NCBI RefSeq assembly: GCF_000497125.1
Contig: NC_090597.1
Location: 62,001 to 126,000, forward strand
Length of the DNA stretch: 64,000 nucleotides
Direction: 5' to 3'
Source: Spironucleus salmonicida
Taxonomy: Eukaryota
The position numbers and the translations under genes were made by a program. Under the pieces are notes generated by a model, which worked only from the letters and a program-made list of their open reading frames with translations, made no database searches and was not told where the DNA came from. Positions 1-64,000 of the stretch are shown here, piece after piece (position 1 is the first letter of the stretch; every line of letters starts with the position of its first letter).

Positions 1-399
1 TTGAAATAAAGGTGTGCATTTTAAATTTAAGTTTATATTTAAAGGGATATTTATTAAGGAAAATAATCAAGGTTTTTATCAGGATATATAAATTTAATGA
101 TGCGGCTTTATGCCCATTTTAATCCTTAATAGAAGAATAAAATAATAACATAATTTATATAACCTATCATTGAATCTATATTAATTTTGTAATTCCTATA
201 TATTTCAAAAACAATTTCAATATAAAATATTATATAAATAATATAGCTCTTTATGTTATGGTATAATTTATTATAATACAAATTTATTTACTATTATAAA
301 CTTTAACTATCTTAATCTGTTATTTAATAATATATAAGGGACTTCATGTATGATAATCATGTAAAATTAATAGTTTCGTATGTCTATCAGTTCAAACAG

Positions 400-1929
400 T
401 CATATCTCGTCCATTTCGGGCTTTGGCCGCAGCTTCTTCATCCGTAGCTTGGTCTTTCCGAATATGATAACGCCGCCGAGCGCCCCGCCGGCAACCATCG
501 ATGCTGCAATTATGATAATATTGTAGAATATTATCTCCATCAGCGTCACCGTCTAGAAGTCGGGGTAGAGCGAGTCCACGAAGTCTCCGTTGGCCCTCGT
601 GATCAGCAACTAGTAGTTGTACGCGTCCTGAATTTAGCGGATCGTCTTCGCTTCCGGGATGCGAATCTCGATGTCGAGGTGCGTGTCCAGCAGAAACTCG
701 GCAGTTGCAACATTGGTGACACTGTTAGTAACCTAGTTCGCCTGCGTAGGAAACAGCTAGATGGTAACATTGGCCTTGTAGGGCTTTGGCTGCGGGCAGT
801 TGTTCGTTGACGTTACGCGGATGAAGCCGGCCTCTAGCACCATGTGCGTGTCCGAGAAGCACGTCTTGCGGATGTTGGCGAAGGTGAAGCTGAACCGGTT
901 CAGTGGAACCTCGTCATTGTACAGGGCCATGCTGATGATCACGCTCTCGCCCTTGTCGAACACCAGCTGCAGGCACTCAGGCGGCTGCAGGAAGCCATCG
1001 TCCACCGGGGAGAAGACCTGCTCGTCCATGTTGAGCTGGAGCTTTCCATTCAGTTTGATGTTCTCCGAGAGCAGTGCTGCCGCGAACTGCGCGACGAGGG
1101 TACAGGCGAAGTCGTTCACCTCGATCACCAGCTTAACCTAGGCAGCCTTCATCAGTTCCGTTTTCAAGCTCTCGGAGCTGCCTATCACCAGGAACAGGTT
1201 GTTGCCGTACGCGCTCACTGCCGATATCATCCCTGGGGAGTCTTGGCCCTTATACGATAGGGTGATGGTGGACACCTTCCCGGTGGCCTCGATGTCGTTG
1301 GAGCCGTAGGTGCATACCAGCATTATGGAGAGGATCCCGGTGTTGTAGAGGATGGGGGACAGATCCTTATTGGAGAAGCCGATGGATATGGTTTTAGCAG
1401 TGGTCTCAGTCTTCACTGATGAACTATCATATGAGAGTGGGTACGACTGTATGAAGTTGGTGACGATGAGCGTGGCGTTAGTCACGGCCAGCGTTGTGAA
1501 TGCCTTCGGGAAGGAGGCGGTCGCGGTGAAGACTTTCTGGTCGTACTCCACCAGGAGGTTGCTGAAAACCTCTGCCTCGCTGTTGCGGGTGAGCGTGATC
1601 TGGGAGATCTGCTGCATGAAGACCTCGCTGTAGCTGCGGATCTCGAGCTGGGCTGCCTTGACGTCGAAGTATAGCTTGATGTCGGCGACTGGGATCTGGA
1701 TCAGCAGCGTAGTCCCGTATGCGTAGTCCGTGAGCACGGTCTGTACGTCCAGGTCTTTCCGCGTGAACAGGAGTCGGACGTTCACCGCAGTCGGCAGGTT
1801 GCCGCATGCCGCGCTACCGGTCGGCTCGATGTGGATGATCAACGTACCCTGCACCTGGGACACCTCCAGGGTGGTCAGGTCGGAGTAGCACGCCTGGAGC
1901 TGCGCGTACCCTGCTAATACCGCCAACAT
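400..1929 (-). CDS. Hypothetical type I membrane protein (~509 aa)
   Basis: ATG at 1929; frame stays open through TAG/TAA (Gln) joining ORFs 1138..1929 and 757..1128, ending ...KKLRPKPEMDEI-TGA (400-402). Short hydrophobic N-terminus MLAVLAGYA; C-terminal TM (IIIIAASMVAGGALGGVIIFG) then a basic tail; GC-rich codon usage. Confidence 0.85.
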
Positions 1930-2255
1930 TTTTGAAGACCCGAGGCGAATGCAACAGAGGTTAGAAAGTATTCAGCTTGGCCGGGTTTTTAGTTTCAATA
2001 GATTAGGGGAACTAACGGTAATATATAGTATTTATGAAATGGAAACAAAATATGCAGAAGTACTAATTATGGTATCTTCTATTTTAAGCGAGTTTCATAG
2101 ACTCTATTGTGGATATTATACCAAATGTACAATAATCTAAAACTGCGAACTGGAATGAGGATTAGTTACTGTTACTGGAAACATACAGCGAAACTAGTTT
2201 TAGGTTAAAACTATTAATAGTATTATGTCCTACTATAGCTACTACCATAAAAATA

Positions 2256-2666
2256 TCATTCGCCAGCTTCTCGCTGCAGTTCTACCTGCACGTGCGCACT
2301 GCCTTGCAATGAGCAGATGTCCAGCTCTTCAGCGAACCGCACCCGAACTCTCGTCGCCGCGAACTGCCGGCTAGCGGGCAAACTTCTGAAATCTGCGCTC
2401 CTGTGCCGTAGGGTGCAAATTTGATGCAGCGCAGCCAGTTCGAGGTGCCGCTGCTACCGAAATGGTGCCCATGCGAGAGGTTTGGTTCTTAAGAGTGCAA
2501 CAGGGCGTGCAGGTCTGGGAGGCACCCCCGTGTTTGGGCGCGTTCTGGCGTCTTGGAGTTGGCGCTGGCCACTCGGAAAGCACGCAATTGGCACGAGGAA
2601 GTTCCAATGGGTAGCGCTTTCGATTGTATTGGTACAGGGCCATTGGCTGTTTCTTCGTATACACAT
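2256..2666 (-). CDS. Possible hypothetical protein (~136 aa)
   Basis: GC-rich island in AT-rich flank; ORF 2454..2666 continues through TAG=Gln to TGA at 2256-2258. No recognisable domain; start uncertain. Confidence 0.3.
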
Positions 2667-2782
2667 CGCACCCCACGTTGATACTTTACAGCTACTCGAG
2701 CGCGGGAGGTTATTTCGTGTAAATGGGTATATTATATATAATTAGTTTACTGCAGATGGCCTACCACAAGTTAGTATTCCAG

Positions 2783-3442
2783 TCACTTTTTACCCCTCTT
2801 GATAAAATAATAGGCAAGGCCGCCAGCAACGGCGCCAACGACAAGAATCACACCGATGACAATTCCGGTAACCACCCCGCCGCCTAGCTTGTTGCTGGCA
2901 GGGGCTTCGGGGTCCACCGGAACAACTGGAACTATTGGGACAACTGGGACCTCTGGATCTACCGGGGCAACTGGGATATCTGGCTCAGGAACAATAGGCC
3001 AGCACCTTCCGACAAATTTTCTATATCCTTCAGCACAATCCATACAGCGGCCAGCATCGTCCATCTTCATTCCTTTTAAACAGGTGGCGCATGTTGGTAC
3101 AACATCACCTGTGCAGGTCCCACAATTACCACTATTTCCACATTTACACGGCGAGGTGGCTCCTGCTTTGCAATCAGTAGCTACTCCTTCTTTACAAAAG
3201 TAACCATATTTTAGATCATTACAAATAACGGTGCACTCACCTGTTATTGTTGTTACGTGGGTAGCAGGCTCACAGGAATTGCACGAAGCGGTGGAGTCAC
3301 ATACAATGCAATTCATCTAGCATGGTTTGCACGTTAGGGTATTTCCATCACAATATCCTTTCTTTTAACTAGAACAGTCGGTATGTCGTGTACACTTGGT
3401 ATCTGCGTTATTTACTTGCTTATTGCTATTATCTGGGGCCAT
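2783..3442 (-). CDS. Small cysteine-rich membrane protein (CRMP-1/VSP-like, 219 aa)
   Basis: ATG at 3442 in frame with ORF 2783..3316; CxxC repeats, Pro/Val-rich stalk, TM GGGVVTGIVIGVILVVGAVAGGLAYYFI, tail KRGKK-TGA. Confidence 0.9.
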
Positions 3443-4131
3443 TTTGAAGATTATGATAAATATTATATTAGTTAATCACCAAAACACTATTCTCGCTGTT
3501 TTTTAAATTTTATAAAGTATGTATATTTTTCTTATTAAAGTTGGTCCAAAACCTAAAAATAAATTGTTTAGGTACTATATTAATAAATTATCTAACTATA
3601 CAATTTAATGTATAAGACAATAATTACTTACTTTAATATCACATATAAAGATAGCTTAATGTAAAAAATAGAAAATCTTTTGAAAGGTACTCAGTAATTT
3701 AAAGATTTCAGTTATCTGCAAATAGTTATAATAGCAGCTAATTTTATTTAAAATTATATAAAACAGATATTGACATATTATATTGATTTTACTATTTTCT
3801 TAACACTTTTCATATAATATCAAACTACTGTGCATAGCAAAAATTAGTAACTTCTATTTGTAATAAAATAATGTTATCATAATTATAACTTAGAATATAT
3901 GAATTCTACTCTATTAAATAATTTATACTATGAATAACAAATAAAGTATAATATTATATAGAACTAACTATTTAATATCATAAATCATAACTACAAGTAA
4001 GAAGGGAAAATAACAAAATGAATTTAATATCATTAATATATTATTCAATTAAATTAATACTATCATTATATAATATACACTTTATATTGAAAATGCATTT
4101 ATGTGGATAAGAGATTTACGATACGAATTTG

Positions 4132-7100
4132 TCACTCCACAGGATTTGGCGATCGTATCTCAAAGGAAGCCAGCTAAAGCTTTGAATCTATACCAGTAAG
4201 CGAGTTCTGTGAATTTTGTTGAGATTTGTATTATTTTGTTCCAAAAAGTTGATTGCTATCTAATACGTTGTTTTTGCTGCTAATAAATGGTTTCCTTGTA
4301 CCTTTCCTTGGCAAATTTCCATCGAGATTCATTATGTTTCGTCTCGTCTAGGATGTGGGGCTTTCCACGTTATCATTAAATTAGCCAGATTCCGTCTATG
4401 ATCGAGCCTTTTTCTTCAGTATTGCGGTTTTAATGAACGGCATAACTCCACTGACTTCAGTTTCTAGCTCTTTTGCCTACCTCACATTCTTTCTATGATA
4501 CCAGTAAGAGCTTCTGATATTAAAGTAGGTTAAACTAACAAAAACAATAACTAAAGCAAAAGTTTGGAGAATAACATGAATGGGCGTACTGAGGTAGTTA
4601 TTATTTTATGAATAATAATAATCCCCTACCGCTGCTATAAACTGTGCCCAAATTGCTGATGAGATTAGGTTTATCGAAAACTCAACTGCCGATATTCGCA
4701 TCATTACTATAATATTGACAACGTTAAATAACATTTAGGTGAGCAAGCTGGAGAAAAATATGTCATACTAAAGAATCGCAGTTAATATTTCACCAGGGTA
4801 TAACAATCCAACGACTGCATTAATGCAGAAAGACGAAAGCGAAATTCTGTAAATAGCGCCAACCTCGCCATATCGTCCGAGAATCAAATCAAATACATAA
4901 AATTACGTACCGCTTAATATTATAGCTAGAAGAACCATAGCTTGGCCTATGATAGCATTTCCTGCCGAGGATCCAGTAAAGTACCCAGCTGCCATAGAAT
5001 CCTAGATCGCATAATATATTTATGTTGCTAGCGGAAGCCCTAAGCCTATGAACAGGGCTAGCTTCTGTTGGGGTTTGAATCTGAATCTTGCTAGAAATAT
5101 GCACAATAATAGCGTTATTGGGGGACCTGCTAGTTTATAGATCTGTTCTCCAAAGTCTTAGACAATATCTGTTACAGCTAGGTACTAAACAGCATTAAAC
5201 GAAACCTAGATAGCAGCTGCCAGAATAAACAAATAAAAATGAGACGCCATGTTAAAAAAGTACCTCTTGTATACTGGAGGCGCTAAAAACACGAATAGCA
5301 AGGCAAATGGCAGCATCGAGAATATGCTAACCGCTGTTTGCATGAAAAAATCATCTATGTAGACATCCTATATAGCTACTATGACAGCTAAAATCTATGA
5401 TAGTATGACGAATATAAGGTGAACTCCGAGGCGCTTAACCAGCTTTTTGACAAAAATTTACAAATCTTTTCGCTTTTCCTTCCCAATTAAAAATATAATT
5501 AAAATTAAAGCAAGTAAAATTAGTAATCCTAGTGAGGCAGGAACAAAAAAACTAAGCACGTACTGCTTGGTCAGGCCAATTTTAACGCATTCTTAATTAC
5601 TAAGTTGGTACCTAGAGCTGCAAGAAACGCAAATTGCACGACCAGCCTCATTGCTATAGCACACGCCGTTCAGCCCTAGCTCGACTTTGCAGCAGCAGAG
5701 CGCAAATAACCCACTCGTGCATTTGCACGGCATGTAGCCTTTCGCGCACTCAGAGCACACATTTCCACTCCATCCTTCATCGCACTAATCGCACCAGAAA
5801 CGCTATACTGACGCAATGCACCGGCCCCGCAGCTTCCCATTCTATGGAACCGTCAGAACACCACAATTTCCCTTAATGTTCACCAACGTGCTATCGCACT
5901 CCACGCACATATTTTTCAGTTTGTCAAACTTCCTGCAAGTTCCGTCTGCGCATACTATATTGGAACCCTCAAGCGCGCATGAATCGGCGAAATTGCTCGC
6001 GTGCTGTTTGCAAACACCCTGGAAATTGAACTGAACTGAGCACTGCTAGCAGTTAAAAGACTGCTGCAAATTACCACACTCGAAGCAGTAAATATTTCCA
6101 TCCCAATCTGTGCCGCAGGACTCGTTAACTTGCTAAATGCAAGATACTCCGAAACTCAGAAAGCCGGTATCGCACGTTTAACACGAATCCTGTAGCTTAT
6201 AGCCGGTCTGGCAGCTCGCGCAAACTATCCTACTTCCAGAGTAGAAGCAGACGCCGTAGCTGCAGCTGTCGCATGACCTGAGGCAGAGGTCCTCTCCAAT
6301 TTCAAGTTTCTGTTCGTCTGGGAGCAAGTTTGAGCTGAAATACCCAGACGAGCAGCCTTAACAGACTCCTGAAAAATCAGTCTCGTAGCCCTCCGCACAC
6401 TTGTCGCAGAGCGGTAGGGCGAAGTTCGCAGCACAAACGCTGCAGAACAGATCGGAGGGGTCTGCGGCATTCTGAAAGCAGTCTCCAGTGGGAATATTTG
6501 CATCAATATAGCACGAATCTCGTAGCTACAGCTCGGTGCACTCGTCGCAAGTTGGTCCTTTGTAGCCTTCGTAGCAGGAGCAGATTTTTTCGGTTTCTGT
6601 CGTAAAACACACCCCGTGGGGGTTCGAGTCCTGCTCGTAGCACTTTTCTTCGTAAAGCACAAAATTTGGAAAGCAGTCGAGGCACTTGTAGTCGTTTGGT
6701 AGCATGTAGCAGCGCCCGGTGCACTCTGGCAGCGTGCACTTTTCGAGGCACGAACTGCCGATGAGCAGGTAGTCTGCCGCACAGCCAACGCAGATTAGCG
6801 CTTACAGTTCATCTAGATAACAATCGTTTTGCCCCACCTTTGGCCAGCATTTAGCCTAGTCTTACACGAAACCTTCAGCGCATGAGTCGCACTATATGCC
6901 AATAAGGCCCAGGGCACACTTCGTGCACAGTGGTCCATTCTCAGTCAAAAAGCAGTTTCCTTGAGTGCAATCTGTGCATTTGCGGTAGCAGCCCCCAAAT
7001 TATAGCTCAAACCTGTCTTCCACATCGCAAGCGTCGCATCCTCGTCCAAAATACCCTAAATAACAATCCCCTAGGCAGTTCAGAACTAGCGCAATACCGA

Positions 7101-8010
7101 CATAGCAGCGGTTTCCTCGGCACGTTTCACAGTACTAAAAGCACTCGCCATTAACACTCATAAACCCAGGGGCACAATCTGAACAGGTAGGCCCAATTAA
7201 ATCGCCCGCACAAGACTTGCAGGAAATACCATCGCTCCCTGTGAAGTAACAGTCTCCATCGCAATCGGTGCATACTTTGGCGCATTTCCCTTCGAAATCA
7301 GCTGCCCCGGTGCTGCATATCTCGCAGTTATTGCCCTCTGCGAAACTCTCACATTTGCAGTTGGTATCAGGTTAGCAAACTCCGTAAATGCAGGTTTCCG
7401 TGGAGCACGAGTAGCGGCACCTTTAGTTATATAGGGTTTACCCTTCGTTGCAGGACAAACAGATTATGTCACCTTAGTATGCGATACAGTGACCGCGCAG
7501 CTCTTCAGGATCTTGTATTTAACAACACTGATTGTTGTACAGTTGAAATCCTGGTAAGCACTAATCGCACGCAGTTCCGACAGTACCATCGTGGCATTAA
7601 ATACAATTGATCTCACCATCTTTATCGTAGTAGCAGTTCCCAGTTTAACATGAATAACAGCGTTTGTAACAGTTTCCATCGACTTTTAAAAAGTCTTCAG
7701 CGCAGTCAGCGCAGTCTGGCTATCCCCAGCCAACCAGACAGGCACCACACTCCCAAGGGCCTGTGTTTCCAGACAGATAAACACAGTACTCACCTTTTGT
7801 GCAAAATCCGGTAGTGCATTGTACCTTGCAGGAGGGGTTACTTGGGTCTGTGCAGAACTGGCAGCAGGAGCCAGCAGTGTTGTCTTGGCACATACACTCT
7901 CCATTATAGCATGGAAAACCGTTACAATCATTTGATGATTGGCAATAAACATTAGAGCATATCGTAGTCTCAATGGTAATTGGCTAGAACATCAATAGTA
8001 GTATGAGCAT
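4132..8010 (-). CDS. Cys-rich (EGF/CxxC) ectodomain fused to an SLC35F/DMT-like multi-pass transporter domain (~1292 aa)
   Basis: ATG 8010 (MLILLLMFQPITIETTICSNVYCQSSNDC...), same frame at 5521-5580 and at TGA 4132-4134 (...EIRSPNPVE*). About 820 aa of Cys repeats, one TM, then ~10 hydrophobic segments resembling SLC35F1/F2 (DUF914), and a ~130-aa hydrophilic tail. Confidence 0.85.
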
Positions 8011-8829
8011 TTTTTTGGAATGATATTGATAAGTAAAATGTATTTAAATATATAATTAAAAATTTAGATTATATGAAATATATAATTATTTGAATGTAAA
8101 TAATAGAATATTCGTATAACATATTAATCTAAAAATTGGATATATGCTGTAAGAAACAGGTTATATTAAATAATACTTGATAAATTACTTTATCAGTTTC
8201 TTTTAATATTCACATTATATAGTAAAATATTTTATTTTAGAATTAAAAAAATATCCAAAGTTATGTTTCATATAATAATAGTGTATTTGTAAATCTTTTA
8301 ACTTAAAGATTTAATACGAGAGTACTTAAATCTGGCAATAGCTTGAAATAACCATTAGTAATTTAAGTCAGTATAGTGAGTATAAACAAACATTTAAAAA
8401 AATATAGAAACTTACTGTAAATTTAGCAAGTTTCGTGTAATTCGGATTAAATTAAGGTATAAATGATGCATTTAATATACCTTTATAATTCAAATATCAT
8501 CTTAGTTATTATATAATTTATTATATAACAATATTAAATATACCTTTTTAATTTAGTATCACCTTAGTATACGAAAATAAAAAATTATATATCACTCAAT
8601 CTTCTAATTATAATACCTACCTTAATTTTTAGTTTAAATTTTACTAACTGAGCAGACTTAATTTAAATTATTATTTTAATATATAATATATAATTTTAAC
8701 TATTATTGCGATATTTACATATTCTATTTTTTAGATTTCACTCTATCCCATTAAATTATTAATAATGATGGAAAATCTCACATTACATAATTATATTACT
8801 ATTATCTTAAATATACTTTTATAGTTAAG

Positions 8830-10122
8830 ATGACAGGCTGCCATGTAGTAGGATGCATCGAGTGCCCAAATAACCCTTACGTATGTCAGGCGTGCACTAC
8901 GGACTTTAAGTTGGTGGACAATTACTGCCTTTCGCCATGTAGTGCCTGTCCAGAAGGCACCAGCTGTCAAGGCAGTTCGTCAACTTGTACTGCGTGCTCG
9001 AATCCCAACTGCCTTAATTGTGAAGGAATGTGGTGTCTGCAGTGCAAGACTGGGTATAAACTACAAGGCCATATAAACTGCAACAAGATGACATGTAACG
9101 ACTGCTCTTATGGTTTTTTCTGCGACGAAAAGGCTCTAGTAAGCTGCATAGATTGCACGAAAATTCCCGAAGGAAAATTCTGTAACTGCTATCACTCGCG
9201 AATTTAGAATTGCCTATCCTGTAACTAAATAACTGGCAACTGTTCTAATTGCCTGTAGGGGTATTTTCCAGCCAAAAATGGGTAGAAGTGCATCCGTAAC
9301 GGAACCTGCCTGGTAACACAGGACTGCGGTCTGAACCAGTTCTGCTAGGGCTCCAAGTGCGTTAAAGGGGATCTGGCGCACCCGGTCTCCTGCGGCGAGC
9401 TGCTGAACTGCACGTCCTGCGTTTCGCCGTTCTTCTGCCTGAGGTGCAGCGGCGACTACCACCTCGGGGAGGACCTGAAGTGCCTCACGCCTCGCTGTGA
9501 GACGCTTGAGCTGAACCAGTACTGCAAAGACGTCAACGTCCCCGCAGCGTGCCCTGGTCCGTTCGCATGCAGGTGCCCGAACCAGAGAGACCACTGCGCG
9601 ACCTGCGATTCCGACGGCTGTGCGACCTGTCTGGCTGGGTTCGCACTGAGCAAGCACGGCTGTACGCGGAACGTGTGCACGTCCTCGGCTGACTGCCTCT
9701 TCGGCAGCTTCTGCGCCGAGAAGGGCTGTCAGGGCTGCGAGAGCATCGGTAGCGGCGGGTACTGCAACTGCGGTGCGCTGGTGCAGAACTGCGCGCTCTG
9801 CAGCGACGGCGTATGCCTGAAGTGCTAGCACGGCTCGTAGCTGACCCAGGGCTACTGCGTGATCACGGACTCATCCGACGGCGCGGTGGACGTGAAGCTG
9901 ATGATAGAGATTTCGGTTGCTATCATTATCGTCGTGATCGGCGTCACTCTCATCATCCTGTTCGTGATATTTAAGAAGTACTCGCCTAAGCAAAATGGGT
10001 TCGAAAAAATTGGTACATAAGACAAAATAACACCGAGACTAATGGATAATTCGCAGAATAAGTCATTAGAATTTAGTTTGTCCCATAATGATGAAGGTTC
10101 TAGCACTCTTGTTCAATAGTGA
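8830..10122 (+). CDS. Cysteine-rich membrane protein (430 aa), family X copy 1
   Basis: MTGCHVVGCIECPNNPYVC...; CxxC repeats read through TAR; TM EISVAIIIVVIGVTLIILFVIF-KKY; ends CAA TAG TGA (10120-10122). Confidence 0.9.
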
Positions 10123-11244
10123 AGGTTTTATTATTTTTTATTTACTACAATTAAATATTATGTATTTAGCGATATATAGTTGAGTAGTTTCACTTTAAGA
10201 AAACATGAATTGACAGGTCTAGATTCAAAGATTGATACTTAGCTCTAGAAAGTATAGTAACAAGAATTACTAATTTAGACGTAAAAATTATACTTAAAAG
10301 AACCCTGATATATTATGTACTTTTTTACGAAGCTAGTGGCGGAATAGCTAATAACGTAATCTGCACCTAGTTGTGCGTACGAACAAATTGAATAGAAAAC
10401 AGTAAGCATGGTATGATCTTAGAAAACACAAAATAAGCTGCAATACTTCTAGTCTAATAAATACTTAATTTAGATCATAGATTGTTAATATTTAATTTGA
10501 GGTTTTTATGGTTGATTTCACGGCTCGAACTGATGGCCTCAGTATTATAACAACAAAAATTGAGGCGATTCATGGTGCTTAATATTAAACTTTGACAAAC
10601 ATGCGTGATTCTAGGCTGTTGTGAACCTTGGAGCGTTATATGCCGTCTTCGCGCTAACTAATGAGACCAATACGATTTAGACTCTTATGTTATAATATAT
10701 ATTGCGCTGACTGCGTAAGTAACAGTACTATGTCGTAATCCTACCGCGTGCGACAGGCCCGTAATCACTGTGGCTATGGTACTATCAATCTTTTTGATAA
10801 CGGATAATTAAATATTATATCGCATATATACAGGATCATAGTGAATCAAAATGGGAACCCTGCAATTAGTAGTAGTGACGGGGTAGCTAATGTATATTTG
10901 AATTATCTGAATCAGGATACGTTTATATAGTTAGTATACCGGTTCCTGACGCCCCGGTCCAGTCTGATTGCTTCATCGAAGCCAGTATGATTAGGGACTA
11001 TATTAGTGATCTTCATCCATGATTTCTAGCTGTCATTACGCTCTGGCCTGATGTATGTACAATCATTCCATTTTCTAGTTCCGTGAGACTTCGGGAACAT
11101 CAGCCCACAGAATGTGCCTCACTGGTATATGATTCCTATCCTGCCTGTATATGTGGTCATTGTATCCACAGGATAGTCTACGGTTCAGCGTGAGCCTATC
11201 ACTGCACCATCGTCCAGAAAATCTATATAAGTGAATACACGACC

Positions 11245-11799
11245 TCACTCTACTTTCTTCAGGAAAGCCGCGGGATTACCTCCGACTACCACCATCTCCG
11301 GTACATCCTTAACCACAACGCTTCCTGCTGCGATGATGGCTCCCCTGCCAATCTTGATACCAGGGCAGATAACGACTCTGCCGCCGATCCAGACATCATC
11401 CCCAATCTCAATCTATTTCGCAAATTCGATGCCAGTAGCTCTGACCACCGGATCTAGTGGGTGGCCTACGGTGTAGATATCCACATTGGGACCGATCATA
11501 ACATTCCTCCCGATGATAACCTTGGCAGAGTCAAGCACTGTGAAGCCATAGTTAGCGAAGAAATTGTCGCCAATGTGGATATTAATCCCGTAGTCGCAGA
11601 AAAATGGCTGGATCATAAAGCAGTTTACCCCGTGGGATCCGAGTAGGCCATGGATAATAGCACCGTCCTCATGCGTAATCACAGAATTTCCGCGGTTGTA
11701 CTCAGTGCAAGTTGCGTGAGCTTTGATGCGGAGCTTCACCAGGTAGGACTCGTTTGAGTCGTAGGTGCGGCCAGCTAGCATATCATTGTAATTATCCAT
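11245..11799 (-). CDS. Sugar (maltose/galactoside) O-acetyltransferase, LbH hexapeptide family (184 aa), copy 1
   Basis: [10 protein letters not shown]-terminus, [41 protein letters not shown]; after TAG=Gln: [46 protein letters not shown]. Confidence 0.93.
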
Positions 11800-11916
11800 T
11801 TTGAGAAAGGGAAGTTTGTTTATATATTATTAGCTACGTCGGAGCTGTTATCTCTATCATATATGCTAGAGATTAGATGGAAAGTGTTAGTTTGTGGCTG
11901 AAAGTATAAAGGTGGC

Positions 11917-12330
11917 TCACTGGTCCGGTCCGAGAATGCTGTCTGGGGTTGTATATAGCGTGCTGGGTTTGGGTCGCGGAGGCGGCGAAACTGCCTACTG
12001 GTAGCTCTGGTCACCTCTCCCCTGGACCTGGTACTTGTCCGGTTCGTTGTACATACCCTGGATATGATGAGCAAACTCGGCACACGCCATCCTGCTGGGG
12101 TGGGAGTACCCACAGGCCCTGCAGGTGGTTGCCTAACCGTACTGCTATACCACAAATGGGCTTTCAACGAAGGATGAATAAAACGGCTGCCGGTAGACGT
12201 GAGAGTACATAGGTTGGAGGAAGCCGTAATTTGAATAGCTCTAGTATCCATATGGTGAATAGTAGGATGAGTAGCTAGAACAGAAGTATGGGTCGTACGG
12301 GTCGTACATGCCGCAGTAGCCTCCGCCCAT
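11917..12330 (-). CDS. Small Tyr/Pro/Gln-rich hypothetical protein (137 aa), copy 1
   Basis: Mirror of 20164..20577; AAAATG start and CAGTGA stop; co-oriented between MATE and the acetyltransferase. Confidence 0.6.
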
Positions 12331-12434
12331 TTTTTCTGACAATTATTATTTTATAATTTGAAGATGTAGCAGTTTCTTTCCCCAGGCTGGTCCCCAAGTA
12401 TATAATGTCGAGACCATCCTTCCTAGCTCGATCA

Positions 12435-13847
12435 TCAGGCTTTCCCTAGTACAACATCGGCATAGACTACAATCTGGTCATCTGAATTGAGGTCCCTTCG
12501 CAATCGCCAAATGACCTACCATAACACTGCCATGCTTGCAATCCCGCAGACAACCTCAGCTGCGGCCGTGGCATAGAACAAAGTGGACACACGCCCGGTA
12601 ATCAGAGGTCCCAACCATGACCACATACAACTAATAACTACCTTACATAGCTGAAGAGAAGCAGCCGCCCAGAACCGCTTTTGCTGTTGTAAGACCGCAA
12701 CCACAATACCTTGTGCCACGCCACACAAAGTACAGATCATGTTAAGTCGTATAATTCCGGAACACTAAGTGCGTACTCGTTCATCTGTAGTGAAGAGTCC
12801 CGTTATAGGTTGAGCGAACACCATAAGAACAGCAGCGATGAGTCCCCCAACGCTGCCGCATATGGTTAGCGAGCTGCGTATAGTTTTTAGCGTTTTCTGG
12901 TGTTCCCGCTGCGAAATACTGATGGCTACCACGGGTTAGATACCCTACTACATCCCACTAAGGGGCATCGTGAGTAGGGTCATTACCTTCGAGCAGATTC
13001 CCTGGACCAGCTGGAAGTGCTGTGTCTCTAAGTCATTCTATGATAACTTTCGCAGCAAAAACGGCACAAAGAACTGGGGAAGTGATGTCTACGAGTATCC
13101 CATGAAGGTTAAGAGCCCAAACTACTGAATTTGGAGAAGGCTTCCCAGCTTTGGCTTGAACTGGTTAAGCCGCAACCGTAACGGCGCAAAAGGCGTCATA
13201 AAGAAGACAATAGTGACAGCACCCATCGCACAGTACGCAATACAGGACGCCCACGCAGCCCCCTATACCCCCACCTTTAGTACACCTAGGAAGTAATAGT
13301 CGAGACCGATGTTGATTACCGCCGATACACACTACCGTAGCATTGCGAAGGTAGCTAGGTTCTGACTTTTTAGCACGCCCGTGAAACCAGAAGATACAGC
13401 ATAGGAGAGTGGACCGAATATGGTCATGAAGCGGCCATACTATAAGCTGAGTGGAATTACTTGCGCAGTCACCCCCAACAGAAGTAGATATGGTTCTAGT
13501 ATAAATATTAGCATTATCGGGACTATTATGGCATGCATCAGACAGAGAAGTAGCTGTTATGCGAGGAAGTGGCCAGCCTATTCTTTGCTATCCTCGCCGA
13601 TGGCACGCGAAATGAAAACAGCCGCTCCTGCTGACTCAGATGCAATTGTTTGCGAAAATAGGTAGTATTCTGTAGGGAGGAAGTTAGACACGCCCACCAG
13701 AGCAAGGTCGCCGCAGAACCTGCCGACCAGCACTGACTCCAATGCATTGTAGATGGAAAGCACTACCTAGCCCAATAAAGAGGGAATTCCTATCTTAATG
13801 AGTAGTACTGCCGGTTTTTCCGATCGAAGTTTTTCCAATCTCCCCAT
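12435..13847 (-). CDS. MATE-family efflux transporter (470 aa), copy 1
   Basis: Exact mirror of 18647..20059. Confidence 0.9.
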
Positions 13848-13899
13848 TTTATGTATGTAGGGTGCAAAAAAGTAGAGGTGGAGTGGTCGCGATGTAGAG

Positions 13900-14066
13900 G
13901 CGAGCCCTCCCGTGAGGAATAGCACCCCAGGACTAAGTACAGAAGTCGATGCTTCCGAGTACCTAGGGACAGTCCCTGATTTTCGTGATGAGCGCTGCTA
14001 GGCCGTACTAGTTATTGGGTTGGAGACGGAGGGACGTTCGAGGTCCCGTGCTGATTGCAGGCTCGC
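13900..14066. other. GC-rich, potentially structured 167-nt element (candidate ncRNA or mini inverted-repeat element)
   Basis: Closed by GCGAGCC (13900-06) / GGCTCGC (14060-66); internal hairpins AGGGAcagTCCCT and GGGACgttcgagGTCCC; GTGATGA (13985-91) and CTGA (14051-54). Mirror copy at 18428..18594. Confidence 0.3.
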
Positions 14067-14506
14067 GTACAGTTATCAATTGTTATAAAATTATTTTTTA
14101 TAAGTATGGTAGAGTATCTTTATTTTTGTCATGAAAAGGCGAGTAAGTTTTTAACGTTATGATACATTTTATTTAATATTATATTAATATTAAGTTGTTT
14201 TTATTATTGTGATTTTTTAGCAACAACATTTATATAATTTAGTGATAATTATATTATAAATGGGATATCTAGAAGATAGTTTTTGCAGAAATTTCCAATT
14301 ATTTATTTCCATGATATTTATACAATATATTATAAATTTTTAACTGACAATACTTAGGATTTTTCAAATCTTTCAAAGATTTATTTTTGAATTATTATTA
14401 TATGTTATTATTAATTATTTTAATTACCTGCAGTATTTATATAATTATAATCATATTTAAATACTTAAATTTGACTAGGTTGTTTTGATTGCCACTCCCT
14501 CACAAA

Positions 14507-18067
<3,561 letters not shown>

Positions 18068-18646
18068 TGCTTTTTTAAATTAATTTTAGCAATATAGCTA
18101 TGTATTTTGTGCGATTATAGGCTGATAGTTTTCCTTGATCATTTTTATAATCCTTATTTATAGAATTCACGTTATTATATATCATATTTTATATTAAATG
18201 ACAAATTTATTTGTATAGTTTAAGCAAGACAATCCTGAAACATTATTACTATTTAGAATAAATCCAAAATAATATATAAATTCTTAAATATTAAGTAATA
18301 TTTATCATATAATACTAATATAATGAACATCTTAATTTTCAATTACTGTAAAGTAATAAATTAAAACTCATCACAATGAACGTATGTTTTATTTTAAATA
18401 ATATATTAAACATTGTGAAAACTATACGCGAGCCTGCAATCAGCACGGGACCTCGAACGTCCCTCCGTCTCCAACCCAATAACTAGTACGGCCTAGCAGC
18501 GCTCATCACGAAAATCAGGGACTGTCCCTAGGTACTCGGAAGCATCGACTTCTGTACTTAGTCCTGGGGTGCTATTCCTCACGGGAGGGCTCGCCTCTAC
18601 ATCGCGACCACTCCACCTCTACTTTTTTGCACCCTACATACATAAA

Positions 18647-20059
18647 ATGGGGAGATTGGAAAAACTTCGATCGGAAAAACCGGCAGTACTACTCATTAAG
18701 ATAGGAATTCCCTCTTTATTGGGCTAGGTAGTGCTTTCCATCTACAATGCATTGGAGTCAGTGCTGGTCGGCAGGTTCTGCGGCGACCTTGCTCTGGTGG
18801 GCGTGTCTAACTTCCTCCCTACAGAATACTACCTATTTTCGCAAACAATTGCATCTGAGTCAGCAGGAGCGGCTGTTTTCATTTCGCGTGCCATCGGCGA
18901 GGATAGCAAAGAATAGGCTGGCCACTTCCTCGCATAACAGCTACTTCTCTGTCTGATGCATGCCATAATAGTCCCGATAATGCTAATATTTATACTAGAA
19001 CCATATCTACTTCTGTTGGGGGTGACTGCGCAAGTAATTCCACTCAGCTTATAGTATGGCCGCTTCATGACCATATTCGGTCCACTCTCCTATGCTGTAT
19101 CTTCTGGTTTCACGGGCGTGCTAAAAAGTCAGAACCTAGCTACCTTCGCAATGCTACGGTAGTGTGTATCGGCGGTAATCAACATCGGTCTCGACTATTA
19201 CTTCCTAGGTGTACTAAAGGTGGGGGTATAGGGGGCTGCGTGGGCGTCCTGTATTGCGTACTGTGCGATGGGTGCTGTCACTATTGTCTTCTTTATGACG
19301 CCTTTTGCGCCGTTACGGTTGCGGCTTAACCAGTTCAAGCCAAAGCTGGGAAGCCTTCTCCAAATTCAGTAGTTTGGGCTCTTAACCTTCATGGGATACT
19401 CGTAGACATCACTTCCCCAGTTCTTTGTGCCGTTTTTGCTGCGAAAGTTATCATAGAATGACTTAGAGACACAGCACTTCCAGCTGGTCCAGGGAATCTG
19501 CTCGAAGGTAATGACCCTACTCACGATGCCCCTTAGTGGGATGTAGTAGGGTATCTAACCCGTGGTAGCCATCAGTATTTCGCAGCGGGAACACCAGAAA
19601 ACGCTAAAAACTATACGCAGCTCGCTAACCATATGCGGCAGCGTTGGGGGACTCATCGCTGCTGTTCTTATGGTGTTCGCTCAACCTATAACGGGACTCT
19701 TCACTACAGATGAACGAGTACGCACTTAGTGTTCCGGAATTATACGACTTAACATGATCTGTACTTTGTGTGGCGTGGCACAAGGTATTGTGGTTGCGGT
19801 CTTACAACAGCAAAAGCGGTTCTGGGCGGCTGCTTCTCTTCAGCTATGTAAGGTAGTTATTAGTTGTATGTGGTCATGGTTGGGACCTCTGATTACCGGG
19901 CGTGTGTCCACTTTGTTCTATGCCACGGCCGCAGCTGAGGTTGTCTGCGGGATTGCAAGCATGGCAGTGTTATGGTAGGTCATTTGGCGATTGCGAAGGG
20001 ACCTCAATTCAGATGACCAGATTGTAGTCTATGCCGATGTTGTACTAGGGAAAGCCTGA
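18647..20059 (+). CDS. MATE-family efflux transporter (470 aa), copy 2
   Basis: MGRLEKLRSEKPAVLLIKIGIPSLLGQVVLSIYNALESVLVGRFCGDLALVGV...; INIGLDYYFLGVLKVGVQGAAWASCIA; PLSGMQQGIQPVVAIS. Bacterial-type NorM/MepA-like motifs; TGA at 20057-20059. Confidence 0.9.
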
Positions 20060-20163
20060 TGATCGAGCTAGGAAGGATGGTCTCGACATTATATACTTGG
20101 GGACCAGCCTGGGGAAAGAAACTGCTACATCTTCAAATTATAAAATAATAATTGTCAGAAAAA

Positions 20164-20577
20164 ATGGGCGGAGGCTACTGCGGCATGTACGACCCGTACG
20201 ACCCATACTTCTGTTCTAGCTACTCATCCTACTATTCACCATATGGATACTAGAGCTATTCAAATTACGGCTTCCTCCAACCTATGTACTCTCACGTCTA
20301 CCGGCAGCCGTTTTATTCATCCTTCGTTGAAAGCCCATTTGTGGTATAGCAGTACGGTTAGGCAACCACCTGCAGGGCCTGTGGGTACTCCCACCCCAGC
20401 AGGATGGCGTGTGCCGAGTTTGCTCATCATATCCAGGGTATGTACAACGAACCGGACAAGTACCAGGTCCAGGGGAGAGGTGACCAGAGCTACCAGTAGG
20501 CAGTTTCGCCGCCTCCGCGACCCAAACCCAGCACGCTATATACAACCCCAGACAGCATTCTCGGACCGGACCAGTGA
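20164..20577 (+). CDS. Small Tyr/Pro/Gln-rich hypothetical protein (137 aa), copy 2
   Basis: MGGGYCGMYDPYDPYFCSSYSSYYSPYGYQSYSNYG...TCRACGYSHPSRMAC...PPPRPKP...GPDQ-TGA in table 6. Confidence 0.6.
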
Positions 20578-20694
20578 GCCACCTTTATACTTTCAGCCAC
20601 AAACTAACACTTTCCATCTAATCTCTAGCATATATGATAGAGATAACAGCTCCGACGTAGCTAATAATATATAAACAAACTTCCCTTTCTCAAA

Positions 20695-21249
20695 ATGGAT
20701 AATTACAATGATATGCTAGCTGGCCGCACCTACGACTCAAACGAGTCCTACCTGGTGAAGCTCCGCATCAAAGCTCACGCAACTTGCACTGAGTACAACC
20801 GCGGAAATTCTGTGATTACGCATGAGGACGGTGCTATTATCCATGGCCTACTCGGATCCCACGGGGTAAACTGCTTTATGATCCAGCCATTTTTCTGCGA
20901 CTACGGGATTAATATCCACATTGGCGACAATTTCTTCGCTAACTATGGCTTCACAGTGCTTGACTCTGCCAAGGTTATCATCGGGAGGAATGTTATGATC
21001 GGTCCCAATGTGGATATCTACACCGTAGGCCACCCACTAGATCCGGTGGTCAGAGCTACTGGCATCGAATTTGCGAAATAGATTGAGATTGGGGATGATG
21101 TCTGGATCGGCGGCAGAGTCGTTATCTGCCCTGGTATCAAGATTGGCAGGGGAGCCATCATCGCAGCAGGAAGCGTTGTGGTTAAGGATGTACCGGAGAT
21201 GGTGGTAGTCGGAGGTAATCCCGCGGCTTTCCTGAAGAAAGTAGAGTGA
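20695..21249 (+). CDS. Sugar O-acetyltransferase (184 aa), copy 2
   Basis: ORF 20695..21081 continues through TAG to [15 protein letters not shown] (21247-21249). Confidence 0.93.
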
Positions 21250-22371
21250 GGTCGTGTATTCACTTATATAGATTTTCTGGACGATGGTGCAGTGATAGGC
21301 TCACGCTGAACCGTAGACTATCCTGTGGATACAATGACCACATATACAGGCAGGATAGGAATCATATACCAGTGAGGCACATTCTGTGGGCTGATGTTCC
21401 CGAAGTCTCACGGAACTAGAAAATGGAATGATTGTACATACATCAGGCCAGAGCGTAATGACAGCTAGAAATCATGGATGAAGATCACTAATATAGTCCC
21501 TAATCATACTGGCTTCGATGAAGCAATCAGACTGGACCGGGGCGTCAGGAACCGGTATACTAACTATATAAACGTATCCTGATTCAGATAATTCAAATAT
21601 ACATTAGCTACCCCGTCACTACTACTAATTGCAGGGTTCCCATTTTGATTCACTATGATCCTGTATATATGCGATATAATATTTAATTATCCGTTATCAA
21701 AAAGATTGATAGTACCATAGCCACAGTGATTACGGGCCTGTCGCACGCGGTAGGATTACGACATAGTACTGTTACTTACGCAGTCAGCGCAATATATATT
21801 ATAACATAAGAGTCTAAATCGTATTGGTCTCATTAGTTAGCGCGAAGACGGCATATAACGCTCCAAGGTTCACAACAGCCTAGAATCACGCATGTTTGTC
21901 AAAGTTTAATATTAAGCACCATGAATCGCCTCAATTTTTGTTGTTATAATACTGAGGCCATCAGTTCGAGCCGTGAAATCAACCATAAAAACCTCAAATT
22001 AAATATTAACAATCTATGATCTAAATTAAGTATTTATTAGACTAGAAGTATTGCAGCTTATTTTGTGTTTTCTAAGATCATACCATGCTTACTGTTTTCT
22101 ATTCAATTTGTTCGTACGCACAACTAGGTGCAGATTACGTTATTAGCTATTCCGCCACTAGCTTCGTAAAAAAGTACATAATATATCAGGGTTCTTTTAA
22201 GTATAATTTTTACGTCTAAATTAGTAATTCTTGTTACTATACTTTCTAGAGCTAAGTATCAATCTTTGAATCTAGACCTGTCAATTCATGTTTTCTTAAA
22301 GTGAAACTACTCAACTATATATCGCTAAATACATAATATTTAATTGTAGTAAATAAAAAATAATAAAACCT

Positions 22372-23664
22372 TCACTATTGAACAAGAGTGCTAGAACCTT
22401 CATCATTATGGGACAAACTAAATTCTAATGACTTATTCTGCGAATTATCCATTAGTCTCGGTGTTATTTTGTCTTATGTACCAATTTTTTCGAACCCATT
22501 TTGCTTAGGCGAGTACTTCTTAAATATCACGAACAGGATGATGAGAGTGACGCCGATCACGACGATAATGATAGCAACCGAAATCTCTATCATCAGCTTC
22601 ACGTCCACCGCGCCGTCGGATGAGTCCGTGATCACGCAGTAGCCCTGGGTCAGCTACGAGCCGTGCTAGCACTTCAGGCATACGCCGTCGCTGCAGAGCG
22701 CGCAGTTCTGCACCAGCGCACCGCAGTTGCAGTACCCGCCGCTACCGATGCTCTCGCAGCCCTGACAGCCCTTCTCGGCGCAGAAGCTGCCGAAGAGGCA
22801 GTCAGCCGAGGACGTGCACACGTTCCGCGTACAGCCGTGCTTGCTCAGTGCGAACCCAGCCAGACAGGTCGCACAGCCGTCGGAATCGCAGGTCGCGCAG
22901 TGGTCTCTCTGGTTCGGGCACCTGCATGCGAACGGACCAGGGCACGCTGCGGGGACGTTGACGTCTTTGCAGTACTGGTTCAGCTCAAGCGTCTCACAGC
23001 GAGGCGTGAGGCACTTCAGGTCCTCCCCGAGGTGGTAGTCGCCGCTGCACCTCAGGCAGAAGAACGGCGAAACGCAGGACGTGCAGTTCAGCAGCTCGCC
23101 GCAGGAGACCGGGTGCGCCAGATCCCCTTTAACGCACTTGGAGCCCTAGCAGAACTGGTTCAGACCGCAGTCCTGTGTTACCAGGCAGGTTCCGTTACGG
23201 ATGCACTTCTACCCATTTTTGGCTGGAAAATACCCCTACAGGCAATTAGAACAGTTGCCAGTTATTTAGTTACAGGATAGGCAATTCTAAATTCGCGAGT
23301 GATAGCAGTTACAGAATTTTCCTTCGGGAATTTTCGTGCAATCTATGCAGCTTACTAGAGCCTTTTCGTCGCAGAAAAAACCATAAGAGCAGTCGTTACA
23401 TGTCATCTTGTTGCAGTTTATATGGCCTTGTAGTTTATACCCAGTCTTGCACTGCAGACACCACATTCCTTCACAATTAAGGCAGTTGGGATTCGAGCAC
23501 GCAGTACAAGTTGACGAACTGCCTTGACAGCTGGTGCCTTCTGGACAGGCACTACATGGCGAAAGGCAGTAATTGTCCACCAACTTAAAGTCCGTAGTGC
23601 ACGCCTGACATACGTAAGGGTTATTTGGGCACTCGATGCATCCTACTACATGGCATCCTGTCAT
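22372..23664 (-). CDS. Cysteine-rich membrane protein (430 aa), family X copy 2
   Basis: Mirror of 8830..10122, with an unrelated upstream sequence beyond the ATG. Confidence 0.9.
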
Positions 23665-25266
23665 TTTAATTGCAGTACTTCTAATGTAATAATATTAATA
23701 TAATTAAGTAATTTGGTTTTTAATAGTATCTAATATATAATAGTATAATAGGGGATTTGAGTAAATAGCTAGGATTGTTGAATAATCGTATTATTATTAC
23801 AATTTAGTTGTATATGAAATAGCAAATTTTATGATTTGTTTAGTAGCACTTTAAGGCTATTGGTTTGCAGATTGAGCCCTTGAACTTTAGTTTGCAGAGA
23901 TACATCTCGAAAGTGCAAATTTAAGTTAAATTGCCCCTGTAATGAAAGATCGCGTTTGATCACTGTCATGGGGAATGTATGTTTTGCTTGGAGCTTATAT
24001 ATAAAATAATGTAATTCTATATTAATGGAAAGTATCCGATTTATTGTGCATATTTCATTTGCGACAATTAATCTGGTAGATTTGATATGTTGCTAACAGG
24101 GTCATATCACGAGCATCAGAAACTACGCTGTAAACATGACATTACCAGTGAAACTTAGCAGGTAGTAATTTTTTCATTAGATATCTAATATTAGTTTACA
24201 AGAAATTACCTAGAGTATAGATAATACACTTTAGTTTCCAATTTATACCTCCTCCTCCAGAATGACGACTCATACAGAATTCAAAAGTACACTTCTCATA
24301 ATTATTACAAAATCACGTTTATATTTGAAGTAAGCCTAGTGTATGACAACATATTGTATAAAATAGAATATTGTTCACATTGTGTTCTTAATTTTTCAAT
24401 CTGCAAAAATACTTCAGATAAAAAATGACAGCAATTCAGAGAATATTATGTTTTCTTAGTATATTTTACAATAGTTTATCTTTTTTCCAGTGTTGACAAT
24501 ATATGGTAAATAGGAGTAAATATATAATCTTACACAACACATTTTTTAAATTTTAACCTTGTTGTGCTCTTTGACACTTTTTTATTTCAAATTATCTTCA
24601 CAAAAGTCATAGGTAAGCTGAAATTTATTACTTATTTTTTCCATTATCAGTACTTATTAGTCTTCAAAAATGAGTATCATATATTTATTACATGAATTCG
24701 CACATTTTATCTAGGATCGTCAAGTAGCATTTAAAGCTGCAAGTTTTATTTACTATATATTTGGTAACATTTGTAAATCTAATAATATAAACTTTATATT
24801 AGCTAAATATAAAATTAGTAATCATAATTAACTTTAATAGTTACTCTAATAAAAAACTAATATAACTTATTATAGAAATAAAATTATTGAAAATATATCT
24901 TATATAGTATTAAATGTTTTATTTTTATTAATTTGATATTTTTAATTATACTAAATAAATTTCTTGAAAAAAATTGGATAATAATGCAGGTCATTAATAA
25001 TTATTATTTAAATAGTTTTAATAACTTTTTGTATTATATTTTAATTATAGAAATATTCAATCCTATTCTCTAGAATTCATTTTTTTAAACTTTACTTCTG
25101 ATTAGTTAACCACACGTTCCATTAAATATTTATATCATTACAAAAATTTAAATCGTTTGATAGTTAAAAAATCGTAAAACTCTCTAAATAATTAAAATAA
25201 TAATTTTAATCAAAAATACTGAAATATATTATATTATTAATATTAAATATTATTTAGAGTTAATTT

Positions 25267-26735
25267 ATGTTAAAATAATACTCATGATTATTGAATATGC
25301 ATTCCTAGAATAATACCATTCAGATGATACATCGCTTGAAATGTAATCCAGTTAAAAATTCCTTATAATAGATATATAATTGACGTTAAAGTAAAAGGTA
25401 AATAATTACCTTTAGATATTAATTTTATAATAAAATTTGAAAAGTAAAACTTAAATACATAGAGATTTGCTATAAATTACTATAAACTACAGTAGAATAA
25501 ATAAAGATAAGAATCTCAGATATAACTCATCATTTTGGTATAAAACCAGTATAAATACAAATTAATGACTACAATTAAGTTTATATTCATTAAATATCTA
25601 TTACTGTGATAATCAGAAGTTGCTAATACACTAATTTTTAAACTTAATTAAAGAATACGTCTCAAAAATATATACCGGCAAAATTTATTTTCCTAAGATA
25701 TTTAGTAGTAAAATTATCACTAATGCATATTTAGCGATCGTAAACTTACTTAATTCGTATAAAATAAACTATAATCTAAAATCTAAGAAAATAGTTTATT
25801 CATGTTTTCTTATAACAATTTGTCCCAGATTCTATATGAAACTGGAATAGTTTCTATTAAGCTTATTTGTACCTTTGTGCATGGTCTTATATTATATAAT
25901 GGAATAGTGTTAACAGAGAAAGTTTATATAAAAACTAACTCTAACTTGGTAATATTCTCAACTTTTACGCTTTTGGAAATAATATTTTTTAAATAGGAAA
26001 TTTCAAATTCTATAAATATAAAACTATTCATCTCTATGAATTAGTAAGCATGTAGACTAATATTAATGTTTATTACCGATATTCTGATGCAGAATATGCA
26101 AAGAATTATTATTATTTTGTTTAATATTAGCAAAGAAGTAATTACGATATCTTAAATAGCTCTGATTTAATGCCTTCAATTCTTATAATAGTAAGGACTG
26201 CACATTGATTTAAATTTATCGTTTTTAAAGATACAGTTTCTATTAACCGTTTCAGTTTAGATTCATTCAATATTGATAAAACGTGTTTTCCAGAATCAAT
26301 TATAATGTTAAACGCTAAAGATTTAATAATTTTTGTGGATTATATTTGTGAAAAATATGCTAGTATAAAGCTCTTTTGGAATTAATTTATATGGAACAAA
26401 GTTGTATCAATTTATTTAAAATTAGATGCTGTTATTTGTAACTGGTTTTAAGCTAGAATAATATATAATTACTAAAATAAAAGTAATTGATTCTAAATTA
26501 TTATTGGGCATCAAAGTGACAGATAATTTTATGATAAAAGTAACAAAACCTAATGATGAGCTAGTTGATTCATTATACCCATAGTTTTTCTTTGTAAAAA
26601 AATAGAAATTATTATTTGCAACGTAATTTTAATTGTTATAAAATATGTATTTCCTAAATTTGCATTGGTTTAAACATATTTTAGCATTAAAAACATTTAA
26701 CAGTAAAGAATAAAACTGAAATAGAAATATATAAT
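25267..26735 (+). pseudogene. AT-eroded paralog of the 400..1929 membrane protein
   Basis: Collinear peptide remnants in shifting frames: FSYNNLSQILYETGIVSIKLICTF vs FSNKDLSPILYNTGILSIMLVCTY; INRFSLDSFNIDKTCFPESIIML vs LNRFSFTFANIRKTCFSDTHMVL; ELVDSLYPQF vs DFVDSLYPDF. Ends approximate. Confidence 0.75.
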
Positions 26736-27749
26736 TTTGATTATATATCTTAGCTTAAAATATAATTGAAAGATTACTTTGCGCGTGCTCCATTATTCAG
26801 TTATTAATTAGATGGATATCTAAATGTTTTAACAAGATGTAATATTTAATTATATATATATAATAATATTAAAAACAAATTCTTAAAATTCCAATAACTT
26901 TTTAAGAGAAAAAATCTTTTCATCTTATACTATTTCTAAATTCTATATGATAAGCAATATATATGCTAAATAGCATTATGCGTTATTTGATTACCTAAGT
27001 AATAAAATAATTTATATTATATCCATTATTATTTGTTATATTAAAATATATTATAAGCTCTTAAAATTATAAAGTAGGTAAATTATATATGATATTGCGT
27101 TAGAAGCATGTATTGAATAACAGCCTTAGATTTTGCTATTTGTGTAAAATAAGTAGTTGAAACTATTTTTTAAAGTCTTATGATAAATGTTTAATGCTGG
27201 TTAATATTTTAGTAACTCATGACAGTTTCTAATCATTAATAAATAATATATCTTTTAGAATAGAGATAATCTATAAGTTAAATCTTTATTAAGTTTTATT
27301 ATTCTTATTATGGCAATTATTTTTACTACATAAAATTTAACAAATTTTTAATCTATTTTAACGAATTCTAAATAAATATTATTACTAAACCTATAAATAT
27401 ATTTTAATTATTTTTCGCTTAATAACAATAAGTATACAATTAAGTATTTTATTACTAATTTTAACAATAATATACAAGCAAATTATCTAATTTTTGGCAA
27501 ATAGGTTTCTTAAACAAATCATTATTTCATATTTACAATTATATTATACATTATAGTTAGCTCTGTATATTTTCTTTCTCAATTTAAACTGGTTATAAAT
27601 ATATAACATTTTCTGAATTTTTAACCTGTACCCATGATTTATTTAGTATTGCTAGTATTTCACTTAACAGAATTTTTACAACTACATTAATACGCAAATT
27701 TAACCCATTTTCACTCAATATTCTATGTCTCTTTCCTTTTATTATTTTT

Positions 27750-30185
27750 ATGGGAAACGTAGCCGGAACGTGCAGCTCAATCAAGGAAAACTGCGGATCG
27801 CCCTACTACTGCCCCCTGATTCATGATCCCGAAACTGCCTGCCTCCTGTGCGACCCAGACTAGCCAATTGGCACATCCTGCCGATGTGGCGCAAAATATA
27901 ACATAAAGCTAAATTGTGCGGGCTGCGATGGGGAGAGCTGCAGCAGCTGCACGCACGGTTACTTCTTCACAGATGGAACGTGCAATATTTGCATCTCAAA
28001 CTGCCTAATTTGCAGCGGTCCGTTAAATTGCAGCCAGTGCCTAAACGGCTATTTTGAGACACCGGAACGCTGCCTGCCGTGCGCTGCGAGCATGGAAATC
28101 GGCGGAAAATGTCAGTGCGGAAATGCAAAACTAGAGAACTGCGCTGAATGCAATGGGAATTCGTGCGCTAAGTGCAGGAGCGAATTCAAGCTGATTTCGG
28201 GAGGCTGCATTAAGGACCAGTGCTAGAGCGATGCAGACTGTGCAAAATCGGAGTTCTGTGCGGTTAGTCCCAGTGAGGTGAATTTGTGCAAGGCCTGCGG
28301 GAGCATGTGTCAATCCTGCACAGAAAATGAAAATAAGTGCTTAAGCTGCAAGAATGGTATGTTTTTGGACTAGAATGTGTGTAAAACGTGTGGCACTAGC
28401 ATAGCTGCTGGGGTTTAGTGTTAGTGCGGCGATATTCTGGTTGATAATTGCGGCAAATGTGGTGATAATGTCTGCGAAATCTGCGTCAGCGGGTTCAGAT
28501 TAGAGGCTGATAAATGCACTTTGTGCTCAGAAGAATAGTAATTAGGACGTTACTGCACGTGCTAAGGCTTTAGCATAACAAATTGCATCTCCTGTGATGA
28601 TATTGGGTGCAGCGCGTGCAAGACCCCTTTGACACTTAAGGGGTAGGTATGTCTAGCAGATGAGTGCTTAATAGATTCTGAATGTAAAAGAGGGCAGTTT
28701 TGTTAAACAAGTAGTATTGTGACTAATGCATGCGTGACTTGTGCGGATAGCTGTGATTAATGTGCAGGTTCAGCTGAGAACTGCATATCCTGTGGTCCCA
28801 ACAAGTTTTTAGTTAACGCAGTTTGCATAAATTGCAGCTTTAATTAGGAGCCGGGTGCTGCTTGCAACTGCGGTTTAATGAAGATTGAAAATTGTGGCTT
28901 ATGCGGTGATAATGTGTGTAATTCGTGCATAAATGGATACCGTCCAGATAGTAACGCATGTGTTGCCTGCTCTATAACTCAACCAATAGGCAGTTCCTGC
29001 GACTGCCAGGGATAAGGAGTGTAAAACTGTGTTTCGTGTGATTCTACAGGCTGTCGTGCGTGTTTAGGTGAGTTCAAGCTGATATAAAGAGAGTGCGTCG
29101 CCGATGAATGCCAGACTAATGAGGAATGCGTAAAAGGCTAGTTCTGCTAGATCAGCGCAAACTTAGCAAACCTGTGCGAGAAGTGCTCAGAAACCTGTGA
29201 GACCTGCTAAACTTCAGCAAATAACTGCCTTAGCTGCAAAACTGACAGCTACTTACAAGAGAACCAATGCTAAACCTGCGCGTTCAGCTAACCGCTAGGA
29301 AAGATCTGCACATGCGGCTCTGCAAATGTGGAAAACTGCGGCTAGTGCATGGAAAACATCTGCAAGGCCTGTATAGAGAACTACAGTCTGCAAGGCACCG
29401 CCTGCGTACTATGTTAGAATTCCTTACCAATTGGCTCAAGTTGCACGTGTCAGGGGCTGCAGATTCCCAATTGCGCAAAATGTAACGACTCCGGCTGCGC
29501 TGAGTGCGTACTAGAGTCATAATTGGTCAACGGTGTATGCGTGCAGAACTTGTGCAGCGAGAGCGTAAAGTGCCCAACGGGACAGATTTGCGAGATATTA
29601 CCAGGAAAACCGAATGTCTGCAAGGTGTGCACACCAAATTGTCAATAGTGCAGTATGGTCGGATCCTGCGATTTGTGCCAGAGCGATTTCTTTAAAAACG
29701 GGGTAGCCTGCACGAGATGCGTAGAAATCAGTAGCGAAGAGTGCAACTGCGCCGGAACAATGATAAAATAATGCGCTATATGCGATAAAGACTAATGCAG
29801 TTTATGTGCGATCGGCGCAATCTTCAGGGATGGAGCGTGCGTAAGCTGCTCAGAAATGCAGTTGGGAGGCGTCTGCAACTGCGGAAAACTCGTAGCAAAC
29901 TGCGTTTCGTGCGATAGCAACGGCGGCTGTGGTACATGTCTGGATGGATTGAAAAACGTAGATGGGCAGTGCGTGGACTGTACTAAAAATCCAGAGCTTT
30001 GCAAGACAAATTTAGGTACAAATCAGATAATATATATCGTACTTGGCGTTATAGCGGGAGTTTGTTTGATCATAGGAATTGTTATTGTAGTTAAGATAGT
30101 GAAAAAGCGCAAATCTATTAAAAGTGATGAGTATAATAGCGCTGAGCTACTGACGAGGAATAATTCCAGCAGCTAGATATACTGA
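27750..30185 (+). CDS. Cysteine-rich membrane protein (811 aa), family Y
   Basis: MGNVAGTCSSIKENCGSPYYCP...; repeated CxC/CxxC modules; TM IIYIVLGVIAGVCLIIGIVIVV-KIVKKRK; in frame with ORF 29856..30176, TGA at 30183-30185. Confidence 0.88.
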
Positions 30186-31916
30186 GTGAAGAATTTGCAT
30201 GGTCGGGTTACTGATACGTAATATTTGAATAATAAAAATAAATGGTCGATTTTAGCAGTAACTATGGAGAAAATTATAGATTATTGGAGTAGGAGAGATT
30301 TAATTAGGTAAATCGACCTACTGGTAGCTAGTAGAAGCAATTTAGTTAAGGTGGTGGAATCATAATTCAAAGGTATAACAGCGGATACTAGTTCATGATG
30401 ATTTTGGTGGCTCTTATTATATATGTTTAAGTGAATTTTGGTTAGGACTATATGAAAGTGGGATTTAATTAAAGGACCACAACAAGCTGGAAAATTCACA
30501 AAAATTAATGTCTATAGTTTATTAAGTTAAGTACTGTTTAATATCAAAATAAAGCGATTAAACTAGTTAATACTTTAAAACAAATTATTGTTGGTAACAT
30601 CTGAGTTTCACGTACTTTCGGCATGCAACTTGTATATTTAAATATTAAGGTAGCGTCGTAAGTAGTTTATTTTATTAGTTAAATCTAAATATACCTTTTA
30701 CATATAAATTTATTATAAATATCTGTTACTAGTATACCTGTTAATACTTTACATCTGGTACATATTTAAATTTTTCATTATTTTAAATTAAAAGTAATAT
30801 TATATGCATATAATACGTATGAAATGAAACTGTAAACTTAGTGTAATTATATATTGCTTTAGGTAATAAGAAACTTTTATATTATTCTGGTGTAATTAAA
30901 ATATTCTAGAAAAAGTATTGACAATAATTTAAGTTGAAAATGTCAACTTAATTTTTTATCTTCCGTTATGACCATTGATTAGTTTTATTTTATACTGATT
31001 TAAATTGGACTAGTGTTAATCTCTATTATATGATTGTATATTTTTCTTATAACTTATTTCATCTTAGTTTTATAAATATACGAATTTATTTTCAGTATAC
31101 TATAATATATTCAACTTCAACCCTACATATACACTGTTTTCTTACCACTTAAAATATTTATTAATTCTAAAAATAAACCTACTATTTACAGGAATTTCTG
31201 TTTTCCTAATTTTAATTTAATAATTGTAACATCAGTATACTTCATTTTATCTAAAATCGATTTTTTATGAAAATCTATTCTAATATAATATTTTATGATT
31301 TGTTAATAAATCAAAATTAAACTTAAATTTTGTTGCACCAGTTTCCTATCAAAATAGCATATTATAATATATCTATAAAACTACATTTTAACCTATATCA
31401 GGAGCTAAAAATGAATACACATAACTTAAGGAGAATGAAAAGTGATCGTTTAGGTGAAGGCTGTCGTATACCTCTCAGTCCGCATTTAAATTGTATGACT
31501 GAGGAACAGCCTAGACTAATCTAAATGAGCGATATTCGTTTGGCGTAATGCAATTTGTCAATTTCGGATAATTTGAGTTTACCCGAACCTGATTTTGTAG
31601 ATATATAGGCAGTTTTGAATTAAGATTGGTAGTATCAGTGAATTTAATAGTTTGAAGTTGTTTTCGAGTAATGATTTAATTTTAGGAAGAAAAGTACTTT
31701 TATCTCAAATTTGACGTTGGTTAGAAGTGATTTTAATGGTTAAATACATATATAGATCTAGCTGAGATAAAATATTACAACTAATATTTCTAGCTACACA
31801 AAATTAAACTTTTTACTAAAGCATTTATATTAGTTAAAAGTTGAGGAATTACTACTAATATGTATAAAAGTACTAATATAAGATTTTAAGAAATTCGAAC
31901 CTGCGCGAGTCGCTAG

Positions 31917-31954
31917 GCCCGTCGCCCCCGCTCCCCCGATTTTCCCCTTCAAAA
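31917..31954 (+). promoter_or_regulatory. C-rich tract immediately upstream of histone H2A
   Basis: GCCCGTCGCCCCCGCTCCCCCGATTTTCCCCTTCAAAA precedes the ATG; similar shorter C-rich tracts precede PFOR (GCCACTCCCTCACAAAATG), MATE and the acetyltransferase. Confidence 0.5.
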
Positions 31955-32314
31955 ATGGCCATTGACAACAAAGCCAAGTCCAGATCCACCCGTGCCGGTA
32001 TCATCTTCCCCGTCGGTCGTATCCACAGGCATCTCAAGGAGGGCCGCTACGCCGACCGTATCTCCTCCGACGCCCCCGTCTACATGGCCGCCATCCTCGA
32101 GTCCGTCATCGACGAGGTGTTCAAGGAAGCCCTCAACCAGAAGGACAAGAAGTCCACCAAGCGTATCACCCCCAACAACATCGTGAACGCCATCCGCAAG
32201 GACAAGGAGCTCAACGAGATCTTCAAGGACGTCGTCATCCGCGACGGCGGTGTCGCCAGACTCGAGGACGAGAAGAAGCACACCTCCAAGTCCAAGAAGT
32301 CCCAGGACCAGTGA
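31955..32314 (+). CDS. H2A: Histone H2A (119 aa)
   Basis: SRSTRAGIIFPVGRIHRHLKEGRYADRI..APVYMAAILE..RITP....AIRKDKELN; strong C3 codon bias; ends SQDQ-TGA. Confidence 0.97.
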   Translation: MAIDNKAKSRSTRAGIIFPVGRIHRHLKEGRYADRISSDAPVYMAAILESVIDEVFKEALNQKDKKSTKRITPNNIVNAIRKDKELNEIFKDVVIRDGGVARLEDEKKHTSKSKKSQDQ

Positions 32315-32333
32315 TATATTCTTGTTTACCCTG

Positions 32334-32520
32334 TCACTCCCTCTCGCCCAGGTACTCCGCCACCATGCGAATCCCGGCGTCCAGCCGCTGCAGCGCGACG
32401 CGCATCCCGAGCTGGTCCGCCGTTCCCAGCACGTCCTTCTCCATGGACGTGAACCGCTGGGCCAGCTGCAGAATGTCGTGCGCGATGATCGTCACCGGGC
32501 CGATCAGTGTGGCCTACAAG
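32334..32520 (-). pseudogene. 3' fragment of an unknown convergent gene next to H2A
   Basis: GC-rich open frame QATLIGPVTIIAHDILQLAQRFTSMEKDVLGTADQLGMRVALQRLDAGIRMVAEYLGERE ending in GAGTGA; composition switches abruptly to AT-rich at ~32520. Confidence 0.55.
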
Positions 32521-33628
32521 AATATAATATGCTGCCTAACTATACGTATTTTTCCTCAAACTGAAATTTTCCATTATAATAAATAAGTGTTTCATTCTGT
32601 TATTATGTTAATTTTATATGATTAATATGCTTATTACCAAGTAAAGATACTTAATATTTCTGAAGACTAAAATATCCATATATAATATTTATATAATATA
32701 TAATATTACTTATATTGTATGATATTCTTGAATCAGAGATGTCAGGATAAAATTTTAAGAATGTTATTTATATATTATACCATTAGAGATTATAACAGAT
32801 GAGTATTATTCTAATTAGCATTTGGAGAATAAAATTAATTAACTGATGTTTTATTTAGTCCATACTAATTTTAGATGTGTTGGATTTTTTTAAATGGGAA
32901 ATAAATGCTTTTCAAATATATTATGTTAATTGAATGATACTTTATTATGGATATTTCAAAATTATAATTTTTATTTTAGCAACAAAATATTAACTTTTAA
33001 CTATATTATATTTGCTCTACTTTATAAAATAAATAAAACAAACTAAATATATTATTGTAAGCTGTTATAATAATTTGTTGTTTTGAGTACTTATATTTAA
33101 TATAATAATATATATTGCATTCAGACTTTTATCATTCTGTTATAAGCAAAAAATTAAATTTATATAAGTATATTAATTTATTTTTATTTTATCTCATAAT
33201 ATGAATAATTTGATTTAATAATACAAATATAAAAGTTTTTTCGGTTTTACATATTGGTAAATATAATAATTTATTCTTAACATTGATTTAACTTGCTGAA
33301 CATATAATAATTATTGATAAATACAATAAGTGTGATACAAATTAATAACGTAATTTTTCATAATCTTATTAGATACTAGTTATATTTATAATCTAACCTT
33401 TTATTAAATAAAATCATACTATTAAAGCATTTACAAACAACATTTTAAGATTATTATGATGTATTATAAAATTTAATATGTAATATTAAGTCTAGTTTTC
33501 CTCATACCATAAACAAGTATTTAAAACATACATCTATGTATTAATTTATTTTTCTAGAAACAATGAAACGAGTAAAGTTAACTATTTTTTACTAATAAAA
33601 TGTTTTGATAGAAATAATTACACCTAAA

Positions 33629-35391
33629 ATGACAGCTCAATGTAATTCTGATGGAGAAACATCATGCCCAGAAGCGTTTTACTGTCAATCTAGTGCTTCA
33701 GAGTATCCAACTAACTGCATTGCATGTGATGAATCATGTCTTTCATGCTCTGAAGCTGGATCTGATAAATGTTCTTCCTGCGTCGCAGGAAAATTCTAAG
33801 TGGTGAATCATGTGCATCTTGCAATGATAAATGCTCCAAGTGCTCTGATAATGCGACTACTTGTTAAGGATGCTCCAATGGAAATTTCTTAACAGGAACT
33901 AGTTGTGTAGCCTGCAAGTCAGGATAAGCAGTAAAATGAACTTATGGAAGTGCTAATAATTGTTCTACATGTGATACTGCCAATAAAAAATAATGCGCAA
34001 CTTGCATAGGAAATTATGATATTTTTGGATCCTCACCTTGTAGTACTTGCAAATCCGGCTATTTCGAAACTAACAGTAATCCTAAAACATGTACAGCATG
34101 TACCTTTCCTTGTTCTACTTGTGATAGTGCTAGTACCTGCACGTCCTGTGCCAACGGATACATTCTGGGGGGAGGCGCCTGCACCGCCTGTACTCCCTCG
34201 CAAACTGAGGCCTGCACCTGCGGGTCCATGCCGAACTGCACGACCTGCGACTCGGACAGCATGGCCAAGTGTGCCACCTGCGTCAACAATTTTGACCCGG
34301 ATGGCGCCTCCCCGTGCCAGTCGTGCCTGCCGGGATTTTTCAAGTCCGGGTCGGCCGGTAGCGAGACCTGCGTGGCATGCGCGGATAGGAACTGCAAGAC
34401 CTGCTCCGTGAGCAAGGACGCCTGCACGGAATGCAAGGACGGCTATGAGATCACGGATGGCAAATGCGAGAAGAAATGTACGGTGGATGACAATTCCTGC
34501 TCCATGAACCAGGTATGCGACACAATATGCAAGGACTGTACGAGCAACTGCGCTACCTGTGCAGGGATGGTTAGCACCTGTAGAAGCTGCATCGCAGGAT
34601 TCGTCTTGTAGGGCTAAGAGTGCCAAGCGTGCCCTGATGGCTGCGCAAACTGCGCGGATAACAAGGACGTGTGCCAGATCTGCAAAGATAACTTTTTTAT
34701 CAAGGATGGGGCCTGCGCTGCCTGCAAGGATAACACTACCGAGCAATGCCAGTGTAATGTTGCCGTCCACTGCGCGACATGTGATAGCGGCGAAGCCGTA
34801 AAATGTGGCACCTGCGTAGCTGGGTACAAGAAGGCGATGGACGACTCCTGTTCCGTGTGCGTCGAGGGATATATAATGATGAAAGCTATCTGCATAAAAT
34901 GCGAGGCGAAGTGCAAAACCTGTTCTCAGAGTACAGATGTCTGCGATACCTGTGAGGATGGGCACCAGATGACCATCAACCAGACCTGCTAGGCAAATTG
35001 TAGTGAGCTGACCAATGGTAACGCGTGCGTGAATGGAAGTGCGGCCAACTGCGGCGGGCTCGACCAGATCACCGATTGTAAGTGTGGGGCCGCTAGCAAC
35101 TGCGCCTCCTGCGATAGCTAGAACACCAACAAGTGTGGAGCATGCATGGTTGGGTACAAGCTCGAAAACGAAGTATGCTCGACCTGCACAGATGATGCCG
35201 AGCAGGTTGGCTCGTTGTGCTTCATACGTGGCGAGGCGGAATCTAACAAACTCTCAGGTGGTGCTGTTGCCGGCATCGTGATCGCGGTCCTGCTAGTTGT
35301 AGGTATGCTTGTAGGTGGTATTTTCTGGTATATGAAGAAGTCTAAAGCGGCATCTGCGACTGAAGAGCAGTCTGCAGGGATGTAGGAGTGA
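33629..35391 (+). pseudogene. Chimeric/disrupted CRMP, family Z
   Basis: MTAQCNSDGETSCPEAFYC... shifts frame near 33796 and has an in-frame TGA at 33937-33939 at a Cys position; from 34119 the sequence mirrors the intact gene at 36847..38119. Confidence 0.8.
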
Positions 35392-38119
35392 CGAAAGTTT
35401 AATGATGTTGCTAAATATAGGTCGAGAAGGCGATAATGGACGCTCTAGAAGCAGCTGTAAACTTCCAAGACAGACTAAATATAGAAATATTGGGTACTCT
35501 CAGTCTGGAATCCACTTATCGGCATGCTAGATCCCATTTTGGAATCTCACAACATTTCACGACCCTCATTTTTTAGAGTATGACTAGGTGCCCGCTGCGG
35601 AATTTCAGCACGATCCCGATCCATTTTCATTTACTTTCCATTTTTCGTTTTATTCCAACCATTCCCCCTTCCATCCCTCCACCAGGCTTTACAAGATTGC
35701 TATATAGCAGGAAGTCCTGTGTATTTTATTCAAAATCGATGGAGCCCACATCATGCCCTCTAGCCATCAGAACCATATGCCGTGGTCGCATAATACATGC
35801 TGAGCCTATGTAGTCTGCTCACTCCTTATACCAGTTATAAAATATCGTTTAATGCGTTCAATAGCTTGTATGGTACTCGTATATTAAATTGCTCACTATC
35901 CAACCATCATGAACTCAGTTTTCTTAGACTGTGATGTTATACAAATATAAAGTGCCGAAATCAAGACTATAATCCGATGATCGATTCTGTATCCAAAATT
36001 TAGATAGCATCATACAATTCTACATATAGAACGGGCACCCGATTTGGAACATGCAAAACTATATATTCTGATTGGTGCAGCTGCACACAAGTAGTTCTGA
36101 TGATCAATAAAATTAATAGTAATATAAATAATGCCTTCATATTTATTAATATACTTATATATCAAACTACATCATCTTTTCACTTTGGATGTTCGTATGT
36201 TGTCTGGCGAATATTGCATGGTCCAGATTGCTACGTATATAAAGGTGCTCATCCATTATAGAAAATACATGGTATATTCTTTGACTAAATCCCAAGAGGT
36301 TAATAAGAGCAAGTGTCCTATTTATACTACACACGTGGAAAAGTTACAAAGTCCTGGGTGCCGTCAGACGTCGTTACATCAAGCTAAAAATTCGGGAGGC
36401 AGATATGTGTAAGGGGTGAGCAGACTACATAGGCTCAGCATGTATTATGCGACCACGGCATATGGTTCTGATGGCTAGAGGGCATGATGTGGGCTCCATC
36501 GATTTTGAATAAAATACACAGGACTTCCTGCTATATAGCAATCTTGTAAAGCCTGGTGGAGGGATGGAAGGGGGAATGGTTGGAATAAAACGAAAAATGG
36601 AAAGTAAATGAAAATGGATCGGGATCGTGCTGAAATTCCGCAGCGGGCACCTAGTCATACTCTAAAAGATGAGGGTCGTGAAATGTTGTGAGATTCCAAA
36701 ATGGGATCTAGCATGCCGATAAGTGGATTCCAGACTGAGAGTACCCAATATTTCTATATTTAGTCTGTCTTGGAAGTTTACAGCTGCTTCTAGAGCGTCC
36801 ATTATCGCCTTCTCGACCTATATTTAGCAACATCATTAAACTTTCGTCACTCCTACATCCCTGCAGACTGCTCTTCAGTCGCAGATGCCGCTTTAGACTT
36901 CTTCATATACCAGAAAATACCACCTACAAGCATACCTACAACTAGCAGGACCGCGATCACGATGCCGGCAACAGCACCACCTGAGAGTTTGTTAGATTCC
37001 GCCTCGCCACGTATGAAGCACAACGAGCCAACCTGCTCGGCATCATCTGTGCAGGTCGAGCATACTTCGTTTTCGAGCTTGTACCCAACCATGCATGCTC
37101 CACACTTGTTGGTGTTCTAGCTATCGCAGGAGGCGCAGTTGCTAGCGGCCCCACACTTACAATCGGTGATCTGGTCGAGCCCGCCGCAGTTGGCCGCACT
37201 TCCATTCACGCACGCGTTACCATTGGTCAGCTCACTACAATTTGCCTAGCAGGTCTGGTTGATGGTCATCTGGTGCCCATCCTCACAGGTATCGCAGACA
37301 TCTGTACTCTGAGAACAGGTTTTGCACTTCGCCTCGCATTTTATGCAGATAGCTTTCATCATTATATATCCCTCGACGCACACGGAACAGGAGTCGTCCA
37401 TCGCCTTCTTGTACCCAGCTACGCAGGTGCCACATTTTACGGCTTCGCCGCTATCACATGTCGCGCAGTGGACGGCAACATTACACTGGCATTGCTCGGT
37501 AGTGTTATCCTTGCAGGCAGCGCAGGCCCCATCCTTGATAAAAAAGTTATCTTTGCAGATCTGGCACACGTCCTTGTTATCCGCGCAGTTTGCGCAGCCA
37601 TCAGGGCACGCTTGGCACTCTTAGCCCTACAAGACGAATCCTGCGATGCAGCTTCTACAGGTGCTAACCATCCCTGCACAGGTAGCGCAGTTGCTCGTAC
37701 AGTCCTTGCATATTGTGTCGCATACCTGGTTCATGGAGCAGGAATTGTCATCCACCGTACATTTCTTCTCGCATTTGCCATCCGTGATCTCATAGCCGTC
37801 CTTGCATTCCGTGCAGGCGTCCTTGCTCACGGAGCAGGTCTTGCAGTTCCTATCCGCGCATGCCACGCAGGTCTCGCTACCGGCCGACCCGGACTTGAAA
37901 AATCCCGGCAGGCACGACTGGCACGGGGAGGCGCCATCCGGGTCAAAATTGTTGACGCAGGTGGCACACTTGGCCATGCTGTCCGAGTCGCAGGTCGTGC
38001 AGTTCGGCATGGACCCGCAGGTGCAGGCCTCAGTTTGCGAGGGAGTACAGGCGGTGCAGGCGCCTCCCCCCAGAATGTATCCGTTGGCACAGGACGTGCA
38101 GGTACTAGCACTATCACAA
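34119..38119. repeat. Inverted duplication C: arms ~34119..35828 and ~36410..38119, ~580-bp spacer
   Basis: Mirror ORFs sum to 72238 with identical translations; arms include ~440 bp of 3' flank. Confidence 0.93.
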
Positions 38120-38736
38120 ACGCTGCAGTTTGGTTGGCAGGCAGTACATATTTTGGGATTGCCAGAGCTCTCAAAGAAGCCGACCTTGCATTTAGAGCAT
38201 TGTGGGGTAGAGTTCAAATCGAAGCCTCCAAAACAGGCTCCACAAGAATCAATATCACCACCACAAAAGAGACAATTTTTAGCATTATCGCAAACACACG
38301 GAATCGGTTGGTCGCCTGCACAGGTTTGGCAGACCCCTGCAGCCATGATGTTCCCGTTTGCGCAAATGCCACATTTAGTCTATCCTGAATCGCAGGTGGA
38401 GCAGTTTACGGCAGTTCCGCAAGTGCAATTTTTGGTTGCACCCGCGAAGCACATTGTACATTCATTGCCATTAAGAGCATTTCCACTGACACATTCTGAG
38501 CAGTTAGTAGCAGATCCAGAGCACTTAGCACATTTTTCATTACATTTTACGCAAGAGGTGTTGCTTGAAAAGGTGCCATCTGGGCATGTTAAACACTTAT
38601 CTGAATCACCTGCGGAACAGGTGAGGCATGAGTCGTGGCATGGAATGCAGTCCGTTGGAAAATTTGTTGCATCGGCGGGACAGTAAGTTTTCTCAGGGCA
38701 TGAAGTGTCCGCAGCTGCAGCGCATTGGGACGTCAT
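36847..38736 (-). CDS. Cysteine-rich membrane protein (629 aa), family Z, intact
   Basis: MTSQCAAAADTSCPEKTYCP...; ORFs 38380..38736, 37627..38346, 37246..37569 and 36853..37092 share one frame; TM GGAVAGIVIAVLLVVGMLVGGIFWYM-KKSK; TAG GAG TGA. Confidence 0.92.
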
Positions 38737-39943
38737 TTGGAGCGTAATGATTCATGACAATTATTCTGATAAAATAAAATAATAAGTTTTGATGTTTTAT
38801 TGTTTTTTGAAGATAATTGATTTGCGTATTTTTAGTAGTAGATATATATGCGGTAATTTGATTAAAAAAACCTAGAATTATTAAAAATATGATAACAATA
38901 TAAAAGTTATTAATAATAGAAATGATATGTAAAGTGTAATATGATATTAATTTGATATAAATTATTTTGGATTAAAAGTAATAATTTATAATATAAAAAT
39001 GAAGTTTCTAGATAAAACAATATTTATAATAAATAGAAATAGTATTATTATATAATTTTATACAAATATTTTGAGATTAAATGTTAAAAATTAAAGAATA
39101 AATATTATCTGTATCATGAAAATAATAAATATATTCATCTAGATCTATGTGTAATACAAAGATACTAGGGAATCGAATATATATAGTAATGGTATCGATA
39201 GTAAGTAAATACTGCAGGTTATATATATTCAGTTTAGAGTCCATATTAGCAATACTAGTCATTCATTTTCTTGCTAAGATGATTGTATAGCGAAATTAAT
39301 TGTAACAAGATAACAGAAAACGTTGTAATTTAGATAATAATTATGATATATTAATGTATATATAAGTTGAATGAATTCTTTTGGGGAACATAAATTATTA
39401 GAATTCTACAAACTATTTCATAATATCTAGTTTGCTACCACTATGAAATTTCTTACCAATTCTTATTCTTACATTATATTATACGAAAAAATAGTGATTT
39501 AGGTTTAGAAATATGAACATTATCATGAATTATATATGATTTATATGTATTGAGAAGAGAAATTTATTATAATCTATTAATGTTACGAATAAATTTAGAA
39601 CTTAGGGAGATTTTCTGTATTTTTATGTGGATTACTTATCAATCTATTCTAGAAATATAGTCCAAGCCAAATAAATATTTAGATTAACAGCATAAATAAC
39701 TTTTATTAAATTTAAAGAAATGCATTATTGTACATCAAAATCTTTCACTTCTAACAATTAAAAGGAAATTGCTTTAAATTGTTCTAGTATAAATTAGATT
39801 CTGCAATCTTCGATTTATCTAAGTATTTCATAGTTCTTTAGAATAGAGAAGTTAAGTAGTCCTCCTAGTCGCAAATATAATATAATTATTGATTATTCTG
39901 AAGATGTAAAATATATTAATTAATTACTAGTGTATATGAATTA

Positions 39944-40789
39944 TCAGTCAGTTCTCAAGTACGGGACAAGTCTGTTTACAATAAAGTCGTCATTATACTT
40001 GTAGTCTCCATGATGTAATTCTGTCTCTTCAAAGAATACTCTGTTCTGTTCGACCATGGATTTTAACCCGAAAGTATCCTATTTATATTCATCACGTTCG
40101 TGGTAAAGTTAAACTTCTGCATCAGTGCCTGCCTTCCATGTACCAAAGAATGCGCTCTACCATGGGGTAATAACCTCATCTGTAGAACCCCCGAACAACA
40201 CAATTTTGTCAACAGACATGAAGTTTGCCTTTCTTTGCGGATCATAGTCACGGATATTATCGAGTAAGGGGAGGGATCTCGCCTTCTTAGTGTACGATTT
40301 TAATTTGTATGGATTTCTCCAGTATTGAGAAGGACCAAGATTTGACTGGGTAAAGCCTTTGTACTACATGTAGAACATAAATCTTTAGACAAATTTAGGC
40401 AGATACTAACCTTAACACTCAGATTTTACTCCACAAAAGAAACCACCCTGAGGCCCTGAGAGGGAGATAAATCTGACCATTGGGGCCATCTCGTGGTTAT
40501 GCTGCTCTAACAAAGCTCTCATTAGGTAAGCACCTTAGTTGTGACCAACTCCAATATATCCCCTTGATGTAACATTGTGTTTGGTGATGCATTCTGCAAG
40601 AAGATTAACCTATTAGGCCACTTCCATAAAAATAGAGTCCCATTCACCATTTCCGATTTCACAGTTGATTACAGTCGTTTATGGCATCTCTTTTTCTATA
40701 ACTTATTTCATATGGGACATATAGTGGGCAGACGAATCAAACCCGTGAATAAGTACTATTGGATACTACGCTAGGAGGATACCAAGCAT
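39944..40789 (-). CDS. Palmitoyl-protein thioesterase (PPT1/PPT2 family, 281 aa), copy 1
   Basis: MLGILLAQYPIVLIHG; GVGHNQG (see finding); SLSGPQGGFFCG; QYWRNPY; VITPWQSAFFG; HHGDY; TGA at 39944-39946. Confidence 0.88.
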
Positions 40790-41690
40790 TTTCTAAATAG
40801 TAAACTTTGTTATTATGTCAGTGGTATCATATTAATTATTAGTAGAGTATAATATTTATACTTAAACTTAAGACTAGGTACAGTATCTGGATAATATATT
40901 GTAAAGTATGGATAAATTATTTACTTTATTTTGAGAAATATTTTTACAATTTTAACTTTTATCATGAAACTAACGATACATTTACTCAGCATTAGTCTAA
41001 TGAAATTAATAAAATTATATTACTGGCTATATGTTTATTATACTTTACGTTTAAAATTATTTTTGTTAGTATTACCAATGATACATACTCTTCCTGTTAT
41101 CTTATTTTTAAGTTGTGTTCTAATATTGTTAATCGGTAGTCTTTTTATTTTATATGTGTTATTGTTAGAATATATTTATTAAACTAAAGCTTAAAATAAT
41201 AACATTTATGTCATTTTATATATTTACATGTTTGCAGATAATTTAATCACAAAATGGTAAAATCCGGAGTAAATTCAACATATTGTCTTATCTTTTATAT
41301 AACTATTAAGATATAATTTTGAGTAATAAATATAATCACAATTTATATAGAAAATATAATATAGTCGGATACAATATATAAATTGTATAATTTGCATAAT
41401 TCTTAAATGTATACTACTAGCGTCAGAATTATAAAACTATTGTCATTTTATTTCACTTGTAAAACAATTAAAAAAAACATTTAATTTCGGAAAGAGATAT
41501 CTTATAGTTAGTAATAATGTTAATAGAATTTTATCACATTCCGGCCAATAAAATACATTAATTGTAGATTCTGATATATAACATTTATTTTTAATAATAT
41601 ATGCTGCTATTATATTCATTGTGATGCACTAACTATTTTATTACGCCAGATTTGAAGGATATATTTAGAAATTATTAGTTAATCATGATA
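40749..41690. repeat. Inverted duplication E (partner ~59985..60926): PPT upstream region plus first ~14 codons
   Basis: Spurious ORFs 40931..41182 and 60493..60744 are identical (sum 101675); near-identity stops ~40 nt into the PPT CDS. Confidence 0.9.
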
Positions 41691-44099
41691 ATGTTTTTAT
41701 ATAAGAATAAAAATATTTACTTAACATAATTCTTACGAGATGATAAATTATTATTTACTAAGATTTTATTTTGTAAATTATTAATTTCACAAAATACTTT
41801 CTTATTTGTAGTGAAAATTTAATATATAATAATTTAAATTAATTATATAATGATTAATATTATTATATGTCCCATGAGCTCATAAAATAATTAACATAAT
41901 AAATTTTATTTAAAATAAAGTTTCTTCTATAGTGTTATAAAATATAGCATAACTCTTAATAAATATTGTATATAATCCAAATAATTTATATTAAACTTAA
42001 GTTATTTATATTTTCGAAATTGTATTACCAAGTACATATGGTATACTCTTATTAAATTAGATATGTTTATTCATCGCAGCGCTGAACACAATAAAATGTT
42101 AAAGAATTCTTAGTTTTATATGCACATTTTTGTTTTCTAAATAATTTCACATTTAAGATCAATTTATAATGATAACTACGACAAATTTGAGTATCAATAC
42201 ATTAAAATATTAATAATTTATATATAATTTTATAAATTATTAAACTAGTAATGGATAATTGATATTCTGTTAATCCGCTTCTATAATTAGCATCGATTCA
42301 CTAACTATTATTATGTTATGCGAAATATCATAACTCGATATTTTGAAAATTTTCAATTATATTATTATAAAATTTCAATAAACTTTGATTTAATTGCTTG
42401 TAAAGTAAAAATTATAAGATTAACTGCATAAAAACTGTATATTTTTATATGATTAATATTAAGTTTTAGTTTACGAATGGTATTACATAGCCATTAAAGG
42501 AAATTGTAATTAAAATAGGCTAGAAGTAAATAATATTAATTGAATATAAAATGATACTTATAGATTTACTAGTAAGATGGTTATCAAAAGTAGTAGCTTC
42601 ATTTATATTTATTTCTAAATCAATATACATATATATAATATTTCATTTAAAGTAATGCGATTTTAGTAATATAATTATTATATTTATTACTGGTTGTAAT
42701 TTAAATTTAATGTATTATTTATTTAAATTCTGATTATAAATATTCTTAGAGGAATACTTCTGGAAATATTTATAATCTAAGAATACCATACAACTGATAA
42801 TTAATAAACTAAATTAAAGCTATTTCTTACAATTGCATTCACATTTTTATACCAGTTAAATAAGTTTGATAATATTAGTTTTTAATAACAATTTTTCTTA
42901 ATGATTAATATTTTTATTATCAAATTCATGTTTAAGTATTATATAAGAAATATATACTCCATAGTTAATTGGAAAAATTATTATAAAATTAATGATATTC
43001 TTAGAATTTATGTTTAATGATAAAGAATCACATAATTAGGAATAATTTATTATTAACATATTTTTTGAAAATAAGCATTCATATAATTATTTAATATATA
43101 ATTAAGATTATAAATAAGTTTATTGCAAAAATATTATACTTAAAACAAATTAAAGGATAAAATGTTCTAAAATATTATGATTAATTAGTTTGCATTGCCT
43201 AAAGATAAATTTTTAACGACAAATCCCATAACTATATCAAGTAACTGTACTTATTCGCTGTTAATAATAATTTATTATTTCAAGAATTGATAGGATATAT
43301 CTGAATATTTATTAAACTTTAAATTCACTGCATCAAAGTTTTAAAGCAGTATTTTTCAATATTTTAATAGCGATCACAAGAATATATGGAGAAAGGAAAT
43401 ATAATTATAAATTTGGAAATAGTTTTAACTGTCTTAAGTGTAATATTGTTATAACTATACTAGAATTTTTGTACTTAATAAATATTTCAAATAAGTAAAC
43501 AAAAATTAATCAAAATCTACTATCAACCTAGATTAATCTGATAAAATATTATATCTCAAAAATAAGCGTGTACCAACCCATCCTTAATTATAATAAACCA
43601 AGTTTAACTACCTTTCATTATAAATATCGTTTCATATATAAACTTTACCAATAAGTATTCTATCCTTAAAAAATTACCAGCTAGGCCTTCATTTACTAAT
43701 ATTTTTATATAAACCTAAGCAATAACTAAATTTTAACCATAAATTACTAAATTTGCTAAAGTCGTCATTTACCAAATTATTCTTTTTACCTATTACTTAC
43801 AAAAATTTATTATTATAAACATATAATATTAAGTATATTTTTGCTACTCGAAAAATTATTTGCTGAATTACGCAGCATTAGTCGAATACTATTGAAGAAA
43901 ATACTATATTACCTTATGATATGTGTAATAAAGCTAATCTATATAACACCAAAAATAAGGAATTTCCTGCAAGTAGCCGTACCAAGTCTCCGAACTACCT
44001 CTAAATTTTCACAGAATACACTGTGCAGGACACTTACGGAAACCTCCAGAGTAGGCTCTCCTGAGACTTATACAATGATAGAACCGACTTTCCAGGCCC

Positions 44100-45316
44100 A
44101 TCGTAGTTTGCGCACCGTACGCGCATACTAATTACACTTTCTGCAAGGGAATTTGATGCAGTTCGTGCCTTGTTGGCTACCATCCCAAGGGCGGAAAACC
44201 ATTCAAGAAGATTATCTATTAAGAGTTTCACAACGACCAGCTCTGCGATTGACCGAAATTGCCTCGGGGATGACCTGAAACTACAAGAACTTCATGATTC
44301 AGAAATGCAGGATCTGTGGCAAAAAGGCTCTAGTAAGCTGCATAGATTGCACGAGAATTCCTGAAGGAAAATTCTGTAACTGCTATCACTCGCGAACTTA
44401 GAATTGCCTAGCCTGTAACTAAATAACTGGCAACTGTTCTAATTGCCTGTAGGGGTATTTTCCAGCCAAAAATGGGGAGAAGTGCATCCGTAACGGAACC
44501 TGCCTGGTAACACAGGACTGCGGTCTGAACCAGTTCTGCTAGGGCTCCAAGTGCGTTAAAGGGGATCTGGCGCACCCGGTCTCCTGCGGCGAGCTGCTGA
44601 ACTGCACGTCCTGCGTTTCGCCGTTCTTCTGCCTGAGGTGCAGCGGCGACTACCACCTCGGGGAGGACCTGAAGTGCCTCACGCCTCGCTGTGAGACGCT
44701 TGGGCTGAACCAGTACTGCAAAGACGTCAACGTCCCCGCAGCGTGCCCTGGCCCGTTCGCGTGCAGGTGCCCGAACCAGAGAGACCACTGCGCGACCTGC
44801 GATTCCGACGGCTGTGCGACCTGTCTGGCTGGGTTCGCACTGAGCAAGCACGGCTGTACGCGGAACGTGTGCACGTCCTCGGCTGACTGCCTCTTCGGCA
44901 GCTTCTGCGCCGAGAAGGGCTGTCAGGGCTGCGAGAGCATCGGTAGCGGCGGGTACTGCAACTGCGGTGCGCTGGTGCAGAACTGCGCGCTCTGCAGCGA
45001 CGGCGTATGCCTGAAGTGCTAGCACGGCTCGTAGCTGACCCAGGGCTACTGCGTGATCACGGACTCATCCGACGGCGCGGTGGACGTGAAGCTGATGATA
45101 GAGATTTCGGTTGCTATCATTATCGTCGTGATCGGCGTCACTCTCATCATCCTGTTCGTGATATTTAAGAAGTACTCGCCTAAGCAAAATGGGTTCGAAA
45201 AGATGGAATCCAAACTTAGCGTATCTGATAATATGATGTGCAATTAATACAAGCGAACTTTAGATTTAAGCTTGAGTAGTAAAGAAGATAATTATAGCTC
45301 TCTAGTAATATAGTGC
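44100..45316 (+). pseudogene. Chimeric CRMP family X copy 4 (decayed 5' part, fresh internal tract, lost stop)
   Basis: 44322..45201 mirrors 46477..47356 (sum 91678). Upstream is a degenerate CxxC remnant with TGA; downstream a diverged tail has TAG TGC (45311-16) where paralogs have TAG TGA. Left limit approximate. Confidence 0.75.
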
Positions 45317-46361
45317 TAGGTGGGTTGTTTGTAAGTTTTATTTATCTAATGGCGAAAATTATATTTCATAAAGACAATAAATTATTATAATTATTAACAA
45401 TCACTTCTTAAATCTATAGATTGCAACTGGATACAAAGTAATTAAATATAACTTTATAGAATTGAATTAAAATATCATAAAATTATGAATTACAATGATT
45501 ATAGATTTCAATCATTGCAACATAAATCCTAGTTACGTGGAAGAAACTTTCACAAAAAATAAAAGTATTTTAAAATTAGCTGACAGACTCAAATAAATAT
45601 CACATTATAATTAAACACAATGAATTGGTTACCAAAATATGAATCAGCAAAAATCTATTTCATAATTCCATTTCAATATTTAAACGAAGAATTATTAAGC
45701 AACTCATATATACTATAATATTATTATATATAATTTACTATATTATAACTAATTATATGAATAAATCTAATGAAATTAGCGCTTAGCCTAGATTGTGATG
45801 ACTGTATTATTAAAAAAATATTATTTATGGAATAAAGTTTCATGCATGCTTCAATAATTTTATTTTATTTATTATATCAATTTATTTAATTGAATTAATA
45901 CTAATTTTGAACTGATAAAAATAAAAACGAATAATTTGGTTCTTTAGCAGTCATAATTACTCAAGCTGTTAAAATTCAATCTAAGAATCGTTATTTATTA
46001 ATGTATTACACATTAATAGAAAATATATTTAATATTTTATGCAACTAAATCTGGATAACATAGGAATAATATGTTGTGAAATTTGTAAATTAATAAATGG
46101 TAAATTATATATTTTATATATTATTATATAATATTTTATATTAATTGAGGAAAATTTACGAAACTAATAACATTTTTTTTCTGATACATTAACAAATCAT
46201 ACACACAGCTTATGAATAAAGTCTTTATAAACTATTGTATATAATTTAACTATAATTTAATATTTAGACGCACTTAGACATTAAAATATGTATGTATAAT
46301 AGTGAGGTTAGGTGTTAAACTCAGTTAGTAAATTATATAATAAATATTAATTATAAGTTTA

Positions 46362-47654
46362 TCATTATTCAACGAGAGTGCTAGAACCTTCATCATTATG
46401 GGACAAACTAAATTCTAATGACTTATTCTGCGAATTATCCATTAGTCTCGGTGTTATTTTGTCTTATGTACCAATTTTTTCGAACCCATTTTGCTTAGGC
46501 GAGTACTTCTTAAATATCACGAACAGGATGATGAGAGTGACGCCGATCACGACGATAATGATAGCAACCGAAATCTCTATCATCAGCTTCACGTCCACCG
46601 CGCCGTCGGATGAGTCCGTGATCACGCAGTAGCCCTGGGTCAGCTACGAGCCGTGCTAGCACTTCAGGCATACGCCGTCGCTGCAGAGCGCGCAGTTCTG
46701 CACCAGCGCACCGCAGTTGCAGTACCCGCCGCTACCGATGCTCTCGCAGCCCTGACAGCCCTTCTCGGCGCAGAAGCTGCCGAAGAGGCAGTCAGCCGAG
46801 GACGTGCACACGTTCCGCGTACAGCCGTGCTTGCTCAGTGCGAACCCAGCCAGACAGGTCGCACAGCCGTCGGAATCGCAGGTCGCGCAGTGGTCTCTCT
46901 GGTTCGGGCACCTGCACGCGAACGGGCCAGGGCACGCTGCGGGGACGTTGACGTCTTTGCAGTACTGGTTCAGCCCAAGCGTCTCACAGCGAGGCGTGAG
47001 GCACTTCAGGTCCTCCCCGAGGTGGTAGTCGCCGCTGCACCTCAGGCAGAAGAACGGCGAAACGCAGGACGTGCAGTTCAGCAGCTCGCCGCAGGAGACC
47101 GGGTGCGCCAGATCCCCTTTAACGCACTTGGAGCCCTAGCAGAACTGGTTCAGACCGCAGTCCTGTGTTACCAGGCAGGTTCCGTTACGGATGCACTTCT
47201 CCCCATTTTTGGCTGGAAAATACCCCTACAGGCAATTAGAACAGTTGCCAGTTATTTAGTTACAGGCTAGGCAATTCTAAGTTCGCGAGTGATAGCAGTT
47301 ACAGAATTTTCCTTCAGGAATTCTCGTGCAATCTATGCAGCTTACTAGAGCCTTTTCGTCGCAGAAAAAACCATAAGAGCAGTCGTTACATGTCATCTTG
47401 TTGCAGTTTATATGGCCTTGTAGTTTATACCCAGTCTTGCACTGCAGACACCACATTCCTTCACAATTAAGGCAGTTGGGATTCGAGCACGCAGTACAAG
47501 TTGACGAACTGCCTTGACAGCCGGTGCCTTCTGGACAGGCACTACATGGTGAAAGGCAGTAATTGTCCACCAACTTAAAGTCCGTAGTGCACGCCTGACA
47601 TACGTAAGGGTTATTTGGGCACTCGATGCATCCTACTACATGGCAGCCTGTCAT
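46362..47654 (-). CDS. Cysteine-rich membrane protein (430 aa), family X copy 3
   Basis: Mirror of 8830..10122 with a few substitutions (EGTG vs EGTS, CTRIP vs CTKIP, HSRT vs HSRI); ends GAA TAA TGA. Confidence 0.9.
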
Positions 47655-48473
47655 CTTAACTATAAAACTATATTTAAGAGAATATTATTATAATTATATA
47701 ATGTAAGATTTTCAATCGTTATTAATAATTTAATGGGTTATAGTGAAATCTAAGAAATAGAATATGTAAATATCGCAATAATAGTTAAAATTAAATATTA
47801 TATATTAAAATAATAATTTAAATTAAGTCTGCTCAGTTAGTAAAATTTAAACTAAAAATTAAGGTAGGTATTATAATTAGAAGATTGAGTGATATATAAT
47901 TTTTTATTTTCGTATACTAAGGTGATACTAAATTAAAAAGGTATATTTAATATTGTTATATAATAAATTATATAATAACTAAGATGATATTTGAATTATA
48001 AAGGTATATTAAATGCATCATTTATACCTTAATTTAATCCGAATTACACGAAACTTGCTAAATTTACAGTAAGTTTCTATATTTTTTTAAATGTTTGTTT
48101 ATACTCACTATACTGACTTAAATTACTAATGGTTATTTCAAGCTATTGCCAGATTTAAGTACTCTCGTATTAAATCTTTAAGTTAAAATATTTACAAATA
48201 CACTATTATTATATGAAACATAACTTTGGATATTTTTTTAATTCTAAAATAAAATATTTTAGTATATAATGTGAATATTAAAAGAAACTGATAAAGTAAT
48301 TTATCAAGTATTATTTAATATAACCTGTTTTTTACAGCATATATCCAATTTTTAGATTAATATGTTATACGAATATTCTATTATTTACATTCAAATAATT
48401 ATATATTTCATATAATCTAAATTTTTAATTATATAATTAAATACATTTTACTTATCAATATCATTCCAAAAAG

Positions 48474-51400
48474 ATACTCATACTACTCTGGATGTTCTAG
48501 CCAATTACCATTGAGACTGCGATATGCTCTAATGTTTATTGCCAATCATCAAATGATTGTAACGGTTTTCCATGCTATAATTGAGAGTGTATGTGCCAAG
48601 ACAACACTGCTGGCTCCTGCTGCCAGTTCTGCACAGACCCAAGTAACCCCTCCTGCAAGGTACAATGCACTACCGGATTTTGCACAAAAGGTGAGTACTG
48701 TGTTTATCTGTCTGGAAACACAGGCCCTTGGGAGTGTGGTGCCTGTCTGGTTGGCTGGGGATAGCCAGACTGCGCTGACTGCGCTGAAGACTTTTTAAAA
48801 GTCGATGGAAACTGTTACAAACGCTGTTATTCATGTTAAACTGGGAACTGCTACTACGATAAAGATGGTGAGATCAATTGTATTTAATGCCACGATGGTA
48901 CTGTCGGAACTGCGTGCGATTAGTGCTTACCAGGATTTCAACTGTACAACAATCAGTGTTGTGAAATACAAGATCCTGAAGAGCTGCGCGGTCACTGTAT
49001 CGCATACTAAGGTGACATAATCTGTTTGTCCTGCAACGAAGGGTAAACCCTATATAACTAAAGGTGCCTCTACTCGTGCTCCACGGAAAACTGCATTTAC
49101 GGAGTTTGCTAACCTGATACCAACTGCAAATGTGATAGTTTCGCAGAGGGCAATAACTGCGAGATATGCAGCACCGGGGCGGCTGATTTCGAAGGGAAAT
49201 GCACCAAAGTATGCACAGATTGCGATGGAGACTGTTACTCCACAGGGAGCGATGGGATTTCCTGCAAGTCTTGTGCGGGCGATTTAATTGGGCCTACCTG
49301 TTCAGATTGTGCCCCTGGGTTTATGAGTGTTAATGGCGAGTGCTTTTAGTACTGTGAAACGTGCCGAGGAAACCGCTGCTATGTCGGTATTGCGCTAGTT
49401 CTGAACTGCCTAGGGGATTGTTATTTAGGGTATTTTGGACGAGGATGCGACGCTTGCGATGTGGAAGACAGGTTTGAGCTATAATTTGGGGGCTGCTACC
49501 GCAAATGCACAGATTGCACTCAAGGAAACTGCTTTTTGACTGAGAATGGGCCACTGTGCACGAAGTGTGCCCTGGGCCTTATTGGCATATAGTGCGACTC
49601 ATGCGCTGAAGGTTTCGTGTAAGACTAGGCTAAATGCTGGCCAAAGGTGGGGCAAAACGATTGTTATCTAGATGAACTGTAAGCGCTAATCTGCGTTGGC
49701 TGTGCGGCAGACTACCTGCTCATCGGCAGTTCGTGCCTCGAAAAGTGCACGCTGCCAGAGTGCACCGGGCGCTGCTACATGCTACCAAACGACTACAAGT
49801 GCCTCGACTGCTTTCCAAATTTTGTGCTTTACGAAGAAAAGTGCTACGAGCAGGACTCGAACCCCCACGGGGTGTGTTTTACGACAGAAACCGAAAAAAT
49901 CTGCTCCTGCTACGAAGGCTACAAAGGACCAACTTGCGGCGAGTGCACCGAGCTGTAGCTACGAGATTCGTGCTATATTGATGCAAATATTCCCACTGGA
50001 GACTGCTTTCAGAATGCCGCAGACCCCTCCGATCTGTTCTGCAGCGTTTGTGCTGCGAACTTCGCCCTACCGCTCTGCGACAAGTGTGCGGAGGGCTACG
50101 AGACTGATTTTTCAGGAGTCTGTTAAGGCTGCTCGTCTGGGTATTTCAGCTCAAACTTGCTCCCAGACGAACAGAAACTTGAAATTGGAGAGGACCTCTG
50201 CCTCAGGGCATGCGACAGCTGCAGCTACGGCGTCTGCTTCTACTCTGGAAGTAGGATAGTTTGCGCGAGCTGCCAGACCGGCTATAAGCTACAGGATTCG
50301 TGTTAAACGTGCGATACCGGCTTTCTGAGTTTTGGAGTATCTTGTATTTAGCAAGTTAACGAGTCCTGCGGGTCAGATTGGGATGGAAATATTTACTGCT
50401 TCGAGTGTGATAATTTACAGTAATCTTTTAACTGCTAGCAGTGCTCAGTTCAGTTCAATTTCCAGGGTGTTTGCAAACAGCACGCGAGCAATTTCGCCGA
50501 TTCATGCGCGCTTGAGGGTTCCAATATAGTATACGCAGACGGAACTTGCAGGAAGTTTGACAAACTGAAAAATATGTGCGTGGAGTGCGATAGCACGTTG
50601 GTGAACATTAAGGGAAATTGTGGTGTTCTGACGGTTCCATAGAATGGGCAGCTGCGGGGCCGGTGCATTGCGTCAGTATAGCGTTTCTGGTGCGATTAGT
50701 GCGATGAAGGATGGAGTGGAAATGTGTGCTCTGAGTGCGCGAAAGGCTACATGCCGTGCAAATGCACGAGTGGGCTATTTGCGCTCTGCTGCTGCAAAGT
50801 CGAGCTAGGGCTGAATGGCGTGTGCTATAGCAATGAGGCTGGTCGTGCAATTTGCGTTTCTTGCAGCTCTAGGTACCAACTTAGTAATTAAGAATGCGTT
50901 AAAATTGGCCTGACCAAGCAGTACGTGCTTAGTTTTTTTGTTCCTGCCTCACTAGGATTACTAATATTACTTGCTTTAATTTTAATTATATTTTTAATTG
51001 GGAAGGAAAAGCGAAAAGATTTGTAAATTTTTGTCAAAAAGCTGGTTAAGCGCCTCGGAGTTCACCTTATATTCGTCATACTATCATAGATTTTAGCTGT
51101 CATAGTAGCTATATAGGATGTCTATATAGATGATTTTTTCATGCAAACAGCGGTTAGCATATTCTCGATGCTGCCATTTGCCTTGCTATTCGTGTTTTTA
51201 GCACCTCCAGTATACAAGAGGTACTTTTTTAACATGGCGTCTCATTTTTATTTGTTTATTCTGGCAGCTGCTATCTAGGTTTCGTTTAATGCTGTTTAGT
51301 ACCTAGCTGTAACAGATATTGTCTAAGACTTTGGAGAACAGATCTATAAACTAGCAGGTCCCCCAATAACGCTATTATTGTGCATATTTCTCGCAAGATT

Positions 51401-52352
51401 CAGATTCAAACCCCAACAGAAGCTAGCCCTGTTCATAGGCTTAGGGCTTCCGCTAGCAACATAAATATATTATGCGATCTAGGATTCTATGGCAGCTGGG
51501 TACTTTACTGGCTCCTCGGCAGGAAATGCTATCATAGGCCAAGCTATGGTTCTTCTAGCTATAATATTAAGCGGTACGTAATTTTATGTATTTGATTTGA
51601 TTCTCGGACGATATGGCGAGGTTGGCGCTATTTACAGAATTTCGCTTTCGTCTTTCTGCATTAATGCAGTCGTTGGATTGTTATACCCTGGTGAAATATT
51701 AACTGCGATTCTTTAGTATGACATATTTTTCTCCAGCTTGCTCACCTAAATGTTATTTAACGTTGTCAATATTATAGTAATGATGCGAATATCGGCAGTT
51801 GAGTTTTCGATAAACCTAATCTCATCAGCAATTTGGGCACAGTTTATAGCAGCGGTAGGGGATTATTATTATTCATAAAATAATAACTACCTCAGTACGC
51901 CCATTCATGTTATTCTCCAAACTTTTGCTTTAGTTATTGTTTTTGTTAGTTTAACCTACTTTAATATCAGAAGCTCTTACTGGTATCATAGAAAGAATGT
52001 GAGGTAGGCAAAAGAGCTAGAAACTGAAGTCAGTGGAGTTATGCCGTTCATTAAAACCGCAATACTGAAGAAAAAGGCTCGATCATAGACGGAATCTGGC
52101 TAATTTAATGATAACGTGGAAAGCCCCACATCCTAGACGAGACGAAACATAATGAATCTCGATGGAAATTTGCCAAGGAAAGGTACAAGGAAACCATTTA
52201 TTAGCAGCAAAAACAACGTATTAGATAGCAATGAACTTTTTGGAACAAAATAATATAAATCTCAACAAAATTCACAGAATTCGTTTACTGGTATAGATTC
52301 AAAGCTTTAGCTGGCTTCCTTTGAGATACGATCGCCAAATCCTGTGGAGTGA
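48474..52352 (+). pseudogene. Second, recently inactivated copy of the Cys-rich/SLC35F-like fusion gene
   Basis: Start ATG is ATA (48474-76); GGA is TGA in frame at 48582-84; otherwise collinear to TGA 52350-52. Confidence 0.82.
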
Positions 52353-53040
52353 CAAATTCGTATCGTAAATCTCTTCTCCACATAAATGCATTTTCAATAT
52401 AAAGTGTATATTATATAATGATAGTATTAATTTAATTGAATAATATATTAATGATATTAAATTCATTTTGTTATTTTCCTTCTTACTTGTAGTTATGATT
52501 TATGATATTAAATAATTAGTTCTATATAATATTATACTTTATTTATTATTCAGCGTATAAATTATTCAATAGAGTAGAATTCGTACCTACTAAGTTATAA
52601 TTATGATATCATTATTTTATTGCAAATAGAAGTTATTAATTTTTGCTATGCACAGTAGTTTGATATTATATGAAAAGTGTTAAGAAAATAGTAAAATCAA
52701 TATAATATGTCAATATCTGTTTTACATAATTTTAAATAAAATTAGCTGCTATTATAACTATTTGCAGATATCTGAAATCTTTAAATTACTGAGTACCTTT
52801 CAAAAGATTTTCTATTTTTTACATTAAGCTATCTTTATATGTGATATTAAAGTAAGTAATTATTGTCTTATACATTACATTTTATAGTTAGAGGTATTTA
52901 TTATTATAATAATTAAATGACTAGTTTTTAGTTTTTGGGCCAATTTTAATATGTAAGTTATACTTTTAGTTATAATATTTAAAAACAGCAAAATAGTGCT
53001 TTGCTGATTAACTAATATAATATTTATCATAATCTTCAAA

Positions 53041-53664
53041 ATGGCTGAGCATAATAGCAATAAGCAAGTAAATAACGCAGCCCCCGAGTGTACACGACAT
53101 ACCGACTGCTCACACGAGAATAAAGGTTATTGCGATAAAACGACCAAAACGTGTAAACCATGCTAAGCAAACTGCATTGTATGCTAATCCACAGCTTCAT
53201 GCAACTCATGTAATCCTGCTACTCACGTAACAACAATAGCAGGCAAATGCACTCCAAAATGTGATTCACTCAATAATAACTAGTTCTGCGATAATGGAAC
53301 TGCTAAATCATGTACAGATGGTGCTACTTCGCCTTGCCAATGTACAAATAATATAAACTGCGGTACTTGTGAGACCGGAATTATGCCAAAATGCGCTACC
53401 TGTTTAACAGGAATGAAATTGGATGATAACTCGCGTTGTGCGGATTGTATGACCGGATATATAAAAATTGCAGCAAGATGCTGGCCCATTGGAACAGACC
53501 CAAATATCCCAGCTCCACCGGTTGCTCCGGTGGACCCCGAGGCCCCGGCCAGCAACAAGCTAGGTGGCGGGGCAATTACCGGGATTGTGATCGGGGCGGT
53601 TGTCGTCGTGGGCGCCGTTGCAGGAGGCCTTGCTTATTATTTTATCAAGAGGGGTAAAAAGTGA
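53041..53664 (+). CDS. Small cysteine-rich membrane protein (CRMP-1/VSP-like, 207 aa)
   Basis: MAEHNSNKQVNNAAPECTRHTDC...; TM GGGAITGIVIGAVVVVGAVAGGLAYYFI; KRGKK-TGA; paralog of 2783..3442. Confidence 0.9.
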
Positions 53665-53915
53665 TATATATTATATATGAATTTATAATATTTTTTTGAA
53701 TTTCCAATGTAAGAATTCAATTTGAATAATAATATAAAATACTATTTAACGTATATAATAATAGATCTAAGTAAAACCTACAAAAATAAAAATAAAATTA
53801 CCTAATTATAACGCAAAATGAACAAAAGCTTCTATTTCGATAATTTTATTCAGTTGCTACACATTGACTGTTCTTCGCCACAATATCACTCACACCAAAA
53901 CTATTCCAATGTAAT

Positions 53916-55955
53916 TCAGTAATTTTGATCACTTTAATCTCTCATTTACGGGCTACTTGCCCCTATTTTAAGTACCTACCCCTACGTTACTTCACCTGAA
54001 ACCAATCCCTCGATCTTTTTATTATTTCTTTTAACCTTTTTTACAACAAAAATTCCAACTCCAATGCTCAGCATGATAATAACCAAAACAGCCACTACAA
54101 TCCCCACTGTTTTTCCAACACTTTTGTTGTTACACCCAGAAAGCTCCTAATTCTCGCTACAGACCTTGCAGACCCCATTAACCGCCATCGCTCCGTTGAC
54201 GCAAACACTGCACTAATTCGAGTCATACTCCTTGCAGTTATCTACCATATTCCCTTAAAAAGCACACGCCTCTCCAAGTTTTAACTTTGAGCAGCTGATG
54301 CATTTCCCGTCCTGTAAAAACATTCCATCGGCGCACATCTAGCAGGCGTCACCTACGCATTTTATGCAATTTTTGATAGTTTTGGACCCGCACTAGCAGG
54401 ATACATCCATTGGCTGACCAGTTTTGCAGGTTTCACATTTAGTTTAGAACAAAAACTTGCCTAACTCGCACGCTGTGCAAGCTTTAGCATCTGAGCGGCA
54501 TGTAGAGCAGGTTTTATCCCATTTTCTACAAAACCTAGTAGCATCAGGATCCGATGTCGGACAAAACTCGTTAGACTTGCATTCTGCATCATCACGGCAG
54601 GGGTCTTTCTTACAGTCTCCATTAATTGACGAGTAACCCTTTATGCAGGTCCTGCATGTGTTATTGTCGCACTGCGCACAGTTGGTTTTTTTCGTGTTGC
54701 CGCACTGGCAACTTGAGCCAATTGGCATTGATTTGGAGCAGTATTGGCAGGTATTTTATGCTGTAATAAAATATGAATTTTCGCACACCAAACACGAGCC
54801 CCTCATGTTGGCCTAAAGACAGTTTTGAGACAACTGTGAACAATTGTTTTGAGCATTGATGTAAAAACCAGAAGCGCACTTTAAGCATCTACCTGTAGGA
54901 TGGGCCGAAAGACAGTTTTCAGATAATTTTGCGCAACTATTTTTATCCGTTAAATAATTCCCTGAAAAGCACTTAGTGCATTTGTTCGATTATTCGGTAC
55001 ACGTTTCACATGATTTATCACATTTGGTACACTAATTAAAAATGTTAGTATGGGACTGACAGTATTCCCCACTGATGCATTAAGTATCTATCGTACACTC
55101 GTTGTAAAGACATTATCCTTTGACTGTGGCTTAATCGTGGATGCAGCGAAAACAGCCAGTTGTAGAACATCTGCTACAATTAGCAATTAATTTGCCTGCA
55201 CAATGGCATTCGCTACGGCTTGGCATATCATTATTGCAAGGCTTACATGTACCGTCCTCTGCAGTATAATAACCTTCGTTACAGAGAGAACAATAGTCAG
55301 CACGGATACATTTCTGACAATTATCCATGCATCCGTAACATTATCCCGATCTATATTTATTATCATCACAATATTAACCCTCTAAACAATCGTTCTACTT
55401 GGTGCAAGTAGGTTTACATGCCTAATTCACTAGAATGTAATTTTTAGCACAGGTCTAACAATCATTATTATAACACTATGCGCACCCTTCTTGCATTGTA
55501 TAACGACATACACATCGGGAACCTCTTGGCATATCCTTCGAGCAGCTGAGGCATTTATTGTCAGCTGATAAATAGTAACCAGAAGGGCACTAAACACATT
55601 CTGTAGCAGAAATGCAACTCTCGCATGGCGAAATGCATTTTTTACAAGAGCCATTTTCAAGGTAATATCCCCCATCACACAAAGTACATTCAGTGGATGA
55701 ATCACAGTAGTAACAATTGTCGCTACACTTTTCACATTTATCACCATTAATATAATAGTTTTATATGCAATCTTCACACTTATCCCCGTTACATTCCTTG
55801 CAGGAAGGTTGAAGAGTGTTATTGCATTTACACTTTGCATTACTAGGCATAGAGAAGTTGCATTCCAAACAGTATTAGTATCTCCATCCAACATCTACTG
55901 GACAGTAATATCCATTGGAGCACTCATTCTCGTCGGACCAGCATCTACCGCTCAT
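53916..55955 (-). CDS. Cysteine-rich membrane protein (~679 aa), family Y-like
   Basis: MSGRCWSDENECSNGYYCP...; in frame with ORFs 55131..55328 and 54444..54728; TM VGIVVAVLVIIMLSIGVGIFVV-KKVKR; TGA at 53916-53918. Not every internal codon was checked. Confidence 0.82.
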
Positions 55956-58613
55956 TTTGTGATAGGTAAAATTAGATTTAATTGAAAGTTATAGGATAAT
56001 ATGAATGTTAGAAAATTTTAATTATACTAATATCAGATGAAATCCTGTATTAAATATGATTAAAAACTGAGTACATCGCCTCAGAATGCTAGTTTTTTAA
56101 TAGTTTTTTAATAATTAAGTGTGTATATGCAATAGAATAATAATTATATTGGTTATTTATGTTTGGCTGATTAATAATCTTATTAAATGACAGTTAAGTA
56201 GTTAGTTATTATAGTGTATTAATTCGTATATAGAAACTGATCCTCTCTAAAATTCATAATAATAAATATAAATAAATAGTAAAAACTAAATTAGTTATAT
56301 ACAATGATTAGTCTTTGCTAAATATAATATATTAAAAAAAAATTAATATACCTATATGTTATAAGCTCTTAATATATGAGTTATTTATAATTCTATTTAT
56401 AGCAGCACATATTAAAACTTTATATTTGGTTATTAAATACATCCATATAAATCTATTTTAATATTACTAATAATATCCTATTTGTAACTTATTATTTGAT
56501 TTAATTTTATACCCATTTTATAACTATTAACAACTAATCCATTCAAATAATATTATAATAATAAATATGATAAATAAATCTGAATTTGCTAACTTTTATA
56601 ATTCATACTATGTTTTCTTGTATTAATAGCAGTTTGCTAATATTAATTGTGAATAAATTAATGTAGATGATTTTAATAATACATTACAATAATGTTATCA
56701 ACGAAAATAATGTAGTGTAACTTACTAAATAATAACCAATACCTAGAGAATATTAAAGATGATTATAATTTTATATATTAATTATTATATAATAAATATA
56801 ATCTAATTTAAATAGTAACGAGATTACTAAATTAAAAAATATTAATATGAATCTATTAACACATTGCATCTGACTAACTATTAATTAAACATAATAAAAA
56901 TATCATGAACTAGTTTATTTTTTAGGCATTAATAATTTCTTTATTATTTATATAACCCTTTTATTAAATATATTGAACCTTGCTACCTCTTAGTGAGGTT
57001 AATATGCATTATGCACGTTTATAATAATCATTTTTTATAATAATAAAATACTCATATTTATTGAAATTTATCTCTTAATAATTATATGGCTACAGCTTAT
57101 TTCGCATGGAAATAGAAAAAGAGACAATATCATCAGACTTTAATTATCCAAACACTTATATTTTCTGTTAATATTCTCGAAAAATATTCCATATAGAATC
57201 CCTTGTTGCAATTGATTGAAAGTACAATATTAAACTAACAATTACCAAATATCTGATATGCTACGGATAAATTACTCTATATAGTACTTAAGCTACCATA
57301 GTTGTAGATAATAAACTTCCATAAATCTATAACCATTGTATCGTGATTCTATTAAAGCTTTCAGTATTATAATGCTCGCATAGTATTTATAATAAATATG
57401 AAAAAATAATATGCATCGTATTTAAACAATGTAAGATATCTTCAAATCTAGTCATCCTCTTGATTATGATATATTAGTACAAACTTTTGCAGTATTCACG
57501 GTAAGTATCTAGTTTAGTAAACTAGTGTCGTATTTATTTAAGTATATAAATAGGGACAGAAATGAGTTCCATCCCAAGATATCAATATACCGATACCAAA
57601 TTATATTCATGCAGATTGTATTAGGTTACCAAATTCTACGCTCACGTTTATTTTCAAACTTTCAGACAAATTTTGCATTTACTCTATTTTTATACATACA
57701 TATTTTACTTTATTAAAACTAATATTTTTCTCTTTCATTTTAAAATTAATTATTAATATTATATATTTAACCATAAATTTCACAAAAATATGAAATCTGA
57801 CCTTCGCGAAATGAGGTCCGACCCAACTCTACAAAACTAAACAAACTACAACTTTAAGTTATTCGATATCCATAATAACTATCACTATCACCCCTCACAT
57901 CCATGATTCATCAAATCTTCCTTACCAAACTTTGTCCCAAGAATCCAAAATACAATTCATGGGATAATTACCAGATGTATATCACATTTTGTATCATAAA
58001 TTATTAGATTCATGTTGTACAAATATGATCTGCTTACTGATAGATCGTATAATAAGGCATATAAGTCGTACTGAAAACCGCCAATTTCAGAGTCATGATA
58101 ATTAAGGGCTGGAATTGGTAGATCTTTTGTTTTGATAACAACTGCTTACTAATAAATCAGGATTTGTAGTCAATTGAATTTTTATATATGGTACATCTTA
58201 TTTTCATAAATTTACGTTATTATTGTCTAATTTATATAGAGTATAGCTTTTGGCATATCATTGACAACTAAAATAAGTTTACTTAATTCATCTCGAAGAT
58301 AATAGTATCCTGTATAGTCTAGCAAATCATACTGAAAATATTTGTTTGCTTAATAGTAAATATACATTTAAAATATGACTTGTAAGAATACTAAAATGTA
58401 TATAAATGTTAAGTTCCTAGTAATTGGCTTGTTAACCTAGCTGCTAACATTTAAATACCATATATGTGTTCATAATAATTTTTATAATTATTATATTTCT
58501 TACTGAACCTTATTTCTGTGCTATTTCATTATTATAAATAATAAGATACTAATTCTAAAAATAACTTACGCATTTCTGTTGTTAATATAATACCTATTTT
58601 TCCATTTCAGTAT

Positions 58614-59584
58614 ATGACAGGAACCTGCTCTGCTTCAGCTAATAACTGTGCTAATTCAAATTATTGTCCTCTGCAACCCCAAACCGATACCCCATGTATC
58701 CCTTGCTCGGAAAACTAGCCTTTTGAAACATCATGTAAATGCTCCATGAGTAAAAATCCAATACTCAATTATGCATCTTGCGATGGTGAAAAATGTGCAT
58801 CATGTATTAATTCTTTTTCTTAAGCGGCGAGTCATGTAAGTTCTGCAAGGAAACTTGTTTAAAATGTATTAGCAAGGACATATGTCAAAGATGCGTGTCT
58901 GGTATGTATGATGCATTAACAATGTGTACAGCATGTAATAAAAATATTCCAATCAATAGCAAATGTCAGTGCGGAACTAAATTAATTGCGAATTGTGCTT
59001 AATGCGACTTTGAGGATTGTATAGAATGTCGTAATAACTACAAATTGGTAAATGGTGTTTGTTTGCCAGATCAATGTTAAACTGACTCATAGTGCTCCAA
59101 TTTATAATTTTGTGACATTAGTACTACATAAATCAACGTTTGCAAATAATGCTCCAAAATCTGTAAAACATGTTCAAATATTGAAACATCATGTACATCT
59201 TGCAATATTGACTAATTTTTATCTAATAATGCATGCAGACCTTGTGATACAGGTACGATTATTGGTTTCCAATGCTAGTGCTAAAATATGATGATTAAAA
59301 ACTGTTCTAAATGCGGAGTAGTAGGTTGTTAGTCTTGTTTAATGCCTCGTAGATTAATAGACGGAAAGTGTATCAACTGTTTAACATCACCAGAAGAATG
59401 CTAAATAGTTGCATCTACTAATATTATTATATATATCGTCGTAGGCGTAATATCAACATCAATTTTGGTTATTGGAATAGTAATTATAATATTAGTTATG
59501 AAAAGACGTAAATTAACGTTACTTTTGGAAATGAACATTGGTGCATTAGGAAAGAATAATAATTCAAGTGCATCGTTGTTTTGA
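58614..59584 (+). pseudogene. CRMP family Y-like gene with a single 1-nt frameshift
   Basis: MTGTCSASANNCANSNYCP...; Cys periodicity moves frame at the T-run ~58811-58821; TM IIIYIVVGVISTSILVIGIVIIILVM-KRRK; 971 nt to TGA. Could be a homopolymer sequencing error. Confidence 0.75.
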
Positions 59585-60885
59585 TCGTTAAACTTTGTGC
59601 GCATAATTGATTTAATAAAGCTAAAGAGAAATAAATATGAAATGTGAAAATAAGGTTTTGGAGAAAAATAATTTAAGTATAATCAAACATGCCAAGGTAA
59701 TAACTTAAATATTTATAATTACTCTATTTTGTAATAATACTTAGATAATAATAGTTATTAGTTTATGCAAAATCTAAGTCTTCTTATTTTATAGCTAATA
59801 ACAGTTACTAAGAAAATGAAATACTTTTTATTATATAACTTAAGTTACAAATAAATATTTAAAAATCACTAAATAAGATTGGCTTCCTAAGGCAAGCACT
59901 CTACAGAATTAAATATATTTAATTATGATTTACTACATCGTTGAAATTAGATTTAGTATATATTTTTATTCTTATGTAAAACTATTATCATGGCTAACTA
60001 ATAATTTCTAAATATATTATTCAAATCTGGCGTAATAAAATAGTTAGTGCATCACAATGAATATAATAGCAGCATATATTATTAAAAATAAATGTTATAT
60101 ATCAGAATCTACAATTAATGTATTTTATTGGCCGGAATGTGATAAAATTCTATTAACATTATTACTAACTATAAGATATCTCTTTCCGAAATTAAATGTT
60201 TTTTTAATTGTTTTACAAGTGAAATAAAATGACAATAGTTTTATAATTCTGACGCTAGTAGTATACATTTAAGAATTATGCAAAGTATACAATTTATATA
60301 TTGTATCCGACTATATTATATTTTCTATATAAATTGTGATTATATTTATTACTCAAAATTATATCTTAATAGTTATATAAAAGATAAGACAATATGTTGA
60401 ATTTACTCCGGATTTTACCATTTTGTGATTAAATTATCTGCAAACATGTAAATATATAAAATGACATAAATGTTATTATTTTAAGCTTTAGTTTAATAAA
60501 TATATTCTAACAATAACACATATAAAATAAAAAGACTACCGATTAACAATATTAGAACACAACTTAAAAATAAGATAACAGGAAGAGTATGTATCATTGG
60601 TAATACTAACAAAAATAATTTTAAACGTAAAGTATAATAAACATATAGCCAGTAATATAATTTTATTAATTTCATTAGACTAATGCTGAGTAAATGTATC
60701 GTTAGTTTCATGATAAAAGTTAAAATTGTAAAAATATTTCTCAAAATAAAGTAAATAATTTATCCATACTTTACAATATATTATCCAGATACTGTACCTA
60801 GTCTTAAGTTTAAGTATAAATATTATACTCTACTAATAATTAATGTGATACCACTGACATAATAACAAAATTTACTATTTAGAAA

Positions 60886-61731
60886 ATGCTTGGTATCCTC
60901 CTAGCGTAGTATCCAATAGTACTTATCCATGGTTTTTCATCATCCGCATACTATATGTCTTAGATGAAATCTATCATATCACGAGAAATGCCTGATGCGC
61001 CAGTAATCAACTGTGAGATTGGAAATGGTTATTGGACTTCCATATTCATGGATGTCTCTAAGTAGGTTAATCTTCTTGCATAATGTATCATAGACCATAA
61101 TGTTAGCGAAAGTGGATATATTGGTGTTGGTCACAGTTAAGGTGCTTACCTAATGAGAACCTTGTTGGAGGAGCACAATCACAAGATGTCCCCAATGATA
61201 AGATTAATCTCCTTATCAGGGCCGCAGGGTGGCTTTTTCTGTGGAGTAAAATCAAAATGCAAAGGCCAATACCTCAGTTGGTTCTAAAAGAAAATAGTAT
61301 TCTGGTTAGAGTATTCAAGATTAGGCCAATATGCTGTTGTTGCTTCTTAGTATTGGAGAAATCCGTATAAATTATAGTCGTATGCAAAATATGCGAAGTC
61401 ACTCCCATTAGTTGACAATATCCGTGACTTTGACAATTAGAGAAAAACAAACTTCATGTCCGTTGATAAAATAGTGCTATTTGGTGGACCTACTGATGAG
61501 GTTATTAGTCCATGGTAAAGTGCTTTCTTTGGAACTTGGAAGGATGGGACTGATGCAGAAGTTGACCTTTATAATGAACGCGAGGAATATAAACAAGATA
61601 CTTTTGGTTTAAAATCTATGGTCGAACAGAATAGAGTATTCTTTGAAGAAACAGATTTGCATCATGGAGATTATATAACTGACGAAAATTTCATTGTTAC
61701 CAGACTTGTCCCATATTTAAAAACAAACTGA
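60886..61731 (+). CDS. Palmitoyl-protein thioesterase (PPT1/PPT2 family, 281 aa), copy 2
   Basis: PIVLIHG; nucleophile elbow GVGHSQG (Q=TAA 61138-40); LISLSGPQGG; QYWRNPY; DEVISPWQSAFFG; HGDY; TGA 61729-31. Confidence 0.92.
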
Positions 61732-62099
61732 GAATTTATTTATTATTAAAATATAATACTTCTGACAGCTAAATTATTATACAGTAAAAAGTAACCATAG
61801 AATCGTTAAAAATATCTCACTAACTACATATATTTCCAAATTTGAAAAATCAGCAAATAATTAATTATGAGATTTAATTGCCTAGTTTCAAGGCAGGTTA
61901 CTATCTACAATTTGTATCAAATATCGTTTACAATAGTATAAGTATCATTATATCACGTGCAACAAACTATAAACTATTAAACTCACAGATATCCAAACCA
62001 ATACTAAGAAATACTTTCAACTTTATACTATATTCGCATAAAAGATTAATTGGTCATTAAATAGTCTTCACTTTGTCACTTATATTACAACAGTAGATA

Positions 62100-62900
62100 A
62101 ATGCTCGGCACAAAGTTATTCAGAGAGATGCTTATTTCCTAGGATTTTCACTAAACTTCCTATTTCACCTTCCATGTATCGCTTTCTAGTCCACTGCAGC
62201 CTCTTTTGACCAATTAGTACTACCTATTTATTAAAATCATCACAATAACAGAAAAACCTACAAGAGCAACTGAGATTACGAATATAATCCCAACGTTAAC
62301 TTTTATTTCATAACTGCAGTACCTGATGCAGAATCCTCCAGTTTTGACACTCCAAATAGTTGCTATAACCGTATAAGGTACAGTTCTGCTAAAGATCCAT
62401 ACAGTTGTAGCATATGTCGCTAATTATGACTTTGTAATGTTTACAGACCTATCTTTCTCCGAAAATGGAGTAATTCCAGCCATGCAAAGTTACACTATTG
62501 AGGCTAGCTAAGTTGAGATCTTTCAACGTAAAGTAGGTCAGGCAAGCAGTATACTCGTTGTAATCGTAGGTGGTACAGTTTCTCTGGCTGTTTTAGCACC
62601 TGTACACGGCGATGATGTCGATATCCTTGCAGTACTGGTTAATTTACAGCGTATTATATTCTAGAATAAGATATTTTAGATCACTGACGAACAGGTAGGG
62701 GCCGCTGCACTTCAGGTAGATAATCGACAAAGAACATACCGCACAGTTCACCAGCTCACCGCAGGAGAGTTACTGCATTAATCCAGTTTTAACGCACTGG
62801 GAGCCCTGACATAGCTGATTTAGGTAGCTTTCATATTTTGCCAGACACGTGCCGTTCTAAATGTATTTTAAGCTATTTTTGGATGAAAAGTAGCCAATTG
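62100..62900 (-). pseudogene. Degenerate, 5'-truncated CRMP family X relic
   Basis: GYFSSKNSLKYIQNGTCL..QLCQGSQCVK..SCGELVNC..LKCSG..NQYCKDID aligns with family X; many Cys codons have become Tyr; frameshift before the TM remnant. Confidence 0.7.
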
Positions 62901-64000
62901 GCACATCCTGCCGATGTGGCGCAAAATATAACATAAAGCCAAATTGCGCGGGCTGCGACGGGGAGAGCTGCTGCAGCTGCACGCACGGTTACTTCTTCAC
63001 AGATGGAACGTGCAATATTTGCATCTCAAACTGCCTAATTTGCAGCGGTCCGTTAAATTGCAGCCAGTGCCTAAACGGCTATTTTGAGACACCGGAACGC
63101 TGCCTGCCGTGCGCTGCGAGCATGGAAATCGGCGTAAAATGCCAGTGCGGAAATGCAAAACTAGAGAACTGCGCTGAATGCAATGGGAATTCGTGCGCTA
63201 AGTGCAGGAGCGAATTCAAGCTGATTTCGGGAGGCTGCATTAAGGACCAGTGCTAGAGCGATGCAGACTGTGCAAAACCGGAGTTCTGTGCGGTTAGTCC
63301 CAGTGAGGTGAATTTGTGCAAGGCCTGCGGGAGCATGTGTCAATCCTGCACAGAAAATGAAAATAAGTGCTTAAGCTGCAAGAATGGTATGTTTTTGGAC
63401 TAGAATGTGTGTAAAACGTGTGGCACTAGCATAGCTGCTGGGGTTTAGTGTTAGTGCGGCGATATTCTGGTTGATAATTGCGGCAAATGTGGTGATAATG
63501 TCTGCGAAATCTGCGTCAGCGGGTTCAGATTAGAGGCTGATAAATGCACTTTGTGCTCAGAAGAATAGTAATTAGGACGTTACTGCACGTGCTAAGGCTT
63601 TAGCATAACAAATTGCATCTCCTGTGATGATATTGGGTGCAGCGCGTGCAAGACCCCTTTGACACTTAAGGGGTAGGTATGTCTAGCAGATGAGTGCTTA
63701 ATAGATTCTGAATGTAAAAGAGGGCAGTTTTGTTAAACAAGTAGTATTGTGACTAATGCATGCGTGAATTGTGCGGATAGCTGTGATTAATGTGAAGGTT
63801 CAGCTGAGAACTGCATATCCTGTGGTCCCAACAAGTTTTTAGTTAACGCAGTTTGCATAAATTGCAGCTTTAATTAGGAGCCGGGTGCTGCTTGCAACTG
63901 CGGTTTAATGAAGATTGAAAATTGTGGCTTATGCGGTGATAATGTGTGTAATTCGTGCATAAATGGATACCGTCCAGATAGTAACGCATGTGTTGCCTGC
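62891..64000 (+). pseudogene. 5'-truncated direct duplicate of the family Y CRMP (27861..28970), running off the window
   Basis: Constant offset of 35030 (ORFs 28131..28313 and 63161..63343 identical); begins at TAGCCAATTGGC and lacks the first 37 codons. Confidence 0.85.

Follow-up and report, generated by a model that had tools for sequence, protein, structure and literature searches.

A predicted laminin-EGF-like rod and a predicted DMT-fold module in one polypeptide: a paralog family of Spironucleus salmonicida

Cysteine-rich surface proteins of diplomonads have so far been treated as single-pass coat proteins or variant antigens, and transporters of the DMT superfamily normally possess no ectodomain. 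Carriers that need a single-pass glycoprotein partner include the SLC3-SLC7 heteromeric amino-acid transporters, basigin-MCT and collectrin/ACE2-B0AT1, and in adhesion GPCRs and proteins of the polycystin-1 type a tall ectodomain is placed on a multi-pass foot. In published work, CRMPs are defined by a C-terminal TM (PMC3916229), and Cys-rich proteins by a C-terminal helix and a short tail of <100 aa (PMC11437800). In this study, a gene located on a 64,000-nucleotide stretch of the S. salmonicida genome (the window) was analyzed, for which a sequence-only reading had claimed a previously undescribed fusion of a Cys-rich surface ectodomain to a transporter. Literature searches agree with the claimed novelty: among the matches listed, no paper was found combining Spironucleus with SLC35, EamA or nucleotide sugar transporter, nor one combining 'DMT superfamily' with EGF or ectodomain, and six accession numbers tried did not occur in the literature. 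The gene is genuine and presents a known transporter fold in a new architecture, a conserved design that so far has no name. The interpretation favored here, with a probability of roughly 60%, is that of a single diplomonad gene encoding a signal-like peptide, a laminin-EGF-like rod, an extra anchor helix (TM0), a basic linker, a DMT module that still works as a carrier, and a tail.

The coding sequence (copy A; Table 1) lies on the minus strand, which had been left unstated previously, and is read from position 8010 to 4132. In genetic code table 6, 43 in-frame TAA/TAG codons (21 TAA, 22 TAG) are read as Q, compared to 34 CAA/CAG codons, and the terminal TGA is the sole TGA of the frame. The five remaining frames of 4132-8010 contain 12–32 TGA codons each; if TGA occurred at the pooled rate of these frames, 1292 consecutive codons would lack it with P ~2.5e-9. 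Since the longest table-11 ORF overlapping positions 3000-9500 comprises only 205 aa, the gene is invisible in the standard-code track, as had been noticed before. The ATG at 8010 is embedded in an A-rich context (AAAAAAATG), and AAAatg is given as a common initiator context in PMC3916229. The single table-6 frame proposed to run from the signal-like N-terminus to the hydrophilic tail was recovered, and all peptides quoted from it (VILSQILAVIV, YLFILAAAIQVSFNAVQYLAV, GPPITLLLCIFLARFRF, NAIIGQAMVLLAIILSG, NIIVMMRISAVEFSINLISSAIWA and GKEKRK) are present in the translation. A TGA or frameshift between the domains had been named as evidence that would speak against the fusion; neither occurs at the domain junction (window 5428-5556) in the table-6 frame. 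Public collections already contain the exact 1292-aa protein, within a cluster drawing on NCBI/UniRef sources, and the only name given to its relatives is 'Transmembrane domain-containing protein'. Published filters (C-terminal helix, short tail) exclude this family, and the label therefore persists.

Table 1. Features of the gene, its encoded protein and the surrounding duplication (window coordinates)
Feature	Position	Strand	Basis or remark
Complete CDS (copy A)	4132..8010	-	1292 codons + TGA stop at 4132-4134, table 6
Short hydrophobic signal-like N-terminus (MLILLLMF...), residues 1-17	7960..8010	-	Hydropathy 1.62 over residues 1-19
Predicted exoplasmic rod, ~15-16 eight-Cys laminin-type-EGF-like repeats, residues 18-817	5560..7959	-	Cys spacing, model
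Extra anchor helix TM0 (out to in), residues 819-842	5485..5556	-	Hydropathy 3.04; model helix 6-32
Basic cytosolic linker GKEKRKDLQIFVKKLVKRL, residues 843-861 (predicted)	5428..5484	-	8 K/R in 19 residues
Ten-helix DMT-fold module, residues 862-1163 (predicted)	4522..5427	-	AF2 model + structure searches
Hydrophilic cytosolic tail, residues 1164-1292 (129 aa; predicted)	4135..4521	-	21 K/R, 24 S/T
Copy B, inverted duplicate of gene	48474..52352	+	ATG -> ATA at start; GGA -> TGA at codon 37
Inverted duplication, 6.9 kb, left arm	3240..10122	.	Partner 46362-53243, 97.7% identical

Judged by comparison of protein sequences, the fusion of rod and module is no accident, as it is shared by a paralog family. 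The proposed search for the same fusion yielded 12 distinct S. salmonicida proteins of at least 1253 aa with collinear ectodomain and module; paralogs were drawn from protein databases only, and within the protein databases and metagenomes covered, the family was seen in one species plus two fragments. The module was present in 14 of the 15 family proteins tested and, in the long ones, is always located C-terminal to a collinear ~800-aa ectodomain. Identities among family proteins range from 42/63% (ectodomain/TM part) down to 27/26%. Furthermore, longer paralogs carry an extra N-terminal head of 650–780 aa atop the rod. A profile search of 591–2000-aa proteins retrieved only copy B, and a scan of JGI metagenomes matched 251 pattern sites, 0 of which were confirmed. 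Copy B resides on the second arm of the inverted duplication, which carries the gene together with its Cys-rich neighbors, and retains an ORF from codon 40 onwards (48591-52352, 1253 aa), corresponding to P0002. Given the 5' damage in copy B, at least some family members may be decaying.

These data bear on the reading of the locus as an artefact, namely a CRMP gene and a small transporter gene that a permissive code joins into one frame, or else a pseudogene that is no longer functional. Copy B, which lacks an ATG and contains a TGA at codon 37, would fit this reading, as would the family's annotations in the 2014 assembly, which are fragments of 189–857 aa. However, copy A is free of internal TGA over all 1292 codons, and all long paralogs, even at identities as low as 26%, keep the rod-module junction collinear. 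Moreover, no stand-alone full-length module was found among 1.84 billion representatives or in a profile search of 107–590-aa proteins, the latter returning fragments only, and the module differs between copies A and B by 5 synonymous versus 0 nonsynonymous changes. An artefact is accordingly regarded as extremely improbable and close to refuted.

The ectodomain had been described as ~820 aa of EGF/CxxC repeats, and this description holds: 121 Cys were counted in the first 820 residues versus 2 in residues 831-1292, and residues 1-817 contain 31 CxxC and 5 CxC motifs as well as Cys residues that recur at spacings of 4,3,5,10,3,9,3,11, i.e., 8 Cys per ~48 aa. The Cys content amounts to 14.8% in the ectodomain and 9.5% in the whole protein (123 of 1292 residues), and nearly all Cys are invariant across 11 paralogs. 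The AF2 model of this part (pLDDT 74.1, pTM 0.27) shows a rod of short beta-hairpins. Using Foldseek, it was matched with probabilities of 0.99–1.00 to LE modules of netrin-1 and laminin, the matches spanning 157–190 columns and, for laminin beta1 (4aqs), 289 columns, with weaker matches to Notch/Delta EGF arrays; TM-scores are low because the model is elongated. The Foldseek rows ranked highest, in which the model was aligned to hairpin repeats of LRP2 and of large clostridial toxins, were set aside as repeat-on-repeat artefacts (TM-scores <=0.09, rmsd 35–65 A). Based on the model, the rod is predicted to be laminin-type EGF (LE)-like, with eight Cys per ~50-residue module arranged in small beta-hairpins. 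Among Pfam models of the EGF_laminin type, 0 families matched the window protein, and PF24973 (EGF_LMN_ATRN) was touched by one of nine family members at E 0.042. EGF-type neighbors of the ectodomain in the ESM atlas reached scores of only 0.78–0.85 and serve as a lead only.

For the multi-pass part, an AF2 model was obtained with pLDDT 72.9 and pTM 0.67, showing ten helices after TM0; it was built from only nine sequences of a single species, and its confidence is intermediate. In the Foldseek comparison that had been suggested for this model, DMT entries occupy all of ranks 1–35 (PfCRT, CMP-sialic acid transporter (CST), LicB, SLC35B1, Vrg4, YddG, TPT). VIA-align placed 21 DMT entries at Z 11.9–21.0, the next entry following at 7.7; the values were 21.0 for LicB (260 aa, 3.4 A), 20.5 for CST, 20.0 for Vrg4 and 19.7 for PfCRT (292 aa). 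When 48,161 representative chains were scanned independently, eight of them, all DMT, reached Z 14.5–20.8, and the next stood at 8.4. Furthermore, a features search of the ESM atlas with the module gave scores of 0.96–0.97, and among the matches listed all named clusters carry DMT families; the ten best family-bearing matches share a family or clan. In sequence space, the family profile matched a single PDB sequence at E<=10, again the CMP-sialic acid transporter (E 0.064), and phmmer searches of the PDB with the module, the whole protein and paralog P0003 gave no match or noise at E 0.2–0.76. Taken together, the modeled structure supports the assignment of the multi-pass part to the DMT-superfamily fold (TCDB 2.A.7). 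Internal 5+5 repeats of DMT proteins are often visible in structure only; in the family alignment, hhalign of helices 1-5 against 6-10 gave no significant match (E 0.37, probability 0.2%).

The sequence-only reading had specified an SLC35F/DMT-like transporter. Its DMT part is borne out by the structure searches, but membership in SLC35F/DUF914 (PF06027) is unsupported as stated because no Pfam model matches, SLC35F included. In the Pfam check proposed for SLC35F, EamA and CRT-like families, the window protein matched no family at E<=10, PF06027 included, and nine family members matched no DMT-clan family, again including PF06027, at E<=1, in searches in which the HMMER filters discard most matches above E ~0.1. 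NCBIfam gave 0 relevant matches for the window protein, and chance-level rows of the sequence libraries (Histone_H2A_C, DH_2, IBV_3B, TMEM154) were set aside. Structure cannot separate DMT families in this case, since LicB, CST, Vrg4, SLC35B1 and PfCRT tie at Z 19.7–21.0, and the fold comparison is silent on SLC35F because no solved SLC35F structure is among the matches. In the ESM atlas, neighbors carrying UAA, EamA, Nuc_sug_transp, TPT, CRT-like and SLC35F families likewise tie at 0.96–0.97 among the matches listed. What the module has in common with SLC35F/DUF914, a eukaryotic DMT branch, are language-model neighbors (among the matches listed, four of ten clusters contain PF06027, in 40–98% of their members); it differs in that the PF06027 model fails to match the copy A protein.

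Regarding topology, positive-inside counting gave 8, 2, 1, 2, 1 and 5 K/R in the cytosolic loops (total 19) and 0, 1, 0, 0 and 0 in the exoplasmic loops (total 1). This count places the N- and C-termini of the DMT unit in the cytosol and the Cys-rich part on the exoplasmic side, a sequence-derived prediction. Cytosolic ends of the DMT unit are compatible with an exoplasmic N-terminal domain because of the extra helix TM0. The TM anchor with basic stop-transfer (GKEKRK), the ~10 further hydrophobic segments and the hydrophilic tail that had been described beforehand were all located in the protein (Table 1). Under the favored interpretation, the ~800 residues after the signal-like peptide would form a disulfide-stapled rod on the exoplasmic side, either at the cell surface or in an organelle lumen, and TM0 would bring the chain back to the cytosol, where the strongly basic linker would sit. 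The ten-helix module would follow with both ends cytosolic, and the cytosolic tail would terminate the protein. A fold in common with transporters is by itself no proof of transport, but the module may still operate as a secondary carrier that moves a small solute; by analogy to the single-pass glycoprotein partners of other carriers, the rod could be a built-in accessory ectodomain serving binding, protection or trafficking.

The predicted topology is identical whether the rod faces an organelle lumen or the outside, and fits an endomembrane carrier. In this alternative the protein resides in the ER, a Golgi-like compartment or endolysosomal/peripheral vesicles, exposes a luminal rod and acts as a nucleotide-sugar, CRT-type or thiol carrier rather than as a surface receptor. 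The best structural matches are organellar, comprising Golgi CST and Vrg4, ER SLC35B1 and PfCRT, the last being a digestive-vacuole carrier. Moreover, in PMC3916229, tagged S. salmonicida CRMP-1 proteins are assigned to different membrane domains, only one being VSP-like at the cell surface and flagella. On the other hand, a rod of 15–16 repeats, topped in paralogs by a large head, is encountered more typically in surface proteins, and the plasma-membrane carriers LicB and YddG match the module equally well. An endomembrane carrier is thus considered unlikely.

A further alternative, put forward by the sequence-only reading, is a 'transceptor', in which a ligand bound by the rod gates or signals via the DMT module and the tail, so that import would be coupled to capture or sensing. 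One chain indeed combines an ectodomain, a predicted carrier fold and a cytosolic tail of 129 aa that is rich in S/T and K/R, and the fusion is kept in all long paralogs. Nevertheless, no signalling domain or motif was found in the tail (0 families in Pfam), and the tail's conservation is confined to near-identical copies rather than extending across the paralogs. Moreover, TM0 and the cytosolic linker intervene between rod and module, so that no obvious allosteric path leads from one to the other. A transceptor mechanism is accordingly rated as very unlikely.

Recent sequence changes show that the DMT module is under stronger constraint than the rod, as far as can be deduced from coding sequences. 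Between copies A and B, the ectodomain accumulated 16 nonsynonymous and 12 synonymous changes; considering the comparisons of A with B and of A with P0017, 0 amino-acid changes fall into residues 844-1170 versus 25 in ectodomain and tail. Furthermore, the intrahelical polar residues Q872, Q881, D882, N1096, N1114 and S1118 as well as the helix-end residues K959 and R1055 are invariant in nine paralogs. Both observations bear only indirectly on solute transport. These findings are relevant for the proposal that the module is an anchor only, i.e., a DMT-derived bundle without transport that acts as a rigid foot or oligomerization platform for a surface rod with functions in adhesion, coating or immune evasion. 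The module sequence lies beyond the reach of every DMT Pfam model, the large head on longer paralogs resembles the layout of adhesins, and the gene is part of duplicated arrays in which its neighbors are ordinary genes of the CRMP type (cf. PMC9509377). But an anchor would require neither ten helices conserved to 63% identity, against 42% in the drifting rod, nor invariant polar residues within helices, nor would it show 0 out of 25 recent amino-acid changes; one helix suffices for hundreds of sister CRMPs, according to PMC3916229 and PMC9509377. A mere anchor function is therefore judged unlikely, and a module still functioning as a carrier is preferred.

Recognition of a predicted DMT-fold carrier beneath this conserved rod of 800 aa provides a testable biochemical handle on the family, adds an unusual architecture to the DMT transporter superfamily and points to a candidate surface-exposed, parasite-specific membrane protein of a salmon pathogen. 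E. coli EamA, a DMT member, exports cysteine and O-acetylserine. Cysteine is the probable major thiol of this parasite according to PMC3916229. In a more far-reaching and distinctly unlikely extension of the favored interpretation, the family might represent diplomonad-specific 'stalked carriers', in which binding or sensing by the rod is coupled to solute flux, either as receptor-transporters or for export of thiols or small solutes servicing a 15%-cysteine coat. If rod and carrier were indeed coupled in function, the protein would show, in compact form, a naturally occurring fusion of a receptor with a secondary carrier.

In comparison to known systems, the ectodomain resembles Giardia VSP/HCMP and S. 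salmonicida CRMP-1/CRMP-2 in its Cys content of 14.8%, its many CxxC motifs and the basic residues after the first helix; it exceeds the VSP/CRMP threshold of >10% Cys with several CxxC/CxC motifs, and CRMP-type genes adjoin copy A in duplicated arrays. Unlike this class, the copy A protein continues for 449 residues after TM0, including ten more helices, and its ectodomain is collinearly conserved among paralogs instead of being shuffled. The copy A protein lacks the basic pentapeptide of the class in its strict form [KR][KR]X[KR][KR], which GKEKRK does not fit; only KEKR/KRK occur. With the 10-TM carriers of the DMT superfamily, namely the CMP-sialic acid transporter (6i1r/6i1z), Vrg4 (5oge), SLC35B1 (9gs5), LicB (7paf), YddG (5i20), TPT (5y78) and PfCRT (6ukj), the modeled bundle superposes over 240–292 residues at Z 16–21 and shares the predicted cytosolic location of both ends; the helix 4 motif (P-x-x-T-L-L..F....F/K....Q) aligns weakly to the equivalent CST repeat. 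In contrast to these carriers, sequence identity is 8–16% with no Pfam family match for the module, and the protein adds an N-terminal helix and an 800-aa Cys-rich domain predicted to be exoplasmic. Similar to adhesion GPCRs and polycystin-1, an EGF/laminin-type stalk, topped by a head in paralogs, would be mounted on a polytopic module, but the foot has a transporter fold instead of a 7TM or channel fold, and no GAIN/GPS-like cleavage element was seen in the copy A protein (0 families in Pfam). With respect to partner-dependent carriers, carrier folds differ and ectodomains are unrelated, and the analogy is functional only: as in those systems, a large one-helix ectodomain would stand beside a multi-pass carrier, here within one polypeptide.

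Translation of the window protein gene (copy A) with genetic code table 6 confirmed the single reading frame proposed in the sequence-only reading, which runs on the minus strand and is closed by TGA after 1292 codons. In this frame, 21 TAA and 22 TAG codons encode glutamine next to 16 CAA and 18 CAG codons. Each of the remaining five frames across these positions contains 12–32 TGA codons and, based on their pooled TGA rate, the chance of a TGA-free run of this length is approximately 2.5e-9. The gene is indeed invisible under the standard code, the longest table 11 ORF overlapping window positions 3000–9500 comprising 205 aa, and all peptides quoted previously were recovered in the table 6 translation. 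Furthermore, the exact 1292-aa protein already belongs to a public protein cluster. Features of the gene, its product and its surroundings are compiled in the table.

Features of the window protein, its gene and surrounding repeats (window coordinates unless residues are stated)
Feature	Position	Strand	Remarks
Copy A CDS	8010->4132	minus	1292 codons then TGA, table 6
Short hydrophobic N-terminus	residues 1-17		
Cys-rich region (rod)	residues 18-817		
Anchor helix TM0	residues 819-842		strongly hydrophobic
Basic stretch	directly after TM0		GKEKRKDLQIFVKKLVKRL; 8 K/R
Module	residues 862-1163		ten further helices
C-terminal tail	last 129 residues		hydrophilic
Single-pass Cys-rich membrane protein gene	2783-3442	minus	219 aa, C-terminus ...IKRGKK
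Single-pass Cys-rich membrane protein gene	8830-10122	plus	430 aa, one helix, tail ~60 aa
Copy B	48474-52352	plus	gene copy inside 6.9-kb inverted duplicate
Inverted duplicate, 6.9 kb	3240-10122 / 53243-46362		97.7% identity
Long repeat pair	8772-14096 / 18396-23721		
Long repeat pair	34119-35831 / 36407-38119		
Long repeat pair	27861-28970 / 62891-64000		
Long repeat pair	39939-41731 / 59945-61736		

Basic residues are unevenly distributed over the loops of the protein, with 8, 2, 1, 2, 1 and 5 K/R in loops assigned to the cytosol and 0, 1, 0, 0 and 0 in those assigned to the outside. Accordingly, the Cys-rich part is placed outside or in a lumen and both ends of the module in the cytosol. 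Carriers of the drug/metabolite transporter (DMT) superfamily have a ‘both ends in’ topology, and TM0 would serve to make it compatible with an N-terminal domain on the exoplasmic side. A single N-x-S/T sequon (residue 629) was observed in the 1292 aa, although approximately 800 of them are exoplasmic; N-glycosylation sites may possibly be avoided.

The first 820 residues contain 121 Cys, and 31 CxxC motifs were counted in residues 1–817. Almost all Cys of the rod are invariant across 11 paralogs, and the spacing 4,3,5,10,3,9,3,11 recurs, corresponding to eight Cys per ~48 residues, a period that matches laminin-type EGF modules. The rod model (residues 18–817; pLDDT 74.1, pTM 0.27), built from an alignment of 11 sequences, all paralogs from one species, is a chain of short beta-hairpins. 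Its credible Foldseek matches were the laminin-type EGF modules of netrin-1/laminin (probability 0.99–1.00, 16–20% identity over 157–190 columns, reaching 289 columns for laminin beta1 and one netrin-neogenin entry) and the EGF arrays of Notch/Delta/NELL. In view of the Cys motifs and these matches, the description as ‘EGF/CxxC repeats’ is fair. Clostridial toxin and LRP2 repeats, nominally the top rows, were dismissed as repeat artefacts (TM-scores ≤0.09).

Profile searches returned little for the module: with the whole protein as query, Pfam yielded no family at E≤10, with the C-terminal 463 aa two chance-level rows and with nine family members no DMT family, NCBIfam gave no match to the window protein, and the PDB sequence search none to the module. 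The AlphaFold2 model of residues 810–1180 (pLDDT 72.9, pTM 0.67) was based on an alignment of nine family members, all paralogs from one species. Foldseek ranks 1–35 against the PDB were exclusively DMT carriers (PfCRT, CMP-sialic acid transporter (CST), LicB, SLC35B1, Vrg4, YddG and triose-phosphate translocator), with GPCR and other unrelated rows below. VIA-align Z-scores were 21.0 for LicB (260 residues, 3.4 A), 20.5 for CST, 20.0 for Vrg4 and 19.7 for PfCRT (292 residues); 21 DMT entries reached 11.9–21.0, the next entry 7.7. When 48,161 representative chains were scanned independently of Foldseek, eight chains, all DMT, reached Z 14.5–20.8, followed by a ninth at 8.4. Language-model neighbours scored 0.96–0.97, and DMT families occurred in every named cluster among the matches listed, namely a mixture of UAA, EamA, Nuc_sug_transp, TPT, CRT-like and SLC35F. 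Moreover, the sole match of the family profile to PDB sequences at E≤10 was CST (E 0.064), pairing query helices 3–5 with target helices 8–10. Based on these results, a DMT fold is accepted for the modelled module. The internal 5+5 repeat was not visible by sequence. Regarding the earlier proposal of an SLC35F/DMT-like transporter, the fold is thus upheld by structural matches; SLC35F membership is not accepted, since its own profile gave no match and neither structure nor neighbours favour it. Golgi and ER carriers are among the best structural matches, and tagged CRMP-1 proteins of S. salmonicida were found at different membrane domains (PMC3916229). A location of the window protein in endomembranes rather than at the surface, which these observations would favour, appears rather unlikely, independently of the other readings.

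All named relatives in database searches originate from S. salmonicida and are labelled ‘Transmembrane domain-containing protein’. The remaining two, P0016 (196 aa) and P0015/P0028 (65 aa), are DMT module fragments that are 20% and 40% identical to the window protein; these fragments hint at an occurrence of the family in other, unsampled organisms. The module is present in 12 distinct proteins of 1253–2766 aa and is preceded by a collinear ~800-aa rod in all 12. Identity to the window protein declines together for both parts: the nearest paralogs share 42% with its rod and 63% with its module, the most distant ones 27% and 26%. A stand-alone full-length module was found neither among 1.84 billion representatives nor in a profile search of 107–590-aa proteins. 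Given this collinearity in all 12 proteins and the lack of stand-alone modules in these searches, the fusion is considered old within the family and not a reading artefact. Long members (P0003–P0008, P0014, P0021, P0026, P0027) carry 650–780 extra N-terminal residues with abundant I/N/S/L repeats, almost Cys-free, devoid of Cys repeats and without Pfam or PDB sequence match. This extension could represent a head on the rod, the window protein being a ‘headless’ member.

Long repeats form a mosaic in the window (four of the five pairs inverted, with 97.7%, 99.5%, 99.8% and 88.0% identity, one direct with 99.2%), and many genes therefore occur twice. This fits the 19.2% duplicated fraction of the S. 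salmonicida assembly and the CRMP gene arrays described in the available part of PMC9509377. The Cys-rich genes flanking copy A are of the ordinary single-pass type and have twins near 46362–47654 (minus strand). G+C content is very low (0.20–0.24) at window positions 24001–28000, 42001–44000 and 56001–58000, and 0.40–0.49 in adjoining gene blocks. In copy B, ATA replaces the start codon and TGA occurs at codon 37 (48474–48593, plus strand); the ORF remaining from codon 40 is publicly annotated as a 1253-aa protein without the signal-like peptide. Copy B may be decaying, or used from another start.

Comparison of both copies revealed five synonymous and no nonsynonymous differences in the transmembrane part, versus 12 and 16 in the rod, the latter including both disabling changes and one lost Cys (Cys-to-Tyr, residue 687). 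When P0017, a third near-identical but truncated copy (857 aa) elsewhere on the contig, was also compared with copy A, residues 844–1170 showed no amino acid change over both comparisons, and rod plus tail 25. Across nine aligned paralogs, Q872, Q881, D882, N1096, N1114 and S1118 inside helices are invariant, likewise K959 and R1055 at helix ends. Such a pattern would be expected of a working carrier and exceeds what an anchor needs. A module serving as anchor without transport appears an unlikely alternative.

The data show a single ORF, a topology signal, a DMT fold in the module, a fusion conserved among the paralogs and constraint that differs between module and rod. The best reading, held at a probability of roughly 0.6, is that a small solute is still transported by the module and that the rod would be an accessory ectodomain built into the same chain, with a role in binding, protection or trafficking. 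True receptor-transporter coupling, the ‘transceptor’ of the sequence-only reading, appears improbable.

Literature on Spironucleus and SLC35, EamA or nucleotide-sugar transporters was absent among the matches listed, and no publication citing any of six family accession numbers was found; supplementary tables might still list these genes. Diplomonad Cys-rich proteins are classified by a C-terminal helix and a short tail (PMC3916229, PMC6397501, PMC11437800, PMC9509377), the latter limited to <100 aa after the helix (PMC11437800). The available parts of these four reports do not mention a multi-pass or transporter-fused Cys-rich protein and, because the classes as described there require such a C-terminus, the rod-module family is excluded from them. 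The rod-module proteins form an unrecognised paralog family in this fish parasite and represent a known transporter fold in a new architectural variant.
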